From Paludibacter sp. (lineage in GTDB: Bacteria > Bacteroidota > Bacteroidia > Bacteroidales > Paludibacteraceae): a stretch of 64,000 nucleotides of DNA. The notes beneath the pieces were generated by a model. That model was given only the letters and a program-made list of their open reading frames with translations. It was not told where the DNA came from and did not search any database. Positions 1 through 64,000 of this stretch are shown in pieces. The DNA lies in NCBI GenBank assembly GCA_034928085.1, contig JAYFPG010000022.1:51456-115455 (forward strand), read 5' to 3'. How positions within the stretch are numbered: the first letter of the stretch is position 1; each line of letters starts with the position of its first letter. A program made the position numbers and the translations under genes.

Positions 1-709
1 TTTTCAATTCATCATCGGAATATTGCCAGTATCTTGACCACCAATAGCCAAATGCGAATTTTGGAGGCATCGGGATTTTTCCGGCTATGTGCGTGAAATC
101 GAATAAAGCCTGTTTATAATCATGTCCATAACCGAAAAAGTACCAGTCGTATACATCCTTCCTCGTGTTTTCTTTTACCCAATGAGTCCATTGAGTGTCG
201 TCTACTAAGACCGGTGACTTTGAGTCGTCAACTAAAGCCCACCCATTTCGGGATATAATGCCTTCCTCGAGTTTATCCTCGTGCCATCCCTCAAGGCGAT
301 CGAGTGTTCGCATGGTTCCTTTCAGATTTTCTTCATCCAGCATTCCCGGTTTCCATATTTTCATTTTACCTTCTAACATAAAGCTTACAGACAGATTGTT
401 CGAATTGAATTTTTCGCCTTTTAGATAGGTTAATGTCAATTTCTCAGTTTGGATGATTAATTTCTTTTTCGAGTCAATCGCTCTGAATTTCGGTGTTTCC
501 AGATTTCTGTTGATGAATGCAAGCGTTGCTTCGTTCATAAAACTGCCATCAGCAGACCACTCCATTCTTATCAAAGAGGGAGTGAGAATCGTAAACCGGT
601 AGTTTTGACCGACAATTTGAGAGGCAGGATGTGCTGTGATAGAATTACCAGCCAATACTAAAACCGGACAAAAGCAAATGTATAAGATGAAAGAAAAAAT
701 GAATTTCAT
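1..709 (-). CDS. Glycoside hydrolase family 31 (alpha-glucosidase/xylosidase-like), 5' part only; runs off the window start; absent from the ORF track
   Basis: Manual translation from ATG at 709: MKFIFSFILYICFCPVLVLAGN (signal peptide)...YRFTILTPSLIRMEWSADGSF...WYFFGYGHDYKQALFDFTHIAGKIPMPPKFAFGYWWSRYWQYSDDELK. The P.PP..A.GYW.SR segment is the start of the GH31 barrel; the frame is open to the window edge. Confidence 0.85.
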   Translation of the reverse strand, partial: MKFIFSFILYICFCPVLVLAGNSITAHPASQIVGQNYRFTILTPSLIRMEWSADGSFMNEATLAFINRNLETPKFRAIDSKKKLIIQTEKLTLTYLKGEKFNSNNLSVSFMLEGKMKIWKPGMLDEENLKGTMRTLDRLEGWHEDKLEEGIISRNGWALVDDSKSPVLVDDTQWTHWVKENTRKDVYDWYFFGYGHDYKQALFDFTHIAGKIPMPPKFAFGYWWSRYWQYSDDELK

Positions 710-756
710 ATTGAAAAGGAAATCGAATATACAATTAGTAAATTTGATTCTTGAAA

Positions 757-2130
757 TTAGTTAACAACAAAGCTGAAGTTATTTGATGCGTTTTTTTGTT
801 TGAGAGACAGTATGTAGTTACCTTTTATAAGGTTGTTTTGTTCTATCAGATATTCAATGGTGTTGGGAACCGTTATTCCTGAATAAACAACTTTTCCAGA
901 TGAGTCAAAAATCTCAATAAGCTCATCATGCCTGAAACCCTGCTGATTTTTTACAACAAAAGAACCATTATTTGGATTAGGAAATAACTGAATGTTCGAT
1001 GCAGATACATTGTTTTTCACAGCAGAGGATTGTTCTGAAAGGATATGATTAATTTTGTCAGTGTAAACCGCTGCAAATTTATACATGCCTTTGTCGTTGG
1101 GATGGATATAATCAGCAATGTCTTCTGCAAAATTGAAATTAATTTCTTCTTTCGATAAATAATAGAGGTTTTTATATCCTTTGTCGATAAAATACTGATA
1201 CACTTTTCTGAGTTCGCTGTTGTCAAGTATAACCAGATCTTTTCTTGCTTTCCACATCTCCATATCGGCGTATCCAACATGTTCAGTGAGTAAAATTGCC
1301 GCATTAGGGTGGTATTTGGTAAGCGTGTCAACTGCACTTTTATATCTTGATTCAATATATTGAGGCATCGAACTGGTTGAATAATTAGGCAGACAATCAA
1401 TAATGAATATTTCTGCATCAATTCGGTTTATTACATCAATTACCTCTGGTTCAACTTTCCCTGCGCCACTGAAGCCAAGGTTGATTATCGGGCGATCAGA
1501 AAAGGTGCGTCCTATAATGCCGGTTATAGCATTCCCGGGACGAGAACAAGCCGCGCCATGTATTATCGAGGTACCATACATTACAATTGGTTTGATATTC
1601 TGAGGTACTTCAACAAATTCAAAATTTGCCCCGCTATTCACAGTTATTGATAAGGACGAGGTGATGGCAAATGTAGGAAAATACAACACGTATTCATATC
1701 CATTTGAATTGTAATATGAGTCATCTGGATTTAATTGACTATATGTAAAATAACTACCAACAATTCTAGTGTTGGGGTAACACCACTGCCATCCTTCTCC
1801 AGGTTTAAATGCATACATGTCAACACCATTTGCTCCAACAGCACTAAACCAGTTGTTACTTGTGTATTGGGAACTTAAATTATAATTAACCGTAATTGAA
1901 GTTGCATTCGATTTGAATCTAACATGTAATCCGCTTGAGCGAACCGCTTGATTCCAGGCATCACCGGGGATTTTATTTTGTGCATCTGCCGGAAATCTGT
2001 TGAAACTATTTTGTCCGTAACCATTTCCCCATACTACCTGTTTGCTCTGCTGTATCGGGTTGAAGGTGGTTTGTGAGTATATCAATTGTGATAATATAAT
2101 AATGAGATTTGTCAATAATATATTTTTCAT
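757..2130 (-). CDS. Secreted SGNH/GDSL esterase (GxDLY-type N-domain) with T9SS C-terminal sorting domain
   Basis: Signal peptide; GVDMY; YGTSIIHG (nucleophile block); INLGFSGAG; DYIHPN (DxxH); C-terminal LFPNP...EIFDSSGK...KGNYILSL...FSFVVN typical of a type-A CTD. Confidence 0.85.
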   Translation of the reverse strand: MKNILLTNLIIILSQLIYSQTTFNPIQQSKQVVWGNGYGQNSFNRFPADAQNKIPGDAWNQAVRSSGLHVRFKSNATSITVNYNLSSQYTSNNWFSAVGANGVDMYAFKPGEGWQWCYPNTRIVGSYFTYSQLNPDDSYYNSNGYEYVLYFPTFAITSSLSITVNSGANFEFVEVPQNIKPIVMYGTSIIHGAACSRPGNAITGIIGRTFSDRPIINLGFSGAGKVEPEVIDVINRIDAEIFIIDCLPNYSTSSMPQYIESRYKSAVDTLTKYHPNAAILLTEHVGYADMEMWKARKDLVILDNSELRKVYQYFIDKGYKNLYYLSKEEINFNFAEDIADYIHPNDKGMYKFAAVYTDKINHILSEQSSAVKNNVSASNIQLFPNPNNGSFVVKNQQGFRHDELIEIFDSSGKVVYSGITVPNTIEYLIEQNNLIKGNYILSLKQKNASNNFSFVVN

Positions 2131-2189
2131 GTATATATTTTTTTAACTAATGATTAAAAATAATTTAATAAGGGGTGTTTGGTGATTGC

Positions 2190-3131
2190 TTAATTTTGTT
2201 TTGCAATACACTTTTTTTTATGATTTGAGATATTCGATTTACTTTTCCAGTTCTTACTTTTCAGATAATCAATCAGAAGCTGAGGTCGATCAGTCTGAAT
2301 AACCCTGACTCCAAGCGTTTCTATCAAGAATCCATAAGCTTTATCCGGATCTTCAAGTGCCATGTCATCATCGTGACCTCCAACCATGGTATCCCACAAG
2401 GTATTATACCAGATCAGGCTTTTACCAACCAAAAGACTCTTCACTTCAACCGGCACAGGTGAGGTGTCTTTCGAAAAAATCAGTTCAAACATCTTTGGCT
2501 TGAGCGTGATATAAAAAGTGTTGATTTGTTCAATGGCATTTTTATTATCCAAATGAACGATAGGCATATAAATTACATCATCCAAAAACTCGCCGTATGT
2601 ACGGGCAACCTCTTCAGCCGGCTTTCCTCCTTTCATGATTATTTGATTCATTGTTCCTGTTTTCTTTAACAGAGCATATACTTCATCAAAAAACTTGTCA
2701 GCTCCATCCAGGTTGATCATTATTTTTCCTTTCGAGAAAAGTAAAGCTTCTTCCAGGGTGGGAATCAAATGTTTAGTCCTGATTCCACACCCATTTCTCA
2801 ATTTTAATGTTCTGATAGAATCCAGTGTCCAGTCTTCAACATTTCCTTTTCCGGTAGTAGTTCTGTTTAATGTTTGATCGTGCATAAGAATTAAATGTCC
2901 GTCTTTAGTTCTTTTAATATCTATTTCCACGATGTCTACTCCTCCCATTTTGATGCAACTTTCAATCGCGGCAATTGAGTTTTCAGGATAGTTTCTCCAG
3001 TCGCCCCTATGTGCCACTACCAATACCTCATCCAGGTATGGATTGTTAATTTTTGCAATGATCGAATCAACGCGGTTTTGTGCATTTAAGGACATAAATC
3101 CGCACAAGAATAATATAAATAATGCTCTCAT
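2190..3131 (-). CDS. Glycerophosphodiester phosphodiesterase (GDPD/GlpQ family), exported
   Basis: Signal peptide; VAHRG, VEIDI, LMHD, INLD and IQTDRP motifs. Confidence 0.92.
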   Translation of the reverse strand: MRALFILFLCGFMSLNAQNRVDSIIAKINNPYLDEVLVVAHRGDWRNYPENSIAAIESCIKMGGVDIVEIDIKRTKDGHLILMHDQTLNRTTTGKGNVEDWTLDSIRTLKLRNGCGIRTKHLIPTLEEALLFSKGKIMINLDGADKFFDEVYALLKKTGTMNQIIMKGGKPAEEVARTYGEFLDDVIYMPIVHLDNKNAIEQINTFYITLKPKMFELIFSKDTSPVPVEVKSLLVGKSLIWYNTLWDTMVGGHDDDMALEDPDKAYGFLIETLGVRVIQTDRPQLLIDYLKSKNWKSKSNISNHKKKCIAKQN

Positions 3132-3164
3132 GATAAATAGTAATTGAATGTGATATTATGAAGT

Positions 3165-5384
3165 TTATTTTACGTATTCAAATGAACCTGAACATCTTAT
3201 GTCGTCAGAAGCAGCTCCTGCAAATACCTTGAAATTTCCGTCCTCAACCTCCCATTGTTGACTTTTTTCGTTGTAGAATTGCAACGCTGTTTTATCTATA
3301 CTGAATGTTACGCTTTGTTCTTCTCCGGGATTCAAGTAGACCTTTTTAAACGATTTTAGTTCTTTTACGGGTCTGACAACAGTCGATTTCTCGTCGTTTA
3401 TGTATAGCTGAACGATTTCGGATCCAGCCCGGGTTCCGGTGTTTTTAATCTTCAGTGATATTTCAATGCTGTCGTTGTTCTGAATTTGTTTCCTGTTGAG
3501 GGCTAACTTGCTATACTCAAAAGAGGTATAGCTTAGTCCGTGACCAAATGCGAACAGGGGTTTTAATTTTTTATATTCAACCCAACGGTATCCTACGAAA
3601 ATATCTTCTTTATAATTTACCTCTTCTTTGGTTCCCGGGAATTCCCCCAGACAGTGTGCGCTGTTATCCTCCAAACGAACCGGGATTGTAAAGGGTAATT
3701 TCCCCGAGGGGTTAACATCACCAAAAAGAACCGAAGCCAAGGCGTTACCTGCCTCAGAGCCAGCATACCATCCATAAACGACAGCAGGTGCTTTGCTGAC
3801 CCAGGGCATCGTTACAGCGTTCCCACAGATTAGGATCACAACAGTATTGGGATTTACTCTTACCAATGCCTCAATAAGTTCGTTTTGACTATAAGGCAGA
3901 TCCATTGATTCGCGATCCTCACCTTCGGCATCTTGTTTTTTGTTTTTATTCAATCCACCAACGAAAATTACATAATCAGCTTGTTGGGCAACTTCAACAG
4001 CTTCTTTTAGGAGCTCATCCGCGGTTTTTCCTGTGGTGTTAATATTGATTTTACCCATGGGGTCATCTTTTCGTTCACCATAACTCTCATATCCCCGGGC
4101 ATATTGAATTTGGATGCTATCGCCAACACGTTTAAGTATGCCTTCTAAAGGAGTAACCTCATATTTAGCTTTCAAGGAAGAACTGCCACCTCCAATAGTC
4201 ATTTTTCTTGTTGCATTTTCTCCGATGACAACGATTTTATTGATTTTCTTTGTTTCAATTGGTAAGATTTGCCTCTCATTCTTTAACAAAACAATACCTT
4301 CCTGAGCAACTTTCTTTGCAACCATGGCATGCTCATTGGTTCCAAAAGTTCCAAAATAACGCTCTGAAGCCATATTTGTCCTGAAAATAAGTCGCAAAAT
4401 CCTTCTTACTTTATCATCGAGTTCTTTGGTTTCTATTTCACCATTTTGAATAAGTCTTAAATAAGGCTGTGCTAAGAAGTAGTTTTGATAGGCATTACTT
4501 GCACCCATTGTCAATCCATCTGTCCAGGTGCCAAATTCCATGTCAAGTCCGTTGCTGATGGCTAATTTTGTATCATAAACACCTCCCCAGTCAGAAACAA
4601 CGACCCCATCGAACTTCCAGTCTCGTTTAAGGATATCGTTTAATAAATATTGGTTATGACAACATTGCTCACCTTTATATTTGTTATATGCGCCCATAAT
4701 TGCCCATGCTCCTGCTACTTCCACAGCCGTTTTAAAAGCAGGTAGATATATTTCATGTAATGCCCTGTCGCTTACTTTCACATTTACCGAATGTCTGTAA
4801 GTTTCCTGATTATTAACAGCAAAATGTTTTACACAGGCTGCAACACCATTTTTTTGAACAGATTTGATATAAGGCACGACCATTTTTGAAGCCAGATATG
4901 GGTCTTCTCCCATGTATTCGAAATTCCTTCCATTGAGTGGAGACCTGTAGATATTAACACCAGGACCTAACAATACATTTTTATTGCGATACCTGGCTTC
5001 TTCGCCAATTGCATTTCCATAAATAGCCGACATTTCTGTATTCCAAGAGGCGGCCAGGCAAGTAAGCGCGGGGAAAGCAATACAGGAGTCATTTGTCCAA
5101 CCTGCTTGTTTCCATTCATCCCACAATACTTCTGCCCGAATACCATGAGGTCCGTCCGTCATCCAGTTTTCCGGAATACCCAACCGTGGTACACCTGCTG
5201 AACTGAATTTTGATTGCGCATGACAGATGGCAACTTTTTCTTCTAAGGTCATTCTCGATAAAGCATCTTCTATGCGCTCTTCAATATTTCTGTTTAAGTC
5301 GAGGTAAATTGGTTTTTGGGCAATTAAAACGATTGATATTATAGATAAAATGGTTATAAAAAAAAACTTTCTATATAGATTCAT
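3165..5384 (-). CDS. Glycoside hydrolase family 3 beta-glucosidase with C-terminal Fn3-like domain
   Basis: TDGPHG, GRNFEY.GEDP, KHF and VVSDW motifs. Start moved to MNLYRK (ATG at 5384), which gives a signal peptide; the ORF-track extension is Cys-rich and implausible. Confidence 0.93.
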   Translation of the reverse strand: MNLYRKFFFITILSIISIVLIAQKPIYLDLNRNIEERIEDALSRMTLEEKVAICHAQSKFSSAGVPRLGIPENWMTDGPHGIRAEVLWDEWKQAGWTNDSCIAFPALTCLAASWNTEMSAIYGNAIGEEARYRNKNVLLGPGVNIYRSPLNGRNFEYMGEDPYLASKMVVPYIKSVQKNGVAACVKHFAVNNQETYRHSVNVKVSDRALHEIYLPAFKTAVEVAGAWAIMGAYNKYKGEQCCHNQYLLNDILKRDWKFDGVVVSDWGGVYDTKLAISNGLDMEFGTWTDGLTMGASNAYQNYFLAQPYLRLIQNGEIETKELDDKVRRILRLIFRTNMASERYFGTFGTNEHAMVAKKVAQEGIVLLKNERQILPIETKKINKIVVIGENATRKMTIGGGSSSLKAKYEVTPLEGILKRVGDSIQIQYARGYESYGERKDDPMGKININTTGKTADELLKEAVEVAQQADYVIFVGGLNKNKKQDAEGEDRESMDLPYSQNELIEALVRVNPNTVVILICGNAVTMPWVSKAPAVVYGWYAGSEAGNALASVLFGDVNPSGKLPFTIPVRLEDNSAHCLGEFPGTKEEVNYKEDIFVGYRWVEYKKLKPLFAFGHGLSYTSFEYSKLALNRKQIQNNDSIEISLKIKNTGTRAGSEIVQLYINDEKSTVVRPVKELKSFKKVYLNPGEEQSVTFSIDKTALQFYNEKSQQWEVEDGNFKVFAGAASDDIRCSGSFEYVK

Positions 5385-5480
5385 TTTTATTTTTATAAAA
5401 AGATTAAATAAATTTCTTGTACAACAATGGCATGAGAATCTAATGCTTAATTGTTTCAAAAAGTAAAGCGGGATGTTCAA

Positions 5481-6611
5481 TTATCGATATCCTTTTATTC
5501 GAAGATAACTAATTACATTTTCACAGATGTCGGTTTGAATCATACGAACATCCCCGTTTATCAAGTTATCCATCTGAGAGAAATCTCCGGATATAAATGT
5601 GTTCTCAAAATCACTATCAAGAATGTTGACTGAAACAAGCATACCTCTTTTGGTTGCATCTATCATGCTGTTTTGTCCCACTTGTGAAAAGTCAAACTGT
5701 AAGAAAAATGGTCTGGGATAGTTTAATAATTGTTCGTAATTTGTGAGCGAACCTCCCCATGGGTATGCATGCGCATTCAAAGAAAGCTGAAACAATTCAT
5801 TTACATAGGCAGGTTTATTTCCGGTGTAAAAGAAGCACCTGTCAATCATTCCGCATTCATTCACAATGTTGAAAATACCGGTTGTTGAAGCATCGCGAGG
5901 CGAGTAATCAATGTTATATAAGATTCTTCCTCTTCCAGCTAAGAGTGCCTCCTTTAGTGTTGGCATTACTGCATTTGTCGGATTCCCATTCAGATCCCTG
6001 AGTTTAAATTGTCGAATTTCATTTAGCGTTAAATCTGCAATTTTTCCGGATCCTGTAGTTGTTCTGTTGATGGTGGGGTCATGACAAACCACAATTTGCC
6101 CGTCTTTTGTCACATAAGTATCAATTTCAACAACATCCACACCTGCTTTAAAACAGGCCTGAATTGCCGCAATTGAATTCTCTGGTATTGTTTTGTTTGC
6201 TGTTGTTCCCCTATGGGCCATGACCCATATTTTGTCGTTTTGTTTTAATTCTTTTAGTTTATTCGTCAACCCAAATCCTTCAACTTTCAACGAGCTTTCA
6301 CAGAAAACTTCTTTGCCTGTACTACTGATGAATGATGCCTTGATTATATATGTTCCATCTTTTTCGTAAGATTTGTAGTTTAATGCATCTGAGGATTCTG
6401 TTCCATCACCAAAGTCAAAGTGTAAATCCTTGATTTTTTTTGGCATATTGTGAAGTTTAATCGTAATTACTTCACCTTGTGCCGGAAAACTATTGCTCAA
6501 TGAGATAGAGACTTCACCTAATGTGATGTCATCCTCTTCATTGCAAGCATAAAAAACAAATACGGAAAAGAAGAATATAAAAATTAATGTTATCGATTTC
6601 TTATGAACCAT
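5481..6611 (-). CDS. Lipoprotein with PKD-like domain and GDPD domain
   Basis: Lipobox FYAC followed by acidic NEEDD; FDFGDG (PKD); MAHRG, VEID, CHD and IQTD (GDPD). Confidence 0.88.
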   Translation of the reverse strand: MVHKKSITLIFIFFFSVFVFYACNEEDDITLGEVSISLSNSFPAQGEVITIKLHNMPKKIKDLHFDFGDGTESSDALNYKSYEKDGTYIIKASFISSTGKEVFCESSLKVEGFGLTNKLKELKQNDKIWVMAHRGTTANKTIPENSIAAIQACFKAGVDVVEIDTYVTKDGQIVVCHDPTINRTTTGSGKIADLTLNEIRQFKLRDLNGNPTNAVMPTLKEALLAGRGRILYNIDYSPRDASTTGIFNIVNECGMIDRCFFYTGNKPAYVNELFQLSLNAHAYPWGGSLTNYEQLLNYPRPFFLQFDFSQVGQNSMIDATKRGMLVSVNILDSDFENTFISGDFSQMDNLINGDVRMIQTDICENVISYLRIKGYR

Positions 6612-6658
6612 ATTGACAAGCTTATTATTATGCAGATTTGAACAGAAGAGTTTAATCC

Positions 6659-6690
6659 CCGGCAGATTTCTTCATACATAAATCTGCCGG
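6659..6690. repeat. Intergenic stem-loop, copy 1 of the GGCAGATTT/AAATCTGCC family
   Basis: ccggcagattt-N10-aaatctgccgg, perfect 11-bp stem, no U-tract on the minus strand. Confidence 0.7.
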
Positions 6691-6701
6691 AGATGAGAGA
6701 A

Positions 6702-8276
6702 TTATTGTTTAATAATTCTTTTTGCAATATTATTAACTAAAACAACATATAACCCTTTGGGAAAATTTGTAACGTCAATACTTTCAATATTTTCAGCACA
6801 ATTAATTTGTTTGTATGTTTTTCCATTGATGTCGAATAACGATATCTTTGCTCCTTCTGCTCCCAGTACATTGAAATTGTTTGTTACAATGGTAGGATAC
6901 ACAACAAATGCTTCCATCTGTTTAGTTTCATTTGTTGTCGTTACACCTGTGTATTGGAATGCACCAACAGAAACGGGTTCAATAGTCGGACGAGCAGTTC
7001 CTCTACCATCTAATGCTAAGTCGGAAGTAGTGAAAATATTGTTAATTACACTATCAGTATAATTTTGAATCTTTGTCAGTGTTGAACCTGTTATGTTCTC
7101 TTTTAAAGCGATGGTTTGGGGGTAACCTGTATTGTTTGCTAAAACATTACTTCCAAAAACAGCACTATATTGTTTATTTAATGAATCAGTTGATTGAGAG
7201 ATTAAAGTGCCGGTACCGCCAACTTTACCGAACACGTTGTTGCCATTAGAGGTAAAGTTATATGCAGTGCCATTAATGAAAATGCTTGGGTTTGTCTCAT
7301 CACTATTTGTAATGATACTATTGTATGCGAAAACTTTGTTGGTAGATTCCATCCGGATATCAAGTCCAACCGTTAGATTTTTTGTACAGGTATTATTTGC
7401 AACGGTTGATGAAATTAAATATAACCATCCTGCTCCGTTCAAACCTCCACCTCCGGTTCCAACAGAATTGTTTGCAATTGTTGTGTTTATACAGAAAGTT
7501 TTACATTCCGCAGCACCGAACATGATGGCTCCTGACCAGTCACCGGTATTGATATTGCCTGATAACTGGCAGCGTTCAAGAACTAACCTGTCAGTATGAT
7601 CATATACCCGGATTGCGGCACCTCTGTTAGCAACGACATTATCTGTGAAAACAGTTGCATAACAGTAGACAATTGCTTTGTTTGTGAACAAACCTGCTCC
7701 TCCGGCGTTGATATGGTAAGTTATATCAGATTTGTTGTTTGTAATAACACAGTATAATATGTCACATTGTGAACCATTCAATACCTGAATTCCGGGTCTC
7801 AAGGTGGCTGTGCTGTTTGCATAGCCGTTTGTAAATGTTATCCCTTTAAGTGTTACTTTCTCCGGAGAGTTAATAGTGACCAATCTCGCATCTCCGGCAT
7901 TGGGTATTCCATCATTGTTCAAGTCTCCGCTGATGATAGTCGGCGTTAACGAAGGATAGCTAATTTCCGGCACGGTAGTTCCGCTCAGTGAAGGGTCAAA
8001 ACCTCCAATAATAGAAATTCCATTGATAATGTTCATAGTGACTGAAGATGACGCTGGTTTGTAGGTCCCACCAGTCATGTAAATTACGTCTCCTTCTTCA
8101 AAATCACTCGCAAGTTTTGTAATTAAATTATCAAACGACAGAGCGTCATCCCACGATAATCCTGTACCTGTACCATCAGTTTTTACAAAATAATTTGTTG
8201 CAGTTACCTGCATACTCAAAATAAAACAAAATGTGAAAATGCAAATTGCAATACTGGTGAAATTTAATTTTTTCAT
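6702..8276 (-). CDS. T9SS-secreted right-handed beta-helix (pectin-lyase-like fold) protein of unknown activity
   Basis: Signal peptide; N/T/I-rich coil repeats (ITNNKS, FTDNVV, LSGNIN, IANNSV; GAG/GAAI/GGG turns); C-terminal VYPT...LFDINGK...KGLYVV...KRIIKQ CTD. Confidence 0.75.
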   Translation of the reverse strand: MKKLNFTSIAICIFTFCFILSMQVTATNYFVKTDGTGTGLSWDDALSFDNLITKLASDFEEGDVIYMTGGTYKPASSSVTMNIINGISIIGGFDPSLSGTTVPEISYPSLTPTIISGDLNNDGIPNAGDARLVTINSPEKVTLKGITFTNGYANSTATLRPGIQVLNGSQCDILYCVITNNKSDITYHINAGGAGLFTNKAIVYCYATVFTDNVVANRGAAIRVYDHTDRLVLERCQLSGNINTGDWSGAIMFGAAECKTFCINTTIANNSVGTGGGGLNGAGWLYLISSTVANNTCTKNLTVGLDIRMESTNKVFAYNSIITNSDETNPSIFINGTAYNFTSNGNNVFGKVGGTGTLISQSTDSLNKQYSAVFGSNVLANNTGYPQTIALKENITGSTLTKIQNYTDSVINNIFTTSDLALDGRGTARPTIEPVSVGAFQYTGVTTTNETKQMEAFVVYPTIVTNNFNVLGAEGAKISLFDINGKTYKQINCAENIESIDVTNFPKGLYVVLVNNIAKRIIKQ

Positions 8277-8310
8277 AAGATTTTAATTTATAATTATTTT
8301 TTAATATTAG

Positions 8311-9717
8311 TTATTTAAATTCAAATGCTCCTATTGATGAAGGGTCAGCGCGTGTTTCTCCTCTTTGATCAACAGCAATATCGCCATAAGGAAACTGTGA
8401 CATCGCGAATGATAATAAAGTTGCAAGCGGAGCTCCCTGAAAGTTTTGTTTGAGAGCAATCGAGAATGGATATCCGTTATTGGCTTCTAAGGTGTTGATT
8501 CCAAATATATCATCCAGATATTTACCATAAATATCAGAAGTATGTGTTGTATATGATCCTGTTCCTCCATGATTGCCGATAATATTATATCCTCTGGAGA
8601 TTATACTTTTTGTAGCACCATTAATACAAATACTTGGATTGGTATTGTTTGTTTTTTCCGGATTTCCGGTAACAATTGAATTTATTATTACGAACTTGTT
8701 GGTCGATTCACAACGGATATCATGTCCCTGAGTACCATCATTACATGTGTTATTTACTACAGTTGAATTTATAAGATAAACATCAAACCCACTATTGATC
8801 CCAGCACCGCCGAGATTGGCCTTATTGTTGGTGATAGTTGTGTTTATACAATAGATTGGACAATTGCTGCCTGAAACCTGTATAGCTCCACCATAAGCCC
8901 CAGTTAGTACATTATCTTTGATTAAACAGGAATTTAAAATAAGCGTTGAACTACCACTGTTTGATTCAGCAAGACGTATTGCCCCACCTCTGTTATCGGA
9001 TCTGTTGTCCGATATTTCAGTCTTAAAACAATTAACAGTTCCGTTTTTAATGTAAATTGCAGCTCCTCCGGCATTGGCTGATGCAGTAATGGCCGATTTG
9101 TTGTTTGTGATTTTACAATACTCCAACTCTAAACGGGCACCATTATTAATTTGGATGCACGGTCTGTTTTCACCTTCATTTACAAACCCATTTGTAAGGG
9201 TTATCCCATTCAATTTAATGGTGCCGATGGTCGTGATTTCCATAATCCTGCAATCGCCAGCATCAGGAGTATTATTGTTGTTTAAATCGGCGCTGAATAT
9301 GGTTTCAAAAGCTGATGGGTATTGAATTTCAATGTTGTTTCCGGAGCTGTTTGGGTCAAATCCACCCACAATGTTCAACGCTTTTGATATCATCATGACG
9401 TCTGTTGCCTGTTTACCTGTATAATAAACACCACCAGCAATATAGATATTATCATCCGTTTCAAATCCATCATTGAGCCTACTGATAAAATCATCTGGAG
9501 ACATCGCATCATCCCATGAAGTTCCATCTCCGGTGCCATTGGTTTTGACAAAATAACCGTCTACTTCTGTTGAATCTTCATTGTTATTATTAGAAGGAGG
9601 ATCAATCATTGAAAATTGTTCCTGACATGAAAGAAATGGAAGAATTATTAACAGTAATAACGTATGCTTAAAGTTGAAATGTGTTTTTTCTATTTTTATA
9701 GTTGCTTTCATAGACAT
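8311..9717 (-). CDS. Lipoprotein beta-helix protein, paralogue of 6702-8276 without CTD
   Basis: Lipobox FLSC; shares YFVKT.GTG.G.SWDDA, GGFDP, DLNN...P.AGD.R, RG.AIR and DIR.ESTNK with the neighbouring gene. Confidence 0.75.
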   Translation of the reverse strand: MSMKATIKIEKTHFNFKHTLLLLIILPFLSCQEQFSMIDPPSNNNNEDSTEVDGYFVKTNGTGDGTSWDDAMSPDDFISRLNDGFETDDNIYIAGGVYYTGKQATDVMMISKALNIVGGFDPNSSGNNIEIQYPSAFETIFSADLNNNNTPDAGDCRIMEITTIGTIKLNGITLTNGFVNEGENRPCIQINNGARLELEYCKITNNKSAITASANAGGAAIYIKNGTVNCFKTEISDNRSDNRGGAIRLAESNSGSSTLILNSCLIKDNVLTGAYGGAIQVSGSNCPIYCINTTITNNKANLGGAGINSGFDVYLINSTVVNNTCNDGTQGHDIRCESTNKFVIINSIVTGNPEKTNNTNPSICINGATKSIISRGYNIIGNHGGTGSYTTHTSDIYGKYLDDIFGINTLEANNGYPFSIALKQNFQGAPLATLLSFAMSQFPYGDIAVDQRGETRADPSSIGAFEFK

Positions 9718-9738
9718 TTTTCTTTTAATCGTGTTGTT

Positions 9739-11493
9739 TTATCGTACATCTTCGTAACCTTCATTCTGAACAAGATACTTGTTCGCGTTTAAGGCGTTGC
9801 GTGATATCGGGTATATTTCCCAATGATTACTTTGGTCGGGTTGTTTATCCCACCATGCTTCTAAACAAAACTTGCCAAAACGAATCAAATCTGTGCGTCG
9901 ACGCCCTTCCACTAAAAATTCTCTTCCCCATTCGTCCAACAGTTCATCTAAATCCAACGATGCAGCTCCATCAGGTGCATAAAGGTATGTAGCATGAGTT
10001 GCCGTTGGATAATTACGTTTTCTGACTTCATTCAGCAATGAACCAGCACCGTTAACTTCACCATTGCGTAATTTACATTCGGCCCAGGAGTAATAAATTT
10101 CAGCCAGCCTGAGTTCAACAAAGTCAGATTCCAGACATCCTGCTTCACCAGATGGGTAAAAAGGGTATTTTACAGGATGCCAGCCAGAATTGTGATCTCC
10201 CATGGCAAGCGTTGAGGTTTTACTCTCCGGAATGCCTGCAAACGCGTTGTATCTAAATCTGCCGACCTGATCTCTGATGTATGTAGTATAACCAGTGGGT
10301 GAAACAGCATTTTTGCTTACACCACTTTCCGTGTAAGGCATATAGCCATACAGGAACATCCCTTCTCTGGTCGAATTTCCAAGGTTTCTGTATTTTTTCA
10401 ATCTTACATCCTGGGGATATTTGTTGAATTTTTGCGTTACCATCCCCAATTTATAATTATACAAGTTACCATCTAAATCATAGCTTGGAGAACAGGCAAA
10501 TTTTGGATTCATAACGCCTTCTTTTGATACACCATAGTATTTTTCAGCACCATAAGCATTACATCGCCAGTAAATTGTACGATAGTCGGTTCTGTAATGC
10601 CATCTTGTTCCACCGTATGTTCCCGGGAAAGCAAAAATTACTTCATTGCTATTTTCATTGTTCCAGTCAAAAGGAGTGTCCCATTTATTGTCAATTTTAT
10701 AATATCCAAATTCATTGTTAATGATTCTTTGACACATGTTTCCGCATTCATCCCATCGGGATTCACCTATCCATTTTTCTGCATTCAGGTATAAGCGCAC
10801 TAAAAAACCAGCTGCTGCCGCTTTTGTAAACTGACCCTGCATCAACCCATTTCCTTTATCACCCTGTTTTGAGGGTAGATTATCAATAGCCCACAACAAT
10901 TCACTTTCGATGAATTCAAATGCTTTCTTTGGGGAAACCTGTTTCCTGTTTTCGGGTTTAGAATTTATCGATTCATCAGAAGTAGTAGTAAGCACAATGT
11001 TACGATAGGCATTTAAAAGCCTGATATAGCAGTAAGCGCGCATTGTTCTTAGTTGAGCATTGAAAGAATCAAAGTCGCTACTTGTCATTTCAAAATCCTC
11101 AGGATTGAGCCTTTTCAGATCGTCGAGCACCAGATTGCATTGACCGATACCAACATACATCATATTCCACTCCTGAGGAATCCAGGAGTCTTCGTCAATA
11201 GTCCATGTATGATAATGATATCTTTCCCATTTTCCGGCATCATACCACCATGTGTCTCGGGTTGGTGTTATAATTTGATCGGCAGGGAGCTCTTCTGTCT
11301 CAAAGCGTATATATACGGATGTGAAACAGTGCTCAAACGGGCGAAAAACTGCCCTAATGATATCCATTCTGGTATTATAGTAATTTCGTGACATCACTGA
11401 ACTATATACCGTCTCATTTAAATCTGTACAAGAGGAAATAAAAACAAAACCCAATGGAATCAGGAAGTATTTAATTATTTTTTTAAACAACAT
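9739..11493 (-). CDS. susD: SusD/RagB glycan-binding lipoprotein (PUL1)
   Basis: Lipobox SSC; LRTMRAYCY; RLAEIYYSWAE; EWGREFLVEGRRRTDLIRFG; directly downstream of SusC. Confidence 0.93.
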   Translation of the reverse strand: MLFKKIIKYFLIPLGFVFISSCTDLNETVYSSVMSRNYYNTRMDIIRAVFRPFEHCFTSVYIRFETEELPADQIITPTRDTWWYDAGKWERYHYHTWTIDEDSWIPQEWNMMYVGIGQCNLVLDDLKRLNPEDFEMTSSDFDSFNAQLRTMRAYCYIRLLNAYRNIVLTTTSDESINSKPENRKQVSPKKAFEFIESELLWAIDNLPSKQGDKGNGLMQGQFTKAAAAGFLVRLYLNAEKWIGESRWDECGNMCQRIINNEFGYYKIDNKWDTPFDWNNENSNEVIFAFPGTYGGTRWHYRTDYRTIYWRCNAYGAEKYYGVSKEGVMNPKFACSPSYDLDGNLYNYKLGMVTQKFNKYPQDVRLKKYRNLGNSTREGMFLYGYMPYTESGVSKNAVSPTGYTTYIRDQVGRFRYNAFAGIPESKTSTLAMGDHNSGWHPVKYPFYPSGEAGCLESDFVELRLAEIYYSWAECKLRNGEVNGAGSLLNEVRKRNYPTATHATYLYAPDGAASLDLDELLDEWGREFLVEGRRRTDLIRFGKFCLEAWWDKQPDQSNHWEIYPISRNALNANKYLVQNEGYEDVR

Positions 11494-11510
11494 AATGATA
11501 ATTTTAAGTA

Positions 11511-14500
11511 TTATAAATCAACTGAAAGTCCCACGATAAATTGGAATGCTGAAGGGTAATATGAAATTGATCCTCCATAAGTCCCGGGTGTTAATCCGTT
11601 AACTTCATAAGTTGAAGGATCAACTCCTAAGAAACGTGTTAGAGTGAATAGATTGTTTGCCGTTCCATACATACGCAAACTGTTGATAAACTGATTTTTA
11701 AAATTAAAGCGATATCCGAGTGTTACCATATCTAATTTCAGGTAATCACCTTTCTCAATGAAATAGTCACTAATCACATTTTTTCCGGTTGTAATATGTG
11801 CATTTTTACTAAATGCATAATTTAACACATTACCTTCGCCACTTTTTAATCCCCAATAAAAATCATGTACGTTAAAAATATCGAAACCTAATGCAGTACG
11901 CAAAAAGACAGTAAGATCCCAGTTTTTATAACTAAAATTATTCGTCATTGAACCTGTAAACTGTGGGAGACCATTTCCGGTAATGCGTTTGTCATTGTTA
12001 GTACCCTCATTGATAGGGACTATGTCATTGTCGGCATTGTATATCAGCCAATTGCCATTAGAGTCTACTCCCGCATATTTAAATGTCACATAATTTCCAA
12101 TTCGTTCGTTAACTCTTATTTGTTGCAGATATCCCGGGTTATTAGGATTAGACATTGAACATGTCCAGTAGTAATCTTCTCCATCGTAAATCTCGTTAGA
12201 GAAGCTAACAAATTTATTATCGTTTGTTGCACCTACCAAGCTAACCTGATACTTGAAATCTTTTTTATTTATCACATCGAAATTAAGGTCAATTTCAACA
12301 CCCTGGTTTCGGAGTGTTCCAACATTGGCATAAATAGTCGAAAATAAATTCGGAGGAACCGGAACACTGTAACTACCTAATAAATCAACTTGTTTTCTGT
12401 GGTAGTAGTTAACTGATCCACTTACTTTGTTTTTCAAGATTGAAAAATCTAAACCGATATTTTTATTATAGCCTTTTTCCCACCTCAGGTCTGAATTGGT
12501 ATTTTTGCCCGGTCCCCAAACATTAAAATGTGTTCCGTTATAATTGTATTTTCCAAAGGAACTATAAGTGGCTAACGAATTATAGTTACCAATATTCTGA
12601 TTTCCTGTTATGCCAAAATCTCCTCTGATTTTTAGTTCGTTAATCCATTTAATGTTTTTCATGAAACTTTCTTCAGAGATACGCCAGCCAGCTGATACAG
12701 CAGGAAAATTACCCCATTTGTGGTTGTATCCAAAACGGGATGATCCCTCTCTTCTGTATGAAGCTGTAAGCAGGTATCTTTCTTTCCAGTCGTAATTAAC
12801 ACGTGCGAAAAAACCAATTAGTTTGGAATCATTTTTATATGACCCAACCCCTGTGCGTCCTGAGGCTGCAGACAAGTACTCACCTGACCCCAGGTTGTTG
12901 TATGCTAAAGCATCAGAAACGAAATCTTTATTTGAACCGGATAATCCCGAGTGTACCTCATACTGATAACTATAACCGGCCATCAAACGTAATTTGTGGC
13001 TGTCAATTTGTGTCACAAAGTTTGTAACCCATTCAAGTTTGTTTTCTATGCTGTTGTCGTATGCCCGGCTAGCTTCTCCACTATATCCGCTATTTATTGC
13101 TTCGTTTGAAATGGATGGTCTGAAAAAATAATCGAATTTATCAATATGTGACTGTGATACTGTGATTTGACTAGATAAAGCAGTGTGTTCATTCTCTGCT
13201 TTACTAAACATCGGTAAAATATTTATTTTGGCTGTTGCATCAATATCCAACAGTTTAATCTCTGTTCCACTTTGATCTAATGTCAGTCTTTCGACTGGAT
13301 TGTAGGATGCTGCTTCACCAATAAAATCTGAATATATCGTATTGCCATTCGAGTTGAAAACTGGTGTAGTAGGGTTTGCCCATAATGCTGCAGTAAAAGC
13401 TGACCAATCAGATTTTTCTCTGTTGATAACTCTTGGAGAGGCATTAAAAGTAAAATTGAGTAAGTTGTTTTTTGACGCGTGGTCAATGTGGATGCGTGCA
13501 CCATATTCTTTTCTGTTCGAGCGCAAATCAATACCTTTTGCATCTCTGTAATCGATGCTTGCGCGATAGTTGCTGTTTGGTTTACCACCGGAAATTGTCA
13601 GCGTATGTTTATGTGTGATACCTAGTCGGGTAATCTCATCCAACCAATCAGTATCTGATCCTTTATCCAGAAGTGTATTGTTGAATGTTCTGTAAGCCCT
13701 GTACTGTTCAGAGTTCAGAATATCAAGTTCTTTTTTTGCTTTGCTAATTGAAATAGATGAGTTGTATTTCACATAGAGATTGCCGTCTTTCGACCCTTTT
13801 TTTGTAGTAATCATGATTACCCCGTTACTGGCACGGGTTCCGTAAATAGCGGAAGCTGCACCATCTTTTAAAACATCTATTGATTCAATGTCTTCCGGGT
13901 TAATATTTGTCATGTTCCCTCCGGGAATACCATCGATGACGATGAGAGGTTCTAACCCAGCATTTCGTGATGATACACCCCTGATTTGAATACTGGCTTG
14001 TCTACTTGGATCTGCAGCTCCGATATTGCTGATTGAAACACCGGAAACTTTACCTTGTATCAACATAGAGGCGTCTAAACTGCTCGAACTTAGAAAGTCT
14101 TTCGAGCTGATATGTGATATTGCCGAAGTCATTTCTTTTTTTGTTATCGTTCCGTAGCCTATAACCACTACTTCGTTCAGACTCTTAATATCTTCCAGAA
14201 GTTGAATGGTGTATTCATTGCTATTGCTAACTTTGAATTCTTTTTTTATAAAACCGATGTAGCTGACCTGAACGACTGATTTATCAGTTACATCTAACGA
14301 AAAATTTCCTTTAAAATCCGTAATTGTTCCGTTTTTTGATTCAGCATCAACAACCGTTGCTCCTATGATTGGGTCTCCATGTGTGTCGACAACAACCCCT
14401 TTAATTATACGATTTCCAGGCGTGGTTTGATTGGTGCTTTTTTGTTTCTTTCTTAAAATAATATTTTTACCCTCAATTAGATAGGTCACATTCGTTCCGG

Positions 14501-14807
14501 ATAATAGACCGGATAGAAAGTCCTCAATTTTACTATTTGTAGCATTGACACTCACTTTTTGATTGATGTCGATGGCTTGTTCGTCGTACACAAACAGATA
14601 ATCTGTCTGTTTCTCAATTTGGGTTATAACAACTTTTAGCGTTGTGTTTCTTAAGTTTAGTGTAATCTTGTCTCCGTTCTCTGTTGTGGCAGAAAGCCTT
14701 GTTGAGAAGATAATAAAGAGAATAAAGATGCCGATTTTTTTGAATGATAACAGTAGTGTTTTGTTTCTTTTTGGATAAAACAATCTCATGCAAAGATATT
14801 TGTACAT
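11511..14807 (-). CDS. susC: SusC/RagA TonB-dependent transporter with N-terminal STN extension (PUL1)
   Basis: STN-like N-terminus, LNEVVVIGYG, plug motif LKDGAASAIYGTRASNGVIMITTK, beta-barrel C-terminus. Confidence 0.96.
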   Translation of the reverse strand: MYKYLCMRLFYPKRNKTLLLSFKKIGIFILFIIFSTRLSATTENGDKITLNLRNTTLKVVITQIEKQTDYLFVYDEQAIDINQKVSVNATNSKIEDFLSGLLSGTNVTYLIEGKNIILRKKQKSTNQTTPGNRIIKGVVVDTHGDPIIGATVVDAESKNGTITDFKGNFSLDVTDKSVVQVSYIGFIKKEFKVSNSNEYTIQLLEDIKSLNEVVVIGYGTITKKEMTSAISHISSKDFLSSSSLDASMLIQGKVSGVSISNIGAADPSRQASIQIRGVSSRNAGLEPLIVIDGIPGGNMTNINPEDIESIDVLKDGAASAIYGTRASNGVIMITTKKGSKDGNLYVKYNSSISISKAKKELDILNSEQYRAYRTFNNTLLDKGSDTDWLDEITRLGITHKHTLTISGGKPNSNYRASIDYRDAKGIDLRSNRKEYGARIHIDHASKNNLLNFTFNASPRVINREKSDWSAFTAALWANPTTPVFNSNGNTIYSDFIGEAASYNPVERLTLDQSGTEIKLLDIDATAKINILPMFSKAENEHTALSSQITVSQSHIDKFDYFFRPSISNEAINSGYSGEASRAYDNSIENKLEWVTNFVTQIDSHKLRLMAGYSYQYEVHSGLSGSNKDFVSDALAYNNLGSGEYLSAASGRTGVGSYKNDSKLIGFFARVNYDWKERYLLTASYRREGSSRFGYNHKWGNFPAVSAGWRISEESFMKNIKWINELKIRGDFGITGNQNIGNYNSLATYSSFGKYNYNGTHFNVWGPGKNTNSDLRWEKGYNKNIGLDFSILKNKVSGSVNYYHRKQVDLLGSYSVPVPPNLFSTIYANVGTLRNQGVEIDLNFDVINKKDFKYQVSLVGATNDNKFVSFSNEIYDGEDYYWTCSMSNPNNPGYLQQIRVNERIGNYVTFKYAGVDSNGNWLIYNADNDIVPINEGTNNDKRITGNGLPQFTGSMTNNFSYKNWDLTVFLRTALGFDIFNVHDFYWGLKSGEGNVLNYAFSKNAHITTGKNVISDYFIEKGDYLKLDMVTLGYRFNFKNQFINSLRMYGTANNLFTLTRFLGVDPSTYEVNGLTPGTYGGSISYYPSAFQFIVGLSVDL

Positions 14808-14950
14808 GTCTTTGTTGTAATTAGATTAATAAATGTTTTTTTTAAGGGGATTCTTAGCAAATCAGGTTGTTGCTAAAAATGTCAGGTTGTAATGACGTTA
14901 ATTTTCAAGTACTGTTGTGAGTTTTCATGCCAAGTGATGTTTTATGATTT

Positions 14951-15892
14951 CTAATGTATGATGATCAGGTTCTTGTCTTCGTCGCGTTGATATTCGAAAT
15001 TGTTAACTTTCTGCAATACTTTGATAATGTGTTCTATACCTTCTTTTTGTCGGAACTTGCCGGTACATTTATTTGTACTTAAACTCTTATTCTGAACTTC
15101 AATACGTGTCTGATAGTATTGTTCAAGTTTACGGAGGACTGTGGTAAGATCTTCGTTTCTAAATACATATACCCCTTCTCTCCATAAGAAATCATCTTCA
15201 GTATCGAAAGTTTGCGTGACAAACTTATTGCCCTCGATGCTCACTTTTTCCTGAGGTTTAAGCAAGGCAGTCTGATTGGATTGTTTTTCAGTAACCTTAA
15301 CCGAACCGTCTATCAACGAAGTTTCAAAAATATTTGAGTTGTTATAGGCAAGTACATTAAAGGTAGTTCCCAGAACTTCAATATCACATTTTTCTGTTAT
15401 GACCTGAAATGGTCGTTTTTTGTTGTGTGCTACCTCAAAGTAACCTTCTCCGTCGAGTATGACAGCCCTGTGATTTCCGCTGAACGAGGATGGAAAGTGT
15501 AGTTTTGAGTTGGAATTCAACGTGACGCGGGTGCCGTCAGAAAGCGTTAGATTAACCCGTTGTCCCTGTGGAACTTCGATTGTTTGTGTGAAAATTTGGT
15601 CTCTTGAATTGAAAATCTGTTGTTGAACGAAAATAGTGCCTGTGATGACAATCGCGATGATGGCAGCTATCTGCATCCATTTTCTGATGAAAGGAAGAGA
15701 CTTAGCGGCTTTCTTCTCTGAATTGCCGGATGATTGTACGGATTCATTCCATATTGTAGCATCATATAAACGCCTGAAATGGAGAAATTCTTTGCGGTTC
15801 TCAGCACTCGCCTCAATCCAGCTCATTATTTCCTGATTCTCTGATGAGGTTGTTTCACCTTTCAGGTATTTATGTATTAAATCTTGATTCAT
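14951..15892 (-). CDS. FecR-family anti-sigma factor (PUL1)
   Basis: TLSDGTRVTLNSNS, LDGEGYFEV, VLGTTFNV; single TM helix; start moved to MNQDLIHKYL (15892). Confidence 0.92.
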   Translation of the reverse strand: MNQDLIHKYLKGETTSSENQEIMSWIEASAENRKEFLHFRRLYDATIWNESVQSSGNSEKKAAKSLPFIRKWMQIAAIIAIVITGTIFVQQQIFNSRDQIFTQTIEVPQGQRVNLTLSDGTRVTLNSNSKLHFPSSFSGNHRAVILDGEGYFEVAHNKKRPFQVITEKCDIEVLGTTFNVLAYNNSNIFETSLIDGSVKVTEKQSNQTALLKPQEKVSIEGNKFVTQTFDTEDDFLWREGVYVFRNEDLTTVLRKLEQYYQTRIEVQNKSLSTNKCTGKFRQKEGIEHIIKVLQKVNNFEYQRDEDKNLIIIH

Positions 15893-15966
15893 TTGTTTAA
15901 CGATGAAAGTGTTTTTATTTTCTACGAACGATGCAGGTTCGCGTGAAACACCCTTCTGAATATATA

Positions 15967-15994
15967 GACAAACGGGCATGATGTTTCACTAGTA
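15967..15994 (-). promoter_or_regulatory. Putative ECF-sigma promoter motif TACTAGTGA-N12-GTTTGTC upstream of anti-sigma 1
   Basis: Same bipartite motif and spacing recurs at 16805-16832. Confidence 0.5.
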
Positions 15995-16120
15995 ACTCTG
16001 ATAAAAAGATTTCATGCACTACTAATGCAGGTTGAAAAAATTCTCTTAAAACAATAATATGCTATGCTTGATGAAATCCCAATGATTTAATAATCAGCTC
16101 CCTCATTGCATATAAATCCC

Positions 16121-16678
16121 TTAATAAAGTAAAAAGAGCAAAGCAGGCAGGTAGTCTTTTAGTGTAATCCGCAGTTCTTTTAGCGCTTTGGCAACATGAT
16201 AGTCGACTCCTTTAACTGAGATGCCGAATTTATCAGCGATTTCTTTATTTGATTTATCTTCTACTCGGCTCATCACAAATACTGTCCGTGTTTTTTCAGG
16301 TAAGGTAGCAAGGGTTTTTTCAAATATGGAGCGTACTTCTGCAGAAAATAGTATATCGGGATCGCAGGACTCTAAAGTGGATATTCTAAATTCTATTTCT
16401 TTCCGGGTATTATTCTGAATTGTTTCATGTGCCTGATATATCAACTGTTCCCGTCGTAAGTAATTAAGAGAAAGGTTTTTTACTACCGTGAGCAAAAATG
16501 CTTGTATATTGATGATGTCATCAGCATTCCCAAAGTTTTCCCATAGTTTCACCATGGCTTCAGAAGCGAAATCATCGGCTACTTCAATATTATGTACATA
16601 CGATTTCGCAAACAAAAAACATTTGCGGTAATACGTATTGTAAATATCATTGAATGCCTTTAGTTTGTCTTTTTCCAT
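16121..16678 (-). CDS. ECF RNA polymerase sigma-70 factor (PUL1)
   Basis: Region 2 (ADDFASEAMVKLW...FLLTVVKN) and region 4 (LPEKTRTVFVMSR...SNKEIADKFGISVKGV). Confidence 0.93.
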   Translation of the reverse strand: MEKDKLKAFNDIYNTYYRKCFLFAKSYVHNIEVADDFASEAMVKLWENFGNADDIINIQAFLLTVVKNLSLNYLRREQLIYQAHETIQNNTRKEIEFRISTLESCDPDILFSAEVRSIFEKTLATLPEKTRTVFVMSRVEDKSNKEIADKFGISVKGVDYHVAKALKELRITLKDYLPALLFLLY

Positions 16679-16719
16679 TCCGGAATGCTGAGTTTTTACT
16701 GTAGTATTACTTTGTTGTG

Positions 16720-16727
16720 CAAATATA
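16720..16727 (-). promoter_or_regulatory. Bacteroidetes housekeeping -7 element (TATATTTG) for ECF sigma 1
   Basis: Matches TAnnTTTG, 42 bp upstream of the start codon. Confidence 0.55.
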
Positions 16728-16804
16728 TAATAAAATCCGAAAAAAAACTAAAAATTCTGTTGGTGATTATTATTTATGAAATTCTTTTCTACGCAATATG
16801 AAAT

Positions 16805-16832
16805 GAAAAACTGAGCATTCTTATCACTAGTA
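16805..16832 (-). promoter_or_regulatory. Putative ECF autoregulatory promoter motif TACTAGTGA-N12-GTTTTTC
   Basis: Second copy of the 15967-15994 motif. Confidence 0.5.
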
Positions 16833-16879
16833 TATTCCCTTCTTTTTAAGAAAAATTTTGATACAAAGTTTTTAAATAG

Positions 16880-16915
16880 AAAAACGTCAGCAAATATTCT
16901 TCTGTTGACGTTTTT
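16880..16915 (-). terminator. Intrinsic terminator after the GH20-SGNH gene
   Basis: aaaaacgtcagca-N10-tgttgacgttttt hairpin with T-runs on both sides. Confidence 0.7.
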
Positions 16916-16949
16916 TGATTTTCTTGATGATATATACTAATGAGTTTTT

Positions 16950-19613
16950 TCAATTGTCTGGATTTTTATTCAATGCAGAATCTTTTTTATTCAGTATCGA
17001 CAAAATCGCCGGCTGTATCACCTTAATCATCCTGTCGAACCCAATGTCGTTTGGATGAACCCCATCAATGGTACCTTCGTTATCGGTTCCCAGAAAATTG
17101 TTTTCTTTAATCAGATAAAAATGTGGAATTTGTTCTTTCTGAAGGTCATTAAAAACGCGTTCGATGGCTTCATTTTGTTGTTTGCATTTTAACCTGACTT
17201 TTTCATCAAACAATCCTTTTTCCCTCACAACACTTTGTATAAAGATGATAGGTGTTTCAGGGTGCTTTTCTCTCAGATAACGAATGGCAAACGGCGCTCT
17301 TTCCATAATTTCTTCGGGACTCGGATTTGAAATACAATCCATGATGTAAGCATCGCAGTTAATGTCGCCCAGCATTTGTATGACAGGAGCTTCCATTTTG
17401 CCATTGCCGCTTAATCCCAGGTTGATGAAATTCAGACCGGTTGCCCTTGCCATGCGGGCAGGATAAGCCAGACCGGGTCTGGAGGCAGATGCACCCTGTG
17501 TGATACTTGAACCGTATATCACGTACTTGCCTTCAAAAGGTGTTGCTGATGGTTTTATAAAGGATGATTTATCCACCCCGATTTCGAGGGAAGTTATTTC
17601 ATCATAAGTTGGAAGGTATAACAGACATTCCTTTTTTAGTGTATCCATGTTGGTGGCAATTATTTGTTCTGAGTAAGAACCTTCCGGACGACCGATGCCG
17701 GCATATCGCCAGGTCCCGTCTTTTTTGATATACAAGTCCAATCCCATCGAATTAATATCTGCTACATTGGGAAGTCCTTTCCCGCTTTTAACCGACCACT
17801 TTGCAGCAATGGAACTGCTGTTTGTGGTGAAAGCAATGGCAATCCCGGCACTGTTGGTAAACAGTGATTTTACTTTCTGTGGCATCTTATGGTATGCTGC
17901 TGTATCGATTCTGTGGTAAATATTCTTTGTATCCGAAGCTTTGCCTACCCATGTAAGACTGTCTGCCTGAATGAATTTACCCTCAAGGTCAGTGAAGATA
18001 TGTTTGGCATAATGATAACCCAGTGCATCATAGCGCTTGGTAAATTGTTTCAGTCGTGGGATAAATTCATCTTCATTCTTCTCTCCGTAAGTCCAGCCCA
18101 ATTCAGCCAAAGCGGCCAAACGGGGAAGCGTCATATATTGAAGATGGTTGAAATCTTTGATGTATTCAGTCCATAAGTTAGCCTGAAGTCCGATTATATT
18201 TTTTCTTTCCTCCTGATTTAAACCCAATAAAGGGTCAAAATCATATACTTTAGAAACCGGGAGGTATCCACCTATGGCCAGTGGTTCAGCTGTTGTTTTT
18301 TTTGACTGGTATTTATCGAAGTAACAATGCGAATTAGGACTCATAATAACCTTGTTGCCTTTTTTAGCGGCTTCGATTCCTCCTTTGGTGCCGCGCCACG
18401 ACATGATGGTTGCGGTTTGAGAAACGCCACCTTCCAGCACTTCATCCCACCCGATCATTTCCCGGCCGTGCGCTTGCAAAAAATGCTCAATTCTGTGGTT
18501 AAAGTAGTTTTGCAAGTCAGATTCTTTTGTCAGGTTTTCTTTTTTCATGCGGGCCTGACAATGGGGACAGGTTTTCCAAAAGAAAGGACGACATTCATCA
18601 CCACCGATGTGAATGTATTTAGAGGGGAATAACTCCATCACTTCGAGTAGAACATTTTGCACGAAATCGAACGTGGTTTCCTTTCCAATACAAAGTACTT
18701 CATGAAATACACCCCATTTTTCTGCAACTTTATATTGTTTAGTTTCATCGCAGGCTAAATGCGGATAGGTTGCCAATGCTGCTACCATGTGACCCGGCAT
18801 GTCTATTTCGGGAATAACGGTAATAAAACGGTCAGTTGCGTGCTGAACCACGCTTTTAATTTCATCTTGCGTGTAGAACCCACCATGTGGTATGCCATCA
18901 TACAGTTTAATTTTGTCTTTTCCATGATTTACAAGCGTTTGTTGTCTTACTGAGCCAATTTGTGTTAATTCAGGATAACGTTTAATTTCAATCCGCCACC
19001 CCTGATCTTCTGTCAGATGCCAGTGAAAAGTGTTTATTTTATGTAATGCAAGTATGTCGATGAATTGTTTTACCTCTTCAACTGAATAAAAATGTCTGCC
19101 AACATCCAACATGGCACCTCTGTATTCTAAGCGTGGGTAATCGATGATTTTCACGCCCGGGACAATAATTTTACTTGCAGGTTCTTTGGTGAGATACTCG
19201 TTAGGTATTACTTGCAGCAAAGTTTGAATGCCGTAAAAAACACCTTTATGACTGCCTCCGGTAAGATTAATCTGTTTGTTTGTGACTTCCAATGAATATG
19301 CCTCTTCTCCCAGTTTTTTGTCAATGCTGATGTTAATCGTATTGTTAACCTTCCTTTTGCCAACTACTGTTTTTATATTCTTTTTGGAAAGAGCGTTAAC
19401 CTGTTCAGATAGGTAGTTCCCGTTCTGAAGCATCAGACGCGAGTTTTCCAGCAAATTGATTTGCGTATTGTTATCGATTATAAACTCAGTTTTTTGTTTG
19501 ATGACTGATACCGGTTTGGGAATGATAAAATCGACTTGTGCTTTACTTACAAAAGAGAAACAACTTATTAAGAGGGTTAATAGTAAGACAGTTGTCAGTT
19601 TAAATGCATTCAT
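16950..19613 (-). CDS. Fusion of GH20 beta-N-acetylhexosaminidase and SGNH/GDSL esterase
   Basis: GH20: MLDVGRHF, HWHLTEDQGWR, HIGGDE. C-terminal third: GLDLY, YGSSITQG, NLGLSGNG, DGVHPN. Start moved to MNAFKLTT (19613). Confidence 0.9.
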   Translation of the reverse strand: MNAFKLTTVLLLTLLISCFSFVSKAQVDFIIPKPVSVIKQKTEFIIDNNTQINLLENSRLMLQNGNYLSEQVNALSKKNIKTVVGKRKVNNTINISIDKKLGEEAYSLEVTNKQINLTGGSHKGVFYGIQTLLQVIPNEYLTKEPASKIIVPGVKIIDYPRLEYRGAMLDVGRHFYSVEEVKQFIDILALHKINTFHWHLTEDQGWRIEIKRYPELTQIGSVRQQTLVNHGKDKIKLYDGIPHGGFYTQDEIKSVVQHATDRFITVIPEIDMPGHMVAALATYPHLACDETKQYKVAEKWGVFHEVLCIGKETTFDFVQNVLLEVMELFPSKYIHIGGDECRPFFWKTCPHCQARMKKENLTKESDLQNYFNHRIEHFLQAHGREMIGWDEVLEGGVSQTATIMSWRGTKGGIEAAKKGNKVIMSPNSHCYFDKYQSKKTTAEPLAIGGYLPVSKVYDFDPLLGLNQEERKNIIGLQANLWTEYIKDFNHLQYMTLPRLAALAELGWTYGEKNEDEFIPRLKQFTKRYDALGYHYAKHIFTDLEGKFIQADSLTWVGKASDTKNIYHRIDTAAYHKMPQKVKSLFTNSAGIAIAFTTNSSSIAAKWSVKSGKGLPNVADINSMGLDLYIKKDGTWRYAGIGRPEGSYSEQIIATNMDTLKKECLLYLPTYDEITSLEIGVDKSSFIKPSATPFEGKYVIYGSSITQGASASRPGLAYPARMARATGLNFINLGLSGNGKMEAPVIQMLGDINCDAYIMDCISNPSPEEIMERAPFAIRYLREKHPETPIIFIQSVVREKGLFDEKVRLKCKQQNEAIERVFNDLQKEQIPHFYLIKENNFLGTDNEGTIDGVHPNDIGFDRMIKVIQPAILSILNKKDSALNKNPDN

Positions 19614-19732
19614 GATGAATAATTTTTTCGTTGGATTAAAATAAGATATTAAATGCAAAAATAGCTTTTATTACTCGGAAAACGATACCTGTTTTTGCCT
19701 TTTTTAAAGGTAATTCTATTTGTTCGAGTAAT

Positions 19733-19764
19733 AAAACGCCAAAACATTCCTGTTCTGGCGTTTT
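19733..19764 (-). terminator. Intrinsic terminator after the MFS gene
   Basis: aaaacgccaaaaca-ttcc-tgttctggcgtttt hairpin. Confidence 0.65.
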
Positions 19765-19860
19765 AGTTTTGATGTAACGCTGATGTAATTCCAATTGACA
19801 AATTTCAAATGATTTTACTTCTCTTACATCGCTTTCCTGGTTTATTTTATTGTCTTGTTT

Positions 19861-21243
19861 TCAATGGATTGTATGCTTCGGCTTCCAAACAAACAACGCC
19901 AGCACAAACGAAATAGTCGATGCGGCAATCCAGAAGGTGGCTGCCGGCATGAAGTTGTACTGAACATCGGCGCCCACAATCACTTTGTTACTCTCGATGA
20001 GCCATCCGCTGGCAATGTCCTGCAATCCGGCACCGATGTAACTGGCAATGCCCACGATGCCTAAGGCTGCTCCGCTGGCATTGCGCGGTACGAGGTCGAC
20101 AGCCATCAGTCCGCCAATGAAACAAATAAGTACCCCGATGGCAACGCCGAACAATACCATACTCAGTACATTTACCCAAACACTGTTACCCGAGAATACG
20201 AACAGACAAAGCGCGATGGTGTTGAGTACGCCGAAAATCAGCGCCGGGGCGTTGCGTTTGCCTTTGAAAAGCTTGTCGGAGAACCAGCCTGATAATACGG
20301 TTCCAAAAATACCCAGCAAAGCGTTGATGGAAATAATCTGTGTGGCAGAGGCTAAGGAGAAACCTTTGACTTCCTGCAAGTACAACACGCCCCAACCGTT
20401 AATCGCGTAACGGCTTACGTACATGAAGGCGCTTGAAAGGGCAATAATCCATACATAAGGGTTTTTCAATACTGCCTTTTGAGTTGCCGAAACCGATTTC
20501 TTCTCGACGGTTTTGGCTTCGCTGGACAAAATCTCAACGGGAGGTAAGCCCTTGCTTTGTGGAGTATCGTGCATGAGGAAAAGGATGATGACAACTCCGA
20601 GGATGCCGGCGAGTGATGAGCCGACGAACCCCCACTGCCATCCGGCGATACCCACCACAGCTCCCACGAAAATGAATGACAGGAACTCACCGATGTTGTG
20701 ACTGGCGCTGAAGAACCCGTAGAAAGTTCCGCGTTCTTTCAGCGGAAACCAGCGGGAGAGGGCAATGATGGCCGGTGCAGCGCCCATCGACTGTGACCAG
20801 CCGTTGATTCCCCACAGGATGGCGAAGGACAGAAAAAACACAAAGGAAGTGATGGCCATACCGTTACTGGAAGTGAAACCGAGTAGTCCCACTGCCAGGT
20901 TGGCAATTGCCGATACACCCAGACCGGCAGCCATAAAACGTTTTATATTGGAATGGTCGGCCAGAAACCCGTTTACGAACTTACCAATCGCGTAAGTAAA
21001 AAGAAGTGCAGAACCAATAATACCCAGTTGATGTGCGTCCAGCACGCCCGAATCGAGTATGGGCTTTTTAACCACATTCAGACTGGTACGGGCCACATAA
21101 TAAAGACTATACCCCAGCGTTCCCGCGATGAAACTTGAATAGCGAAGTTTATTGTAATACTTTTTTTGCGCCGCCGCATCGCCCTGAAAGGGCTGTTCGG
21201 CCGGAGCGCTCGTTTTGAAAAATGAGACGAACTGTTTGAGCAT
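19861..21243 (-). CDS. MFS organophosphate:phosphate antiporter (GlpT/UhpT/PgtP family)
   Basis: 12 TM pattern; YYVARTSLNV, GWSQSMG, RWFPLKERGT, SHNIG motifs of the OPA family; exact substrate not determinable. Confidence 0.88.
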   Translation of the reverse strand: MLKQFVSFFKTSAPAEQPFQGDAAAQKKYYNKLRYSSFIAGTLGYSLYYVARTSLNVVKKPILDSGVLDAHQLGIIGSALLFTYAIGKFVNGFLADHSNIKRFMAAGLGVSAIANLAVGLLGFTSSNGMAITSFVFFLSFAILWGINGWSQSMGAAPAIIALSRWFPLKERGTFYGFFSASHNIGEFLSFIFVGAVVGIAGWQWGFVGSSLAGILGVVIILFLMHDTPQSKGLPPVEILSSEAKTVEKKSVSATQKAVLKNPYVWIIALSSAFMYVSRYAINGWGVLYLQEVKGFSLASATQIISINALLGIFGTVLSGWFSDKLFKGKRNAPALIFGVLNTIALCLFVFSGNSVWVNVLSMVLFGVAIGVLICFIGGLMAVDLVPRNASGAALGIVGIASYIGAGLQDIASGWLIESNKVIVGADVQYNFMPAATFWIAASTISFVLALFVWKPKHTIH

Positions 21244-21329
21244 GATTCTATTTTAAAGTTAATGATGTAATTTGCCACTCCTTCAATACACGTTTGAAAG
21301 ACAAATTACCCAAGTGTTGGATAGTTTTT

Positions 21330-23162
21330 TTAGTTTAATTTAACAGTGTTTGTCCTGCCAGTTTGTACCTTACCAACAAATGCTGCGGTTTTGATAAGGT
21401 CCCCTTTATTTACCTCTAATGGTTTTTTATAAGGAGTCGATTGTCTGGTAGGATCAGTTCCGTCAGTTGTATAAAACAACTCAGCATTGGGCAGGTCAAT
21501 TTTTATTACCAGCTTTTTAGGGTATGAACTACTTCTGCGGTCGTAATAAAATATTGGTTCATAAAACGCCTGACTGTAATTCATGCCCCAATGACTCATT
21601 CTATTGAACATTTGTAATACACCAGTTTTGAATGTATCGTAGTTTTTGTTCGCTGATAACGTCCATCCAACTTCGGATAGAGCGAATGCACGTGGAAAAG
21701 TTTGTTCGGCCACACGTTCCGGTGTTTTCATATATTCCGTCCATACATTTCCTTGTACTCCAATGATAAATTGATGTTGTTCTTCCGTAAGTTTTTCGGT
21801 GTATGGCTCGTAATGATAAACAGTCTCAAGGGGTAAGAATCTTTTTCGTCCGAAATCATATTCGTCTAATTCTCCGCCAAGCTGTGAGTAATCGAAATAG
21901 CAATAGGTGTTTGGGCTCATAATAACCTGATGTTTTTGCGATGCAGCGGCTATTCCTCCTGCTTCTCCGCGCCACGACATTACTGTTGCATTGGGTGCCA
22001 CTCCTCCTTCTAAAATTTCATCCCAGCCGATAATTTGTTTCCCATGCTGATTCAGGTATTTCTCAATTTCAGTTATGAAATAACTTTGCAATTCATCTTC
22101 GTTTTTCAGACCTTTATCATTGATGAGTTGTTGGCAATGAGTACAGGATTTCCACGACTCTTTCGGACATTCATCACCTCCTATATGATAATACTCAGAA
22201 GGAAATATATCAAATAATTCATCAAAGACTCCTTTAAGAAATTCAAACGTAGCGGGTTTAGGACAAAACACTTCGCTAAAGACGCCCCAACGTTCACCTA
22301 CCTTGTATTCTTTTTCAGGTAAACAGGATAATTCAGGATATGAGGCTATGGCTGCCAATGCATGACCGGGAAGTTCAATTTCAGGAATAACAGTGATAAA
22401 GCGCTCAGCGGCATAACGTACAACTTCCCTGGCATCGTCCTGTGTATAGAATCCTTCGTGTGGAGTCTCATCATAGACACGGTCTTTCCAGTTTCCTATT
22501 GCAGTCCTGGCTCTTTTGCTGCCAATCTCAGTCAGAAAAGGGTATTTTTTTATTTCGATTCGCCAGCCCTGATCTTCAGTTAAATGCCAGTGAAATCGGT
22601 TTATCTTACACAATGCAAGTACGTCTAAGTACCTTTTAATGAAATCAACCGGCATAAAATGACGTCCTGTATCCAACATGATTCCCCTGTATGCAAAACG
22701 GGGAGAATCTTTGACTGTGATACACGGCAATTTCACAGTGCTGCGTTTAGTTACAATGCAGCCAAATACAGTCACGGGGAATAATTGCAACAGTGTTTGC
22801 GTGGCATAAAATGCACCCGCGGGAGAACCGTATGTAATCACAATTTCCTGAGTAGAGATTTTCATTTCGTATGCTTCTTCCGACAATGTTTTTTCATGTA
22901 CAAATCGAATCTGGTTTTTGCCGGGGATATTTTTTTGTGCAGATTTTATCCAGATATTTGTGCCGTTTTGTACGCGTTCCGAAAAAAGTGTTGCAATGGG
23001 GCCTATGACACTGTCTGTATATGAAATCAGGGTTTTATCATTGACTGTAAATTTTTTTGTTTCGAATTGTATGAATGCCGGTTCAGGTATAACCCTGGGT
23101 TGATTAGTTGATAATAAGGTCTGTTGAACAAAAAAAAGAAACGCGAACAAAATAATTCTCAT
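21330..23162 (-). CDS. GH20 beta-N-acetylhexosaminidase with C-terminal chitobiase/Fn3-like domain
   Basis: MLDTGRHF, HWHLTEDQGWR, HIGGDE, VQGNVWTEY; YTTDGTDP C-domain. Confidence 0.93.
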   Translation of the reverse strand: MRIILFAFLFFVQQTLLSTNQPRVIPEPAFIQFETKKFTVNDKTLISYTDSVIGPIATLFSERVQNGTNIWIKSAQKNIPGKNQIRFVHEKTLSEEAYEMKISTQEIVITYGSPAGAFYATQTLLQLFPVTVFGCIVTKRSTVKLPCITVKDSPRFAYRGIMLDTGRHFMPVDFIKRYLDVLALCKINRFHWHLTEDQGWRIEIKKYPFLTEIGSKRARTAIGNWKDRVYDETPHEGFYTQDDAREVVRYAAERFITVIPEIELPGHALAAIASYPELSCLPEKEYKVGERWGVFSEVFCPKPATFEFLKGVFDELFDIFPSEYYHIGGDECPKESWKSCTHCQQLINDKGLKNEDELQSYFITEIEKYLNQHGKQIIGWDEILEGGVAPNATVMSWRGEAGGIAAASQKHQVIMSPNTYCYFDYSQLGGELDEYDFGRKRFLPLETVYHYEPYTEKLTEEQHQFIIGVQGNVWTEYMKTPERVAEQTFPRAFALSEVGWTLSANKNYDTFKTGVLQMFNRMSHWGMNYSQAFYEPIFYYDRRSSSYPKKLVIKIDLPNAELFYTTDGTDPTRQSTPYKKPLEVNKGDLIKTAAFVGKVQTGRTNTVKLN

Positions 23163-23204
23163 CTCAATGTGTTTTTTGATGTTATGTAAACTGATTTTTA
23201 AAAT

Positions 23205-23236
23205 TTCGGGCAGATTTATTGCTAAACCTGCCCGAA
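23205..23236. repeat. Intergenic stem-loop, copy 2 of the GGCAGATTT family
   Basis: ttcgggcagattta-ttgc-taaacctgcccgaa. Confidence 0.65.
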
Positions 23237-23262
23237 TATACAGCGGTTATGCTATGTCAGGC

Positions 23263-24726
23263 TTATTTTATTAGTTTTCTTGTAATAACTTTACCTGATT
23301 GGCTTGTCATTTTAACCAGAAGCAATTTGTTATTATCTGATAAAACGATCGAGGCACCATCTACTGTTTGATTAAATGTCTTCAATAAAGCTCCTTTAGC
23401 ATCATAAACAGATACTTTTAATGCTTCAGTTACATCTTTAAAGATTATCAGATTTCCGTTTGCGATTACTGCTGGTTCCTGATGTTCTTTTTGAGGGTTA
23501 GTTCCTGTTGTAATGTCAGGGATATTGGTCAATCCGTCAATATCTTGAGCATCTGAACGGGAGGCCACCCATAATAACTGAGGATAAATGCTGCTTCTGA
23601 GTTGTTGTGACCATACAGCTGTTTCACCTGCCATCGGAAATCCCAATTCAACATAGTAATTTACTGCATTCGACAAGTAAGTAAGGTCTTTTAATGAACC
23701 ATCCACAGGAGAGATTGTTCCTGTTCCAGGAGTGTTGAAGTAGCCTGGAGTAACCCATTCTCCTCCTCTTCTCATTTTAACACCATCATATGACCAGCTA
23801 TTCAATACTTTACCAAATTTGCTGGTAGTTCCGGTGTTGTCACAGTAACCAACAATCATTCCCATTGAATTAGCTGTAGATCCTTCTTCTTCCAAATCAG
23901 CAAATGCGACACTATTTTCAATCGTATGTTCAGTTTCACCGACAATACCCCCGATTCTTCCTTTTCCTGTACGATAAAAACCTGTTGCATAACAATTCTG
24001 GATGGGAGAGATTGTGTTGTTGGCAGCAGTTGTATTGGCAAGCACTAATCCGGCAATACCTCCGGTACGAACAGTGGAAGAACTTCCGGCATATACATTG
24101 TGTAATTCTCCTGAGAAATAGCAGTTCTTTACGAATGAAGTAGTTCCGTTATTGGATGGTCTTCCGATACTACCGGCAATTCCACCAACGGTACCACCAC
24201 CTCCCAGTATATACCCAGTAGCGTAACAATTTTCTATGCTACCAGTTCTGTAATGATTGTTTGAGGGGGTGCCACTTCCTACGTAACCCACGAATGCTCC
24301 AATTCCACCTACTGCTGGACAGTTTATGTAAACATTTACTAATCCTAAATTTCTGATTGTACCCCAGATAAATCCTGCAAAACTTTGATAGTTTGCAGTC
24401 TTACCTTCGATATGCATATTTTTGATAACAAATCCATTGCCATCAAAGTCCATGTAAGCAGCTGATGATGATGCACCATCTTTGTAAGGCATCCAGTTAT
24501 TGGTTTCCGCGATGTCTTTTAAATCAATGTCATTCATTAATTTAAAGAACTTCATCTCAGTAGCACTCAGGTTATTCCTGACATTGTCTAACTGGACTGC
24601 CGTTCTGATTTGCCATGGATTTTCCTGTGTTCCATTTCCGCCTGAAAAATCGGCGTCACCCTGAGCTATCACATTACTGGTGAAGCTAAATAATGTAACT
24701 AATAAAGTAAAAATAATTTTCTTCAT
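23263..24726 (-). CDS. T9SS-secreted GLUG-repeat-like protein of unknown function (paralogue A)
   Basis: FSGGNGTQENPWQIRTAVQL N-motif; repeated GGIAG/GGIVG and ..NCYA.G units; C-terminal CTD (VSVYDAKG...ITRKLIK); start moved to MKKIIF (24726). Confidence 0.72.
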   Translation of the reverse strand: MKKIIFTLLVTLFSFTSNVIAQGDADFSGGNGTQENPWQIRTAVQLDNVRNNLSATEMKFFKLMNDIDLKDIAETNNWMPYKDGASSSAAYMDFDGNGFVIKNMHIEGKTANYQSFAGFIWGTIRNLGLVNVYINCPAVGGIGAFVGYVGSGTPSNNHYRTGSIENCYATGYILGGGGTVGGIAGSIGRPSNNGTTSFVKNCYFSGELHNVYAGSSSTVRTGGIAGLVLANTTAANNTISPIQNCYATGFYRTGKGRIGGIVGETEHTIENSVAFADLEEEGSTANSMGMIVGYCDNTGTTSKFGKVLNSWSYDGVKMRRGGEWVTPGYFNTPGTGTISPVDGSLKDLTYLSNAVNYYVELGFPMAGETAVWSQQLRSSIYPQLLWVASRSDAQDIDGLTNIPDITTGTNPQKEHQEPAVIANGNLIIFKDVTEALKVSVYDAKGALLKTFNQTVDGASIVLSDNNKLLLVKMTSQSGKVITRKLIK

Positions 24727-24801
24727 ACTTTTAAATTTTAAAATAAACAATTCTTAATTATCTTTGATTAATATATTCTTCTGATTAAAATCTGAAATTA
24801 T

Positions 24802-26196
24802 TTAAATCTTAACCACTTTCTTTTTTATTCTACTTTCTTCTGCCTTAAAGCCCATTACATGACTTTCGATAGAAACATCGATGGTGCTGGATAAATATTT
24901 TGCATCCTGGTTACTGACAGCTAATACAAAGTCTTTAAGAATTCCCCAGTCGCCTCCGCCATGGCTTGAATATCCCGGAAGTTTGGAGATATCCTCGTCC
25001 CAGACTGATTTATTATTTGTAAGGAAATCAGTAACTGTGAATTTATTCATATCACCGACAATATCTCCTTTAGTTCCCATGATTCTGGTATGCCGTCCGC
25101 CGTACGATGTGTGTCCTTCCATCGAGAAGGTCACGGTTGTTCCTCCGTCAAACTCCATATTCATAACATAGTGGTCGCATTGATCGTTATTGCAATGGAA
25201 AACACACTGTCCGTAATTGCTTGTTTCGAGCTGCTTCATGATGTAATCGTGATGTTTTGATTTATCAGCAGGCAAATCAAAAACATATAAGTGGCGTTTG
25301 TCACGGGTATATATTTTTATGGCTGAATACGGACATTCTTTTTCTATGCTACACGTTGTACATCTGGTGGAGGAGCCTTCCGGAGCATTTTCTTTTTTGA
25401 AGTATCTAAGGTCGCCAAAAGCTGAGACTTGTTTACAATCTTTATTAATAATCCATCTCATCAAATCAAGATCATGACAGGATTTTGCAATAATAATTGG
25501 GGTGGTCTTTTTTGAATCGTGCCAGTTACCTCTTACATAGGAGTGAGCCATGTGATGATGTCTGATCGCTTCAAAATGCTGTATGCTAACAATGTCTCCA
25601 ATAATGCCTTTATCAATTACATCCTTCAAAGCCACAAAATAGGGCGCATACCGCAATACATGACAAACTCCAACTATTCTGTTGTGTTTTTTAGCTTGAT
25701 TCTGAATCTTCTTACACTCGGCAACTGATTGCGCCACCGGTTTTTCGAGCAACACGTCATATCCCATCTCCAATGCTTTCATACAGGGGGCAAAGTGCAG
25801 ATTGTCGGGTGTCGAAATTATTACCACATCAGCAAACTTAGTTTTGCTGAACACTTCAGACCAGTCGCCAAATTGTTGACCCTCCGGAATCTGATGCTGC
25901 TCAGCCATGCGTCTTTTTCTTTCTTCATTGATATCCGAAACGCCCACAATTGTGAGTGAACCCGGATATTGTTTTGCATAACCGGCATAAGTTGTTCCTC
26001 TTGAACCGGCTCCAATTACGATGGCGGTAACGGGCTTGTCTACTTTTGCCTCCTGATTTGTCAGCCCGGTGGAAATGCGTTTGATGTTTTTATCTTCTTG
26101 TGAGCTTGCACCTTTTGCAATTGAAGGTAACCCTCCCAATATAGCAGTTGCAGTCCCGGCGCCAATAACCTTTAGAAATTCACTTCTTTTCATCAT
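24802..26196 (-). CDS. Gfo/Idh/MocA-family NAD-dependent oxidoreductase with Tat-like signal
   Basis: MMKRSEFLK Tat-like leader; VIGAGSRG Rossmann motif; LLEKPV; KSCHDLD; HGGGD. Confidence 0.88.
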   Translation of the reverse strand: MMKRSEFLKVIGAGTATAILGGLPSIAKGASSQEDKNIKRISTGLTNQEAKVDKPVTAIVIGAGSRGTTYAGYAKQYPGSLTIVGVSDINEERKRRMAEQHQIPEGQQFGDWSEVFSKTKFADVVIISTPDNLHFAPCMKALEMGYDVLLEKPVAQSVAECKKIQNQAKKHNRIVGVCHVLRYAPYFVALKDVIDKGIIGDIVSIQHFEAIRHHHMAHSYVRGNWHDSKKTTPIIIAKSCHDLDLMRWIINKDCKQVSAFGDLRYFKKENAPEGSSTRCTTCSIEKECPYSAIKIYTRDKRHLYVFDLPADKSKHHDYIMKQLETSNYGQCVFHCNNDQCDHYVMNMEFDGGTTVTFSMEGHTSYGGRHTRIMGTKGDIVGDMNKFTVTDFLTNNKSVWDEDISKLPGYSSHGGGDWGILKDFVLAVSNQDAKYLSSTIDVSIESHVMGFKAEESRIKKKVVKI

Positions 26197-26257
26197 TAAA
26201 ATTATATAATATCGTTTCCGGATAGAAATAATTTTATTCCATCCAATTGGTTTTTAA

Positions 26258-26286
26258 CCGGGCAGATTTATTGCAAATCTGCCCGG
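26258..26286. repeat. Intergenic stem-loop, copy 3 of the GGCAGATTT family
   Basis: ccgggcagattt-attgc-aaatctgcccgg, perfect 12-bp stem, no U-tract. Confidence 0.7.
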
Positions 26287-26307
26287 ATGAATTTGTTCTT
26301 TTAATAC

Positions 26308-27765
26308 CTATTTGATTATTTTTCTTGTATATGCTGCTCCGGATTTTGTAGTCATCTTCACGAGCAATATGTGGTCTCTGTCGGATAAAACAATAGAGGC
26401 GCCATCTTCAGCTTGATCAAATGATTTTAATAGCGCTCCATTTGAGTTGTATACAGAAACCTTGTAATGTTCTTTAATGTCTTTAAAAATTATCAAGTTA
26501 CCAGCAGAAAAAACAATTGGACCTTCATCTTCCATCATCGGTGATTTAACGGATGTAATGGATGGAATAGTTGTTAGACCGTCAATGTTTTGAGCGTCAG
26601 AACGGGAAGCAACCCATAACAACTGCGGATATTTACTGCTTCTGAGTTGTTGTGACCAAATTGCAGATTCTCCTGCCATCGGGAATCCCAATCCAATATA
26701 ATAATTAACAGCTGTCGACAGATATGCATTATCTTTCAAAATACCATCAACTGGTGATATACTTCCCACACCAGGAGTATCGAAGTTACTTGCCGTTACC
26801 CATTGACCGCCTCTTCTCATTTTTGATTCGTTAAATGACCAGCAATTCTGGACACTTCCAAATTTATTGGTGCCGTTGTTATCACACCGACCAACAATCA
26901 ATCCCATTGAAGTTTCAGTTTCCCCGATTTCTTCTAAATCAGCATAGGAAACAGAGTTCTCTATCGTTAGTTCTGTTTCGCCTGCAATTCCTCCGATTCT
27001 TCCTTTTGCTGTGCGGAAATATCCGGTTGCATAACAGTTTTGAATCGGAGATACCGTATTGTTCGCAGCAGTGGTATTTGCCCATACTATACCGGCAATA
27101 CCACCTGTACGAACTGTTGCAGATGAACCTGTGTACGTATTCTGTAAAGATCCTGAGAAATAGCAGTTTTTAACATAAGATGGAGTGCCATTATTTGAAG
27201 CCCTACCAATATTTGCCGTGATACCGGCAACATTACCACCACCACCGGAAACAAAACCTGTTGCATAACAATTCTCAATTACCCCGGTTCTGTGATGGTT
27301 CGTTCCGGGCGTAAGACTTCCGACGTAACCTGAAAATGGGGCTACAGCTCCTACTGTTGGACAGTTGATGTAAACATTCACCAGCCCCAGATTTCTGATT
27401 TTTCCCCAAAGATAACCGGCAAAACTTTGGTAATTGGCTGTTTTTTCTTCAATGTGCATGTTTTTGATAACAAAACCATTACCGTCAAAATCCATGTATG
27501 CACCTGCTGATGCAGCAGCATCTCTGTAAGGATTCCAATTGTTGGTTTCTGCAATGTCTTTTAAATCAATGTCATTCATCAATTTAAAATACTTCATCTC
27601 GGTTGCACTCAGATTATTTCTTACATTGTCTAACTGAACTGCTGTCCTGATTTGCCACGGATTTTCCTGTGTGCCGTTTCCTCCTGAAAAATCGGCATCA
27701 CCCTCTGCTGATACGCCAGTATAACAAAACAGAGCTACAAATAGTGTAAAAATAATTTTCTTCAT
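26308..27765 (-). CDS. T9SS-secreted GLUG-repeat-like protein (paralogue B)
   Basis: Colinear with 23263-24726, including long identical runs (ADFSGGNGTQENPWQIRTAVQLDNVRNNLSATEMK; YPQLLWVASRSDAQ); CTD. Confidence 0.72.
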   Translation of the reverse strand: MKKIIFTLFVALFCYTGVSAEGDADFSGGNGTQENPWQIRTAVQLDNVRNNLSATEMKYFKLMNDIDLKDIAETNNWNPYRDAAASAGAYMDFDGNGFVIKNMHIEEKTANYQSFAGYLWGKIRNLGLVNVYINCPTVGAVAPFSGYVGSLTPGTNHHRTGVIENCYATGFVSGGGGNVAGITANIGRASNNGTPSYVKNCYFSGSLQNTYTGSSATVRTGGIAGIVWANTTAANNTVSPIQNCYATGYFRTAKGRIGGIAGETELTIENSVSYADLEEIGETETSMGLIVGRCDNNGTNKFGSVQNCWSFNESKMRRGGQWVTASNFDTPGVGSISPVDGILKDNAYLSTAVNYYIGLGFPMAGESAIWSQQLRSSKYPQLLWVASRSDAQNIDGLTTIPSITSVKSPMMEDEGPIVFSAGNLIIFKDIKEHYKVSVYNSNGALLKSFDQAEDGASIVLSDRDHILLVKMTTKSGAAYTRKIIK

Positions 27766-27813
27766 ACTCTTTAAATTTAAAATTAGACTTATATAAGTTA
27801 TTTGAAAACGAAA

Positions 27814-29244
27814 CTATTTAACCACAACTTTTACCATGATTGGAAGATGGTCGGATTCAACCGACATATTACCGTGCGGTGAACTGCTAATGACTCTTGA
27901 ATCAATTATTTCATATTCGCGGCCTTTGTTGAGCATCAGGATATAATCGATGCATTTATCCGGAGCATTTGCCGGAAATGTATAGCCATAAGTTGATAAT
28001 TGAATCCAGTTTTTATGAAACTCCTGCATAGTGGCTGAATTGGGTAACACGTTGAAGTCACCGGCAATGAATACCGGTTTTGGCGAATTGCCATATTGTT
28101 CACGAACTTTAGCTGTGATTTCCTGCGCTTGTATTTTAGAAATATTCACGTCAAGATCCAGGTGGGTGCTAATCATTACATATTTCGGGAATTCTGCAAT
28201 CAGAAACACCCGCTGTTCTTTACCACTAGTTAATTTATACGATGAAGAACTGATGATATTGTCTGGAGAAGTTACACCTAAACCGTAACTGCCGCCTTTG
28301 TAGGGAATTGTCCTTGTGTAGCGGTAATTCCATCCGTTTAACCCGGAAAGATATTCCAGTTGATATACTTTATTAGTACGGGTGGTAGCACTGTCTAATT
28401 CCTGCATACAAACAACATTAGGATTTAAAGACTTCAGTATGTTTGCAACTGCCTGATAATTACCGTTCGTGAAAGTCGTGTTGTTGATGAAAACCCTGAC
28501 ATTATATGAAACAAGTGTCAATGTGTCGGGCATTGAAGGTCTGAGATTCTCATTTGCTTTAACGCCACCGGCAATACCTCCTGTGTAAACAGTTGACGAG
28601 TTACCTGTGTATGAATTGTAAAGTTCGCCGGAAAAATAACAATTTCTGATATAAGATGGAGTCCCATCATCAGCAGGGCGTCCAATAAAACCGGTTATGC
28701 CTCCTATAGCTCCTCCGCCGGAAGATACGAATCCCGAAGCAAAACTGTTTTCAATAGCCCCGGTTTTTATAGGAGTATCCGCAGGGAATGCAGCACCTAC
28801 ATATCCGGCAAATGACCCGACACTCCCGATTTTGGGAGCGTTAATATACACATTAGTGAGTCCGAGATTCATTATTTTGCCAAACAGAACGCCAACAAAA
28901 CTTTGATAGTTTGGGCTTGATGCTGAACCGGTTGAAATATGCATGTTTTTAATTAGATATCCGTTTCCATCAATTTCAACAAAAGCTCCGCTTGTGTTTA
29001 TTGGAGTCCAGTTGTTTGTCTCTCCGATGTCTCTTAAATCAATATCGTTGAGTAGTTTGAAGTATTTTAATCCAGATACAGATCCATTGTTGTCTCTGAT
29101 TTTATTTAACTGAGTAGCTGTTGCGATTAACCAGGGACTTTCTTTTGTGCCATTACCGCCTGAGAAATCAGCATTATCTGCTACAGTAACACTTTTAGAA
29201 AAGCCAAATAAAATAATCAGGATGAAAAAAAACAATTTCTTCAT
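27814..29244 (-). CDS. Fusion of N-terminal GLUG-repeat-like domain and EEP (endonuclease/exonuclease/phosphatase) domain
   Basis: First ~235 aa align with paralogues A/B; then SYNV, QELD, GDFN, IDYI and SDH (EEP motifs); no CTD. Confidence 0.8.
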   Translation of the reverse strand: MKKLFFFILIILFGFSKSVTVADNADFSGGNGTKESPWLIATATQLNKIRDNNGSVSGLKYFKLLNDIDLRDIGETNNWTPINTSGAFVEIDGNGYLIKNMHISTGSASSPNYQSFVGVLFGKIMNLGLTNVYINAPKIGSVGSFAGYVGAAFPADTPIKTGAIENSFASGFVSSGGGAIGGITGFIGRPADDGTPSYIRNCYFSGELYNSYTGNSSTVYTGGIAGGVKANENLRPSMPDTLTLVSYNVRVFINNTTFTNGNYQAVANILKSLNPNVVCMQELDSATTRTNKVYQLEYLSGLNGWNYRYTRTIPYKGGSYGLGVTSPDNIISSSSYKLTSGKEQRVFLIAEFPKYVMISTHLDLDVNISKIQAQEITAKVREQYGNSPKPVFIAGDFNVLPNSATMQEFHKNWIQLSTYGYTFPANAPDKCIDYILMLNKGREYEIIDSRVISSSPHGNMSVESDHLPIMVKVVVK

Positions 29245-29263
29245 AACTTTATGTCGGGAATAT

Positions 29264-30094
29264 TTAAGGGATAATTATAGTTACCATAACCGGATAGTGG
29301 TCCGACTCAATTTGCATGTTGCCAAAAGGAGAGGTTCCGATTACTTTTGATTCAAGCACTTTGTATTTATTCCCCTGATTTAACATCAGGATATAATCGA
29401 TACATTTGTTGCCACCAGGGATCGTGTTTTCCTGACCACTTATTAAAATCCAGCTTTTATAGAGTTCTTTCATGGTGTCAGAAACTGGTGTACTATTCAG
29501 GTCGCCACCTAAAAATATAGGCTTAGGTGTGCTTCCGAATAATTCTTTAATCTTCGCAGTCAGTTCTTGCGCTTGTAATTTTCGTGTTGCTTCATCACCT
29601 CCAAAGTGGGTGCAAACCACAATATATTTTGGGAACTCAGCAATAAGGAACCCTCTTTGCTCGTCGGTGCTAGTTAATTGATAATATGACGATTTGCTGA
29701 ACGAACGTGGTGTTACAACCCCGATGCCGTAACTTCCCTCCTGATAGGAAGGAATTGTTGATGCAAAACGGAAATTCCAGGAATTCAATTCAGCAAGTTG
29801 TTTGATTTGATATACACGATTTGTACGGGTTGTCATGCTATCAAGTTCCTGTAAACATACAACATCCGGTTTTAAATCCTTGAGTATATTCGCAATTACT
29901 CCATAATTGCCATTTGGATACTCAGGGTTTTTCCCAAAATGATATACGTTGTAAGATATAAAACGCAGTGTGTCTCCTGACAGGTTGTTCGTTGGTTCCG
30001 GTAAATACTCTTCAAGTTCATCACTTTTACAGGAAGGAAAAATGAACAATGAAAGCAGGATAATCAAACTTAAAAAATAAAATGGCTGTTTCAT
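29264..30094 (-). CDS. EEP-family phosphoesterase lipoprotein
   Basis: Lipobox PSC followed by KSDELEE; SYNV, QELD, GDLN, IDYI, SDH. Confidence 0.88.
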   Translation of the reverse strand: MKQPFYFLSLIILLSLFIFPSCKSDELEEYLPEPTNNLSGDTLRFISYNVYHFGKNPEYPNGNYGVIANILKDLKPDVVCLQELDSMTTRTNRVYQIKQLAELNSWNFRFASTIPSYQEGSYGIGVVTPRSFSKSSYYQLTSTDEQRGFLIAEFPKYIVVCTHFGGDEATRKLQAQELTAKIKELFGSTPKPIFLGGDLNSTPVSDTMKELYKSWILISGQENTIPGGNKCIDYILMLNQGNKYKVLESKVIGTSPFGNMQIESDHYPVMVTIIIP

Positions 30095-30128
30095 ATATTA
30101 TATGTGTTTTTTATTAGTCTTACATTCG

Positions 30129-31907
30129 TCAGAAATCCAACCCGTCATTCCAGTTTGGGTTTTGAGTTAACACACCGTTTGTGAGTAAACGGTCGTTGGT
30201 TGGAATAGGGAAGAAGTAGTCGCGGTCTTCTCTCCATATACGCGCCGTATTCTTGTGTGGGTCCATGTAGCCGTTATTCCCATTGGAAAGCAACATGTTA
30301 ACGCCGATTTCAAAAAATGCAGGTGCGAATGAAGGTGGTTGTGTGCCGATATAGAAGCAAACATCAACCATTCCATTGTTATCAAGATCGTAATCGCCTG
30401 GCCCCGGCACATACATCCCGTGCATAGGTTGCTCAAATGCTTTTCCTTCTTTCCACCGGATTAAGTCGTAATATCTGAAACCCTCCATGATTAGCTCTAT
30501 TGTACGTTCACGGCGAATTTCCAGGATAACGCCCTTATTTGATCCCTGATCTACATTTGGATAACCTGTTGTTGGTGATTCAAGATATGGGTCAGGGTTC
30601 GCGTTCGCGATTATCAGATTAAGATTTGGCATGCTTACCCGGTCTCTCAGTGGTTTTATCGATCGGTTGATGTCGTTTTGAGTTAATGTTCCCAATTCAG
30701 CTTTTGCTTCGGCAAAGTTCAGATAAACCTCGGCTGCACGAAATAAAATGATGTCATTGCAGGATTTGCTTACCTGGTCGTAGGTTGCATCCATCACCCA
30801 TTTGGTAGGTTGATAGCCGGTCATGGTTACCGACAAATTAGGAGCTAACTTTGCATTTGAACCAATACGGGTGTATCCCGGTGTGCGAATTGTTTGTGCC
30901 AAACGCGGGTCACGGTTGAGACATTCATCTTTAAAGCTTTTTGTCTCGTATCCCGGTGTCTCTGTATATCTCACTCCTGAAGTCATTAAATAGGAATTGA
31001 CAACTTTCTTTGTCAAACTTGGTCGCCCGCCTGTGAGCGCCAGCATAGCATTGTTAGCATCATGAAACAAACCGAGTGAGCTGTTATAGTCTCTTGCCAG
31101 AATAACTTCATCATTTTTGGCATTTAAACTTGAAAACAAATCACGGTACGCATTTGCTGCGGAAGAGGTGTACATTCTGTATCCGCTGTTCGTGATGAAA
31201 TCATCAGCGGCATCCGCTGCCAGTTGAAGATAATAATTGTGATCATGCCCGGGATAAGATACTCCGTGATATTTGCGGAAGGTTCCTTCAAAAAGACATA
31301 CACGTGATTTCATTGCCAGTGCTGTCCACTTGCTTATTTTATACAAGTTCCTGTCGCGACCTAAATGCTCAATTGCGAAATCCAGGTCCTCGATTATTTT
31401 TGTCATAACCAGTTCGCGAGTGTCACGTGGTTTGTATAAATCTGCATCAGCAGAACCAAGTGGACGGTCGTACCAGGGTACATCACCAAAACGTCTTACT
31501 TTATCAAAGTAGAAGTATGCCCTGAAAAAACGGGTAATTGCCTCATACTTATTTCGTAGATTCTCATCGGGACAGTTAGGCAGACCTGCCATACACTCGT
31601 TGATTGTTCTCAGTTGAGTCCATGACCAACCACCCCCGGTACCGGGGATTTCCCTTGTTCCGCGAATCGCTTCTGAAAGAGTCTGGTTTACCACTACATC
31701 TGACTCTTCATTATAAACTGCCGCTGCACTTGGAAGAAATGTATAGAATTGATTCGTGTACAATTCAAGTTCTGTCTCTGTACGGAAGAAAAATTCAGGG
31801 TATGTCCTGTCTTTCGGAAATTTATCAAGCGCATCTTCGCAGGCAATCAAAAAAGGGAAAAAAGTGAGGATTGCCACTGTATATTTTATAAAATTCATAT
31901 TTTTCAT
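30129..31907 (-). CDS. susD: SusD/RagB lipoprotein (PUL2)
   Basis: Lipobox IAC; RFFRAYFYF...FGDVPW; FRAAEVYLNFAEA; EIRRERTIEL..EG.RYYDL.RW. Confidence 0.94.
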   Translation of the reverse strand: MKNMNFIKYTVAILTFFPFLIACEDALDKFPKDRTYPEFFFRTETELELYTNQFYTFLPSAAAVYNEESDVVVNQTLSEAIRGTREIPGTGGGWSWTQLRTINECMAGLPNCPDENLRNKYEAITRFFRAYFYFDKVRRFGDVPWYDRPLGSADADLYKPRDTRELVMTKIIEDLDFAIEHLGRDRNLYKISKWTALAMKSRVCLFEGTFRKYHGVSYPGHDHNYYLQLAADAADDFITNSGYRMYTSSAANAYRDLFSSLNAKNDEVILARDYNSSLGLFHDANNAMLALTGGRPSLTKKVVNSYLMTSGVRYTETPGYETKSFKDECLNRDPRLAQTIRTPGYTRIGSNAKLAPNLSVTMTGYQPTKWVMDATYDQVSKSCNDIILFRAAEVYLNFAEAKAELGTLTQNDINRSIKPLRDRVSMPNLNLIIANANPDPYLESPTTGYPNVDQGSNKGVILEIRRERTIELIMEGFRYYDLIRWKEGKAFEQPMHGMYVPGPGDYDLDNNGMVDVCFYIGTQPPSFAPAFFEIGVNMLLSNGNNGYMDPHKNTARIWREDRDYFFPIPTNDRLLTNGVLTQNPNWNDGLDF

Positions 31908-31918
31908 ATTTTGCTCAA

Positions 31919-34900
31919 TTAGAATGTTATGTCAATATTTACCGAAAAGATTTTCTGGAACGGATAGATATTTGCCTTGCTTGAGGCTTCTCCTTCTGCC
32001 GATGCCTGTTCCGGGTCTACGACCTTCGAATGTATTTTGCTGAATGTTAGCAGGTTTTCTCCGCTGAAATAAAAGCGTAATTTTTCTAAAGCTACTTTGT
32101 TAACTAATTTAGTAGGGAGTGTATAGCCTACGGTAAGGTTCTTTAACCTCAAATATGCAAGATCCTGTAAATATCGGTCTGTTGGAGCACGTAATGAACG
32201 ATTGCTTGCTGATCCTGAAGCAGCATAACCCCTGTGGCGTGGAAAATATGCATCAGGATTATCTTCTGTCCACACATCTTTCATGAAGTTTTTGTGTATG
32301 AAAGTAGCGTATGGACGATTATATGGTCCCCAAAACATATATGCATCGTTGCTTGGCCACCAGTTCTGTTTGCCAATTCCCTGTAAGAATACAGAAATGT
32401 CAATCCCATTCCAGGAGGCATTTGCAGAAATACCATATCGGTATCGAGCCTGAGAATTCCCAATTACAACCTGATCGCCGCTGTTTCCTACCCTGTTTTC
32501 TCCTTGTGTTATTTTGTTGTCATTGTTGAGATCAACAAATTTAATATCTCCGGCTCTAAGTTTTCCTTCGGCTCCGGCAGCAATTAAAATTTCCTGGTTT
32601 ACCAGGGTCTGATCAATTGACCAGTTAGCAGCTTCTTCGTCACTGGCAAATAATCCGTCAGTTTTGTATCCCCAGATTTCCCCCCAGGTTTGTCCTTCGT
32701 AATAATCGTTTAACATCTTGTTGGGGTTGTCAAATCTGGTTATTTTGGCAGTGTTATCTCCGAGTGATAAGGTTGCGCCATACCTGAAAGGTTTATTTGC
32801 CAGAATGAACTTATCATTCCATGATAAAACCAATTCATATCCCTTGGTTCTGAGATCAGCTGCGTTTTCTCTGGGAGGCGTTGTTCCATAAACTGATGGA
32901 AGTGTTTTTCCTTTAACCAGCATGCCTTCTGTATCACGAATATAAAAATCGCCATTGAAATTTAATTTTGAATCGAAGAAACTCAAATCAAAGCCAAGGT
33001 TACTCGTTGTAACGACTTCCCAACTAATATTCGATGCAACAGGAGCAGAGAAGGATGCATATTTACCTTTGGCATCTGTACCAAAAACATAATCTAAAGT
33101 CGATGTTGATACCGTTCGTATATATGGATAATACCCGCTTACATTTTGATTGCCTAAACTACCGTACGATACTCTAAATTTTAAGTTGTCGATAATGTCT
33201 GAAAGTGGGTTGAAAAATTTCTCTTCACTCATTCGCCAACCTGCAGAAAATGAAGGGAAAAATACATATCTCAAACCACGCATGAATTTCGACGAACCAT
33301 CATTACGTCCGCTGATCTCCAATAAATATTTTCCCTGATAATCATAGTTGAAACGTCCAAATCCACCCATAATAGCATACTCGTTTTGGCCACCTGTTCC
33401 TTCAAATCTGGCCATGCCTGTAGTTTCGTCAATAGCCGTAAGACCCATATCGTTTAAATCCTCAGATAATAGGTTCCATCCAACAATCCCAATGTCTTTG
33501 TAGCTACGGGTCTCGTAGTTGAAACCTCCCAACAGTGATAAATTATGATCGCGAATGCCTTTCTTGTATGTAGCAAAAATATTGGTTGCATAATATTCAT
33601 TTCTGTTGAATTTCTCGTTGAGCTTATTGTCCCCTCGCCCGGAAGTAACATAAGACAATTCTCCCGGATACATAGAATATGGTATATTCACACTTCTGTT
33701 CATGGCAGTATAGCCATTAAACGCATAGCTGAAGTTACCTTTAATTTCGAGTCCTTTAAATGGTCTGATTGTTAACTCGGCAATGTTAGTCAGGTTTACA
33801 TAAGTATCTTCATTAGCGTGTTTCCCGTGTGTGATAAGGGCACTCCATCCATCCATAACGCCCGCACTGTTGAAAATTGTCATGTAAACAGGAGTGCCGT
33901 CAGGGTTAACCGGAACGTAACTGGCTAAGCCATGCACGTTTTGATAAACAAATGAGTTGTTCACCGCACCTGATCCCGGGAAAGTATAGCTGTTTCGATA
34001 GAAACTGGTATTGTTGCTGATTGAAATGTATTTGTTTATATCTGCTGTAACTTTTGACCGAAGATTGGCTTTCTTGTATTTATCTGTGTTGATACGCATA
34101 ATACCGTCTTCAGCATGAAAACCTCCTGAAACAAGAAATTTAACTTTATCGTTTCCGCCGCTTAATGATATGTTGTGTTTTTGCATCGGCCGATTTTCAT
34201 TGTACAGATAGTGATACCAATCAGTATTTGCATAATATATATATGACTCTTTTCCTGCCCGGTTTTGGGTTACAACCCAGGGACGAGTGGGATCTTCAGT
34301 TTTATCATTCCTTCTTGCCCATAATTCAAGCATATCCGCTTCGGTATACCTTGAATAATTTACACCCTGAGTGGTACGGTAGAATAAATCGTTGATATAT
34401 ACCGAATAGTATCCACGTGTTTCAAAATCAGTTGAGGTTGTTGATTGACCAATACCATAGCTTCCATTATAACTCACCTTAATTTTATCCGAATCACGAT
34501 CTTTTGAAATTGTTGTAACTAATATTACCCCATACGCAGCTCGTGCTCCATAGATGGCCGAAGCTGAAGCATCTTTAAGTACTGTAACTGATGCGATGTC
34601 ATTCGGATTCAGGTGCTCCAAACTGGCTTCAATACCATCTATAAGCACCAATGGTGAACCTCCGTTAATAGAGGTTGCTCCACGGATATTGAGCGTACCA
34701 CTACCTCCCGGGCGTCCCGATGTCATGTTCACATTTAAGTTAGGAACAGCTCCCTGAAGTAAGCTGACAACTGAACCGCTGGGTCTGTTTTGTATCTGAT
34801 CTGCCGATACAACACTAACCGCCCCGGTCAGGTTGACCTTTTTCTGAGTGCCGTATCCCACAATGACAACTTCTTCCAGGTTTGCAATGTCTTCTTTCAG

Positions 34901-35476
34901 AATTACATTGAAAGAGGACTTGCCGGATGTGTTTATTGTTTCACTTTTGTATCCTACATAAGAAATTTGTATGTTTTCCCCCTTACTTAACGAAAGTGTA
35001 AACCTTCCGTCAAAATCTGTGATTGTACCTTCTGTGGAATTTACGTCCATCACCGTTGCTCCGATGATGGGCTCTCCGGATGCATCGGTAACTACACCGC
35101 TGATTGTTTTTGAGGCAGGCTTTGCAACTTCTTTTTTCTTGGTCAGCACAATTGTATTATTGTTGTAGCTGGCTTCAAGTCCTTTCTGATCAAGCACTGT
35201 CTTTACAACTTCAACCAGCGGTTTGTTGCTGACCTGAATGGAAACATCTTTTTTTGTGTCCATTAAGATGTCTCGATAAATAAACGTGAAGTTAGTCCTG
35301 GACTCGATTTGTTTCATGAACTCCTGAATACTCACATTCCGGAGATTTAGTGTGATTGTTTGTGAGGTGTTCTGGGCGTTCATCTGGATTACCCCTCCCA
35401 ACATTGCCAACACCATAATTAGTTTTTTAAAGATACCCTTTAAATTTGATTTTTGTGGATTGTGTTTTCTCAACAT
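31919..35476 (-). CDS. susC: SusC/RagA TonB-dependent transporter with STN extension (PUL2)
   Basis: LEEVVIVGYGTQKK; LKDASASAIYGARAAYGVILVTT; barrel C-terminus. Confidence 0.96.
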   Translation of the reverse strand: MLRKHNPQKSNLKGIFKKLIMVLAMLGGVIQMNAQNTSQTITLNLRNVSIQEFMKQIESRTNFTFIYRDILMDTKKDVSIQVSNKPLVEVVKTVLDQKGLEASYNNNTIVLTKKKEVAKPASKTISGVVTDASGEPIIGATVMDVNSTEGTITDFDGRFTLSLSKGENIQISYVGYKSETINTSGKSSFNVILKEDIANLEEVVIVGYGTQKKVNLTGAVSVVSADQIQNRPSGSVVSLLQGAVPNLNVNMTSGRPGGSGTLNIRGATSINGGSPLVLIDGIEASLEHLNPNDIASVTVLKDASASAIYGARAAYGVILVTTISKDRDSDKIKVSYNGSYGIGQSTTSTDFETRGYYSVYINDLFYRTTQGVNYSRYTEADMLELWARRNDKTEDPTRPWVVTQNRAGKESYIYYANTDWYHYLYNENRPMQKHNISLSGGNDKVKFLVSGGFHAEDGIMRINTDKYKKANLRSKVTADINKYISISNNTSFYRNSYTFPGSGAVNNSFVYQNVHGLASYVPVNPDGTPVYMTIFNSAGVMDGWSALITHGKHANEDTYVNLTNIAELTIRPFKGLEIKGNFSYAFNGYTAMNRSVNIPYSMYPGELSYVTSGRGDNKLNEKFNRNEYYATNIFATYKKGIRDHNLSLLGGFNYETRSYKDIGIVGWNLLSEDLNDMGLTAIDETTGMARFEGTGGQNEYAIMGGFGRFNYDYQGKYLLEISGRNDGSSKFMRGLRYVFFPSFSAGWRMSEEKFFNPLSDIIDNLKFRVSYGSLGNQNVSGYYPYIRTVSTSTLDYVFGTDAKGKYASFSAPVASNISWEVVTTSNLGFDLSFFDSKLNFNGDFYIRDTEGMLVKGKTLPSVYGTTPPRENAADLRTKGYELVLSWNDKFILANKPFRYGATLSLGDNTAKITRFDNPNKMLNDYYEGQTWGEIWGYKTDGLFASDEEAANWSIDQTLVNQEILIAAGAEGKLRAGDIKFVDLNNDNKITQGENRVGNSGDQVVIGNSQARYRYGISANASWNGIDISVFLQGIGKQNWWPSNDAYMFWGPYNRPYATFIHKNFMKDVWTEDNPDAYFPRHRGYAASGSASNRSLRAPTDRYLQDLAYLRLKNLTVGYTLPTKLVNKVALEKLRFYFSGENLLTFSKIHSKVVDPEQASAEGEASSKANIYPFQKIFSVNIDITF

Positions 35477-35503
35477 ATAGATATTATTATGATATGATAG
35501 TTA

Positions 35504-36484
35504 TTAATTCCTGAATATTACGATTGTATCTTTGTGTCTTCTGAATTGAATGTGCTGATACTGAATTTTAAAAGCTTCTAATGCAGTCTCAATTTTTTCT
35601 TCTTTGAAAGTTCCTGATATCAGGTCGTTAGCTATATCGGGACAGTTGTTGATGATTTTTACTCCATACCATTCCTCCAAACGGGTCAGCACATCGGTAA
35701 ATTTCTCAGAGCTGAACTTCAGCCTGTTGTACATCCATGCTGTTTCGAGATCATTATCGGTATGCATAATCTGCATCATGTTGGTTTGTTTGTTGAAAAT
35801 AGCTTTTTGGTTCGGTTTCAGATAGTAGTCCTGAGATAAGTCGTTACTCCTCAGTTTTACATGACCTTCTACCAAAGAAGTTTCAATTATATCTGAATAA
35901 TCTCTTGCTTTCGCGTTAAATGAGGTGCCCAGCACTTCAACTTCCAGTCCATTCATGTTTACAATAAATGGTTTTGTCTTGTCCTCGGCGACCTTGAAAA
36001 AAGCTTCTCCGGTTAGTGTTACTTGTCGAAGTTTTTTGTCAGCCTGCGAATATTCAATTGTGCTGTTAGCATTAATCCATACCTTGGTTTGATCAGGCAA
36101 GGTAATCATGGCTTTATTGCCTCTTTCCACACTTACAGCCATGTTGCCCGGATCATCCTGCCTGTTAAGCGTGTACATCAACACAGTACCAACCACAATC
36201 AATGGGACTAATACGGCAGCAACCCGCAACAAACGGGAACGTCTGATTTGTTTTTTATCACACTCGATATAGAAGTTCAGCTTATTCCGGATGTCATCTT
36301 TTGTACTTGTATCCATGTTACCGGAAAGGATATTCTCATTCCATTCATCATGCATTGTTTCCGACAGTTCCTCATTCGAAATGTCATTCAGGTAATGCCG
36401 CATCTCCATGAATTCATCCCGTCTGATGTTGCCATAGAGAAATTTCTTATATAAGTTCTTAATATGTTTGTTCATTTTTGTCAT
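35504..36484 (-). CDS. FecR-family anti-sigma factor (PUL2)
   Basis: TLPDQTKVWINANS, LTGEAFFKV, VLGTSFN; ATG at 36484 (or 36475) preferred over the TTG at 36505. Confidence 0.92.
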   Translation of the reverse strand: MTKMNKHIKNLYKKFLYGNIRRDEFMEMRHYLNDISNEELSETMHDEWNENILSGNMDTSTKDDIRNKLNFYIECDKKQIRRSRLLRVAAVLVPLIVVGTVLMYTLNRQDDPGNMAVSVERGNKAMITLPDQTKVWINANSTIEYSQADKKLRQVTLTGEAFFKVAEDKTKPFIVNMNGLEVEVLGTSFNAKARDYSDIIETSLVEGHVKLRSNDLSQDYYLKPNQKAIFNKQTNMMQIMHTDNDLETAWMYNRLKFSSEKFTDVLTRLEEWYGVKIINNCPDIANDLISGTFKEEKIETALEAFKIQYQHIQFRRHKDTIVIFRN

Positions 36485-36520
36485 CTGTTGTGTTACACGT
36501 TTCAAATTTGTGTTGGTACC
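36481..36520 (-). promoter_or_regulatory. Putative ECF promoter GGTAC-N13-AAACGTGTAACACAACAGATGA, copy 1
   Basis: 22-bp identity plus identically spaced GGTAC with 37169-37208. Confidence 0.6.
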
Positions 36521-36529
36521 GTTTCTTTT

Positions 36530-37123
36530 TTATGCTATAAAACATAATTCGAAAACAAGCAGGTACAGAATATTGGTTTTCAACAGACCTCCTCTGATTT
36601 TTTTCAGGGCGGTGGTGAGCTGATTCTTAACGGTTTGTTCAGAAAGATTGAGGGTTTCCGAAATCTCCTCGATTGTTTTGCCTTTTTCCCGGCTTAGTTC
36701 GTAAATTTCCAATTGTCGACCGGTAAGGAGTTTTTTGCACAGCTTGAGTGTCTTTACAAAATCATCGTATAACAACTTTGTCTCGGCTTCTGTGTTTTCT
36801 TCCTGACCGGCTTCTTCTTTATAGCCGATGTAGAGTTCCATTTCTGTTTTGTTGATTTGTTTACGGAACAGGTCAATCAGCCGATGATTGGCTATTGTAA
36901 ATAAAAGTGACTGAAGCGATCCGTCAACACTCAGTGATTCCCTCATTGTCCATAAACGGAGGAATGTCTCCTGTACGATGTCTCCGGCAGTCTCCTGCGA
37001 TTTGGTGTGTGCCAGTGCAAAGCTGTAGAGTTTGTCGGCATACATGTCATAAATCGCGTTGAAGGCTTTGTGTGAGCCTCCCCGCAATTCTTTGATGTAG
37101 GATTTCAGGATGTTGTTTTCCAT
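36530..37123 (-). CDS. ECF RNA polymerase sigma-70 factor (PUL2)
   Basis: AFNAIYDMY...DIVQETFLRLW...LFTIA; LTGRQLEIYELSR...EEISETLNLSEQTVKNQL; start moved to MENNIL (37123). Confidence 0.93.
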   Translation of the reverse strand: MENNILKSYIKELRGGSHKAFNAIYDMYADKLYSFALAHTKSQETAGDIVQETFLRLWTMRESLSVDGSLQSLLFTIANHRLIDLFRKQINKTEMELYIGYKEEAGQEENTEAETKLLYDDFVKTLKLCKKLLTGRQLEIYELSREKGKTIEEISETLNLSEQTVKNQLTTALKKIRGGLLKTNILYLLVFELCFIA

Positions 37124-37168
37124 CTTATTTGTATTGATAATGAAGCGATGGCGATACACAATATCACT

Positions 37169-37208
37169 TCATCTGTTGTGTTACACGTTTTGTAATGAGG
37201 TTAGTACC
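37169..37208 (-). promoter_or_regulatory. Putative ECF autoregulatory promoter, copy 2
   Basis: GGTAC-taacctcattaca-AAACGTGTAACACAACAGATGA. Confidence 0.6.
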
Positions 37209-37311
37209 AGTCGTAATTTATGTTATAAAACATATTACCCGGCAAAGATGAGATAAAAAACGGACATATCTGTATGTGCTATGTGTTTTAATGCAGATAT
37301 AGCAGCTTTTT

Positions 37312-37354
37312 AAAATAAAAATCGCCGCTACTGAAAAACTCAATAGCGGCGATT
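37312..37354 (-). terminator. Intrinsic terminator after fabI
   Basis: aatcgccgcta-N13-tagcggcgatt stem followed by TTTATTTT on the minus strand. Confidence 0.75.
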
Positions 37355-37405
37355 CTATAAAAATATTTACTTATATCTGAAATTTAGAAATGAAATATTT
37401 GAATT

Positions 37406-38263
37406 TTATCCTAAAATGATATTTCCTTCTTCATCTTTCAGCCCTTCGAAACTCTTGATGTATTGTTCCATCGCGCGGTAACTCATACCCATGCTGGAGT
37501 ATCCACCGTCATGGAAAAGGTTTTGCATAGTAACTTTTTTAGTAAGATCGCTGAACATGACCACGCAATAATCGGCACACTCTTCAGCTGTTGCATTACC
37601 CAGCGGTGACATGCGATCTGAGAAGTCAACCAAACTATCGAAGCCTTTAATCCCACTACCTGCTGTTGTTATGGTCGGAGATTGTGAGATAGTGTTGATA
37701 CGTACATTGTGTGCGCGGCCATAGATATAGCCAAAACTTCGGGCTATTGACTCCAGCATCGCCTTGGCGTCCGCCATGTCGTTGTAGCCATACATGGTAC
37801 GCTGTGCTGCTCCATATGACAGTGCAAGCACTGAACCCCAATCGTTGATGGCATTCTTTTTATAAGCTATCTGCAATATTTTATGGAAGGAAATAGCGGA
37901 TATATCCAGTGTCTGATTTAATAAGTTGTAATCTAAATCATCATAAGTGCGCTTCTTACGAACGTTGGGCGACATACCAATGGAATGCAAAATGAAATCG
38001 ATTTTTCCACCTAATGCTTCCATTGATTGATCAATAACCTGTTCCAAATCTTCCACGCTGGTTGCATCGGCCGGGATGAGTTTAGCATTTAGTTTTGCTG
38101 CTAATTCTTCAGTTGTACCCATTCTGATAGCCAGGGGCGTGTTCGATAGAGTGATTGTCGCTCCTTCTTCCACACAGCGCTCTGCTACTTTCCAGGCGAT
38201 GGACATGTCGTTTAATGCCCCGAAAATAATACCTTTTTTACCTTTTAATAAATTATTACCCAT
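37406..38263 (-). CDS. fabI: Enoyl-ACP reductase FabI
   Basis: GIIFGALN..SIAW; HSIG; Y..M..AKA.LES; RINTISQSP; GENL-like MQNLFHDGG. Confidence 0.92.
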   Translation of the reverse strand: MGNNLLKGKKGIIFGALNDMSIAWKVAERCVEEGATITLSNTPLAIRMGTTEELAAKLNAKLIPADATSVEDLEQVIDQSMEALGGKIDFILHSIGMSPNVRKKRTYDDLDYNLLNQTLDISAISFHKILQIAYKKNAINDWGSVLALSYGAAQRTMYGYNDMADAKAMLESIARSFGYIYGRAHNVRINTISQSPTITTAGSGIKGFDSLVDFSDRMSPLGNATAEECADYCVVMFSDLTKKVTMQNLFHDGGYSSMGMSYRAMEQYIKSFEGLKDEEGNIILG

Positions 38264-38371
38264 GTTATTCGTTTTAGTTAATCCTTTCTAAGTAACCAAT
38301 TAATACCTGAAATTGTTTAGGAAGGATGAAAATTCGGCACAAAATTACATAAAATGTGCAATATTCGCAAC

Positions 38372-39433
38372 TTATGCCTTCATTATTTCCATTTGGTGAC
38401 GTACCGATTCTTCGTGAATGGCGACTAAAACGGCTTTCATAAACTCCGAATGCATGCCCATCTTTTCAGCCTGAGAGATGCGTTTCTGCAGAATCTCATC
38501 ATATCGTTGTTCCTGTAAAATCGGCATGTTGTGCTCCTTCTTATATTGACCTATTTCTTCTGAAATGCGCATGCGTTTGGCTAATAACTCAAGTAAATCA
38601 TTGTCACATTCGTCAATCTGCCGACGCAATGCCGATAGGTTTTCAGTTGTTTGATGAGCATCCCGAATAACCAGGGTACTTAATATGAAGTCCAATACGG
38701 CAGGGGTAACCTGTTGAGTAGCATCGCTCCATGCTTTCTCCGGATTTACATGGGTTTCAACAATTAATCCGTCGAAATTTAAGTCCATTGCCTGCTGGCA
38801 AAGTGGCGCCACCAATTCTCTTTTTCCACCGATATGACTCGGATCACAAATGATGGGAACTTCCGGCATTTGCCGGTGTAACTCAATGGGGATATGCCAT
38901 TGCGGCAGATTCCGGTAAATCTTTTTGTCGTAGCTGCTGAAACCGCGGTGAATAGCCGCGATTTTTCGTACACCAGCATTATACACGCGTTCGATAGCGC
39001 CAATCCACAGATCTAAGTCCGGATTCACCGGGTTCTTGATTAATACCGGAATGTCTGTTCCTTCGAGTGCGTCAGCAATTTCCTGTACAGCAAAAGGATT
39101 GGCAGTGGTACGGGCTCCAATCCAGATCATGTCCACATCGGCAGCAAGGGCTTCGCGTACGTGCTTGGCGGTAGCAACCTCTGTGGCGACATACATGCCC
39201 AGCTCTTCTTTTACTCTTTTCAACCAGGGGAGTCCCTCGGCTCCGATGCCTTCGAATCCTCCGGGTTTAGTGCGGGGTTTCCAGATGCCTGCTCTGTAAA
39301 TCTTGATGCCTAATGCATTCAACTGTCGGGCGGTTTCCATGACTTGTTCTTCTGTTTCTGCCGAGCAAGGACCGGCAATAACCAGCGGACGCTTTGCGTC
39401 GATGCCGGGAAGTAAAATTGATTGTAATTCCAT
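38372..39433 (-). CDS. aroF: Bifunctional DAHP synthase (class I-beta) / chorismate mutase
   Basis: IAGPCSAE, KPRT, IGART, DPSH (DAHP synthase); C-terminal LRRQIDECDNDLLELLAKRM...R (AroQ chorismate mutase). Confidence 0.9.
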   Translation of the reverse strand: MELQSILLPGIDAKRPLVIAGPCSAETEEQVMETARQLNALGIKIYRAGIWKPRTKPGGFEGIGAEGLPWLKRVKEELGMYVATEVATAKHVREALAADVDMIWIGARTTANPFAVQEIADALEGTDIPVLIKNPVNPDLDLWIGAIERVYNAGVRKIAAIHRGFSSYDKKIYRNLPQWHIPIELHRQMPEVPIICDPSHIGGKRELVAPLCQQAMDLNFDGLIVETHVNPEKAWSDATQQVTPAVLDFILSTLVIRDAHQTTENLSALRRQIDECDNDLLELLAKRMRISEEIGQYKKEHNMPILQEQRYDEILQKRISQAEKMGMHSEFMKAVLVAIHEESVRHQMEIMKA

Positions 39434-39451
39434 TTTTTAATTTTTATAACC

Positions 39452-39641
39452 ACAAAAGGCACAAAAGGAAGACTAAGGAAACACAAAAGACAATTATTTT
39501 AATCGATTTTGCTGTTTATTTACTCATTCCATTTTATCCATATGTGATATTAGTTTTTAGTCTTTATTATTGATTCAGTTTTTATTAAATTATTACAGAA
39601 AAACTTTTGTGTTTCATTAGTCTTCCTTTTGTGCCTTTTGT
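39452..39641. mobile_element. MITE-like element with 38-bp terminal inverted repeats
   Basis: 39452-39489 acaaaaggcacaaaaggaagactaaggaaacacaaaag is the reverse complement of 39604-39641 with one mismatch; AT-rich 114-bp interior. Confidence 0.7.
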
Positions 39642-40798
39642 TGTTCATGAAGAATTCTTTGTAATGCCTCCGCCAACATTCCCTCCGGACAACACAGCGA
39701 TATGCGCACATACCGTTTACCCTTGTCACCAAAAATGAACCCGGGGGTGATAAAAACATTTTTTCCGTACAGTATTTCATCTGCCAGTTCTCCTGAATCT
39801 TTGTATTTCTCAGGAATTTTAGCCCAGATGAACAAGCCTACCTGTTTGGTGTCGTACGCACAACCCAGTGTATCCATGATTTGTAAAGCCAATATGCGTC
39901 TTTTGGCGTAGACAGCATTCATTTCATCGTGCCATGCTTTCGTGTTTTGCAGGGCTTTAGTTGCAGCCACCATCATAGGCTTGTACATCCCTGAGTCAAC
40001 ATTCGACTTTACTTTCAGTATCCACTGTATAAATTCGGCATTGGTTGCCAGCATTGCCATACGCCATCCGGCCATGTTATGCGATTTGCTCATGGAGTTC
40101 AGTTCGATGCAGATATCTTTAGCGCCGGGAACTGAAAGGATGCTCAATTTATCATCATTGAGAATGAAACTGTAAGGATTGTCGTTACAGATAACTATGC
40201 TGTGCTTTTGTCCGAATGCGACCAATTTTTCAAACAGCTCCATGCTGCCATTGGCGCCGGTCGGCATATTCGGGTAATTCACCCACATGAGTTTAACGTT
40301 TGACAAATCCATTTGTTCGAGCGCCTCGAAATCGGGTTGCCAGTTGTTTTTTTCATCCAAATCATAACTGATGATATTTGCTTCGCAGATGCGACTGGCT
40401 GATGTGTAAGTCGGGTAACCCGGGTTGGGTACCAATACGCTTTCCCCGGGGTTTACAAATGCTAAGGTGATGTGCAGGATACCTTCCTTGGAACCGATAA
40501 GCGGTTGTATTTCGGTCGCGGGATTTAATTCTACACCGTACCATTGTTTGTACCAGGCAGCAAAACCGTTGCGTAACTCCGGTATGCCTACATAACTCTG
40601 GTAACCATGTGTATCTGGTTTTTGAGCTTCGGCACAGAGTGCTGCTATTGTCTCTGCGGATGGCGGCAGATCCGGATTTCCTATCCCCAGGTTAATAACC
40701 TTTTTTCCTGCTGCATTCATTTCAGCCACTTCCCGCAACTTTTGCGAGAAATAATATTCTGAAACAGTATTTAATCTATTGGCGGGTTTGATGTTCAT
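39617..40798 (-). CDS. PLP-dependent class I/II aminotransferase (probably aromatic/prephenate, from context)
   Basis: NLGIGNPD, NPGYPTY, NYPNMPTG, DNPY, SMSKSHNMAGWR, GFIFG...YVRISL; lies between pheA and aroF. Confidence 0.88.
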   Translation of the reverse strand: MNIKPANRLNTVSEYYFSQKLREVAEMNAAGKKVINLGIGNPDLPPSAETIAALCAEAQKPDTHGYQSYVGIPELRNGFAAWYKQWYGVELNPATEIQPLIGSKEGILHITLAFVNPGESVLVPNPGYPTYTSASRICEANIISYDLDEKNNWQPDFEALEQMDLSNVKLMWVNYPNMPTGANGSMELFEKLVAFGQKHSIVICNDNPYSFILNDDKLSILSVPGAKDICIELNSMSKSHNMAGWRMAMLATNAEFIQWILKVKSNVDSGMYKPMMVAATKALQNTKAWHDEMNAVYAKRRILALQIMDTLGCAYDTKQVGLFIWAKIPEKYKDSGELADEILYGKNVFITPGFIFGDKGKRYVRISLCCPEGMLAEALQRILHEQQKAQKED

Positions 40799-40859
40799 TT
40801 GTTATTATGTCTTTTTTCCTTTTATGATGAATGCTATAATTATTTGGAAAAAACATTGT

Positions 40860-40906
40860 GCGCAAGCATTGCGCCCCTACAGTTATTCACTATTCGCTAT
40901 TCGCTA
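40860..40906 (-). repeat. GTAG-type REP-like palindrome plus heptamer tandem repeat
   Basis: Minus strand reads TAGCGAA-TAGCGAA-TAGTGAA-TA (40884-40906), then GTAG-GGGCGCAA-TGC-TTGCGC (40860-40880). Confidence 0.55.
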
Positions 40907-41746
40907 CTCCGGCGTCTTTCCTTCCTGATACTCGCCCAACAATTGAAAATCCTTCAATAACGGCCTGACAGCATCCAACGATTGACGGTAACGTTCGTAA
41001 TTGTCAAAAGTCAGGCTGATGTAAAACTGGTATTCCCATTCTCTTCCAACAATGGGCAGGGATTGAATCTTGGTCAGGTTTACGCGGTAAAACGACAAGA
41101 TCGAAAGCACTTTGGCCAGACTTCCTTCTTCGTGTGGAAGTGTGAATACCATTGATGATTTGTTTAGTTTGATATGCTGAATCATTTTTTCAGCCAGTTC
41201 TGGTGCAGCTACAATCAGAAAACGGGTAAAATTCCGTTTGTTTGTCTCAATTTCATCCGCGATGATTTCAAGCCCGTATTTCTCAGCGGCAAACCTGCTA
41301 CAAATGGCTGCTCTTCCCATGATGTTGTTTTCTGCAATTTCTTTAGCTGAAAGGGCGGTGTCATCACTTTCCACTGCCCTCAGGTGATGATGCTTATCAA
41401 TAAATTCCTCACATTGCATCAGGGCAATGGGATGGGAGTGTACCTCCTTTATATCATTGATACTTTGTCCGGGCATCGCGGCAAGTGTATGGGAAATCCG
41501 GAGTTTATGCTCCCCGATAATTACATTTCCGCTTTCTTTTAAAAGATTGTGGTTCTGCAGTAAGCTTCCGGCTATGGTGTTCTCTATGGCAACAATCCCG
41601 AGAAGTTCAGGGTCTTCAGCCATTTTGCTGAAAACATCTCTGAATGTTACACAGGGTTCAATCTCAATCGCTTCAGCTTTGAAGAATTCCCGCGCTGCAA
41701 TTTCATGAAATGCACCACTTACACCTTGTATTGCTATTCTTTTCAT
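40904..41746 (-). CDS. pheA: Prephenate dehydratase (PDT + ACT domain)
   Basis: IAIQGVSGAFH, IENTIAG, SHPIALMQC, NFTRFL, LTKIQSLP. Confidence 0.93.
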   Translation of the reverse strand: MKRIAIQGVSGAFHEIAAREFFKAEAIEIEPCVTFRDVFSKMAEDPELLGIVAIENTIAGSLLQNHNLLKESGNVIIGEHKLRISHTLAAMPGQSINDIKEVHSHPIALMQCEEFIDKHHHLRAVESDDTALSAKEIAENNIMGRAAICSRFAAEKYGLEIIADEIETNKRNFTRFLIVAAPELAEKMIQHIKLNKSSMVFTLPHEEGSLAKVLSILSFYRVNLTKIQSLPIVGREWEYQFYISLTFDNYERYRQSLDAVRPLLKDFQLLGEYQEGKTPE

Positions 41747-41759
41747 ACTTGTTGATATT

Positions 41760-41793
41760 AAAAAAAATCCTGCTCATTTTGTTGAGCAGGATT
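41760..41793 (-). terminator. Attenuator terminator in the pheA leader
   Basis: Minus strand AATCCTGCTCA-ACAAAA-TGAGCAGGATT-TTTTTT, perfect 11-bp stem, ending 14 nt before the pheA start. Confidence 0.85.
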
Positions 41794-41842
41794 CTATTCG
41801 TGTATCTTTTTATTATTAATAGTACATACAATTATCCTGCTC

Positions 41843-41893
41843 TCACCTTTTAAAGTAAAAGTAAAAATAAAAGTATGTAAAAAATCGTGTCAT
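41843..41893 (-). CDS. pheL: Phe/Tyr-rich leader peptide MTRFFTYFYFYFYFKR
   Basis: Manual translation ATG(41893)...TGA(41843): 6 Phe and 4 Tyr in 16 codons; antiterminator arm GAGCAGGAT (41834-41842) directly after the stop. Confidence 0.85.
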   Translation of the reverse strand: MTRFFTYFYFYFYFKR

Positions 41894-41912
41894 TTTCGTT
41901 TTGTTTTCGATG

Positions 41913-41920
41913 CAAAAGTA
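41913..41920 (-). promoter_or_regulatory. -7 element (TACTTTTG) of the phe leader promoter
   Basis: TAnnTTTG consensus, 20 bp upstream of the leader ATG. Confidence 0.65.
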
Positions 41921-42092
41921 ATACTTTTTCAATAAACTGCAATTTTTTCTGAAAATATTTTTTCTATTGTGGGTTCATACGGTGAATTATGCAATTTATC
42001 TATGCCTGAAATTTCAGAAAAAAGTACTTTTGGACTCAAAACACCTCAAAAGCCCTCTGTTTAAAAGGCTTTCAGTAGATTTTATTAAAAAT

Positions 42093-42136
42093 CTAACAAA
42101 GTTTTATCAAAGTTCTAACAAAGTTCTAACAAAAAA
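42093..42136. repeat. Four 11-bp tandem direct repeats (ctaacaaagtt consensus)
   Basis: ctaacaaagtt ttatcaaagtt ctaacaaagtt ctaacaaaaaa. Confidence 0.75.
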
Positions 42137-42176
42137 TGATGAAATATTAACAAAACATTACACCGTTTGACATTAT

Positions 42177-42692
42177 TTAACGCGAAAAAAGTGATAATTT
42201 TTTTATCGGAGCAAAAATTCTTTCAATTAATCTCCGGTTTTCGGTGATAATTTCTGCAGTTGCCGACAAATTTCCACTCATTTGCAGCTCCTTTTTGCTA
42301 CTTGTCACTAATTTCTCACCAATTTGTACCTCCACGAGGTAGCTTCCACGTTCCTGTGTCGGTGAAATTTGTCGGGTAATACCATTGATATGTCCAAACT
42401 CCAGGTAGGGATAAGCAGTCATTTTCAGGATTACCTGTTGACCTGACTGAATCTTACCCGCTCCGCTTGCAGGGACTTCTACGAGTGCAATCCATTCATT
42501 GTTAGTGTTTTGTATAGATGCTTCACCGCTTATAATGTCAGGGTAATTGAAAAAGAAACTGCCGGCAATGAGGATGGCCAGAATGGCACAGATAACGGAT
42601 GTTCCGTATCGGATGAGCGCCTTCGGTGGCCTGGCTAAGATTTCCTGTACCTCCCGACTCCTGAGTTCTATATTATTGCCTTCCGGATTCAT
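42177..42692 (-). CDS. Short HlyD-like adaptor lacking the central coiled-coil
   Basis: ELRSREVQEIL.RPP..LIR.G + TM + YPDIISGE N-terminus, joined directly to the GKIQSGQ.V...PYLEFG...AEIITE.RRLIERI C-terminal barrel; only 171 aa. Confidence 0.78.
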   Translation of the reverse strand: MNPEGNNIELRSREVQEILARPPKALIRYGTSVICAILAILIAGSFFFNYPDIISGEASIQNTNNEWIALVEVPASGAGKIQSGQQVILKMTAYPYLEFGHINGITRQISPTQERGSYLVEVQIGEKLVTSSKKELQMSGNLSATAEIITENRRLIERIFAPIKKLSLFSR

Positions 42693-42708
42693 GTCTTTTT
42701 ATATTCTC

Positions 42709-44928
42709 TTACAGTTCAAGTTGGTTCTTAACTAAATGATAATAAGCGCCTTTCTTCTTTGTGAGACTTTCATGGGTTCCTGTTTCAACAATTTCCCCAT
42801 TGTCAAGCACCACGATTTGATCTGCATTTTTCACGGTGCTGAGCCTATGTGCAATTACGACGGATGTCCTGCCTTCGAAGAATCTGCCTAAGTTGTCCAT
42901 GATGATTTTCTCATTGTTCGTGTCCAATGCGTTGGTTGCTTCATCTAAAAACACGAACTCCGGATTCTTGTAAATTGCTCTGGCAATGAGGATTCTCTGC
43001 TTCTGACCCTGACTGAGCGCATGTCCTTCAGATCCAATTTTAGTATCGTATTTTGATGATAAAGTTTCGATGAAGGGTCTGATATTGGCCGTATTAACTG
43101 CGTTCAACAGCCTGTCTTTGTCTATTTCTTCGTCACCTGGTGCAATATTCCTTGCTATACTGTCGGTAAAGATGTATCCTTCCTGCATCACTACACCACA
43201 ATTTTTTCTCCATTCACGCATGTTGTAGTGTGATAAACTGTTGCTGCCCAGGAATATATGTCCCTGTTGTGGTTTGTAAAACCCCAGCAGGAGTTTCATC
43301 ATGGTAGTTTTACCACTTCCACTCATTCCCACAATGGCAGTCTGTTTCCCGGAGGGAATATGAAGGTTTATGTTTTTTAAAACGGGTTTTCCTGCTGAGG
43401 TTGTATCGTAAGCAAATGTCAGATTGTGGATTATAATGTCCTGTTTATCAGGGATGTTGTGGATCTGATCCGGATTATCTTCATCTTCATTGTCTTTGGT
43501 ATAAACCTCGCTGAGCCTTTCGATGCTAAGGCGTGCATCCTGTGACTCCCGGTAGAAGTGGATCAACTGATCAATTGGGCTATTTAGCTGGCCCAGAATG
43601 TATTGTACAGAGAGCATCATCCCCAAACTCATGTTTCCGTCAATCACAAACTTGGCAACTAAGGCAGTAATGATGATGTTTTTGGTTTGATTGATAAAAA
43701 TCGCTCCGGAATCCTGATACTGACTTAAAGCCAAACCTTTGATCCTCAGCTTGAAGAGTTTGGCCTGTATTCTTTCCCATTCCCATCTTTTCTGTTGTTC
43801 GCAGGCGTTCAGTTTGATTTCCTGCATGCCGGTAATAAGCTGAATTACATTGCTTTGATTAGCTGCTTGTTGTGCGAAGTTTTTGTGGTCGAGTGTTTCT
43901 CTTTTCTTCATAAACAGACTTACCCAAAAGAAATACAGGAGACTCCCCACTAAGAAAATCAGGAAAATTGTTACATTGTAAAACAAGAGTATTAAGGTGA
44001 ATATCACAATGTTAAACAGCCCAAACAGGATGTTCAGGGTAGAGTTTGTTAGGTAATTCTGAATGCGGGTATGGTCACCCATGCGTTGTAACAGATCACC
44101 GGTCATTTTGGTGTCGAAATAGCCCATGGGCAACCGCATCAGCTTAGCCAGAAAATCGGAAATCACCGAAATGTTGACGCGGGTTCCTATGTGCAATAGT
44201 ATCCAACCCCTGATGAATTCAACGGTTGAGGCGCTAAACACCAGAACTAACTGAGCAATCAGGACAAGATATATATAGCCTATGTTTTGTGCTGAGATTC
44301 CGAAATCTACTATAGACTGGGTGAGGAAGGGGAGTAAAAGTTGCAGCAGACTGCCAAAAAACAGTCCGAGAAACAACTGGAATATCAGTTTTTTGTAGGG
44401 TTTCAGGTAAGAAAAAAGAAATGAAAATCCTTTACTGGTATTGGTTTTGTCACTTTCTTTATTGAAAAACCCGGGAGTAGTTTCCAGCAGTAGGGCAATG
44501 CCTACATCTTCTCCGTCACTACGGGTGCTCAACCAGCAACGACAAAATTCTTCTTTGGTGTATTTCAGTTTTCCGGCTCCCGGATCTGCCACATAAATAA
44601 TATCTTTCCCGTTTTTTTCGCGGATGTCATAAACTACGACGAAATGTTGTTGGTTCCAGTGTACAATGCAGGGGAGGGGGGCTTCTTTCTTTAATTCTTC
44701 GAAGTTTACATAGACACCTACTGTACGGAAACCCAGTTTCTCAGCGGCTTCGCTGATGCCTAACAAGGAAACGCCTTCACGACTGAAGTGGGATTTTTCA
44801 CGGAGTCCTTCAAGGGAGTATTGCCTTCCATAGTGCGCTGCAATCATACGCAGGCAGGTCGGACCGCAATCCATGGCATCGTGTTGGTGGTAGAAGGGAA
44901 ATTTAGACATAGAGTTCATAATATTCAA
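42709..44928 (-). CDS. C39 peptidase-containing ABC transporter (PCAT; double-glycine peptide exporter)
   Basis: QHDAMDCGPTCL (catalytic Cys), HWNQQHFVV (His), VADP; TM domain; GMSGSGKT, LSQGQ, FLDEAT, IAHR. Confidence 0.95.
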   Translation of the reverse strand: MNIMNSMSKFPFYHQHDAMDCGPTCLRMIAAHYGRQYSLEGLREKSHFSREGVSLLGISEAAEKLGFRTVGVYVNFEELKKEAPLPCIVHWNQQHFVVVYDIREKNGKDIIYVADPGAGKLKYTKEEFCRCWLSTRSDGEDVGIALLLETTPGFFNKESDKTNTSKGFSFLFSYLKPYKKLIFQLFLGLFFGSLLQLLLPFLTQSIVDFGISAQNIGYIYLVLIAQLVLVFSASTVEFIRGWILLHIGTRVNISVISDFLAKLMRLPMGYFDTKMTGDLLQRMGDHTRIQNYLTNSTLNILFGLFNIVIFTLILLFYNVTIFLIFLVGSLLYFFWVSLFMKKRETLDHKNFAQQAANQSNVIQLITGMQEIKLNACEQQKRWEWERIQAKLFKLRIKGLALSQYQDSGAIFINQTKNIIITALVAKFVIDGNMSLGMMLSVQYILGQLNSPIDQLIHFYRESQDARLSIERLSEVYTKDNEDEDNPDQIHNIPDKQDIIIHNLTFAYDTTSAGKPVLKNINLHIPSGKQTAIVGMSGSGKTTMMKLLLGFYKPQQGHIFLGSNSLSHYNMREWRKNCGVVMQEGYIFTDSIARNIAPGDEEIDKDRLLNAVNTANIRPFIETLSSKYDTKIGSEGHALSQGQKQRILIARAIYKNPEFVFLDEATNALDTNNEKIIMDNLGRFFEGRTSVVIAHRLSTVKNADQIVVLDNGEIVETGTHESLTKKKGAYYHLVKNQLEL

Positions 44929-45032
44929 AGCGGCATAGCATAAAATCTCTTGATAATCAGTTGATTTCAGGAGGTTCTTGCAATAATGAATTATTGCTCG
45001 CTAAACCGCTTTAAAATTAGAGAATATTTTTG

Positions 45033-45143
45033 TTATACCCTAATTCTAATTCTTCTTCCGTCAGGTAATATGATATTTACATAATAACCACCTATGGTCT
45101 CATTTAATTGCTCAGGAGACATTTTTTTTAAATTTGTTTTCAT
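45033..45143 (-). CDS. Double-glycine-leader precursor peptide 3: MKTNLKKMSPEQLNETIGG-YYVNIILPDGRRIRIRV
   Basis: Manual translation; GG-leader pattern; homologous to peptides 1 and 2; immediately upstream of the PCAT. Confidence 0.85.
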   Translation of the reverse strand: MKTNLKKMSPEQLNETIGGYYVNIILPDGRRIRIRV

Positions 45144-45193
45144 CTTGTGTGTGTTTATTAGATAGATTGAAATAAAATCGTAGATTCATGAGT

Positions 45194-45304
45194 TTACACT
45201 CTAACTCTTACTACAGTACCATCAGGTAAAATGATATTTACATAATAACCACCTTTTGTCTCATTTAATTGTTCGGGAGACATATTTCTAAGATTTGTTT
45301 TCAT
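45194..45304 (-). CDS. Double-glycine-leader precursor peptide 2: MKTNLRNMSPEQLNETKGG-YYVNIILPDGTVVRVRV
   Basis: Manual translation; core identical in protein to peptide 1, with 4 synonymous codon differences. Confidence 0.87.
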   Translation of the reverse strand: MKTNLRNMSPEQLNETKGGYYVNIILPDGTVVRVRV

Positions 45305-45364
45305 TGTGTTTAATTTTTGTGTGTGTTAATGGATAAGTTTCTAATATGAAAGGGCTTTATGAGT

Positions 45365-45487
45365 TTATACCCTAACTCTTACTACAGTACCATCAGGTAA
45401 AATAATGTTTACATAATAGCCACCTTTAGAATCATTCAGTTGCTCAGTACTAAGTTTTCTGAATTTGTTTTCGTTAATTGTTTTCAT
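45365..45487 (-). CDS. Double-glycine-leader precursor peptide 1: MKTINENKFRKLSTEQLNDSKGG-YYVNIILPDGTVVRVRV
   Basis: Manual translation; LSTEQL...GG fits the LSxxELxxxxGG leader consensus. Confidence 0.87.
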   Translation of the reverse strand: MKTINENKFRKLSTEQLNDSKGGYYVNIILPDGTVVRVRV

Positions 45488-45537
45488 TGTTTTTATTATT
45501 AATTGGTTTGACATTCATATTGTTTTGTTTGACAATG

Positions 45538-45649
45538 CAATGTTAATACATTTATCTTTAATAAAAATGCTCAAAGTTTAACCAACTCTTCACTAAAGTT
45601 CTAAATAAAAGTCATTTGTTAGAAGTTTGATAAAAAAATTTTATCTTTG
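45538..45649. promoter_or_regulatory. Divergent promoter region between peptide operon and two-component system
   Basis: Imperfect -7 TAACATTG (minus, 45538-45545); aaagtt boxes 22 bp apart (45573, 45595); ttgttagaagtttgataaaa (45616-45635); -7 TATCTTTG (plus, 45642-45649). Confidence 0.55.
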
Positions 45650-45693
45650 TTGCGAATTATAATTCAGATTGTATTTATATTCATAACAATATC

Positions 45694-47040
45694 ATGTCAA
45701 CAAAAAACATCTCATATATTGCAATCATATCAATCATATTTATTCTGCTAACACAGAGTTATTTGGTTTATGATTACTTTCAAACAGTTCGTTTTGCGTT
45801 GATAAGGGAGTCTGATGCTATTTTGAAAGAAGCATTTAGAGGCGATTTGAATCAACGAAACCTGAAATATGTTAGTTTTACACAAATAAAAGAGGGCTCA
45901 GAATCAACGGTTGTCAATACAGAAAAAAATGAAATTGATTTTGACATGCGTGAAAATTCAATGGATAAAGAAAGTATATTGAACAAGTTTGACATTGTGA
46001 TGCATGTTTTTATTAGTAAAGTAATACCGCTTGATTTACATAGAATTGATAGCATAACGGGTCAGATTCTTCGTTCACGAAATATCAATTCAGATTATTC
46101 AATCCAACTGATAAACCCTAAAACCCAAGAAGTATTAGCAAGTTCAAAAGATTATGCCAGCAGTTCTTTTCTTGTGATACCTTCACAATTATATCCGCTT
46201 GATTTTGAGGAAAAGGAAGCATTACAGTTGGTTCTGATTAATCCTTTTTCAGAGATTATGAAGCGAATGGCGCTCATGTTACTGGGTTCGATTGTGTTTT
46301 CAGTAATTTCGTTGCTGGCTTTCAGGTTCCTGATTATAACATTAGCCAAACAAAAGAAGTTGGTGAAGTTTAAAAATGAGTTTTTAAGTAATATTGCCCA
46401 CGAATTAAAACGTCCTGTTTCGAGCCTGATTGTGAATTTAGATTGCCTAAAAGAGCCCGAAATGTTCGAAAATGTTGGTATGCGCGATATGATGTTGAAT
46501 AATTCGGTGAACTCCCTGACAGAGCTGAATGGAACCATCAGTATGATTGTAGGTTTGGCAAAGGTGGAAGAAGGCTTGCTGGTGCTGAACAAGCTGCCTG
46601 TTAACCTCGTTAAACTCATAGATGATCTGAAGACGAGGTTCATCAGTTCTCTTACCAAGAAAATAACAATAACTACTCATTACGAAGCGGATGAGATTAT
46701 CGTGACCGGAGATGGGTTGATGTTGACACAATGTTTTGCCAATTTAATTGATAATTCAATCAAATATTCAAAACAACAGGTTAGTGTTGATATTAGTGTG
46801 TCGGTGCACGCGAATGCAGTAGAATTGAATTTTAAAGATAATGGTATTGGTATACCAGCAGAAAAGATAAACAATATTTTTGAAAAGTACTCGCGGGTTG
46901 ATAACAATGTTAAAGTCAATGGTTTCGGAATCGGACTCAATTATGTGAAAACAATTATTGAGAAACATGGAGGAAGCATTGGGGTAACCAGTGAATTGGG
47001 TGTGGGTTCTAACTTTAAAATAATTTTGCCAAATAAATAA
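45694..47040 (+). CDS. Membrane sensor histidine kinase (2 TM, periplasmic sensor, HisKA-HATPase)
   Basis: NIAHELKRP (H box), NLIDNSIKYS (N), KDNGIGI (G1), GFGIGL (G2). Confidence 0.94.
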   Translation: MSTKNISYIAIISIIFILLTQSYLVYDYFQTVRFALIRESDAILKEAFRGDLNQRNLKYVSFTQIKEGSESTVVNTEKNEIDFDMRENSMDKESILNKFDIVMHVFISKVIPLDLHRIDSITGQILRSRNINSDYSIQLINPKTQEVLASSKDYASSSFLVIPSQLYPLDFEEKEALQLVLINPFSEIMKRMALMLLGSIVFSVISLLAFRFLIITLAKQKKLVKFKNEFLSNIAHELKRPVSSLIVNLDCLKEPEMFENVGMRDMMLNNSVNSLTELNGTISMIVGLAKVEEGLLVLNKLPVNLVKLIDDLKTRFISSLTKKITITTHYEADEIIVTGDGLMLTQCFANLIDNSIKYSKQQVSVDISVSVHANAVELNFKDNGIGIPAEKINNIFEKYSRVDNNVKVNGFGIGLNYVKTIIEKHGGSIGVTSELGVGSNFKIILPNK

Positions 47041-47047
47041 GACACAA

Positions 47048-47755
47048 ATGAAAAAGATCTTGGTTGTAGAAGATGATCTAAATCTGGGAACCGCTTTAGT
47101 CGGATTCTTAGAAATGCAAAAGTATGAGGTTTACTATGTAAGCAATGGGGATGAAGCCATTGCTGAATTTCAGCAGTTTTCTCCCGATCTGGTTACACTG
47201 GACGTAATGCTGAATTGTAGTGTTGATGGTTTTGAAATTGCGCGTAAAATCAGAAAATTCAGTGATGTGCCCATTATTTTCACGACCTCACGTGATGGTA
47301 ATGAGGATTATGAAATCGGATTCGGTATTGAGAACAGTGATTACGTCCGGAAGCCATACCGCTTGGTTGAGTTAATGCTCCGGATAAATAAAATGGTAGA
47401 AGCCGAAATGACTTCTTCTTCGGCTGCCAATGATAACCAGTTTAGGATAGGCAGGTTCAAATTCTTCCCTGATGAGCAGTCACTTAAGTTCGATAAGGGT
47501 GATATTCATTTGAATCACTTAGATTCCGTGGTGTTGGCTTTACTATGCCGGAACAAGGGTAACTTTATGTCTCGTGAAGAAATTATCAAGATTGTCTGGC
47601 AGGTTGAGGAGACCAGTTCCAAGGAAGCCGCACTGTATAATTCTATTTCCAGACTGAAGAAATATCTTTACAATGACGATCAGGTTGTAATTGAGAATAA
47701 GATTCGTTTGGGTATCCGTCTCCGGGATTATGAAGAAGGAGAAAAGCGGGAATAA
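47048..47755 (+). CDS. OmpR/PhoB-family response regulator
   Basis: ILVVEDD, LDVML (phospho-Asp), DYVRKP; winged-helix C-terminus (SREEIIKIVW...SISRLKKYL...IRLGIRL). Confidence 0.92.
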   Translation: MKKILVVEDDLNLGTALVGFLEMQKYEVYYVSNGDEAIAEFQQFSPDLVTLDVMLNCSVDGFEIARKIRKFSDVPIIFTTSRDGNEDYEIGFGIENSDYVRKPYRLVELMLRINKMVEAEMTSSSAANDNQFRIGRFKFFPDEQSLKFDKGDIHLNHLDSVVLALLCRNKGNFMSREEIIKIVWQVEETSSKEAALYNSISRLKKYLYNDDQVVIENKIRLGIRLRDYEEGEKRE

Positions 47756-47774
47756 ATTGATTATGATTAAATAT

Positions 47775-47808
47775 AAACGCCCTACTGCATCAAAACAGTA
47801 GGGCGTTT
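47775..47808. terminator. Bidirectional terminator between the response regulator and aspC
   Basis: aaacgccctactg-catcaaaa-cagtagggcgttt, perfect 13-bp stem between convergent genes. Confidence 0.8.
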
Positions 47809-47833
47809 TCATTATTGCAAACTAATACACTTA

Positions 47834-49027
47834 TTATTGAAGTTTGGCAAGTGCGTCTTTGATTCTGCCAAATGCTTTAACCAGATTTTCATCGGATGTT
47901 GCATAAGAAAGCCGGATGCAGTTTGGAGCACCGAAAGCGCCACCACCTACACAGGCAACGTGTCCTACTTCAAGCAGGTATAACGCGAGGTCACCTGAAT
48001 TCTCGATTTTTTTGCCTTCATAAGATTTGCCGATGTAAACTCCGGCATCCGGGAAGATATAAAAAGCACCCTGAGGCTCGCTTAATTTTAAACCGGGAAT
48101 CTGAGAAGCAAGCTCAACAACTAATTTTTTACGACGTTCGAAAGCCACCCGCATTTCTTTCACGCAAGTTTGATCGCCGGTATAAGCAGCCTGTGCAGCT
48201 ACCTGAGCCACAGAGCAGGGTCCGGATGTGTATTGTCCCTGCAAAGTGTTGCAAGCCGATGCAATCCATTTCGGAGCCGCAATCCAGCCAATACGCCAGC
48301 CGGTCATGGCATAACCTTTGGAAACGCCGTTGATAATCACCACGCGATCACGGATATTCTCAAACTGGGCAATGCTTTCGTGTGCGCCTAAGTAGTTGAT
48401 GTGTTCGTATATTTCGTCTGATAAAATATAGATATTCGGATACTTGGCCAATACGTCAGCCAAGCCCTTTAATTCTTCTTTGGTGTAAACGCTTCCTGTT
48501 GGATTTGAAGGAGAACAAAGGATAAGAGCCTTTGTCTTGGGGGTGATAGCTGCTTCCAGCTGGGCAGGAGTCATTTTAAAATCCTGTTCTATTCCCGCTG
48601 AAACAATCACGGATGTTCCATCAGCCAAAGTTACCATCTCCGGATAACTTACCCAGTAAGGTGCAGGGATAATCACTTCATCGCCTTTGCTAATGATAGC
48701 CAGAATCACGTTACAAACTGATTGTTTAGCCCCGTTGGAACAAACGATTTGTTCGGGTTTGTAATCTAATCCGTTTTCATTTTTCAGTTTTGCACAAATG
48801 GCATTACGCAAAGCAGGATAGCCGGGGACCGGTGAATAGAAGGAAAAGTTATCGTCTACTGCTTTCTTTGCAGCTTCTTTTACATGGTCGGGGGTGAAAA
48901 AATCAGTTTCACCCACGCTTAAGTTAATCACATCGATACCCTGAGCTTTCAGCTCATTACTTTTCTGGGACATGGCCAGCGTTTCTGAAGGAGAAAGGGC
49001 AGCCAAACGGTCTGATACTGGAAACAT
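47834..49027 (-). CDS. aspC: Aspartate aminotransferase (class I/II PLP)
   Basis: INLSVGETDF, SNGAKQ, SPSNPTG, SDEIYE, NGVSKGYAMTGWRIG, IRLSYA; -7 element TATCTTTG at 49072-49079. Confidence 0.9.
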   Translation of the reverse strand: MFPVSDRLAALSPSETLAMSQKSNELKAQGIDVINLSVGETDFFTPDHVKEAAKKAVDDNFSFYSPVPGYPALRNAICAKLKNENGLDYKPEQIVCSNGAKQSVCNVILAIISKGDEVIIPAPYWVSYPEMVTLADGTSVIVSAGIEQDFKMTPAQLEAAITPKTKALILCSPSNPTGSVYTKEELKGLADVLAKYPNIYILSDEIYEHINYLGAHESIAQFENIRDRVVIINGVSKGYAMTGWRIGWIAAPKWIASACNTLQGQYTSGPCSVAQVAAQAAYTGDQTCVKEMRVAFERRKKLVVELASQIPGLKLSEPQGAFYIFPDAGVYIGKSYEGKKIENSGDLALYLLEVGHVACVGGGAFGAPNCIRLSYATSDENLVKAFGRIKDALAKLQ

Positions 49028-49172
49028 AATTTAACGGTGTTTTTGTTTATTTGTTTTTGTTATTCAGGTCACAAAGATAAACAAAAAAAGCATTCATTCA
49101 TTACGTTGTGCAAATCAGTGGATTAAAGTAAACGATTTTTAAGAAATTGTGACAAAATAACATCAGGAGAGC

Positions 49173-49793
49173 TTATTTGATAAGTTTTAATCCTGTGGTT
49201 GCCGATTCATCATTGGGTCTGAGTGTCATAGCGTGATTGAAAAGAATGCCGGCCTCCGCCTGTTTACCAAGATTCAGCTTTGTCCACGCCAGCATAATGA
49301 CTGAATCGTAATCAAGTGGATACAGATTTACAACTTTCTCAAACAGTTTTACCGCGTTCTGGTAGTCTTTTTTGTTGTAGTAAATGACACCGAGCCAGTA
49401 GTTCGCAACCGTGTTTTGTGGGTCAATTTTCAGAATCTGATGATATTGTTGCTTGACTTTTTCCCATTGTTCAGTTGCGCTATAGGGTTTCACAATACCG
49501 AATCGTGCTTCAATTGAATAGGGCTTTAGTCTGATGGCATTGAGGTAGAATTTTTCAGCTTCAGCATGTTGTCTGGATAAATAATGAAGCCAACCCATGC
49601 GGATATTAGCAAAATAATCTTCAGATTTATAGACTTTTTTTAATTCTGAGATGGCTTGTGCATATTTACCTGTCTTTTCAGCTTCATAGCTTTTGTAAAA
49701 GGCCTGTTGCCAAACTGTCTGATTCTGTGCTCCTGTAGTCATTGCTATAAAAAGCAGGCACGCGGTAACTGTTTTTCGAATTATATTTTCCAT
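49173..49793 (-). CDS. Exported tetratricopeptide-repeat protein
   Basis: Signal peptide; TPR-like helices (AEKFYLNAIRLKP, ILKIDPQNTVANYWLG, FEKVVNLYP). Confidence 0.8.
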   Translation of the reverse strand: MENIIRKTVTACLLFIAMTTGAQNQTVWQQAFYKSYEAEKTGKYAQAISELKKVYKSEDYFANIRMGWLHYLSRQHAEAEKFYLNAIRLKPYSIEARFGIVKPYSATEQWEKVKQQYHQILKIDPQNTVANYWLGVIYYNKKDYQNAVKLFEKVVNLYPLDYDSVIMLAWTKLNLGKQAEAGILFNHAMTLRPNDESATTGLKLIK

Positions 49794-50950
49794 ATCAAAC
49801 CTCCTGTAATTGAATGTTGGTTGTAGAATAAATTATCCGTGAATATTTTTTTTGTATCGTAGTTGTAATTCAAATAAATCGTCAGGGGCTTGCACAGATA
49901 CCAAAATCCTGAAATGCCCGTCCTGAACGTGGTCGGATCAAGCGAGTTGTAAAAGTATAAGCCATTATTGTCAATGAATTGATTGAGATTGCCCACGTTT
50001 ACATAAGCTTCTGTCCACATTCTATTGAAGAGCATAATTCCGGCCGTTTGTTTAAAAACATTTCGTCCATAACTGTAATCCAAACCTGTTTCGACAATTC
50101 TGTAGTAAGAGCTTGTCAGGTTTATGTTGTTACTTCCGGCAAAATTAACACCCAGATGTACCCCCAGTTGTTTAGAGTCGAGCCATTCATTTTTAAAAGA
50201 TGCGCCCGACAACGCCAGATCGAAACGGTTCAGTTGTTGTGTTATTTTCCCGTAAAAGATATTTCCGGGATAGTTGAAAGTGTCGGCGCCATAGACCACC
50301 TTTGAACCAACATAGTGATAGCCGATGCTGATGTTGGTTTTTGCGGCCGGATTCCATCCCAATAAAACAAAATACTCATTCTGACGGGTTTGTGTTGTAT
50401 CCGTACTTTGGTTGAAATTGGAGAAACTCTGATATAAGTTTAATTTGTATCCAAGCTGACTGTTCAGTCCGAGACGTTTGTAATGACCCTGATGGGTGGA
50501 AGGATTATCAGGCATTTTATAGCTATACTCCAGATCAACTGCATCGGTTAAACGGTATTGTTTTTCCCTGACTTCTGTCAGCGTAATTTCAGAAAGCTGC
50601 GATGCCTGGAATCTGGCAAAGGCTGTTCTGCCCGTATATACGCCATTGTAATAAAGATATAACCGGGATATTTCATCATCATCATAATCTAATGCTTTCT
50701 CGTAATGTCGCATACTTTTGTAATACTGTTTTTTTACAAAATATGCATATCCCACCCGTTGCTGAAGCCATTTAAAGTCAATATTATTCTTTTTAGCCAG
50801 CTCAGCTGTTTCAATCAGTCCATCCCAATCACCGGCGTTGAACTGAACGTAGCTCAGACTGTCAATAGAGACAATCGAAACCTGATTGTTTGCATAACTA
50901 AGTAAACTGTAAAAAAACAGCAAAAGCACAATTATCCTGACTGATTTCAT
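49781..50950 (-). CDS. Exported protein with N-terminal TPR and probable outer-membrane beta-barrel
   Basis: Signal peptide; TPR-like GYAYFVKKQYYKSMRHYEKAL; alternating amphipathic strands ending ...ITGGLIWKI; overlaps the TPR gene. Confidence 0.6.
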   Translation of the reverse strand: MKSVRIIVLLLFFYSLLSYANNQVSIVSIDSLSYVQFNAGDWDGLIETAELAKKNNIDFKWLQQRVGYAYFVKKQYYKSMRHYEKALDYDDDEISRLYLYYNGVYTGRTAFARFQASQLSEITLTEVREKQYRLTDAVDLEYSYKMPDNPSTHQGHYKRLGLNSQLGYKLNLYQSFSNFNQSTDTTQTRQNEYFVLLGWNPAAKTNISIGYHYVGSKVVYGADTFNYPGNIFYGKITQQLNRFDLALSGASFKNEWLDSKQLGVHLGVNFAGSNNINLTSSYYRIVETGLDYSYGRNVFKQTAGIMLFNRMWTEAYVNVGNLNQFIDNNGLYFYNSLDPTTFRTGISGFWYLCKPLTIYLNYNYDTKKIFTDNLFYNQHSITGGLIWKI

Positions 50951-50956
50951 CTGTTC

Positions 50957-53149
50957 TTATATGAGTCTTTTTGCCTGAATTACTTTCTTGCCCGAAATAT
51001 ACTCAAAAGAATCGAGACCCTGTTGGTTTATTTTGATTTTACTTTTAGCCAGAATTGATTTTCTTCCAAAGGTTGTAATGGTAATCTCAGTTCTAATCTC
51101 AATTTCAGAGGTATCAAGCATATGATCAATTTTTTCAACTTTCTCACAATAACCCGCCTTCAGGAAATTAAAAAATGGTGCAGTGAAGTCGTTTAGACTG
51201 CTTATCAGCTTCTTATTCTCCAGTAAATGAATCGGGATATTATCATTTATCGGTATATTGCTGTCTGATAATAGTATTTTATAAGCAGATAAGAAAAAAT
51301 AATAAAGCAACGATTTGCGGTTTCCGTAGAACGCTGTAAAATAGAACATCATGTTGTCGCAGGTATAGTAAGCAACTGCATCTGTTTCCCGGCTGTGGAG
51401 GTATTTGTAGTTCAATGCATCTGTATATGCATCCCAATGTTCTGTCTTTTCGTTACCCTTCTCATCCCGGGTATATATTTTCAGACCGGTATCTGGTAAT
51501 AGGTTGAACGCGTTAAACAGGAAGGGTTGCTGACGCAGGTTGGCAACTAAGGTTTTTTCCACTGGTATTGAGAATTGTTCCAGACGTTTATGCTGTAAGT
51601 TGATAAAATAAGAGATGGGGTAATCAACCGTTTTTGAACCGATGACCGGATAATGTTGCAGTTGAAAATGCAGGTGTGGATAAGGTGAGCGTCCTGAGTT
51701 TCCACATTGCGCCACTGCATCTCCACATTTTACGAAATCCCCCTTTTTTACCTTAACTGAACCCTTTTTAAGATGTGAGAGTTGTGAATATAAACCGGTT
51801 ATGTGTTGAATGACAAGGCTGTTCCCCCAGTTATTAGTCGTGTTGACTTCACCAATAGCATTGTCTTCGATATGATCGACAATATCCACGATGAACCCAT
51901 CAGCTGGAGCCGTAACCGGTTTTCCGTAGCAATAATAATCCTCACATGTCAGACCGGCTGATTTGTAGGATTTTCCTTCTTCATTCAGGATCATGAAATC
52001 AAATGCTTTGCCCCATTCATCTTTATGGGTAAATGCGCCATCATGTCCCTGAGTTACTGTCCATTCTCCCCAGAATGGCAGTTGCACCGGATGGTACAAA
52101 AACCGGTTCAGCCGTTCTTTGTTGTTCAAATATGCATATAAATTCGTTTCAGGCGAATAATGCTGAATGGGTGTGAGAATCAATTTCTTCTGATTGTTCC
52201 GCTGTTGCAGGAAATGTACAAACAGGATTGTGATGATGGAGTAGGGCAGCGAAAAAACCGGAAGTTGTATCAAACTAAAGAGTTTTGTGAAAAAAACCAG
52301 CACGATGGATGTCAGCGGAACCAACAGGATGGTCCAGAAATAGGATGATTTTGATGGTATGACAAAGAATCCACCCATGGCAATGGCAACCATCATGAAA
52401 TTCGCCCCAATATTATAATAGGTAATGCTGGCAGCTTCCGATCCGGAGAATTGAGCAAAGATATAGGCTGATATAAAGCCGATTACTGATAATGAAAAAA
52501 ATATGCGAGAACTGATGAGTAAGGCAATGGCAATGACAATGCCGGTTATCAGGTTGTTCTGGAAGAAAATAGAACTCAGTGAACGCAAATAAATTTCGAG
52601 TAAGCTGTTTAATTCCCAGGATTCGATGTATTGGTAAATAGAGAGCAGTGAGTTTCCGCCTACTGAATACAATTCGTTAATCCAGAATATGTTACGTTGG
52701 GTCAGACCAAGATTCTCATACAGGGAGGATGGAAGCACGACAAACCAGAAAGCCAAAATAAACGGGATACTCAGATAGGGTAGACCATATTTAAACAACC
52801 ACCCACCCAATGCAACCGATAATATCAGCGTAAGCACCGACGAAAGCGCGAGCAGGGTAAAAAAAACGATACCCGGGTCGAAGAAAGTCCCCAGGCCGAT
52901 ACCGGTTATCAATGCATTAAAGCTTAATACGCCATTGCGTAGCTGAACCTTATCAAAACCTAAGGAGTTTGCCAGCAAAACAGCTATAAGTACCGCAATC
53001 AATCCACTCAATCCTGCATAGAAATTGAGGAAAGTAGCCACCATGACTGCTATTGCCATGAAACGGTTATTCAGAAAAAAGATGATGGAATAACTGTTTA
53101 AGATGGCCGGGAGAATTGTTTCACGGGTGTTTTTGAATGTATCTTTCAA
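50957..53149 (-). CDS. Urea-transporter-like membrane domain fused to an M23 peptidase-like domain
   Basis: Hydrophobic N-half (NSYSIIFF, SSIFFQNN..TG, LPVFSLP); soluble HKDEWGKAFDF, GKPVTAPADG, WGNSLVIQH, YSQLSHL, GNSGRS..PHLHFQLQ; TTG start. Confidence 0.78.
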   Translation of the reverse strand: MKDTFKNTRETILPAILNSYSIIFFLNNRFMAIAVMVATFLNFYAGLSGLIAVLIAVLLANSLGFDKVQLRNGVLSFNALITGIGLGTFFDPGIVFFTLLALSSVLTLILSVALGGWLFKYGLPYLSIPFILAFWFVVLPSSLYENLGLTQRNIFWINELYSVGGNSLLSIYQYIESWELNSLLEIYLRSLSSIFFQNNLITGIVIAIALLISSRIFFSLSVIGFISAYIFAQFSGSEAASITYYNIGANFMMVAIAMGGFFVIPSKSSYFWTILLVPLTSIVLVFFTKLFSLIQLPVFSLPYSIITILFVHFLQQRNNQKKLILTPIQHYSPETNLYAYLNNKERLNRFLYHPVQLPFWGEWTVTQGHDGAFTHKDEWGKAFDFMILNEEGKSYKSAGLTCEDYYCYGKPVTAPADGFIVDIVDHIEDNAIGEVNTTNNWGNSLVIQHITGLYSQLSHLKKGSVKVKKGDFVKCGDAVAQCGNSGRSPYPHLHFQLQHYPVIGSKTVDYPISYFINLQHKRLEQFSIPVEKTLVANLRQQPFLFNAFNLLPDTGLKIYTRDEKGNEKTEHWDAYTDALNYKYLHSRETDAVAYYTCDNMMFYFTAFYGNRKSLLYYFFLSAYKILLSDSNIPINDNIPIHLLENKKLISSLNDFTAPFFNFLKAGYCEKVEKIDHMLDTSEIEIRTEITITTFGRKSILAKSKIKINQQGLDSFEYISGKKVIQAKRLI

Positions 53150-53167
53150 GTTTTAATTTTTTTAGAT

Positions 53168-53204
53168 CTGTCAGGTTCTTTTGTTATTTAAACCTGACAG
53201 GTTT
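53168..53204. repeat. REP-like palindrome (AAACCTGACAGGTTT type)
   Basis: ctgtcaggtt-N13-aacctgacag stem; aaacctg-a-caggttt self-palindrome at 53190-53204. Confidence 0.55.
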
Positions 53205-53220
53205 GTAAGCTCGTTTGTAT

Positions 53221-54567
53221 TTATTTCAAATGTCCCGGAACTTCTTCCAGAGAATCAATGTACTCCATGGTTTCTGCTTTTCTTATGATATGTGTATTAT
53301 TATCAGCGTCAATCAGCACAATATTTGGTCTTAGTGTGATGAACTGCATCCACTGGGTCATGTTGTAGGCACCGACCTGGTGTACAACCAGTTGATTCCC
53401 TTTTTCGAGTAAGGGCATCACGATACTTTCGCGTACGATGTCGATATTCATACACAAAGGACCGTATAACACCATCTCTTCCGTTTGCTGGCCCATGGGT
53501 TGAGCCGGACTGACCTTGTGCTCATACCAAAGTGATGTAAACAAAGTGTTGAGGCCGAAGTCAAGAATGGTGGCCCGGCGTCCGTCGGATAAACGTTTGG
53601 TTGCCAATACAGTTCCAAGCAGGTAACCCGCATCGTCAATCAGGGCGCGACCACTTTCCAGAATCAACAAAGGCAGTTCGTCCTGACTGAATCCATATCC
53701 TAAAATGACATCGGTTATAGCATCCGCAAACTGGTCCAGCGAAGGTACCGTGTCTGTCCCCGGAAGATAAGCACCTTTCAGGGTGTTGGTTGAAGGGAAA
53801 CCGCCTCCCAGATCAAGGTATTGCAACATTTTGCCATATCGTTCTTTTACACTCCAGGCCAACTCGCAAAGATTTCTGGCAGCTGTTGCGTAGGCATTGG
53901 GTGATAACATGAAAGTGCCGATGTGGCAATGCAGTCCCACCAAATCAAGGTTCGGGGAGTTGAGAATCCGGGTAAGTGCATTCCAGGCCTGACCATTTTC
54001 AAAATTAAAACCAAACCGGTCCCATTTAGGGTAAATTCCGGTATCCATATTGATGCGAATGGCAACTCGGGGCCTGAGTTTATGCTCATCACTCAAACGA
54101 AGCAGCGTATAAAGTTCATCGTAATGGTCGATGTGAATGAGTGAGTTGTTTTTAGCTGCTACTAACAGTTGCTCATCACTTTTATCCGGGCCGTTGAAAA
54201 TAATTTGGTTACCCGGTACCCCGTTCTGCAGGGCTTTGTCGTATTCAAATCCGGATACGACTTCCGCCCATGAGCCTTCCTGATGAAATATCTGACAAAC
54301 TGCGTCTAAATAGTTAGTTTTATACGACCAGGCAAATTGAACTTTAGGGTACCGGGTTTTAAAAATTCTGGAGGCATTCTGAAAGTTTCTTCTGATTTGT
54401 TTCTCTGAAATAACAAATAACGGAGAACCATATTCTTTTAATAGTCCCTTTACTGAAACACTTTCGATGTGTGTAACCGGTTCATTCTCTGTTTTAGTGC
54501 CGAATTTATTCATCAACCCTGTGTTCATTTTTCGCAAGGTCGGTCTTTCGTATCTTTTCTTTTCCAT
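53221..54567 (-). CDS. Fold-type III PLP decarboxylase (LysA/Orn-DAP-Arg family) with N-terminal extension
   Basis: YGSPLFV, WSYKTN (PLP Lys), IIFNGP.K, GLHCHIG, LDLGGGF, ESGR, GPLC, VGAY. Confidence 0.85.
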   Translation of the reverse strand: MEKKRYERPTLRKMNTGLMNKFGTKTENEPVTHIESVSVKGLLKEYGSPLFVISEKQIRRNFQNASRIFKTRYPKVQFAWSYKTNYLDAVCQIFHQEGSWAEVVSGFEYDKALQNGVPGNQIIFNGPDKSDEQLLVAAKNNSLIHIDHYDELYTLLRLSDEHKLRPRVAIRINMDTGIYPKWDRFGFNFENGQAWNALTRILNSPNLDLVGLHCHIGTFMLSPNAYATAARNLCELAWSVKERYGKMLQYLDLGGGFPSTNTLKGAYLPGTDTVPSLDQFADAITDVILGYGFSQDELPLLILESGRALIDDAGYLLGTVLATKRLSDGRRATILDFGLNTLFTSLWYEHKVSPAQPMGQQTEEMVLYGPLCMNIDIVRESIVMPLLEKGNQLVVHQVGAYNMTQWMQFITLRPNIVLIDADNNTHIIRKAETMEYIDSLEEVPGHLK

Positions 54568-54612
54568 GACAAATGCCTCCAGAATTTTAAAGTTATCTCT
54601 TTATTGTTGACA

Positions 54613-55419
54613 TCATTCTACAGCAGGCAATTCTAATTCGCCTAAATTAACATCAACCCCACCGATTACATCGAGATCTTCTATCAGGGTATTGGTTATT
54701 CCTGTTTGCAGATTCTCGCTCATAATATCATATGTTCCACTATAAAGTCCGTGCAATACAAATAAATTGTTTAGCAAGGTATCAGAGACAGTTGCGATTG
54801 TGTCTCCTGCTGTATTGGTGGTGAAAATTCTTGTGGCTACATCAGCAGGTAATAATGTTCCGTATATTTTGGAAGAATTTGCTGTGATGTATGCCCTAAT
54901 CACTGGTTTAAGCAGGTATTCACCGTTGCCCTTGAAGACAATTGAGCGTGATGCATCAAAATCAATGACGACTTTATAACCACTTGTGACTTCAGCATTT
55001 GATTGTACATTCAGCTTTAATCCCGACTGTTGTGCACTTGGAGTCTGTATTGGCAGTATAGAACTGTCACTTAACATAATTGTGTTATTGTCACCTAATA
55101 TAAGTCTCACCTGATGAATCTTCATTCCTGTTTCGAGTTCAATATTAGATAATAATGTGTCTTTGCCGTTAGAGAAATCTAATAAATTTATCACAGCCGG
55201 ACTGATAGGGAGATCCACCCAGGATCCTTCACCTTCTTCTTCGGCATTAACAGAATACCTGATGGCCTGTACATCTACATTAACGGCCAGAATGCCTTGG
55301 TCGGCAGGTGCGTCGGTAAGATAAAAACCCACTGTTTGTTTGTCAGTTGTATTACATGCAACGAATAATACAGCTATAAGTGATGCGAATACTAATTTTG
55401 TTGTTTTCATTGTTTTCAT
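54613..55419 (-). CDS. DUF4382-like lipoprotein
   Basis: Lipobox VAC; LTDAP, INLLDFSNG, RLILG.NN, TPSAQQSGLKL, DFDASRSIV..G...LKPVIR. Confidence 0.75.
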   Translation of the reverse strand: MKTMKTTKLVFASLIAVLFVACNTTDKQTVGFYLTDAPADQGILAVNVDVQAIRYSVNAEEEGEGSWVDLPISPAVINLLDFSNGKDTLLSNIELETGMKIHQVRLILGDNNTIMLSDSSILPIQTPSAQQSGLKLNVQSNAEVTSGYKVVIDFDASRSIVFKGNGEYLLKPVIRAYITANSSKIYGTLLPADVATRIFTTNTAGDTIATVSDTLLNNLFVLHGLYSGTYDIMSENLQTGITNTLIEDLDVIGGVDVNLGELELPAVE

Positions 55420-55543
55420 TTTTTTAGTTAAACAATTAATAAAGTAATTTTTTAGTTTTGGTTTACGTTCAGCTGAAAGTAAAATCTGGTTGTTTTTGTT
55501 AGTTAACTATCTTTTTATGTACTTTTCTATAATTATAACTCTC

Positions 55544-56587
55544 CTATAACTCTCCGTTTCCGGAAATCATTTGAAACTCCTTGATGTCAGTAATTAAATC
55601 CCAGGCATAACGGATGAAAATTTTCCCTACTTCATACGTTTTAAACGGTTCAACTTTCTCACCCATCGCCATCTTAACCAAACTGGCCGGTTGGTTTTGT
55701 CCAGCTCCGGCTGTAAGGTAAATCCAGGCCGGGAATCTCGGATTTACTTCCATGATGTAGGGTTTACCGTCATCGGTGAGCATTACTTCCAGTTCGCACC
55801 CCCCCCGCCATTTGGTTGTTTCAATGAATTTTCGGGCAAGTTCCACCAGTTTATCATCTTCTAACGTAATGCCAGCCCATGCTTTGCCTTTGTCGGTGAT
55901 GTAAAGTTTACGCATGGGGATGATGCTGATGGCATTGCCATCGCCATCACCCAGTGCCGCGATGTTTATCTCTGTTCCTTTTATAAACTCCTGCATGATG
56001 ATGGGTAATCCCCATTTAGCCATGATTTTGAGAAATGCTTTTTCCGCCTGATCGTAACTGCGGGCAATTACAGCATCATAAAATTTACCTTTTACAACGA
56101 TAGGATACTCCAAATCATCCTCCATTTTCTTCAACTCGCGAAGCTCATGTAATATCTTATCTTCAGGTACCAGAAATCCATGTTTCTGTCCGAATTCGAA
56201 TAATTTCATTTTATCTCTGGCCTCAAACTGATTTAATTCGGGCAGGAAAGTGCGTATTCCAAGTCCCTTTAACTTGTCTCTCAGCTTAATGAAATTATAG
56301 AGTTCTGCATCGAAATTTGGAATAATCAAATCCAGTTTTTCCTGTTCATGGATATACATCAGTCTGGCATACAAACTATCGGTACCGCCCGATGGATAAG
56401 GAATCTGATAAGTTTTGTCGACCAGATCGTGCATGTACAGTCCCGGCTCTAACGCTTCATAGGAAAGTCCGATAATTTTAACATCGAAGTCCGTACATTC
56501 CCGGATGGCTCGAATCACGGCGACACCTGGTCCCGGACTGTCGATGGCATTTAATGCAGTAACGGCTATGACGATTTGTTTTCTCAT
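55544..56587 (-). CDS. ATP-grasp carboxylate-amine ligase of unknown substrate
   Basis: LIIPNFDAEL, YPIVVKG, IMQEFIKGTE, ELEVM...YIMEVNPRFPAW. Confidence 0.85.
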   Translation of the reverse strand: MRKQIVIAVTALNAIDSPGPGVAVIRAIRECTDFDVKIIGLSYEALEPGLYMHDLVDKTYQIPYPSGGTDSLYARLMYIHEQEKLDLIIPNFDAELYNFIKLRDKLKGLGIRTFLPELNQFEARDKMKLFEFGQKHGFLVPEDKILHELRELKKMEDDLEYPIVVKGKFYDAVIARSYDQAEKAFLKIMAKWGLPIIMQEFIKGTEINIAALGDGDGNAISIIPMRKLYITDKGKAWAGITLEDDKLVELARKFIETTKWRGGCELEVMLTDDGKPYIMEVNPRFPAWIYLTAGAGQNQPASLVKMAMGEKVEPFKTYEVGKIFIRYAWDLITDIKEFQMISGNGEL

Positions 56588-56593
56588 GTTCGG

Positions 56594-56833
56594 TTATTCG
56601 AGTATGCTGTAATCTTTTAATAATCCTGTAAACTCATCGAGGTCACGTTCAAGTAACAAACGGTCGACATCGTAATTTTCACTGATCTCTTCAATAATTT
56701 CAGATGTTGACTTATCCTGTTTCAATAAGCTGATAATTTCCGAACCGATTCCATTTGTTGAAAATGAATCTCCGGTCGCAGGATTAAACAGAAATCCCTC
56801 GTCGCTTACGGCTATGTTTTTACGTATTCTCAT
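56594..56833 (-). CDS. PqqD-family / RiPP recognition element (RRE) protein
   Basis: 79 aa; beta-strands (IAVSDEGFLFNPATGDSFSTN) followed by three helices (GSEIISLL, EIIEEISENYDV, LERDLDEFTGLLK); start moved to MRIRKN (56833). Confidence 0.82.
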   Translation of the reverse strand: MRIRKNIAVSDEGFLFNPATGDSFSTNGIGSEIISLLKQDKSTSEIIEEISENYDVDRLLLERDLDEFTGLLKDYSILE

Positions 56834-56856
56834 AACGGTGTTAGTTTTGTTTGATG

Positions 56857-56920
56857 CAAATGTAAAACTACTGAAAAATGCTTCCAAATTTTTTCAGTGC
56901 AACGCGGACAATTTTCAGTG
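56857..56920 (-). promoter_or_regulatory. Promoter of the PqqD/ATP-grasp operon with LytTR-type direct repeats
   Basis: -7 TACATTTG (56857-56864); CACTGAAAA-N12-CACTGAAAA (56912-56920 and 56891-56899). Confidence 0.6.
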
Positions 56921-56929
56921 AAATTAAAT

Positions 56930-59005
56930 TCAAAGTATAATTTTTTCAGTAAACTCCCCGATTTTTACCACGAAGATTCCCCTGACGGGAAGATAAATGT
57001 TCATTGTTTCAGTGCTTGCTTTTTGTTTGGTGATTGATAGACCATGCAAACTGTAAATTTCAATCCAATCGCCCGGAGTCAGGTTTCTAATGGATAGCCC
57101 ATCGCGGGTTCTAAAGCATCGGCAGGATTGTTGGGAGGGCATATGAGCCGAAGTGTTGAAATCGACTTCTGTTATAGTAAGAAATTCTCCCCAATAGGGT
57201 GCGTCGGCGTATAAAGTACGGGAAGCTGTTGGTACCATTAACGTACAGCTTGTTTTGTTGATTAAATCTAAGGTGTAATAATCAACAACAGGTGGAAGCG
57301 ATTTAGCAACTCCTATATTAGTTAAATTTGAACAGGCATAAAAAGCGCCTGCCCCTATTGAATCTGTGCTTTGCGGTATTGTTAAACTGGTGAGTCCTGT
57401 ACAATATTCAAAAGCATATGCCCCAATTTTCTGAATATTCTGTGTTAGATTTATCTCTGTTAGTTTATTGCAACCGTCAAATGCAGCATACTCAATTTGT
57501 TTTACTGATGACGGAATGGAGTATTCACCCGCTTTACTTAATGGGCACAAATAAAGCTGTTCCTGATTTTTGCTGAATAAAACGCCATCTGTGGCGCTAT
57601 AATATTGATTGGCGCCGTCGACGGTGAATCCGCTGATGGCAGTGCAATTATAAAAAGCATATTCACCAAGATAATTCAGGGAAGCGGGAAAATGAATGTT
57701 GCCAGTAATACCTGTGCAATTATTAAAGGCTCCCGGGTCGATAGTAACCGTATTCCCGGGTATGGTGATGTTACCGGTTTTAGTTGTTGGGCAAATGATG
57801 ATTCTGTCCTTAGATTTTGAATGCAAAATGCCATTTTCAGCCGTAAAATAAGGGTTGAGCGCATTCGCTGCATAAGCCCCGATCTGACTGCAACCGTAAA
57901 ATGCATAATATCCAATATAATCGGTTAGCTGTGGGATGGTGATGGTGCCGGTCAGTTTGGAACATTTATAAAAAGCGTGACTTCCTATCAACTTAACAGA
58001 ATTAGGGATGGTAAATGTACCTGTTTTAGCGCCGGGACAAATAAACAAAGTATCAAGATTTTTGCTGTACAAGACGTCATTGGAGGCTGTATAATCGGGG
58101 TTTGCGGCATTTACGGTAAAGGATTTCAGGTTATTACATTCTAAAAAGCAATACATGCCAAGATTTGTCAGGCTTGCCGGTATGGTTACGGTACCGGTTA
58201 AGTTGTAACAGCCGTAGAAGCTGCCATCACCCAGTGATGTAACTCCGTTTGGGATTGTGAGGTTCCCGGAAATGCCCGAACAGTAGGCAAATGCGTATGT
58301 GCCTGTTGAAATTAATGAACTTGGTAATGTTACAGTTGTAAGATTATAGCAGTTCTCGAAAGCTGAATTGGCAATATGTTTTACTGTGGCCGGGATGGCG
58401 TAATTTCCGGTTTTAGCATTCGGGCATACGAACAGCGTGTCTTGCATTTTGTTGAATAGAATACCGTTTGAGCTGCTGTATCTGGTGTTTGAGCTGTTTA
58501 CTGAAAATGAATTTAATGCATAACATCCGTAAAAAGCATAGTCCCCAATTGATTTCACTTTAGCCGGAATACTTATTGAGGTCATATTCCAGCAATAATA
58601 AAATGCAAGTTCACCAATCGATGTGATAGTTGGAGGAAGCGTGACCATTGTCAACGACGGTTTGTATGATAGTAATGCAGGATTGTAAAAGGCGTAGGCC
58701 GGAAACTCATTTGCAGGATAGTTTATCTGTGTACCGGTGTTGGTTCCATCGGTTCCACTATAAGAATTTATAACGGCATCGGTAAAATTCAGTGAGGATA
58801 CTTTCTTTACCTCATCCCGGATGAAAGCGATGTCCCTGGCGTCAATATTTCCGGCAACCGACAGATTTATAAGATTAGTCCGGTCACTTTCATTTAAATA
58901 AGCAGAAAGAGTTCCGGCGGTTGTTACATACACCGATTTGGAAATTTGAGCTTGTAATGTAAGGAAAGATAATACGCAAAACGTCAATAAGAGTGATTTT
59001 TTCAT
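56930..59005 (-). CDS. BspA-like leucine-rich-repeat surface protein with probable T9SS CTD
   Basis: Many LT.ITIP.SV..IG..AF..C repeats; four V...N..Y....GVL.SK....L..CP inserts; C-terminal EIYSLHG...GIFVVKI...KIIL. Confidence 0.9.
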   Translation of the reverse strand: MKKSLLLTFCVLSFLTLQAQISKSVYVTTAGTLSAYLNESDRTNLINLSVAGNIDARDIAFIRDEVKKVSSLNFTDAVINSYSGTDGTNTGTQINYPANEFPAYAFYNPALLSYKPSLTMVTLPPTITSIGELAFYYCWNMTSISIPAKVKSIGDYAFYGCYALNSFSVNSSNTRYSSSNGILFNKMQDTLFVCPNAKTGNYAIPATVKHIANSAFENCYNLTTVTLPSSLISTGTYAFAYCSGISGNLTIPNGVTSLGDGSFYGCYNLTGTVTIPASLTNLGMYCFLECNNLKSFTVNAANPDYTASNDVLYSKNLDTLFICPGAKTGTFTIPNSVKLIGSHAFYKCSKLTGTITIPQLTDYIGYYAFYGCSQIGAYAANALNPYFTAENGILHSKSKDRIIICPTTKTGNITIPGNTVTIDPGAFNNCTGITGNIHFPASLNYLGEYAFYNCTAISGFTVDGANQYYSATDGVLFSKNQEQLYLCPLSKAGEYSIPSSVKQIEYAAFDGCNKLTEINLTQNIQKIGAYAFEYCTGLTSLTIPQSTDSIGAGAFYACSNLTNIGVAKSLPPVVDYYTLDLINKTSCTLMVPTASRTLYADAPYWGEFLTITEVDFNTSAHMPSQQSCRCFRTRDGLSIRNLTPGDWIEIYSLHGLSITKQKASTETMNIYLPVRGIFVVKIGEFTEKIIL

Positions 59006-59020
59006 TTTTTGCTGATATGC

Positions 59021-59923
59021 TTATTTAATAAAGTTCCTGCCGAGATATTGTTGAAAACTTTCTTTGTATTGTTCTCCAATAGGAATGAATTTCTTTTGTT
59101 CAATAAATATCCTGTTTTTCTCTACTGCCTGAATTTTATCGAGGTTGACAATAAAGGATCGTTGCACCCGCATAAAACGGTCAGTGGGCAGTTTGGTTTC
59201 TATGTTTTTCAAACGCATGAAAGTCGTGATGCTCTCCCCTTCATTCAGGTATATTTTAATGTACTCGTTGGCGCTTTCAATATATAAGATGTCCGAAATA
59301 AGTATTTTTACCATCTTTAAATCAGATTTCACATAGATGTATTCGTCAATGTGCTGATTTTCTTGCTGTACCTGTTTCTGTAGTTCTTTTTTTTGTTTTT
59401 CTTCTTCTATCCAGAAAAGGATAACTTTGTAGGCTGTACCTGTTCCAATCACCAATAAAGCAATGATGAGACTTTGTAAAAACTGCATTTCAGCAGTTCT
59501 TTCTGCTGATTGGTTTTGCATCCTGAATCCGGCTGGTGGAGGCATTCTTTCCGACAACTCCATAGGAGGCATGCCGGGACCGAGTTCCATGGGAGGCATG
59601 CCGGTTACCGACCGTGTTGTGTAGTTGTTTTCGACACGGAGACTGAAACATATTATCAGGGGAGTAATTGCCAGAATCAATAAAATGTATCTTTCATATT
59701 GCTTCTTTTTAAGATAGAGAGGAATTAAAACATAAATGTTGAGTACGAATACGAGTAAAAAAGAAGCGATTTTGATCCAGGATTCCATTATCCGACCCCA
59801 GAGTAATTTGTCCTCCGTCTGGTTAACTCCTATTGGTATAAGGAAAATTATCAGCCATATCAGAACAAAAATGGCTGATTCGATGAGCGTAAAATTGACT
59901 GATTTCTTTTTTGTGTTCTGCAT
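59021..59923 (-). CDS. Membrane-anchored LytTR-domain regulator (LytS-like TM region joined to LytTR)
   Basis: 4 TM helices, Pro/Met-rich loop, short charged coil, then YIYVKSD...ILYIES..EYIKI...FMRVQRSFIVN. Start moved to 59923 because a -7 element (TATATTTG, 59946-59953) lies in the ORF-track extension. Confidence 0.8.
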   Translation of the reverse strand: MQNTKKKSVNFTLIESAIFVLIWLIIFLIPIGVNQTEDKLLWGRIMESWIKIASFLLVFVLNIYVLIPLYLKKKQYERYILLILAITPLIICFSLRVENNYTTRSVTGMPPMELGPGMPPMELSERMPPPAGFRMQNQSAERTAEMQFLQSLIIALLVIGTGTAYKVILFWIEEEKQKKELQKQVQQENQHIDEYIYVKSDLKMVKILISDILYIESANEYIKIYLNEGESITTFMRLKNIETKLPTDRFMRVQRSFIVNLDKIQAVEKNRIFIEQKKFIPIGEQYKESFQQYLGRNFIK

Positions 59924-60003
59924 GAAAAGCATAAAAAGTTTGATGCAAATATAACCTTCATCACGTAACAACACAAATTATATCAGTATAAGCGCTGATT
60001 TTT

Positions 60004-60762
60004 TCAGTGAAATCCTTTCGCTTTTAATACTTCCATTGCCTTCTGATATCCCAGATCGAAGATCTCCATCACCTTGTCGGTTTCAAACAGATCAAAGTCG
60101 TAGATATTTTCGGGTTCGATGAGGATATCGCATAATGCTTTGTCGGCAAGTGTGTTGGCCCTGAACATGAAGTGGTAGGTTCGAAAAGCCACATCCATGA
60201 TGTTGACCTTGTACTTTTGGGCTACGAGCGGACCAACGTTAATTCCAATCAATAAATCGCATTCCTTGCGAATTGTTGAAACGGGGAAGTTTTTCAGCAG
60301 TCCTCCGTCGACATAATAATTGTTGTTTATTTTCTGGGGCGTAAAAAGTACCGGAATGCTACTTGACGCCATCACGGGTTTCAATAAATTACCTTCAGAA
60401 AAAGTTTCGGGAACACCGGTGTCAAAATTGGTGGCTACAATTCTAAGCGGGACGTTCAGTTCTTCAAATGTCTTGGCTTTCAGTTTCCGGCCAAGAAATC
60501 GGGCAAATGGAGCAATGCTGAAAAAACCGCCATCGGGAACATCTAATTTCGTCATTTTCTTGAAACTGATGTCTTCAAACATTTGTGCAATTTCGATGGG
60601 TTTGTGCCCATCGGCATACAGAGCCCCCACAATGGAACCTGCACTTACACCGGAAATGATTTCCGGCTTGATGTTCAGTTCTTCCATTGCCATCAATACA
60701 CCAGCGTGTGATATTCCCCGGATACCTCCGCCGCTCAATGCCAAACCAATTTTGTAAGCCAT
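60004..60762 (-). CDS. Patatin-like phospholipase
   Basis: LSGGGIRG, GVSAGS, DGG motifs. Confidence 0.92.
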   Translation of the reverse strand: MAYKIGLALSGGGIRGISHAGVLMAMEELNIKPEIISGVSAGSIVGALYADGHKPIEIAQMFEDISFKKMTKLDVPDGGFFSIAPFARFLGRKLKAKTFEELNVPLRIVATNFDTGVPETFSEGNLLKPVMASSSIPVLFTPQKINNNYYVDGGLLKNFPVSTIRKECDLLIGINVGPLVAQKYKVNIMDVAFRTYHFMFRANTLADKALCDILIEPENIYDFDLFETDKVMEIFDLGYQKAMEVLKAKGFH

Positions 60763-60788
60763 GTTTTTTAGTGGTTAGTTGATAGTGG

Positions 60789-61649
60789 TTATATCGAGTA
60801 CTGCGAAAATTTCTCCATCACCTTGTCGTAATATGTTTTTGTGACCGGAATGTCGGGTGCGTTCGGGGCGTCAAGTTCCAAAAAAATACCTGCTTTGGTT
60901 TTTCTGAGTACCTTCACCTTATCTAAGTTGATAATATAGGAACGGTGACAACGAACCAACGGGGTTTCTTTTGTCAGGTTTTCCTCCATCCATTTCAATG
61001 AATTACGAATCAGGAAATTGGCGATTTTTTCTTTGTTGATATAATGAATGGTCGCATAATTGTCGGCAGAATCAATGTAGATTAAATTATCCAGCATAAT
61101 AGAGATTTTTAGCTCTCCTTTTTCATCGGTAAATCCAATCAGGCCTTTTTTAGGAATCTCAGTTAATGTTCTCTGGGTAACTCTTTCATTTAATAACCGG
61201 TTCTTATCCTTCCATGAAAAATACAAAAATGACATGGTGTAAGGAATTAAGAGTACCAGACTGGTATTGACGGCTGAGTTTTTCAACAGAATGAAAAAAT
61301 CTCTTTCTTCTGCTCCTTTCGGAACAAATTTCGAGAAAAGAGCGTAGAACATCGACATGGCAATGATTTCAGCAAATACCCAAACGGCATATTGCAGGTA
61401 ATTGACTTCATTTTTTCTTGTATACAACCCGAGAAATAAACGGCTTATTACTACCACCAGCATGCCAGTCAATATAATTAAACTGGAAAAAAAGAAGTAA
61501 TTAAAGTCTGATACGCCCTTATACCAGTCTCTGGAACCGAAAGGCTGGAAGATATTAATAAAAAGCAAAGCAAAAAATGCCGTGAACAATATCATGTGTG
61601 TGGTATTGCGCTTTTCAAGCAGGTAAAAAGGAATTTTTTGATCCACCAT
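60789..61649 (-). CDS. Membrane-bound one-component LytTR regulator
   Basis: 4 TM helices; IYIDSADNY, RCHRSYIINL; -7 TACCTTTG at 61676-61683. Confidence 0.87.
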   Translation of the reverse strand: MVDQKIPFYLLEKRNTTHMILFTAFFALLFINIFQPFGSRDWYKGVSDFNYFFFSSLIILTGMLVVVISRLFLGLYTRKNEVNYLQYAVWVFAEIIAMSMFYALFSKFVPKGAEERDFFILLKNSAVNTSLVLLIPYTMSFLYFSWKDKNRLLNERVTQRTLTEIPKKGLIGFTDEKGELKISIMLDNLIYIDSADNYATIHYINKEKIANFLIRNSLKWMEENLTKETPLVRCHRSYIINLDKVKVLRKTKAGIFLELDAPNAPDIPVTKTYYDKVMEKFSQYSI

Positions 61650-61710
61650 TTTTAGTTTAATTATTTTGAACCTCGCAAAGGTAAATTTTTATATTCATTA
61701 ATGCAATAAG

Positions 61711-61779
61711 TTAATCCCTGGATGATGTTTTTTAGTCCCTGTATGTTTTTTTTAGTCCCGCATTGGCCTTTTTAATCCC
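61711..61779. promoter_or_regulatory. Four TTA(A/G)TCCC direct repeats at 20-21 bp period (putative LytTR operator)
   Basis: Copies start at 61711, 61732, 61752 and 61772. Confidence 0.65.
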
Positions 61780-61853
61780 TTGTTATGTCTGGATTTCTCA
61801 GAAAGTTGTCCTGATATTTACTATGTAGTTTATTTGCAAATAAAAAAATCACC

Positions 61854-62981
61854 ATGTCATACTCGACTCGCTTTCAGGAACTTTCATTGCAGTTTAAAAT
61901 CGGCAGAAATACAGAAATAGAAAACGCAGGCGTTTCGGTTGTTTTCTTCCCGTTTAAAAGTCACCGCTCATTTACCGGTGTATCGGGTGAAATAAATTCT
62001 TTCATCATTTCCGACTCTGTTGAAGAAAACGAGGTGTTTGAATATCCCGTTTTTGTGCCGTCGAATGCAAGAAAACATAGCGAAGTTATTCTGTTGTTGC
62101 ATGGGTTAAACGAGCGGAACTGGTCGAAGTATTTACCCTGGGCAGAATATCTCTGTAAACAAACAGGTAAAGCTGTATTGTTGTTCCCGATTGCCTATCA
62201 CGTGAACAGATCTCCGCACAGTTGGTCGAATCCCCGGTTTCTGCAAAAGATTCTGGATTTAAGAAGAACAGTACATGGCAACGATCGTTCGCTGAGTTTT
62301 GCCAATGTGGCGCTTAGCGAACGATTGAGTCATAATCCGCAGCGGTTTTACAGTTCGGGGCGACAAAGTTTCGACGATATTGTAAAATTAATTGGAGATA
62401 TAAAAGCCGGAAAACATCCTTTATTTGATAAGAAGACAAAAATTGATGTGTTTGCCTATTCAATCGGAGCTTTCTTGTCGCAGGTACTTTTCTTAAATAA
62501 TCCGAATGATTACTTTTCAGAGTCGAAACTTTTTATGTTTTGCGGAGGAAGTATCTTCAATTCGATGTGTGGTGAGTCGCGGAGCATCATGGATAAAAAG
62601 AGTTATGAGCAATTGTTTGAATATTACCAGACTGGCTTCTGGGCAGAGAAAATTGCGGTGAATACCGGCGATGCAGTCATGGCATCATTTTATAGTATGC
62701 TCACACCCGACAATGAAAAGTTGAAGCGGACTTCAATATTCCGTCAGATGAAAGACCGAATCGGAGGTGTTTCTCTGGCATTAGATAAAGTGATTCCTTA
62801 CCATGGAGTGGTACAAGCGCTGGGACATGATTGCGCTTCCAAAACAATTACACTGCTTGATTTACCCTATGAATATACACATGAAGCTCCGTTCCCAGTG
62901 TCCAAACAAGTAGATCAACAGGAGGTTGATGCTTCTTTTTTGCAGATTTTCAGGCAGGCAGCTGGATTTTTGGGGAACTAA
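61854..62981 (+). CDS. Alpha/beta-hydrolase-fold protein (DUF6051-like)
   Basis: LLLHGLNER, AYSIGA nucleophile-elbow-like motif, DKVIP, YTHEAPFP. Confidence 0.65.
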   Translation: MSYSTRFQELSLQFKIGRNTEIENAGVSVVFFPFKSHRSFTGVSGEINSFIISDSVEENEVFEYPVFVPSNARKHSEVILLLHGLNERNWSKYLPWAEYLCKQTGKAVLLFPIAYHVNRSPHSWSNPRFLQKILDLRRTVHGNDRSLSFANVALSERLSHNPQRFYSSGRQSFDDIVKLIGDIKAGKHPLFDKKTKIDVFAYSIGAFLSQVLFLNNPNDYFSESKLFMFCGGSIFNSMCGESRSIMDKKSYEQLFEYYQTGFWAEKIAVNTGDAVMASFYSMLTPDNEKLKRTSIFRQMKDRIGGVSLALDKVIPYHGVVQALGHDCASKTITLLDLPYEYTHEAPFPVSKQVDQQEVDASFLQIFRQAAGFLGN

Positions 62982-63156
62982 GATTATTATTGTTCGGTAA
63001 AAAATTCATTTTAAGTTTTTCCTTCTCTGCAACATATTTGATATTTTTTTCATCTTAGAATTGTTTGTGAATAGTTTCCCTTTTTTCGAAACCGTTTTGT
63101 GTTTTGATTAGTGAGAAAATAATTCAATATAAATCAATAAGTTTAGTTAATATCAA

Positions 63157-63921
63157 ATGTTTATGAAAAGAATTTTTTATCAAATCTCAGTGTTTCTGTT
63201 TGCCGGATTTATTTTTGCCGGTTGTGCAGATGACGATTATACCCAGGAAAATTATTGGGTGGATATCGCGACAGTTGAAAATCCGGATCAAAAATCAAAG
63301 TTCTTTTTGCATCTGGATGATAGCTCCAGTTTATGGACAGAACAAACAAACTTCCCAAGTTATAAACCTGAAGACGGACAGCGCGTGATTGCCTATTATT
63401 CAGTACTTTCAGATAAGCGTGCAACCGGCTTGTACGATTACGATGTGAAATTGCATGATGTGTATGAAGTCCTTACAAAAGGGATTTTTGAGATGACGCC
63501 TGAAAAACAGGACAGCATCGGCAATGATTCGATTTATGTCTCCGATATGTGGGTGGGTAGTAAATACCTGAATGTAGAGTTTTATTACTACGGATGGAAT
63601 AAAACGCACTTTATTAACCTGGTGTCGGATACTGCCAAAACTTATACCGACGGTAAAGTACACCTGGAATTCAGGCATAATGCCAATAATGATGAACCGT
63701 ATCATCGTCGCTGGGGTATCGTTTCGTTTGACATCAGTTCATTGCAGTCGAATACTGCCGATTCTGTGGAACTCGTTATCCATGTTAATATGCCCAACCA
63801 GGTTGAAGATGAATTATTTGAACTGACCTATCGCTACAATAACAACGGAAGTGCGGGTGTTATAAAGAAGTCCCGTATTCAAAAGGCTGATGCCTATGTG
63901 CGTGATAATGAAGTGAGATAA
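63157..63921 (+). CDS. NigD-like lipoprotein
   Basis: Lipobox AGC followed by ADDD; DGQRVIAYY; GNDSI...W....YLNV.F; H.INLV; LEFRHNAN.D. Confidence 0.75.
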   Translation: MFMKRIFYQISVFLFAGFIFAGCADDDYTQENYWVDIATVENPDQKSKFFLHLDDSSSLWTEQTNFPSYKPEDGQRVIAYYSVLSDKRATGLYDYDVKLHDVYEVLTKGIFEMTPEKQDSIGNDSIYVSDMWVGSKYLNVEFYYYGWNKTHFINLVSDTAKTYTDGKVHLEFRHNANNDEPYHRRWGIVSFDISSLQSNTADSVELVIHVNMPNQVEDELFELTYRYNNNGSAGVIKKSRIQKADAYVRDNEVR

Positions 63922-63944
63922 ATTTGTTTTTTAATTTTGCAAAG

Positions 63945-63977
63945 AAGCCTGCGTCCTGATGGATTGCAGGTTTTTTT
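63945..63977 (+). terminator. Intrinsic terminator after the NigD-like gene
   Basis: aagcctgc-gtcc-tgat-ggat-t-gcaggttt followed by a T-run. Confidence 0.7.
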
Positions 63978-64000
63978 GTTTTCGACTTTTTCTGTCCTGA

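Follow-up and report, generated by a model that had tools for sequence, protein, structure and literature searches.

Signalling by ribosomally made peptides through membrane kinases is textbook Gram-positive biology, and in the staphylococcal agr locus the hypervariable region spans the 3' end of agrB, agrD and the sensor of agrC. Three-component peptide-pheromone modules include the streptococcal ComC/ComAB/ComDE and BlpC/BlpAB/BlpHR systems and the Lactobacillus PlnA/PlnBCD system (PMC7595303, PMC5295010). Among Gram-negative bacteria, class II microcins and bacteroidetocins have double-glycine (GG) leaders and are exported by a PCAT with a membrane-fusion protein, or MFP (PMC12219008, PMC6671954); the text of the bacteroidetocin paper does not contain the terms 'histidine kinase', 'two-component' or 'response regulator'. 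An OmpR-type regulator has been reported linked to Bacteroidetes graspetide loci, and kinase/regulator pairs have been noted near some Bacteroidales RiPP clusters (PMC8939145, PMC10352776); in their accessible portions, neither of these two papers describes the hairpin-peptide family or the peptide/sensor cassette reported here.

We analysed a 64-kb window of Paludibacter sp. DNA (the whole stretch, 64,000 nucleotides) containing a locus whose sequence suggests a kind of peptide-pheromone system that has until now been described in Gram-positives (Table 1). As in the Com, Blp and Pln modules, an apparently unmodified peptide of ~17 residues has a double-glycine leader, with PCAT processing and export predicted from the genes; kinase and regulator genes lie beside the peptide gene, peptide and sensor occur in matched allelic types, and in related loci the module lies beside bacteriocin genes. 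Unlike those modules, this one has a diderm Bacteroidales host, a predicted beta-hairpin peptide rather than an amphipathic helix, 2–4 tandem copies of the peptide gene, and an MFP, which this genus has in truncated form. The kinase combines two TM helices with a folded periplasmic domain and HisKA/HATPase_c domains, and the regulator is of the OmpR type (Response_reg + Trans_reg_C), whereas the Gram-positive pairs are polytopic HPK10-class kinases with LytTR regulators; the pair may act like ComCDE-type systems while standing outside that protein lineage.

Table 1. Features of the peptide locus, in coordinates of the window.
Feature	Coordinates	Strand	Description
Four tandem 11-bp units	42087..42129	-	TTAGAACTTTG twice, ATAAAACTTTG, TTAGATTTTTA; directly 3' of the MFP stop
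Mini membrane-fusion protein, 171 aa	42177..42692	-	N-terminal tail, TM segment and C-terminal beta-barrel part of HlyD-type MFP
PCAT	42709..44928	-	C39 peptidase (PF03412, 3.9e-35), ABC transmembrane (PF00664) and ATPase (PF00005) domains
Hypervariable 'specificity' block	45030..46250	.	Peptide genes, shared intergenic region and 5' third of kinase gene
Peptide gene 3	45033..45143	-	19-aa GG leader MKTNLKKMSPEQLNETIGG and variant core YYVNIILPDGRRIRIRV
Peptide gene 2	45194..45304	-	19-aa GG leader MKTNLRNMSPEQLNETKGG and core YYVNIILPDGTVVRVRV
Peptide gene 1	45365..45487	-	23-aa GG leader MKTINENKFRKLSTEQLNDSKGG and 17-aa core YYVNIILPDGTVVRVRV
Candidate -7 promoter element of peptide operon	45538..45545	-	TAACATTG (TAnnATTG), invariant in alignment A4 columns, 9 lineages
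Candidate response-regulator boxes	45572..45604	-	TTAGAACTTTA GTGAAGAGTTG GTTAAACTTTG, 11-bp phase; upstream of peptide gene 1
Histidine kinase	45694..47040	+	HisKA + HATPase_c (Pfam); two TM helices flanking extracytoplasmic sensor domain
Kinase sensor domain	45814-46227	+	~Residues 41–178
OmpR-family response regulator	47048..47755	+	Receiver + winged-helix Trans_reg_C (Pfam)

By analogy, the variable block resembles the specificity-group cassettes of agr and comCD. Like that of agr, it is sharply bounded, takes in the signal gene but, of the kinase gene, just the half encoding the sensor, and sits within conserved flanks with whose phylogeny its own is discordant. Unlike agr, the locus lacks a processing enzyme of the AgrB type and has its exporter gene outside the variable block, and its cores, being Cys-free, form no thiolactone. 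The mature peptides of class II microcins and bacteroidetocins are much longer than the 17-residue core here, and bacteroidetocins carry a disulfide; where that class has a long peptide, an immunity gene and a full-length MFP, this locus has a Cys-free core, no recognisable immunity gene and an internally deleted MFP. Leader style and tandem multi-copy organisation are shared with the TIGR04149/TIGR04139/PF14406 Bacteroidota RiPP precursors, but the present peptides have no adjacent maturase, no conserved cross-linkable residues and scores below the curated cut-offs. Neither the adjacent radical-SAM/SPASM maturase and Cys core of the TIGR04149-type rSAM class nor the adjacent ATP-grasp ligase and conserved core partners of a graspetide were found among the scanned neighbours, the nearest ATP-grasp gene lying ~10 kb off in another operon.

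A preliminary description of this DNA had proposed three sORFs with GG leaders, all of which we recovered at the same positions, on the minus strand. Its term 'unannotated' holds for the ORF track but not for public gene callers, which return 'hypothetical protein'; JGI names a few family members 'bacteriocin-like protein'. At gene 1, a longer 49-aa ORF extends to 45514. We placed the start of this gene at MKT rather than at that of the 49-aa ORF, because the MKT start is common to paralogues and orthologues. The leaders (19–23 aa, ending in GG) carry L at -7, L or M at -12, F or L at -15, and mostly T or S, not a hydrophobic residue, at -4, in keeping with a double-glycine leader of 15–30 residues with hydrophobic positions -7/-12/-15. 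The 17-mers have no Cys; without modification, their calculated monoisotopic masses are 1975.13 and 2115.24 Da. Core 3 has a computed net charge of ~+2.8 vs ~+0.8 for cores 1 and 2, and a last-copy variant with more positive charge was also present in three other genomes (L005, L008 and L051). As had been stated for these Cys-free cores, neither a modifying enzyme nor a recognisable immunity gene turned up when the called genes flanking the locus on either side were scanned with Pfam. An RNA-element reading of the locus was unsupported, with no Rfam match across the whole window at gathering thresholds; no tRNA was found in the window.

Codon comparison agreed with the earlier statement that cores 1 and 2 are the same protein despite four synonymous differences: the pair differs at 4 of 12.7 synonymous sites and 0 of 38.3 non-synonymous sites, and the chance of all four falling on synonymous sites is ~0.004. 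It likewise agreed that core 3 keeps YYVNIILPDG through three further synonymous changes relative to core 2 (ATT>ATA, GAT>GAC and GGT>GGA). Paralogous core pairs in other genomes gave synonymous/non-synonymous counts of 4/0 (L022), 2/0 (L002) and 1/0 (L008). One pair, in L069, scored 4/1, yet both of its cores are the same in protein, and the lone non-synonymous count is probably a codon-path artefact. Synonymous-only divergence of cores, here and in the paralogue pairs of other genomes, thus upheld the purifying selection previously claimed; judged by this codon evidence, the peptide genes are real and under purifying selection.

Profile and word searches with the precursors found ~80 protein clusters, in Paludibacter and related Bacteroidales, that share the leader and have cores of the form [YF][YFW][VI]x[IVL]x x P[DN]G x x x x [VI]x[V], or in summary form YYVxIxLP[D/N]GxxVRVxV. 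A pattern scan of the genomes of 185,579 species returned 55 loci, with true members solely in Paludibacter/Bacteroidales MAGs; ~45 were chance matches inside long ORFs and were dropped after translation. Many of these chance matches lay in a GGYY[IV]W..LPDG context, in proteins that we take to be PLP-dependent aminotransferase/MocR-type, and others in unrelated proteins. NCBIfam and Pfam held no curated family for the core, in line with the earlier remark that the core was not recognised from any described bacteriocin or pheromone, and yielded only sub-threshold leader matches. No score exceeded the curated cut-off of leader models TIGR01847, PF03047 or TIGR04149 (best E 0.003–0.008; one member scored 15.7 bits, vs the TIGR04149 cut-off of 25 bits). 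Some members gave weak, sub-threshold leader matches to the ComC, BlpC and EntF induction-factor models. The family is so far undescribed.

The beta-hairpin previously suggested for the core was also predicted by AlphaFold2. With a 10-sequence alignment, the precursor model placed two strands at residues 25–29 and 35–39 (core pLDDT 79–84, whole-model pLDDT 68.5), so we propose with moderate confidence that the core folds as a beta-hairpin. Hydrophobic and basic residues alternate along the strands. The earlier label 'amphipathic' is too simple, as both hairpin faces pair a hydrophobic strand side with a polar/cationic one, an assignment of faces that is our own reading of the strand register.

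Downstream of the peptide genes, the PCAT has its C39 domain at residues 10–132 (PF03412) with the DCG catalytic-Cys motif present; its true start is likely the ATG at 44910, and orthologues are called as 733 aa. The mini-MFP lacks ~residues 65–321 of the full-length form, which include the lipoyl and alpha-hairpin regions. Its dN/dS of 0.11–0.13 indicates that the gene is nonetheless maintained. Internally deleted MFPs also occur in L078 and L069 (165–214 aa), while lineages further off that carry this peptide family have full-length MFPs of 432–436 aa.

The most informative part of the locus is the divergent kinase and its regulator, which the preliminary description had not used, leaving the choice between bacteriocin and pheromone open. 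Context was read in ten lineages (the window/L001/L005/L008 type, L067, L069, L071, L073, L075, L076, L078, L079 and L080), and a divergent kinase gene adjoined the peptide gene in all ten, so the peptide gene is linked to a kinase and regulator in relatives too. A PCAT adjoined the peptide gene in 8/10, placing homologues beside PCATs; L067 and L080 have none nearby but keep the kinase. L067 was counted as lacking an adjacent PCAT because the 739-aa gene upstream of its regulator, although of the same length, has no Pfam match. The kinases are orthologous, sensor region included, with 41–64% identity among the nine lineages compared (L079, with only a 148-aa fragment at a contig end, was left out). 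Regulator identity is 97–99.6% in close relatives (L001, L005, L008, L031 and L053) and 92.8% in L057. A word-indexed search with the kinase sensor region gave only 8 partial relatives, so the AlphaFold2 model of kinase residues 1–226 (pLDDT 76) rests on a shallow alignment and is of moderate confidence. Foldseek matches of this model to PDC-type sensor domains were non-significant (E at least 0.03); near the top, the sensor domains of CzcS, CusS and WalK were mixed with unrelated dynein and ribosomal chains.

Gene order in the relatives also bears on function. In L067, L073 and L076, a lone hairpin-peptide gene is followed by separate cargo, either Cys-rich GG peptides or a graspetide-like cluster; by analogy, this arrangement fits an induction factor and not the toxin itself. 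The ATP-grasp/ornithine decarboxylase/UT-M23 cluster of the window (49173–56587) was rejected as a family feature, as the sequence read for L075 and L078 does not show it beside the module.

Unlike its surroundings, the block containing the peptide genes and the sensor-coding part of the kinase gene is hypervariable. In a sliding comparison of the window with L008, DNA identity was 58–87% within the block and 90–100% in the flanks, with sharp edges just past the peptide 3 stop and at the end of the sensor domain; against L001, identity dropped lower in 45101–45400, where copy number differs. Close genomes share 95–99.6% identity in the regulator, PCAT, MFP and flanking genes but only 77–92% in the kinase, whose differences fall in residues 41–178, that is, in the sensor. 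Between the window and L008, region-wise NG86 estimates of dN and dS were 0.177 and 0.76 for the sensor, compared with 0.002 and 0.13 for the cytoplasmic kinase, and dS was 0.14 for the regulator. Between the window and L005, which has the same peptides, the sensor had a dS of 0.15 and a dN of 0.006, and the cytoplasmic part a dS of 0.44. Across seven close genomes, core distance correlated with sensor distance (Mantel r = 0.93, p = 0.001), part of which linkage alone would yield because the peptide genes are only ~200 bp from the sensor-coding region; core vs regulator distance gave r = 0.33 (p = 0.24). Peptide and kinase sensor thus show the matched allelic variation of pherotypes, with physical linkage adding to the signal. 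Sensor hypervariability could have another cause, for example if the sensor is a target of phage or toxins.

Candidate boxes in 11-bp phase precede the peptide gene. They are conserved in nine lineages (alignment A4), and the 10-mer TTAGAACTTT occurs 3 times in the window vs 0.3 expected; we infer that they serve regulator binding. By analogy with the Bacteroides -7 promoter consensus TAnnTTTG, the invariant TAACATTG is likely a Bacteroidota -7 element. The same motif as in the promoter boxes recurs in the tandem units 3' of the MFP gene, whose pattern had 0 matches in 50 shuffles. This array is kept after the MFP gene in L001, L005, L008, L040, L057, L069 and L071, whatever gene follows. Control of pheA by the 3' boxes is unlikely, as the array follows the MFP gene even where there is no downstream pheA (L069 and L071).

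Transcription of the array, on which the earlier interpretation depended, was evident in four groundwater metatranscriptomes. The 450-bp array accounted for 6 of the 11 contigs mapping to the 64-kb window and was the only window site matched in all four runs. These assembled, strand-less RNA contigs were 100% identical to the window; they covered peptide gene 1, and gene 2 in all four runs.

We consider an autoinducing peptide/kinase/regulator module with pherotypes to be the best reading of the locus, with a probability of roughly 55%. The sORFs would encode precursors of an unmodified ~2-kDa, 17-residue beta-hairpin peptide acting as the autoinducer, or cognate signal, to which the divergent two-component system responds. 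Transcription of the array is high in situ, to judge from the strand-less data; the C39 domain of the downstream PCAT would then cleave after GG and its ABC moiety export the 17-mer, as expected from knowledge of the family. Since the MFP partner in this genus appears to be without the part normally reaching the outer-membrane channel, release may be into the periplasm, or the outer membrane may be crossed by some other route. Strict co-occurrence and co-variation suggest that the peptide binds the extracytoplasmic sensor of the HisKA kinase. The phosphorylated OmpR-type regulator would bind the 11-bp direct repeats upstream of the peptide operon, giving positive feedback, and conserved boxes and gene contexts suggest that in related lineages it also drives adjacent bacteriocin or RiPP genes. 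Core and sensor domain would form a recombining cassette, producing several specificity types (pherotypes) within otherwise near-identical genomes. Against this reading, 2–4 tandem copies and a more cationic variant are uncommon among pheromones and more in character for effector peptides; by their domains, the kinase and regulator classes differ from Gram-positive peptide-sensing pairs; and, since general porins do not admit a 2-kDa peptide, signalling between diderm cells would depend on some route of uptake.

Those tandem copies, with the +2.8 variant, would suit peptides that are chiefly antibacterial: small cationic hairpins, unmodified and exported through the PCAT as bacteriocins or microcins, with the kinase and regulator controlling only production (perhaps by nisin-type sensing of the bacteriocin itself) or tolerance. 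We regard this as unlikely. The very high transcript abundance, the JGI label on some members and the GG leader, PCAT and MFP layout common to class II bacteriocins and microcins are all compatible with it, and fast core diversification is typical of toxins too. However, the operon and its neighbours include no immunity-like gene, and the variable block takes in the kinase sensor but no candidate immunity determinant. The MFP of this genus is maintained despite being without the part that reaches the outer-membrane channel. The single hairpin peptides of L067, L073 and L076 stand beside separate toxin-like or RiPP cargo, and the peptides of L067 and L080 keep a kinase with no PCAT nearby. A dual role of the peptide as signal and toxin is possible.

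The internally deleted MFP under purifying selection (171 aa here, 165–214 aa in L078 and L069) and the periplasmic kinase sensor would also fit action within the producing cell's own envelope, which we judge quite improbable. Here the mini-MFP would release the peptide into the periplasm, where it would be an autocrine feedback signal setting a bistable state or a self-assembling or outer-membrane-associated structural hairpin, rather than a diffusible cell-to-cell signal. Very high gene dosage and transcript level agree with this, as does the hydrophobic/basic alternation along the strands. But distant lineages with the same peptide family retain full-length MFPs, and diversification into discrete peptide/sensor types is more readily understood for peptides that encounter other cells.

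It is very doubtful that the peptides are RiPP precursors modified by enzymes encoded away from the locus, for example as graspetides or as members of the TIGR04149-type rSAM class. The leaders of 9/18 members weakly resemble TIGR04149 (best E 0.003, under the cut-off), an ATP-grasp gene lies at 55544–56587 of the window, and a graspetide-like cluster adjoins a distant member in L067. Yet the called neighbours scanned on both sides included no rSAM/SPASM, YcaO, Lan or cyclase gene, the cores are Cys-free, and the ATP-grasp gene is in a separate operon, which does not appear beside the module in the sequence read for L075 and L078. Ester/amide cross-links cannot be a family feature, because many cores, such as YYVIITLPNGQKVRVRV, are without any acidic residue. 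Apart from their small size, nothing favours chance ORFs or a conserved non-coding element, to which we give virtually no credence: with ~80 homologous protein clusters of conserved reading frame and stop, paralogous cores that diverge synonymously only, and no Rfam match, the chance-ORF reading has been refuted, within the limits of what sequence can show.

To our knowledge, peptide signalling through membrane kinases is essentially undocumented in Bacteroidota, where cell-to-cell communication is poorly understood, and we found no description of it there in the searchable literature. We advance tentatively, at slightly less than even odds, the wider claim that this is the first peptide-pheromone quorum sensing with discrete pherotypes in Bacteroidota, with a PCAT-matured unmodified hairpin 17-mer, a HisKA periplasmic reader, a ~1.2-kb signal/sensor cassette exchanged between strains, and use as a portable bacteriocin/RiPP switch in related Bacteroidales. 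Should the peptides be toxins instead, they would make up a family of hairpin bacteriocins that are unmodified and unusually small. If the kinase does have the peptide as its ligand, the system would be compact and directly testable, with several natural specificity types, a small sensor domain, defined candidate DNA boxes, and ligands that can be synthesised because they are 17 residues long and apparently unmodified. It would then raise the questions of how a 2-kDa peptide crosses the outer membrane to a periplasmic sensor and why one genus shortened its membrane-fusion protein, and it would offer orthogonal peptide/sensor pairs for engineering Bacteroidales.

Three short open reading frames encode precursors with a double-glycine (GG) leader and a 17-residue core. 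The preliminary description had placed them at 45033-45487, and they are present there on the minus strand. It had also claimed that cores 1 and 2 are the same protein despite four synonymous codon differences, and that core 3 keeps YYVNIILPDG through three more before a more cationic end. On recounting, cores 1 and 2 differed by four synonymous changes, with none over 38.3 non-synonymous sites (probability of this split about 0.004), and the genes are under selection. Core 3 carried three further synonymous changes inside YYVNIILPDG, then a more basic second strand (net charge about +2.8, versus +0.8 for cores 1 and 2). These counts and charges agree with the earlier observation, which was therefore right in every detail.

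Features of the peptide locus and its surroundings (window coordinates; MFP, membrane-fusion protein; PCAT, C39-peptidase-containing ABC exporter)
Feature	Position	Strand or location	Description
Peptide gene 1	45365-45487	minus	leader MKTINENKFRKLSTEQLNDSKGG, core YYVNIILPDGTVVRVRV
Peptide gene 2	45194-45304	minus	leader MKTNLRNMSPEQLNETKGG, core YYVNIILPDGTVVRVRV (as gene 1)
Peptide gene 3	45033-45143	minus	leader MKTNLKKMSPEQLNETIGG, core YYVNIILPDGRRIRIRV
PCAT	42709-44928	minus, downstream of peptide genes	C39 peptidase (E=3.9e-35), ABC membrane and ATPase domains
171-aa protein	42177-42692	minus, after PCAT	matches only C-terminal part of HlyD-type MFPs
Histidine kinase	45694-47040	divergent, 206 bp upstream of gene 1	HisKA/HATPase_c
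Response regulator	47048-47755	same side as kinase	OmpR-type
Variable block	about 45030 to 46100-46250		sharp edges in sliding DNA identity
Conserved block, about 35 bp	45604-45572	upstream of gene 1	TTAGAACTTTA GTGAAGAGTTG GTTAAACTTTG (nine-lineage alignment)
Invariant TAnnATTG	45545-45538	about 27 nt beyond block	nine-lineage alignment
Four tandem 11-bp units	42129-42087	minus, between MFP stop and terminator-like hairpin	TTAGAACTTTG and variants
Attenuator	41752-41893	minus, upstream of pheA (prephenate dehydratase) operon	classical leader-peptide type
Attenuator leader ORF	41843-41893		MTRFFTYFYFYFYFKR then stop; 16 codons, 6 Phe, 4 Tyr
Sigma factor unit	31919-37159	minus	ECF sigma factor, FecR-type anti-sigma factor, SusC-like TonB-dependent receptor with STN domain
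Conserved gene run	49173-56587	minus	ATP-grasp (ATPgrasp_Ter type), DUF4382, ornithine/arginine decarboxylase, 730-aa urea-transporter-like/M23 peptidase fusion, 389-aa protein without Pfam match, TPR protein

A word-indexed search with peptide 1 returned 10 clusters, and about 80 were reached after a profile was run against 1.84 billion representatives and a second word search was made with an 18-member alignment. Every cluster shares a leader resembling MKTINENNFRKLSxEQLNETKGG, followed by a core 17-21 residues long. When 68 distinct 17-mers were aligned on the [D/N]G turn, they gave the scaffold Y1, Y2, V/I3, I/L/V5, T/I6, P8, D/N9, R/K12, R/K14, V/I15 and V17, with G10 invariant and positions 4, 7, 11, 13 and 16 varying most. 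AlphaFold2 (10-sequence alignment) predicted a short leader helix (14-19) and a hairpin with strands 25-29 and 35-39 (core pLDDT 79-84, whole model 68.5); DG or NG at the turn classically marks a type I' hairpin. No curated family for the core was found in NCBIfam or Pfam, which yielded leader matches only, all sub-threshold (TIGR04149 and TIGR01847 in 9/18 members each, ComC in 7/18, BlpC and the EntF induction factor in one or two of 18). When one genome per species (185,579 species) was scanned with a degenerate pattern, true members occurred only in Paludibacter, a genus of Paludibacteraceae (Bacteroidales), and in unclassified Bacteroidales MAGs; about 45 further matches lay inside long unrelated ORFs and were rejected as chance. 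Groundwater and wastewater metagenomes contain the window's DNA. Copy number ranges from 2 to 4 among the otherwise near-identical contigs L008-L011, and a run of N interrupts one peptide gene in the metagenome contig L010 (3252-3482), so the tandem array is either unstable or hard to assemble.

The PCAT contains the DCG catalytic motif. Housekeeping genes flank the locus: an operon of pheA, aminotransferase and DAHP synthase-chorismate mutase on one side, and aminotransferase, TPR protein, urea-transporter/M23 fusion, ornithine decarboxylase and ATP-grasp protein on the other. The pheA leader ORF is followed by GAGCAGGAT / ATCCTGCUC / GAGCAGGAT and a U8 run, with a predicted terminator hairpin of -25.4 kcal/mol (z=-5.2). 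In several lineages the run at 49173-56587 keeps synteny with the module; in others it was not seen beside it. The genes at 31919-37159 make up a trans-envelope signalling unit of the standard Bacteroidota kind.

We analysed gene context in ten lineages with differing cores. A divergent kinase gene adjoined the peptide gene in 10/10, and the regulator was visible next to it wherever the contig reached far enough. The kinases compared, those of all lineages except L079 (where only a 148-aa fragment is present), are orthologous, including the N-terminal sensor region (41-64% identity over 225 residues). PCAT and MFP followed 2-4 peptide copies in the window type (L001, L005, L008; 171-aa MFP), two in L069 (214 aa), three in L071 (435 aa) and one each in L078 (165 aa), L075 (436 aa) and L079 (435 aa). 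Single copies preceded a C39/VKOR/thioredoxin fusion, a 65-aa Cys-rich GG peptide, PCAT and a 432-aa MFP in L073; an 88-aa Cys-rich GG peptide in L076, where the contig soon ends; a graspetide-like cluster in L067, with no PCAT within 8 kb; and unrelated genes in L080, with no PCAT on the contig. Thus it is the kinase, rather than the exporter, that invariably accompanies the hairpin peptide. In loci with additional peptide-toxin or RiPP genes, a single hairpin-peptide gene sits between these and the two-component system, where the induction factor lies in Gram-positive bacteriocin loci (reviews PMC7595303, PMC5295010).

The Cys-rich peptides of L073 (3509-5443, with the 537-aa fusion) and L076 (3464-3730), downstream of the hairpin peptide, are probably disulfide-bonded bacteriocins under control of the same module. 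The L067 cluster (5846-8303; same in L068) encodes a 58-aa precursor whose tail is rich in Thr, Ser and Glu (…TGTSNSVTWSVYTETESTVESESEN), together with two proteins, one of 343 aa that weakly matches MvdD/RimK ATP-grasp and one of 347 aa that is Cys-rich. After the kinase/peptide pair, L080 has two ThsB-like TIR-domain genes, a TPR-S gene and DUF6261 (3655-5907), which may be a defence-type island.

Amino-acid identity between the window's proteins and those of L001, L005, L008, L031 and L053 was 95-99.6% for regulator, PCAT, MFP and flanking aminotransferase and 81-97% for the kinase; for L057 the values were 82-96% and 77%. Kinase differences were concentrated in residues 41-178, the sensor, which AlphaFold2 (residues 1-226, pLDDT 76) placed between two transmembrane helices, with a disordered loop, two helices and four beta-strands. 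Region-by-region Nei-Gojobori estimates show a mosaic. Against L008, whose peptides differ, the sensor had dN 0.177 and dS 0.76, versus dN 0.002 and dS 0.13 for the cytoplasmic kinase and dS 0.14 for the regulator; against L005, with the same peptides, the sensor had dN 0.006 and dS 0.15, the cytoplasmic kinase dS 0.44 and the regulator dS 0.52. Sensor dN/dS (0.13-0.23) is above that of the flanks (0.01-0.05), yet below 1. DNA identity to L008 was 58-87% inside the variable block versus 90-100% outside, with the shared promoter region less diverged (83-89%); identity to L001 was lower still across the peptide genes, which differ in copy number. The block starts just after the gene 3 stop, so the PCAT lies outside it, and its other edge is the end of the sensor domain. 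Regulator and cytoplasmic kinase part are each identical among L001, L005 and L053, but these genomes represent three different peptide/sensor types. Across seven close genomes, core distance correlated with sensor distance (Mantel r=0.93, p=0.001; partial Mantel controlling for regulator, r=0.95), versus r=0.33 (p=0.24) for the regulator and r=0.40 (p=0.14) for the cytoplasmic kinase; the peptide and sensor units lie side by side, however, and would be moved together by recombination even without a functional link. The staphylococcal agr hypervariable region shows the same pattern, as do the streptococcal comC/comD and blpC/blpH pherotypes, matched allelic types of peptide and sensor.

Upstream of the first peptide gene, the conserved block takes the form TTAGAATCTTGTGAGA...TTAGTAGAACCTTGTGAGA in distant lineages, and the TAnnATTG resembles the Bacteroides -7 promoter element. 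OmpR/PhoB-type regulators bind direct repeats in 11-bp phase. The 10-mer TTAGAACTTT occurs three times in the window (0.3 expected), once in the promoter block and twice in the tandem array directly 3' of the MFP stop, which shares the motif of the candidate peptide-operon promoter boxes. This 3' array is kept after the MFP gene, whatever gene comes next, in L001 (11207), L005 (11015), L008 (9375), L040 (3579), L057 (222), L069 (11168) and L071 (12288), and its pattern had no match in 50 shuffles.

The array is transcribed. Contigs 100% identical to it, together spanning 45099-45479, were present in each of four small groundwater metatranscriptomes, whose assembled contigs amount to 16-31 Mb per run and which belong to the study that produced the locus-containing DNA runs; these contigs are unstranded, and contig depth reflects abundance only poorly. 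The whole 64-kb window matched 11 contigs from the four runs, six of them on the 450-bp array, the sole site matched in 4/4; none covered the PCAT, kinase or regulator. Such clustering on the array speaks for a short, very abundant transcript rather than for carried-over DNA.

Residues 2-61 of the 171-aa MFP align with 5-64 of the 435-aa L071 MFP (57% identity), and residues 58-171 with 322-435 (49%); thus, about 255 internal residues have been deleted in frame. It retains only the transmembrane segment and the C-terminal barrel part, having lost what we take, by HlyD family architecture, to be the lipoyl and alpha-helical hairpin regions; the hairpin is the part that contacts the outer-membrane channel. 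With dN/dS of 0.11-0.13 it is a maintained gene, not a remnant. Reduced MFPs also occur in L069 (10467-11111, 214 aa) and L078 (9357-9854, 165 aa), and relatives keep 432-436 aa. The reduction suggests peptide delivery to the periplasm in this genus, or exit by another route.

The best-supported model, to which we give a probability of about 0.55, is a three-component signalling module with a peptide/sensor specificity cassette. The PCAT would cut and export the precursors, the periplasmic domain of the adjacent kinase would bind and sense the 17-residue hairpin, and the OmpR-type regulator, through phosphotransfer, would activate the peptide operon in an autoinducing loop. In other lineages the regulator may also switch on neighbouring toxin or RiPP genes, and peptide and sensor would diversify jointly. 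Observed are the genes, with selection and transcription, their conserved association with the kinase, the mosaic pattern of co-variation and the boxes upstream; the steps from cleavage and export to binding, phosphotransfer and autoinduction are inferred. The main rival, a small unmodified hairpin bacteriocin with autoregulation, would fit the peptide-gene copy number, the cationic variant core and the high expression, but the locus has no immunity gene, its MFP is truncated, and L067, L073 and L076 have an induction-factor-like layout; we consider it unlikely. A role for the peptide within the envelope, autocrine or structural, seems less probable again. Radical-SAM, YcaO, lanthionine, cyclase and immunity-like genes were absent among the window neighbours on either side, as had been said of modifying enzymes and obvious immunity genes, and a cryptic RiPP is highly improbable.

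A signalling module of this kind is closest in function to ComCDE, BlpCHR and PlnABCD, and in population-genetic architecture to agr, but lies outside their protein lineages because its kinase is not HPK10 and its regulator not LytTR. The locus also falls outside the TIGR04149 RiPPs, graspetides, class II microcins and bacteroidetocins as those classes are defined. Full-text literature searches turned up no account of this peptide family, and none of a pheromone module combining GG peptide, kinase and regulator in Bacteroidota; passages of PMC8939145 and PMC10352776 mention in passing kinase/regulator genes or OmpR-type regulators near Bacteroidales RiPP/graspetide clusters. Therefore, we regard the proposed module as familiar signalling logic assembled from different parts, in a phylum and an envelope type for which we found no earlier description of it.

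Follow-up and report, generated by a model that had tools for sequence, protein, structure and literature searches.

A conserved PqqD, ATP-grasp ligase and decarboxylase gene cluster with a urea-transporter-fold/M23 fusion in Paludibacter: a candidate system for making and exporting an amine compound

Gene organization of the locus

The analyzed window, a stretch of 64,000 nucleotides from Paludibacter sp., contains a run of co-oriented genes for a PqqD protein, an ATP-grasp ligase, a decarboxylase, a fusion of a urea-transporter-fold (UT) channel with an M23 metallopeptidase, an outer-membrane barrel protein and a secreted TPR protein (Table 1). All genes named in the initial annotation were found where it had placed them on the minus strand, and the tight junctions could be verified: 6 bp separate PqqD from the ligase gene as well as UT-M23 from the barrel gene, and the barrel and TPR genes overlap by 13 bp. 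A seventh gene between ligase and decarboxylase, which codes for a DUF4382 lipoprotein, had been missed. This gene is a strain-variable insert outside the core. It is present in one of 80 related genome loci (L005 only), and metatranscriptome contigs of a related strain skip it, the RNA joining position 54569 to 55551.

Table 1. Features of the gene cluster, listed in the direction of the genes (positions in the window).
Feature	Positions	Strand	Remarks
Bacteroidetes-type promoter-like motif TTTG-N20-TACATTTG	56857-56888	minus	pattern search; 24 nt before the ATG of PqqD
PqqD	56594-56833	minus	79 aa from ATG; PF05402, 45 bits
ATP-grasp carboxylate-amine ligase	55544-56587	minus	347 aa; CPS-like/PRK12767 branch
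DUF4382 lipoprotein	54613-55419	minus	268 aa; PF14321, 106 bits; lipobox-like VAC motif visible
FslC-like PLP fold-III (alanine-racemase-fold) decarboxylase	53221-54567	minus	448 aa; Pfam matches
Decarboxylase N-terminal tail, residues 1-23	54499-54567	minus	YERPTLRKMNTGLMNKFG; lasso-leader-like YxxPx(I/L)
Intercistronic RNA hairpin, decarboxylase/UT-M23	53166-53203	minus	11-bp stem; dG -16.1 kcal/mol, z -7.1
UT-M23 fusion gene	50957-53149	minus	730-aa protein
Urea-transporter-fold channel domain, aa 1-320 of fusion	52190-53149	minus	PF03253, 160 bits
M23 metallopeptidase domain, aa 340-505 of fusion	51635-52132	minus	PF01551, 55 bits
Beta-rich C-terminal domain, aa 506-730 of fusion	50960-51634	minus	all-beta model
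TPR + 14-strand beta-barrel outer-membrane protein	49781-50950	minus	AF2 model
Secreted TPR protein	49173-49793	minus	206 aa; TPR_2 + related models

The mechanically determined open reading frame of PqqD begins with a TTG at position 56887; 57 homologues align from the ATG instead. The initial annotation let the whole run start from one promoter. What was found upstream of PqqD is a match to the motif TTTG-N20-TACATTTG, which occurs four times in the window at 4.9 occurrences expected by chance, so that its position alone is suggestive. A sigma-70 scan was uninformative as to a promoter. RNA contigs span the junctions between the cluster genes and also the one between PqqD and the adjoining LRR gene. 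The hairpin between the decarboxylase and UT-M23 genes has no U-tract and is therefore non-canonical as a terminator.

Conservation and spread of the cluster

All 160 related loci that offer enough room have the genes in the same order, from PqqD via ligase, decarboxylase, UT-M23 and barrel to the TPR protein. These loci comprise 80 genome loci from Paludibacter, Mariniphaga, Prolixibacteraceae and Lentimicrobiaceae and 80 metagenome loci with a GC content of 0.30 to 0.56. At least 192 species-level genomes and at least 591 metagenome stretches were identified as carriers. PqqD, ligase and decarboxylase always co-occur, and they are always accompanied by a UT-fold membrane protein with a C-terminal hydrolase domain. 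The extra domain consists of M23 and a beta domain in the cluster studied here and of SIR2 or SIR2 plus GNAT in variant loci. TPR proteins are encoded in every cluster; the TPR/14-strand barrel belongs to the M23 type and is missing from the SIR2-type loci. In addition, PqqD is fused with the ligase in P0439 and the ligase with the decarboxylase in P0405. This arrangement of genes is far beyond chance, and the synteny in 160 loci together with the two fusions bears out the earlier view of the cluster as one functional unit.

The complete cluster was also detected on contigs with 54% and 76% G+C. These high-GC contigs do not belong to the Bacteroidales.

As in the initial annotation, a match to a characterized pathway was not reached, and a search of the literature brought up no publication that describes the cluster. 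PADLOC models for anti-phage defence gave no match with seven proteins of the window and three proteins of the variant loci.

The decarboxylase and the ATP-grasp ligase

Comparison with the PDB identified FslC (7kh2) as the closest sequence relative of the decarboxylase with 205 bits, followed by DAPDC with at most 144 bits and BtrK with 84 bits. FslC and the cluster enzyme share a Cys-Met loop as well as a specificity helix with Thr/Tyr, and the loop C-M-N-I-D and the helix TSLWY of the latter resemble FigC, not DAPDC or ODC. Decarboxylases of the FslC/FigC-type clade act on conjugated amino acids, and the MccE decarboxylase of microcin C falls into the same clade as the cluster enzyme (PMC7857480). 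Judged by its sequence, the cluster decarboxylase belongs with enzymes acting on conjugated amino acids and not with those for free basic amino acids, so that the earlier assignment to basic amino acids has to be changed. The candidate function of the FslC N-citrylornithine enzyme itself was rejected: the FslC model of NCBIfam (NF041039) scored 228 bits at a cut-off of 500, and an IucA/IucC gene is absent from the cluster.

The assignment as lysA was rejected as well. The score with TIGR01048 (213.6 bits) is below the cut-off of 297.9, and two residues that bind the distal centre of DAP are missing, namely the RPxxY-helix arginine (R343 of DAPDC) and, beside the catalytic Cys, an acidic residue. 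The initial annotation was therefore right in not taking the enzyme simply for the lysA of the organism. A group of unrelated neighbours that happens to include lysA could draw on the 214 bits of the lysA model, but the score stays below the cut-off, the DAP residues are missing, and the synteny in 160 loci and the gene fusions refute this explanation.

The fused ligase and decarboxylase recall the ligate-then-decarboxylate logic of FslA/FslC (rhizoferrin, Francisella), SbnE,F/SbnH and AcsD/AcsE, in which a ligase forming an amide or ester precedes a decarboxylase for the conjugate. In contrast to the cluster with its ATP-grasp enzyme, the FslC-type systems use an IucA/IucC NIS synthetase. Furthermore, the cluster contains neither an MFS exporter nor a TonB receptor, but adds an RRE, the UT-M23 protein and the TPR-barrel. 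The trio BtrI/BtrJ/BtrK of butirosin biosynthesis is composed in the same way of a small protein (87 aa in the case of BtrI, about 80 aa here), an ATP-grasp enzyme and a decarboxylase, the DAPDC-like BtrK sharing both fold III and the clade with the cluster enzyme. However, BtrI is a phosphopantetheinyl carrier, whereas the small protein of the cluster has a PqqD/RRE fold.

The ligase matched the Pfam families ATP-grasp_3 and ATPgrasp_Ter and, with 118 bits and thus below the cut-off, NF009405. Nearest to the ligase profile among PDB entries were 2pn1 (86 bits), the large subunit of CPS (72 bits) and PurD-type enzymes; cyanophycin synthase was marginal with 22.5 bits and RimK was not among the matches listed. 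The ExNxR motif and lysines are conserved, and the identity across Bacteroidales loci is 71-98%. Because CPS and biotin-carboxylase enzymes are the nearest relatives, the chemistry could use bicarbonate or carbamate and not an organic acid. A graspetide pathway (microviridin-type, MdnB/C) was rejected on the basis of these relatives (2pn1/CPS/PurD) and the lack of a repeat-bearing precursor.

PqqD and the N-terminal tail of the decarboxylase

PqqD is complete in each of the 57 loci that have room for it and contains the nearly invariant motif GFxFNPxTGDSFSxN. The C-terminus is variable, without a conserved attachment residue, and lasso-type PqqD models and WgkC are among the weak NCBIfam matches. 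The initial annotation had considered this RRE a binder of leader peptides and at the same time had seen no separate precursor peptide. The latter still holds: a conserved intergenic small ORF of at least 12 aa was not found in 80 loci, and in the window no ATG occurs within the 96 bp that precede PqqD. In several lineages the preceding gene nearly abuts PqqD, the gap measuring -3 to 37 bp.

A candidate partner of PqqD is the N-terminal tail of the decarboxylase. The motif YxxPx(I/L) was found in 135 of 136 homologues, the motif of the one exception (L083) being imperfect, and the positions Y6, E7, R8, P9, G17 and N20-G23 are each conserved to at least 95%. The motif is also present in the high-GC and the SIR2-type loci and is absent from the chains of FslC, BtrK and DAPDC. 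YxxPxL is the conserved motif of lasso leader peptides and is bound by lasso-type PqqD proteins (PMC10368454). In lasso peptides, B1 (PqqD) recognizes YxxPxL on the leader; in the cluster, the motif is located on an enzyme and not on a precursor. The B2 transglutaminase-type protease and the Asn-synthetase-like cyclase of the lasso pathway were both lacking in Pfam/NCBIfam scans of the cluster proteins. By analogy, PqqD probably docks the tail of the decarboxylase and not a leader peptide, in contrast to the earlier reading. In its distal half the tail is weakly similar to an internal TG..NKFG loop of DAPDCs and may therefore be structural.

The neighbourhood of PqqD and the ligase gene and their fusion in P0439 put an RRE next to a modifying enzyme, and an RRE that stands alone or is fused beside an ATP-dependent ligase is a hallmark of RiPP biosynthesis. 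In a RiPP or scaffold-peptide pathway following microcin C, pearlin or lasso-peptide logic, PqqD would present a peptide encoded elsewhere or by a tiny ORF, the ligase would add an amino acid, which the decarboxylase would then decarboxylate, and M23 would remove the leader or free the product. Since 12 aa was the minimum of the small-ORF screen, an MccA-like ORF of 7 aa would escape it. Microcin C is made with the peptide-clamp ligase MccB, the decarboxylase and RimL-type GNAT of MccE, the peptidase MccF and the exporter MccC, and these parts correspond one for one to those of the cluster. A GNAT of the Acetyltransf_3 type recurs at cluster loci: nine metagenome loci have it as a free gene immediately before PqqD, and in L178 it lies upstream of the TPR genes. 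However, ligase, peptidase and exporter of microcin C belong to other families, and a heptapeptide gene was not found in the cluster. A RiPP pathway is also at variance with the missing intergenic ORF and ATG, with the close upstream genes, with the identity of about 80% of both ligase and decarboxylase across families, which is unusual for secondary metabolism, and with a UT pore too narrow for peptides. We therefore regard it as unlikely.

The UT-M23 fusion protein

Foldseek comparison of the UT domain with dvUT and UT-B resulted in a TM-score of about 0.8. The signature LPxxTxPF is present twice in the form LPxxSxPF, with Ser replacing Thr, and the second 'GFN' of dvUT reads 'GAN' in the cluster protein. 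The score with TIGR03441 is 108 bits versus a cut-off of 274.6. A urease or amidolyase is encoded neither among the cluster and flanking genes (39.6-64 kb of the window) nor in the conserved set.

Within the M23 domain the zinc and catalytic residues H375, D384, H459, H492 and H494 show no variation among 73 sequences, and in the alignment with Pgp3 and Csd the segments PHLHFQ and SHL coincide with their catalytic motifs. The topology of the UT fold, a basic linker after the last UT helix and the variant loci, in which SIR2 or SIR2 plus GNAT hold the same position, suggest that the M23 domain is probably cytoplasmic: SIR2 and GNAT need NAD and acetyl-CoA, and a domain in their position should therefore face the cytoplasm. 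A domain in this position would not be a cell-wall hydrolase. [quoted passage not shown] The architecture with M23 located C-terminal to UT in bacteria is included in a urea-transporter survey from 2026 (PMC12998343). It is the same fusion as here, but the survey covers the architecture alone, without gene context, function or topology.

The outer-membrane barrel and the TPR protein

The barrel protein is predicted to consist of a signal peptide, a TPR-like helical domain of about 100 aa and 14 strands (AF2 pLDDT 93.9). Its identity across loci is 34-94%, and no Pfam barrel family was matched. In Foldseek, OmpG ranked first (TMt 0.7) and PelBC 19th, and CymA and FadL were also among the matches. 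The TPR protein has a signal-peptide-like N-terminus, and its gene is present in all loci with room. It showed partial matches to PrsT, PgaA and TPR_Slam, all below the cut-offs (20.7 versus 35.2 for TPR_Slam, on this protein alone), and DUF560 was unmatched.

A TPR module with an outer-membrane barrel and an extra TPR protein is also known from PgaA, BcsC, PelB/PelC, AlgK/AlgE and Slam. The barrels of the polymer exporters have 16-18 strands in comparison to the 14-strand OmpG-like barrel of the cluster; a porin of the 16-18-strand PgaA/BcsC/AlgE type and a glycosyltransferase synthase are absent here, the scores for PgaA and BcsC are far below the cut-offs, and DUF560 was not reached. The synthase-dependent polymer exporter seen in the initial annotation is thus not in accordance with the OmpG-like barrel and a cluster without synthase. 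This affects the idea of an exported polyamide, according to which the ligase would polymerize an amino acid, with the decarboxylase clearing pendant carboxylates and the TPR-barrel serving as exporter in the manner of synthase-dependent systems. RimK and cyanophycin synthetase are ATP-grasp enzymes that make poly-amino acids, TPR and barrel pairs export polymers with PelBC among the Foldseek matches, and some variant loci contain doubled ligases. In addition to the properties of the barrel, however, the ligase is nearest to CPS and PurD-type enzymes and not to RimK among the matches listed, a polymer conduit in the inner membrane is missing, the pore of the UT monomer being narrow, and the SIR2-type loci have TPR proteins and no barrel. 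The chance of this reading is slim.

Slam has a TPR plus 14-strand barrel architecture, and the module could modify or handle envelope proteins destined for export (T9SS cargo, lipoproteins or its own TPR proteins), for example by attaching an amine-bearing group before they are exported or by Slam-like translocation. Every gene found inserted in the operon or lying against it codes for an exported protein: DUF4382, DUF2202 and, between PqqD and ligase in eight loci, a 266-aa Por_Secre_tail protein. In L088 and L092, T9SS cargo genes immediately precede the ligase gene. Moreover, an LRR/BspA protein is encoded upstream in 23 loci. On the other hand, the inserted families vary by lineage and are missing from most loci, some loci including the non-Bacteroidales high-GC contigs have no T9SS cargo gene nearby, and such genes are so common in Bacteroidota that the adjacency could be due to chance. 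The match of the LRR protein to a C-terminal T9SS sorting domain (CTD) is below significance, DUF560 was unmatched, and TPR_Slam remained below its cut-off. We consider a role in handling envelope proteins very unlikely. The poly-amide and surface-protein readings had both been offered in the initial annotation; neither is favoured.

Another view of the envelope components is an uptake or homeostasis function. A small amide, a ureido compound or a cell-wall fragment would enter via barrel and UT channel and be processed in the cytoplasm by M23, decarboxylase and ligase, or a proton-consuming decarboxylation would counteract envelope or acid stress. OmpG, CymA and FadL, to which the barrel is similar, are uptake channels, bacterial UT proteins are passive bidirectional channels for uptake, and the three enzymes are distant relatives of the cell-wall enzymes Ddl, LysA and M23. 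The upstream regulators, LytS/LytTR and an ECF sigma factor with an LTXXQ protein, are also of envelope-stress types. However, an ATP-consuming ligase and an RRE point to synthesis, the decarboxylase lacks residues for DAP or free basic amino acids, the conserved set contains no urease, amidase or catabolic genes, and the cytoplasmic enzymes precede the envelope parts, an order typical of make-and-export operons. Uptake is in our opinion quite unlikely.

Proposed function of the cluster

The linkage of ligase and decarboxylase to a UT-like channel and an outer-membrane pore suggests that the cluster probably makes and exports an amine compound. As a working model, which we hold with somewhat less than even confidence, a ligase-decarboxylase pair tethered by PqqD would make a small amide-linked amine that is trimmed at the mouth of the UT channel and passed outward. 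The ligase would join a carboxylate and an amine in such a way that an amino acid ends up linked via its side chain. By docking the YxxPx(I/L) tail, PqqD would hold the decarboxylase close to the ligase. The alpha-carboxylate of the conjugate would then be stripped off by the decarboxylase, by analogy with FslC, SbnH, AcsE, BtrK and MccE. The product would be an amide-linked primary amine (an N-acyl-diamine or omega-aminoacyl-amide). Cytoplasmic M23, or SIR2/GNAT in the variants, may trim, uncap or cap the amine at the channel mouth; the UT-fold channel would release the small product to the periplasm, and the TPR protein and TPR-barrel would carry it across the outer membrane. Expression is probably under the control of envelope-related regulators, which differ by lineage (LytS/LytTR, ECF sigma factor plus CpxP-like protein, or AraC). 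The model draws on the synteny and fusions, the FslC-like decarboxylase and its tail, the missing precursor ORF, the SIR2 and GNAT domains in the place of M23, the recurring GNAT genes, the retained UT fold, the barrel and TPR proteins and the RNA contigs across the junctions. Against it stands that the pore of UT proteins is narrow and generally lets through neutral molecules of the size of urea, and a charged amine or a peptide-sized compound should not pass. A dedicated TPR-barrel is also not normally needed for small solutes.

A more general interpretation, which is doubtful, is that an RRE has been re-used for enzyme-enzyme docking or even offers a protein's N-terminus to a lasso-like processing step. 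PqqD bound to the decarboxylase tail, together with the ligase and the UT-fold protein with M23, SIR2 or GNAT, would then form a new envelope-spanning amine machine in many Bacteroidota and high-GC bacteria.

The cluster is widespread and strongly conserved. If the working model is true, it would provide the first role for UT-M23 fusions, which were merely catalogued in 2026, and an example of an M23 peptidase used in the cytoplasm. It would also extend RRE biology beyond leader peptides to the tails of enzymes, and it would suggest that anaerobic Bacteroidales living in groundwater, sediments and wastewater have an amine metabolite or a component of the envelope that is new to science. In sludge communities the cluster is transcribed.

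Gene organisation and conservation

The minus strand of the window carries seven co-oriented genes at 49173-56833 (Table). The window has a G+C content of about 39% and its nearest relatives, with 97% protein identity, in Paludibacter MAGs. A separate segment shows a G+C content of up to 0.46, compared with 0.37-0.41 on its flanks. The junction lengths of the initial annotation, 6 bp between the PqqD and ligase genes, 6 bp between the UT-M23 and barrel genes and a 13-bp overlap of the barrel and TPR genes, are all correct. Comparison with homologues places the start of PqqD at the ATG at 56833 and not at the TTG at 56887. A Bacteroidetes-type -33/-7 motif is located just 5' of PqqD, with a frequency in the window that does not exceed chance expectation. 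Scans for sigma-70 promoters and terminators were uninformative, as they returned fewer sites than and about as many sites as shuffled sequence, respectively.

Features of the window discussed in the text
Feature	Position	Strand	Size or remark
PqqD-family protein	56594-56833	-	79 aa
ATP-grasp ligase	55544-56587	-	347 aa
DUF4382 lipoprotein	54613-55419	-	268 aa
Fold-III PLP decarboxylase	53221-54567	-	448 aa
Decarboxylase N-terminal tail	54499-54567	-	residues 1-23
Tail segment TLRKMNTGLMNKFG	54499-54540	-	residues 10-23
UT + M23 peptidase + unassigned beta-rich C-terminal domain	50957-53149	-	730 aa
Secreted TPR-like domain + beta-barrel	49781-50950	-	389 aa
Secreted TPR protein	49173-49793	-	206 aa
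-33/-7 motif	56857-56888		5' of PqqD
RNA hairpin	53166-53203	-	decarboxylase/UT-M23 gap
Metatranscriptome contig	56543-56838		296 nt
BspA-type LRR protein	56930-59005	-	upstream, co-oriented
LytTR DNA-binding protein	59021-59974	-	upstream, co-oriented
LytTR DNA-binding protein	60004-60762	-	upstream, co-oriented
Patatin-like lipase	60789-61649	-	upstream, co-oriented
Double-glycine ORF	45033-45143	-	near-identical core
Double-glycine ORF	45194-45304	-	near-identical core
Double-glycine ORF	45365-45514	-	near-identical core
C39-peptidase ABC exporter + accessory ORF	42177-44928	-	accessory ORF 171 aa
Segment of raised G+C	20001-22000

Two independent samples and two gene fusions show that the run is a conserved unit. 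A scan with the UT-M23 alignment, using one genome per species, found 192 relatives. The best 80 of these, which were examined, all belong to the Bacteroidales (Paludibacter, Mariniphaga, Prolixibacteraceae, Lentimicrobiaceae) and keep the order PqqD, ligase, decarboxylase, UT-M23, barrel, TPR wherever the contig is long enough. Across the Bacteroidales families the ligase is 71-98% and the decarboxylase 78-98% identical, and the membrane and outer-membrane parts diverge faster (down to 55% and 34%). A second scan, of metagenomes, was seeded with distant relatives of the ligase and yielded at least 591 relatives; the 80 metagenome loci compared show this gene order too, as far as their contigs reach. 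Representatives with 40-47% ligase identity led to all six genes of the cluster on two kinds of contig, with 54% and 76% G+C, which cannot be Bacteroidales. The fusions join PqqD with the ligase (P0439) and the ligase with the decarboxylase (P0405). In a sludge metatranscriptome, contigs of a 90-95% identical strain cover the whole cluster and bridge the gene junctions.

In one sludge metatranscriptome a contig restricted to the PqqD gene has a word depth of some 200, compared with 39-55 for the contigs on either side. This depth reflects either a short transcript present in abundance or the merging of a conserved segment from several strains. The gap between the decarboxylase and UT-M23 genes holds a stable RNA hairpin (11-bp stem, dG -16.1, z -7.1) without a U-tract, with an 18-nt insertion beside it in a related strain. 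This hairpin may set different levels for the enzyme and the envelope genes. In the Crocinitomicaceae loci L088 and L089 and in locus L092 the ligase, alone or with a PqqD-like protein, is found directly 3' of a T9SS cargo gene, and decarboxylase, UT and barrel are missing.

No curated model reached its cut-off for the cluster, and the cluster proteins gave no match in PADLOC, so that a defence system is not supported. Full-text literature searches turned up no account of the cluster; they returned only a note of the UT-M23 architecture, made once and without context or function (PMC12998343).

Ligase, decarboxylase and PqqD

The best-supported account of the cluster is the production and export of an amine in three stages. 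A PqqD-tethered ligase-decarboxylase pair would make a small amide-linked amine, a cytoplasmic hydrolase domain would work on it at the entrance to a UT-fold channel, and the TPR proteins and the small barrel would pass it outward.

The possibility that the decarboxylase is simply the organism's only lysA was refuted: it scores below the cut-off of the lysA model, and of the FslC model as well, and differs at the residues that discriminate diaminopimelate decarboxylases (DAPDC). Its closest solved relative, with a 60-bit lead, is the N-citrylornithine decarboxylase FslC/FigC. In FigC the catalytic Cys is followed by Met and not by the acidic residue of DAPDC and ODC, and the specificity helix carries Thr/Tyr where DAPDC has Arg343 (PMC7857480). 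At these sites the decarboxylase of the window reads C-M-N-I-D and T-S-L-W-Y. FigC, SbnH, AcsE, MccE and BtrK form one clade (PMC7857480), and each of them decarboxylates an amino acid that has previously been conjugated via its side chain. Because of this clade and of the ligase-decarboxylase fusion, we infer that the cluster enzymes would first ligate and then decarboxylate. The 637-aa protein 3' of this fusion showed no match to UT, M23 or the C-terminal domain.

The family profile of the ligase matched the uncharacterised structure 2pn1, followed by the large subunit of CPS, biotin carboxylases and PurD; RimK, LysX and graspetide ligases were not among the matches listed. The ATP-grasp motif ExNxR is conserved. 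A doubt about the favoured account is that the relatives of the ligase use bicarbonate or carbamate, and a polyamide is a rival to the small amine as product.

PqqD is a plain RRE, with weak matches to curated models that include two lasso-type PqqD families and WgkC. One rival reading is a RiPP whose precursor is not linked to the cluster. When all ATG ORFs of 12-90 aa were compared over 80 loci, each conserved one fell within a conserved gene, in agreement with the earlier observation that no separate precursor peptide is visible. A further candidate role for PqqD, that of a LysW-like carrier whose last residue is Glu, was considered. ILE or ILD forms the end of the protein in most Bacteroidales copies, but this candidate was rejected since the C-termini in other phyla are unrelated and about 10 of 57 carry extra residues.

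For the amine account, a possible partner of PqqD lies within the decarboxylase itself. Its N-terminal tail (consensus YE[RK]Px[IL]x5Gx2NKFG) is absent from FslC, BtrK and DAPDC and matches the active site in conservation; residue 11 is Leu in the window and Ile in most homologues. The motif YxxPxL is conserved in lasso leaders at positions -17 to -12 (PMC10368454). The corresponding core Y-x-x-P-x-[LIVM] is present in 135 of 136 decarboxylase homologues, and also in SIR2-type loci and in the linker of the ligase-decarboxylase fusion. As the lasso motif is bound by the PqqD-like B1 protein, we propose that PqqD may dock the decarboxylase tail. Tail residues 10-23 resemble the THPKISTGLKKNKFG loop inside archaeal and bacterial DAPDCs and could be a partial internal duplication; in a PDB search this likeness was not statistically significant.

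Membrane and outer-membrane proteins

The AlphaFold model of the 730-aa protein (pLDDT 86) has three parts. The first is a UT fold, with a TM-score of about 0.8 to dvUT and UT-B; it is followed by an M23 domain and then by a beta-rich domain of 225 aa without known relative. Both UT signature motifs are retained. An invariant Ala takes the place of the Phe in the second dvUT GFN motif, which may widen the pore. Charged or large molecules should not pass a UT pore, which is a second doubt about the export of an amine, and uptake or homeostasis is a rival role.

The zinc and catalytic residues of M23 are invariant. In variant loci M23 is replaced by SIR2 or SIR2+GNAT, both where the ligase is doubled and where a PqqD-ligase fusion is followed by a degenerate second ligase gene. 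SIR2 and GNAT need NAD and acetyl-CoA, and both termini of UT proteins are intracellular, as established for UT-B; for these reasons the M23 domain is probably cytoplasmic and out of reach of the cell wall. Nine metagenome loci have a free gene for a RimL-type GNAT directly 5' of PqqD; in locus L178 such a gene lies further upstream, 5' of the TPR genes. Together with the SIR2 and GNAT domains, these genes make enzymes that acylate or deacylate amines recurrent partners of the cluster, in keeping with an amine product.

In the barrel model (pLDDT 93.9), TPR-like helices make up about 100 residues and are joined to 14 strands. It matched no Pfam barrel family; OmpG was the best structural match and PelBC ranked 19th. 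TPR proteins occur in every cluster variant, the barrel in the M23 type only.

Neighbouring and inserted genes

Many related loci likewise have LRR and LytTR genes upstream. The LRR protein of the window matched a T9SS sorting domain weakly (12.4 bits, E 0.12), and its two LytTR proteins have membrane N-termini in place of receiver domains. Such membrane LytTR proteins occur in the window and 43 genome loci. Of about 59 metagenome loci, 22-28 have a LytS-type kinase together with a REC-LytTR regulator. Other co-oriented upstream regulators are AraC and an ECF sigma factor with anti-sigma factor and LTXXQ protein.

The window also contains three tandem small ORFs with double-glycine leaders (..EQLNExxGG) and near-identical 17-aa cores (YYVNIILPDGTVVRVRV), directly followed by a C39-peptidase ABC exporter and an accessory ORF. 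The arrangement resembles that of a bacteriocin or pheromone locus and showed no linkage to the PqqD cluster in other loci.

The DUF4382 gene is a strain-specific insert, since RNA contigs of a related strain skip 54570-55550 and join 54569 to 55551. It is present in one of 80 related genome loci and absent from 79. In other lineages this position, or the one between PqqD and ligase, is occupied by different genes for exported proteins (DUF2202; a 266-aa T9SS cargo). Handling of envelope proteins is a further rival to amine export. Every gene inserted in the operon or lying against it codes for an exported protein, with T9SS cargo in three lineages.

Follow-up and report, generated by a model that had tools for sequence, protein, structure and literature searches.

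The B1 RREs of lasso-peptide pathways (TbiB1–TbiA, TfuB1/FusB1–FusA and PbaB1–PbaA), together with LppB–LppA, recognize a common motif, [Y/W]xxPx[L/V/I/F/A], which is read by the lasso-B1 RRE class (PMC13381572, PMC12710340). In the published structures, N33 of LppB hydrogen-bonds to the proline kink of the leader and D70 to the tyrosine hydroxyl, while F74 divides the cleft. Lasso systems carry the motif on a short precursor, in which the leader ends with a threonine at the penultimate position (PMC10368454).

Three other kinds of system are also close. In the fosfazinomycin (FzmZ/FzmA/FzmT) and pearlin pathways, an RRE is likewise combined with a YxxP motif; FzmZ is a free 21–22-mer peptide whose C-terminus is built upon. 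In butirosin biosynthesis (BtrI/BtrJ/BtrK), an ATP-grasp enzyme, BtrJ, loads the acyl-carrier protein BtrI, and the PLP-dependent decarboxylase BtrK, an alanine-racemase-fold enzyme of the DAPDC/FigC clade, acts on the Glu tethered to that carrier. Its clade relatives FslC, SbnH and MccE also work on conjugated amino acids. Finally, leaders have been fused in the laboratory to a lanthipeptide synthetase or a cyanobactin heterocyclase, which makes these enzymes constitutively active.

A conserved operon encoding an RRE, a ligase and a decarboxylase

The window, which is the whole 64-kb stretch of Paludibacter DNA analysed here, contains the following genes on its minus strand, given in order of transcription:

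56594..56833, minus strand: PqqD-family RRE of lasso-B1 type, 79 aa, start MRIRKN (PF05402)
55544..56587, minus strand: ATP-grasp ligase, 347 aa, its start lying 6 nt downstream of the PqqD stop
54613..55419, minus strand: DUF4382 lipoprotein gene between the ATP-grasp and decarboxylase genes, a lineage-specific insertion
53221..54567, minus strand: PLP-dependent alanine-racemase-fold decarboxylase, 448 aa, closest to FslC/FigC N-citrylornithine decarboxylase, LysA and BtrK
50957..53149, minus strand: membrane protein, 730 aa, with a urea-transporter-like (UT) channel domain and an M23 peptidase domain; conserved operon member
49781..50950, minus strand: signal-peptide protein, 389 aa, with no family match, possibly outer-membrane; conserved operon member
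49173..49793, minus strand: TPR protein, 206 aa, with a signal peptide; conserved operon member

The order of six of these genes (PqqD, ATP-grasp, decarboxylase, UT-M23, OMP-like and TPR) is kept in 80 out of 80 genome loci. The DUF4382 gene was rejected as a member of the system: it lies on a 981-bp lineage-specific insertion that is absent from L017 and all the other loci, and related contigs skip positions 54570–55550. The operon was found in Paludibacter, Prolixibacteraceae, Pedobacter, Mucilaginibacter, Chitinophaga, Hymenobacter, Flavobacteriia and non-Bacteroidota lineages, and its gene order can still be made out in Proteobacteria-like and other lineages. In other lineages the UT channel is joined to a SIR2 domain or has no partner domain. 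Metatranscriptome contigs from sludge connect the ATP-grasp, decarboxylase and UT genes, and the operon is expressed there. A promoter and terminator scan with a sigma-70 model, unsuited to Bacteroidota, gave counts at or below chance. The only PDB relative of the ATP-grasp ligase is an uncharacterised carbamoyl-phosphate-synthase-like protein. Literature searches combining PqqD with ATP-grasp and decarboxylase, urea transporter or Bacteroidetes returned no description of this operon, and to our knowledge it has no described product.

Unlike lasso clusters, the operon encodes no protein that matches a B2 transglutaminase-like protease, an asparagine-synthetase-like lasso cyclase or a kinase. 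It does resemble the butirosin system in pairing an ATP-grasp enzyme with a decarboxylase of the same clade, although a PqqD-type RRE and the tail of the decarboxylase (see below) stand in the place of the acyl-carrier protein.

The PqqD-family protein resembles leader-binding lasso RREs

The 79-residue protein matches PF05402 with 45.3 bits (cut-off 23.4; E=1.1e-11), in agreement with the sequence-only reading, which had placed an RRE in the operon of the decarboxylase. In profile searches, its best matches are the lasso RREs TbiB1 (E=6e-15; 33–36% identity) and TfuB1 (E=2.7e-10), whereas true PqqD reaches only 2e-3. The predicted structure has short strands followed by helices at residues 28–38, 43–53 and 58–74 (mean pLDDT 74, the sheet being weaker), that is, the three strands and three helices of the RRE winged-helix fold. 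The top six Foldseek matches are leader complexes of TbiB1 and TfuB1 (probability 0.99–1.00, TM ∼0.6). Scores were below the cut-offs of the curated NCBIfam models lasso_PqqD_Strm (25 versus 70), lasso_PqqD_Bac (24 versus 80), WgkC (27 versus 110) and PQQ_PqqD (16 versus 46).

The positions with which leaders are read were compared directly. The Asn (proline kink), Asp (tyrosine hydroxyl) and Phe (cleft divider) positions of TbiB1, TfuB1, PbaB1 and LppB align with the operon RRE, where they correspond to N27, D64 and F68; their counterparts are G42, Q79 and F83 in PbaB1 and N33, D70 and F74 in LppB. The operon protein therefore has all three leader-reading residues, and across its homologues N27 is invariant and D64 nearly so.

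The decarboxylase carries a leader-like N-terminal tail

Both PF02784 and PF00278 match the decarboxylase above their gathering scores, and its TIM barrel and beta-sandwich identify it as a family 2 Orn/DAP/Arg decarboxylase. It falls short of the equivalog cut-off for LysA (TIGR01048, 213.6 versus 297.9) and of the curated cut-off for FslC (NF041039, 228 versus 500), and family searches of the operon proteins found no NIS synthetase, the partner of FslC-type enzymes. For residues 31–448, FslC/FigC and LysA are the best matches in sequence and structure (FslC, E ∼1e-59); BtrK also matches (E ∼6e-23), with low identity. The matches to FslC/FigC and LysA begin at query residues 28–41, and none of them covers the N-terminal tail, which contains the following features:

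54478..54567, minus strand: N-terminal tail, residues 1–30 (MEKKRYERPTLRKMNTGLMNKFGTKTENEP), predicted to be disordered by itself yet conserved in sequence; coil in the AlphaFold2 model
54535..54552, minus strand: Y6-E-R-P9-T-L11, an [Y/W]xxPx[L/V/I/F/A] RRE-recognition motif identified in homologue alignments
54499..54519, minus strand: second conserved block, G17-L-M-N20-K21-F22-G23, identified in tail alignments, with Lys at +15 from the Tyr

Translation of the ORF at 53221–54567 (minus strand) opens with MEKKRYERPTLRKMNTGLMNKFGTKTENEP, and positions 54567–54500 encode its codons 1–22, MEKKRYERPTLRKMNTGLMNKF; this confirms the earlier report of a YxxPxL motif at the N-terminus of the enzyme. 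The key codons are Y6 (54550–54552), P9 (54541–54543) and L11 (54535–54537). The extension, which had been put at ∼45 residues before the YGSPL sequence, is shorter than that. Pfam, NCBIfam and PDB alignments to LysA and FslC begin at residues 28–34 and the AlphaFold2 model (mean pLDDT 88.6) is confident from about residue 31, so the extra piece comprises ∼30 residues. Within it, pLDDT is 56, 40 and 61 for successive 10-residue blocks, all in coil, with no packing against the body of the enzyme. In the model, such a low-confidence coil on a confident fold is what would be expected of a linear motif that binds a partner.

The tail thus carries the motif of a lasso precursor. Its end is different: instead of a penultimate Thr/Ile followed by a macrolactam core, G-x2-N-K-F-G precedes a 418-residue enzyme. 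The remark that the later G and T positions of lasso leaders are unmatched therefore holds, and G17-x2-N20-K21-F22-G23 is conserved instead. RRE binding does not account for this block, which may contact the ATP-grasp enzyme or be a modification site.

The motif is under purifying selection

A single [YFW]xxPx[LIVMFA] match within the first 15 residues is expected in ∼1% of proteins, as estimated from residue frequencies. The sequence-only reading had named lack of conservation among syntenic homologues as grounds for abandoning it; the motif is found at the identical position in 79 out of 79 readable Bacteroidota loci. It also occurs in distant decarboxylase representatives with 37–51% identity, so that motif and tail persist over a range of 97% to about 37% identity. 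An alignment of 17 homologues (33–67% identity), picked from the best matches having an alignable N-terminus, shows no change at Y6 or P9, and in 21 diverse tails P9 is invariant while Y6 and K21 are each kept in at least 90%. One lineage has a YE(R/P)MTL tail, a shifted motif without Pro at +3. Tails of the Trp type also occur (WAKPVI, WKAPTI and WETPRI). The tail of P0140 is of this type; its contig stops inside the ATP-grasp gene.

Codon changes relative to the window sequence are mostly silent. The ratios of synonymous to non-synonymous changes are 29:7 for Y6 (all seven being Y to F), 35:0 for P9, 18:0 for K21, 35:2 for F22 and 50:0 for G23, a pattern that at the sequence level indicates purifying selection on the tail. 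Lys at +15 was counted in 48 of 67 distinct tails, or ∼80% after correction of mis-registered tails. It lies 9–10 residues past the recognition motif and is retained amid differing neighbours (NKFG, QKH and DKLKG). Arg takes its place in four tails and Thr/Ser in six, and still others have Pro or His.

Tail and RRE co-occur and covary

The tail was compared between decarboxylases that adjoin a PqqD gene and other homologues, as the sequence-only reading had proposed. Among ∼170 loci, the tail is present in every decarboxylase adjoining a PqqD gene, with the motif shifted in the one lineage described above; this holds for all 26 of the non-Bacteroidota loci in which PqqD is the neighbour, one of them with the variant YEPMTL. 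By contrast, of the ∼27 tail-less loci whose upstream sequence extends for 2 kb or more, none has an adjacent PqqD gene. L084 and L108, the only tail-less homologues with an adjacent ATP-grasp gene, lack PqqD as well. L102, whose decarboxylase ORF is disrupted at its 5' end, was left out of this comparison. Co-occurrence within one orthologous family is partly due to common descent.

Tail and RRE also vary together at one position. The Tyr is replaced by Phe (FERP) in eight loci, and RRE residue 64 is Tyr in all of them (seven scored by script and L070 by eye); in the 92 YxxP loci residue 64 is Asp, apart from one His. The covarying residues are exactly those that touch in the solved complexes. 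The tail Tyr and RRE residue 64 form a reciprocal-best mutual-information pair, ranking 18 of 35,234, but mutual information between decarboxylase F293 and RRE D64 is almost equal, as would be the case for a clade marker. In a neighbour-joining tree, the Phe-tail loci fall into three basal groups that lie next to one another. The Y/F–D/Y covariation, although exact, represents only 1–3 evolutionary events and may have originated in a single clade.

Search for another target of the RRE

A search of more than 80 syntenic loci found no conserved small ORF of at least 18 aa on the strand of the operon, and gaps between genes in the window span only 6–124 nt; the free precursor that had not been visible from the sequence alone was not recovered by this wider search either. 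This search extended over the 64-kb window and the sequences flanking the related loci. The same result sets the operon apart from graspetide clusters, where a precursor rich in Ser/Thr/Lys and Asp/Glu lies beside the ligase. Other operon proteins were rejected as RRE targets: the sole other conserved copies of the motif are inside Pfam domain matches, in the ATP-grasp ligase (residue 192) and the M23 domain (residue 408). Of the conserved copies in the operon proteins, only that in the tail thus lies in an unstructured region. A search with the tail profile for leader peptides among PDB chains gave two insignificant matches only. Among 120 PqqD homologues listed, none is naturally fused to a tail, all being stand-alone proteins of 79–97 aa. 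A fusion of the ATP-grasp enzyme to the decarboxylase (P0129) does exist and retains the motif within its linker, which shows that tethering these two enzymes cannot be the sole role of the motif.

Discussion

Our results support the proposal that the RRE docks on the leader of the enzyme itself, because the RRE is of the lasso-B1 type, the tail is the sole unstructured conserved copy of the motif, no conserved small ORF accompanies it, tail and PqqD gene co-occur in all assessable loci across several phyla, and Tyr to Phe in the tail covaries with Asp to Tyr in the RRE. From these comparisons of sequences, we consider with a probability of roughly 55% that the RRE binds the leader-like tail of the decarboxylase and thereby joins ligase and decarboxylase in a complex. 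Residues 1–30 would act as a disordered 'leader mimic', with Y6, P9 and L11 held in the beta3/alpha3 cleft of the RRE, as leaders are by lasso chaperones. PqqD is coupled in translation to the ATP-grasp ligase, and docking would unite ligase, RRE and decarboxylase in a ternary complex. Within it, the ligase would form an amide bond between an amino acid and an acceptor, and the decarboxylase would remove the alpha-carboxylate of the conjugated amino acid, as FslC, SbnH, MccE and BtrK do. The UT-like membrane protein, which bears an M23 domain here and a SIR2 domain elsewhere, would then receive the product for export.

We entertain both the possibility that the tail is only a tether and that it is also a modified carrier through Lys +15. 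If it were a built-in carrier or substrate, the RRE would bind YxxPxL and present the downstream block, the ligase would acylate K21, attaching an amino acid by an isopeptide bond, decarboxylation would take place in the active site of the same enzyme or of its dimer partner, and M23 or SIR2 would release the product. In this scheme the enzyme would serve as its own scaffold, following the logic of RiPPs or carrier proteins. The persistence of the Lys among varied neighbours speaks for it, at the distance from the motif where a core would begin, as do the activity of BtrK on a carrier-tethered substrate, the precedent of YxxP scaffold peptides such as FzmZ in small-molecule assembly, the retention of the motif in P0129, and the nature of the UT-fused domain, which switches between M23 peptidase and SIR2, a lysine deacylase, both of them types that cleave amides. 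Yet +15 is not universal, its Arg variants favour a charge contact over a nucleophile, and each enzyme molecule would supply a single modified tail, making the process stoichiometric unless the tail is recycled, so that we regard acylation of the tail as possible but on the unlikely side. Somewhat more doubtful still is the complete version, a self-scaffolded machine in which the tail would be both RRE leader and covalent swinging arm, loaded by the ligase, decarboxylated by the enzyme, cleared by M23/SIR2 and served by the UT-like channel as exporter.

The RRE may instead serve a conventional precursor that is encoded elsewhere or is very small, the tail resembling a leader superficially and contacting the ATP-grasp enzyme, the dimer partner or the membrane protein. 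Precursors as short as FzmZ have been overlooked before, our search was limited to the window and the related flanks, and the stand-alone RRE FzmT is dispensable in vitro. Such a precursor is nevertheless improbable given the empty small-ORF search and short gaps, the joint gain and loss of tail and PqqD gene, the covariation at a residue pair in contact in solved complexes, and a tail left unpacked on the enzyme in the AlphaFold2 model. Database entries P0077 and P0112 begin at MNTGLMNKFG, as would be expected if the true start were M14 or M19 and the motif an untranslated or non-functional chance likeness; this is effectively refuted, since codons 6–13 are rich in synonymous and nearly devoid of non-synonymous changes, and the motif persists at 37% identity, in other phyla and in the linker of the fusion protein.

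Docking of the RRE on the decarboxylase tail would differ from each of the known systems. The motif resides not on a short precursor but on a 448-residue, active-looking enzyme. In FzmZ the C-terminus is free to be built upon, whereas here a whole enzyme occupies the C-terminal side of the motif, so any chemistry would be on a side chain; as in the fosfazinomycin and pearlin systems, the end product may be a small molecule and the precursor is hard to see. In the engineered leader–enzyme fusions, too, a pathway enzyme carries a covalently attached leader, which keeps the recognition site occupied at all times, as would hold here. There, in constructs made in the laboratory, the leader is bound by the enzyme to which it is fused, while the present arrangement is natural, ancient and widespread, and its tail would bind a separate RRE. 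With the motif on the decarboxylase and a chaperone in an operon without a peptide precursor, machinery for peptide recognition seems to have been repurposed for holding an enzyme.

RREs are regarded as diagnostic of peptide natural-product pathways, and tools for genome mining rely on them in that sense. If the RRE reads an enzyme tail, RRE matches without a precursor need not be annotation failures and may point to systems for enzyme assembly or self-scaffolding. This widespread, uncharacterised pathway can be approached experimentally through a 30-residue peptide and a 79-residue protein. Should the self-scaffolded machine be real, it would be a new route to a small amine that combines the principles of RiPPs, carrier proteins and transport, in an operon spread across Bacteroidota and beyond. 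If docking is true, the leader/RRE pair would be a portable protein–protein docking module.

The decarboxylase and its operon

The operon containing the decarboxylase is encoded on the minus strand, with the following genes and tail-motif codons in order.

Operon genes and tail codons (window coordinates)
56930-59005, minus: BspA-type leucine-rich-repeat (LRR) surface protein, 691 aa
56594-56833, minus: PqqD-family RiPP recognition element (RRE), 79 aa
55544-56587, minus: ATP-grasp ligase, starting 6 nt past the PqqD stop
54613-55419, minus: DUF4382 lipoprotein
53221-54567, minus: decarboxylase, 448 residues, N-terminus MEKKRYERPTLRKMNTGLMNKFGTKTENEP
54550-54552, minus: Y6 codon of the decarboxylase tail motif
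54541-54543, minus: P9 codon of the tail motif
54535-54537, minus: L11 codon of the tail motif
50957-53149, minus: membrane protein with a urea-transporter-like and an M23 peptidase domain (UT-M23), 730 aa
after UT-M23, minus: secreted protein, 389 aa, no family match
last, minus: TPR protein, 206 aa

With one genome scanned for each GTDB species, 80 loci were recovered at 62-97% identity, from groups including Paludibacter, Prolixibacteraceae, Lentimicrobiaceae, Pedobacter, Mucilaginibacter, Chitinophaga, Hymenobacter and Flavobacteriia. The gene order PqqD, ATP-grasp, decarboxylase, UT-M23, OMP-like, TPR was found in every locus long enough. The DUF4382 gene is missing from all of them, including L017, whose decarboxylase is 97% identical. 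It is carried on a 981-bp stretch (54570-55550) set exactly at the junction where the ATP-grasp gene stops and the decarboxylase gene starts; there, L017 and metatranscriptome contigs have 17 other bases, and contigs of a ~92% identical relative omit exactly this stretch. The DUF4382 gene is a recent insertion and lies outside the system. The LRR gene, directly upstream of PqqD (gap ~40-95 nt, according to which PqqD start is taken), is common only to the closest Paludibacter loci (L002, L017) and its product is probably also an outsider. Metatranscriptome contigs link the ATP-grasp, decarboxylase and UT genes, consistent with a single transcript, although assembled contigs can include DNA.

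Several variations were observed. L002, the closest genome locus, has ~1.7 kb extra between decarboxylase and UT-M23 (3221-4955). Most lineages have the UT-like domain fused to M23 (window 50957-53149), and L090 has it fused to SIR2 (6051-7922), while in L086 (3156-5006) it is unfused, with a separate SIR2 gene adjoining; the same place downstream of the decarboxylase is held by two different amide-cleaving domains. The Bacteroidota version has one ATP-grasp module before the decarboxylase and some lineages have two, either fused (~710-715 aa) or as adjacent genes (L091, 416-2563; L109, L116, L106; L090, 3570-4622; L095, L097).

The decarboxylase contains both Pfam domains of the Orn/DAP/Arg decarboxylase family. 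Its best NCBIfam models were FslC, at 228 bits against a cut-off of 500, and LysA, at 214 bits against 298, and by these curated cut-offs it is neither. The nearest PDB chain was N-citrylornithine decarboxylase (7KH2, E=1.4e-59); LysA enzymes and BtrK came next. It groups with the DAPDC/FigC/SbnH/MccE/BtrK clade. Members of this clade other than LysA decarboxylate amino acids pre-conjugated to citrate, peptidyl-nucleotide or carrier protein (PMC7857480). Both NCBIfam alignments begin at residues 28-34; the part that relatives lack is therefore ~30 residues long, shorter than the 45 that the sequence-only reading had counted from YGSPL.

A conserved N-terminal tail

The tail sequence (R/K)YERPx(I/L)xKMN(T/A)GLMNKFG was kept in 120/120 close homologues. 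Among 1.8 billion cluster representatives searched, the N-terminal alignment persisted in proteins at 37-68% identity, with motifs such as YEKPMI, YEKPTL, YVTPTI, YEPPRM, YTPPRL, YNPPDF and WAKPVI. Y6 and P9 were invariant in 17 distant homologues drawn from the best matches with an aligned N-terminus, and among 21 diverse tails P9 was invariant, with Y6 and K21 (codon 54505-54507) each at least 90%. Synonymous versus non-synonymous differences from 79 genome loci were 35:0 for P9, 18:0 for K21, 35:2 for F22, 50:0 for G23 and 29:7 for Y6, where all seven changes were Y to F. The tail is translated and under constraint. In the AlphaFold2 model, a LysA-like fold is confidently predicted from about residue 31 onwards (mean pLDDT 88.6), with coil for residues 1-30 (block means 56, 40 and 61). 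Strong conservation with no predicted intramolecular structure is the signature of a partner-binding linear motif.

Trp-type tails also occur (WAKPVI, WKAPTI, WETPRI; P0140, P0157, P0191; L173). In one high-GC lineage with PqqD and double ATP-grasp (L106, decarboxylase ORF 5869-7269; P0263; P0144), YE(R/P)MTL replaces YxxPxL, leaving no Pro at +3.

The RRE resembles lasso-leader readers

The sequence-only reading had placed an RRE in this operon, and the PqqD-family gene bears this out. A profile of 24 operon PqqD proteins, distant ones included, best matched the lasso chaperones TbiB1 (5V1U/5V1V, E=6e-15) and TfuB1 (6JX3, E=2.7e-10); authentic PqqD (3G2B) was far weaker (E=2e-3). The AlphaFold2 model has short strands followed by three helices, and its top six Foldseek matches were TbiB1 and TfuB1 leader complexes (33-36% and 23% identity, respectively). 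The protein is a PqqD/RRE family member and is predicted to work in the same way as lasso B1 proteins.

Discrete lasso RREs read [Y/W]xxPx[L/V/I/F/A] (PMC13381572); the recognition sequence is also listed as YxxP (PMC12710340). LppB contacts its leader through a hydrogen bond between D70 and the Tyr, through N33, which holds the Pro kink in place, and through F74, which sandwiches the Pro; N33A and D70A each weaken binding (PMC13381572). HMMER alignment to PbaB1 (chain offset 18, verified on twelve residues named in PMC13381572) paired RRE N27, D64 and F68 with PbaB1 G42, Q79 and F83, equivalent to LppB N33, D70 and F74. N27 is invariant across the family and D64 nearly so. Conserved at leader-contact positions, the RRE is thus predicted to be fitted out to read a Tyr-x-x-Pro peptide. 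The WxxP-reading paeninodin-type RREs have Gly and Gln at the N27- and D64-equivalent positions.

Covariation and co-occurrence of tail and RRE

Eight tails have FERP instead of YERP (L045, L057, L068, L070, L080, L104, L107, L125). In these loci Tyr replaces RRE D64 (seven scored by script, L070 read by eye), while 92 Tyr-tail loci have Asp at this position, apart from one His; no Phe tail was paired with Asp64 among scored loci. In an unbiased inter-protein mutual information screen of 446 x 79 column pairs with APC correction, Y6-D64 ranked 18 of 35,234, with normalised mutual information of 1.0, and was a reciprocal best pair. The switch affects the very two positions that are in contact in solved complexes and is therefore the most specific evidence for contact. 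The weight of this covariation is limited: in a neighbour-joining tree the Phe loci fall into three neighbouring groups at the base of the Bacteroidota clade and thus represent one to three events, and decarboxylase F293 has nearly equal mutual information with D64, as expected of a clade marker.

Outside Bacteroidota, the tail accompanies PqqD even in rearranged clusters.

Gene orders outside Bacteroidota
L083: PqqD, ATP-grasp, decarboxylase, UT-M23, 287-aa protein, TPR
L087: TPR, PqqD, ATP-grasp, TPR, 325-aa protein, decarboxylase
L090: TPR, PqqD, ATP-grasp, second ATP-grasp-like protein, decarboxylase, UT-SIR2
L091: PqqD, double ATP-grasp, decarboxylase

The earlier loci were combined with 80 more from a metagenome scan with tail-less homologues as seeds. 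The tail was present in 26/26 distinct non-Bacteroidota loci with adjacent PqqD (in one lineage as YE(R/P)MTL), and adjacent PqqD in 0 of ~27 tail-less loci whose upstream sequence reaches 2 kb or more. All 12 tail-bearing loci without visible PqqD end upstream at a contig edge. The L084 and L108 decarboxylases have an adjacent ATP-grasp, no PqqD and no tail. This co-occurrence is what docking predicts, yet descent of one orthologous group from a common ancestor would also produce much of it. The only PqqD match near a tail-less gene, an ORF in L136 (12784-13110, E=6e-10), is not adjacent, lying 5.5 kb downstream.

Absence of a free precursor

In more than 80 loci, every start-to-stop ORF of 18-130 residues within the cluster or near it was grouped into families. 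No family was found on the operon strand, in agreement with the earlier impression that no free precursor is visible; the sole families were antisense shadows of conserved neighbour genes and a Mucilaginibacter response-regulator gene. Intergenic gaps within the window operon are 6-124 nt. Scanning six conserved proteins for [YFW]xxPx[LIVMFA] retained in at least 70% of orthologues gave only three conserved copies: the decarboxylase tail and two within Pfam domain matches (ATP-grasp residue 192, M23 domain residue 408).

The tail itself was considered as a lasso precursor and ruled out: unlike such precursors, it has no Thr(-2), matching the earlier remark on unmatched later leader positions, and no core, with no B2 or C enzymes nearby.

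Possible roles of the RRE-tail complex

The sequence comparisons indicate that the RRE most probably binds the decarboxylase tail, and from this we infer a role for the complex. The adjacent ATP-grasp ligase would be the natural maker of an amino-acid conjugate for the decarboxylase; in the simplest model, a non-covalent ATP-grasp/RRE/decarboxylase assembly would channel this conjugate, and the UT-like membrane protein with its M23 domain would act downstream. In an alternative that takes up the substrate option of the sequence-only reading, the tail could be a built-in carrier acylated at the Lys +15 from the motif Tyr. The motif is retained (AYVRPSI) in the inter-domain linker, residues ~405-440, of a natural ATP-grasp-decarboxylase fusion (P0129, 871 aa), and the +15 Lys occurs in ~80% of 67 distinct tails across lineages with differing neighbours (NKFG, QKH, DKLKG; L091, L103, L109, L116, L117, L095, L096), both of which are compatible with a carrier. 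In the remaining tails this position holds Arg, Thr, Ser, Pro or His, which speaks against a universal nucleophile.

The RRE, ligase and decarboxylase all fall outside the curated NCBIfam models, and literature searches turned up no description of the operon. Docking of the RRE on the tail would be leader/RRE recognition moved to an enzyme, in an operon that is phylum-wide and has no precursor; the carrier model, if true, would be close to categorically new.
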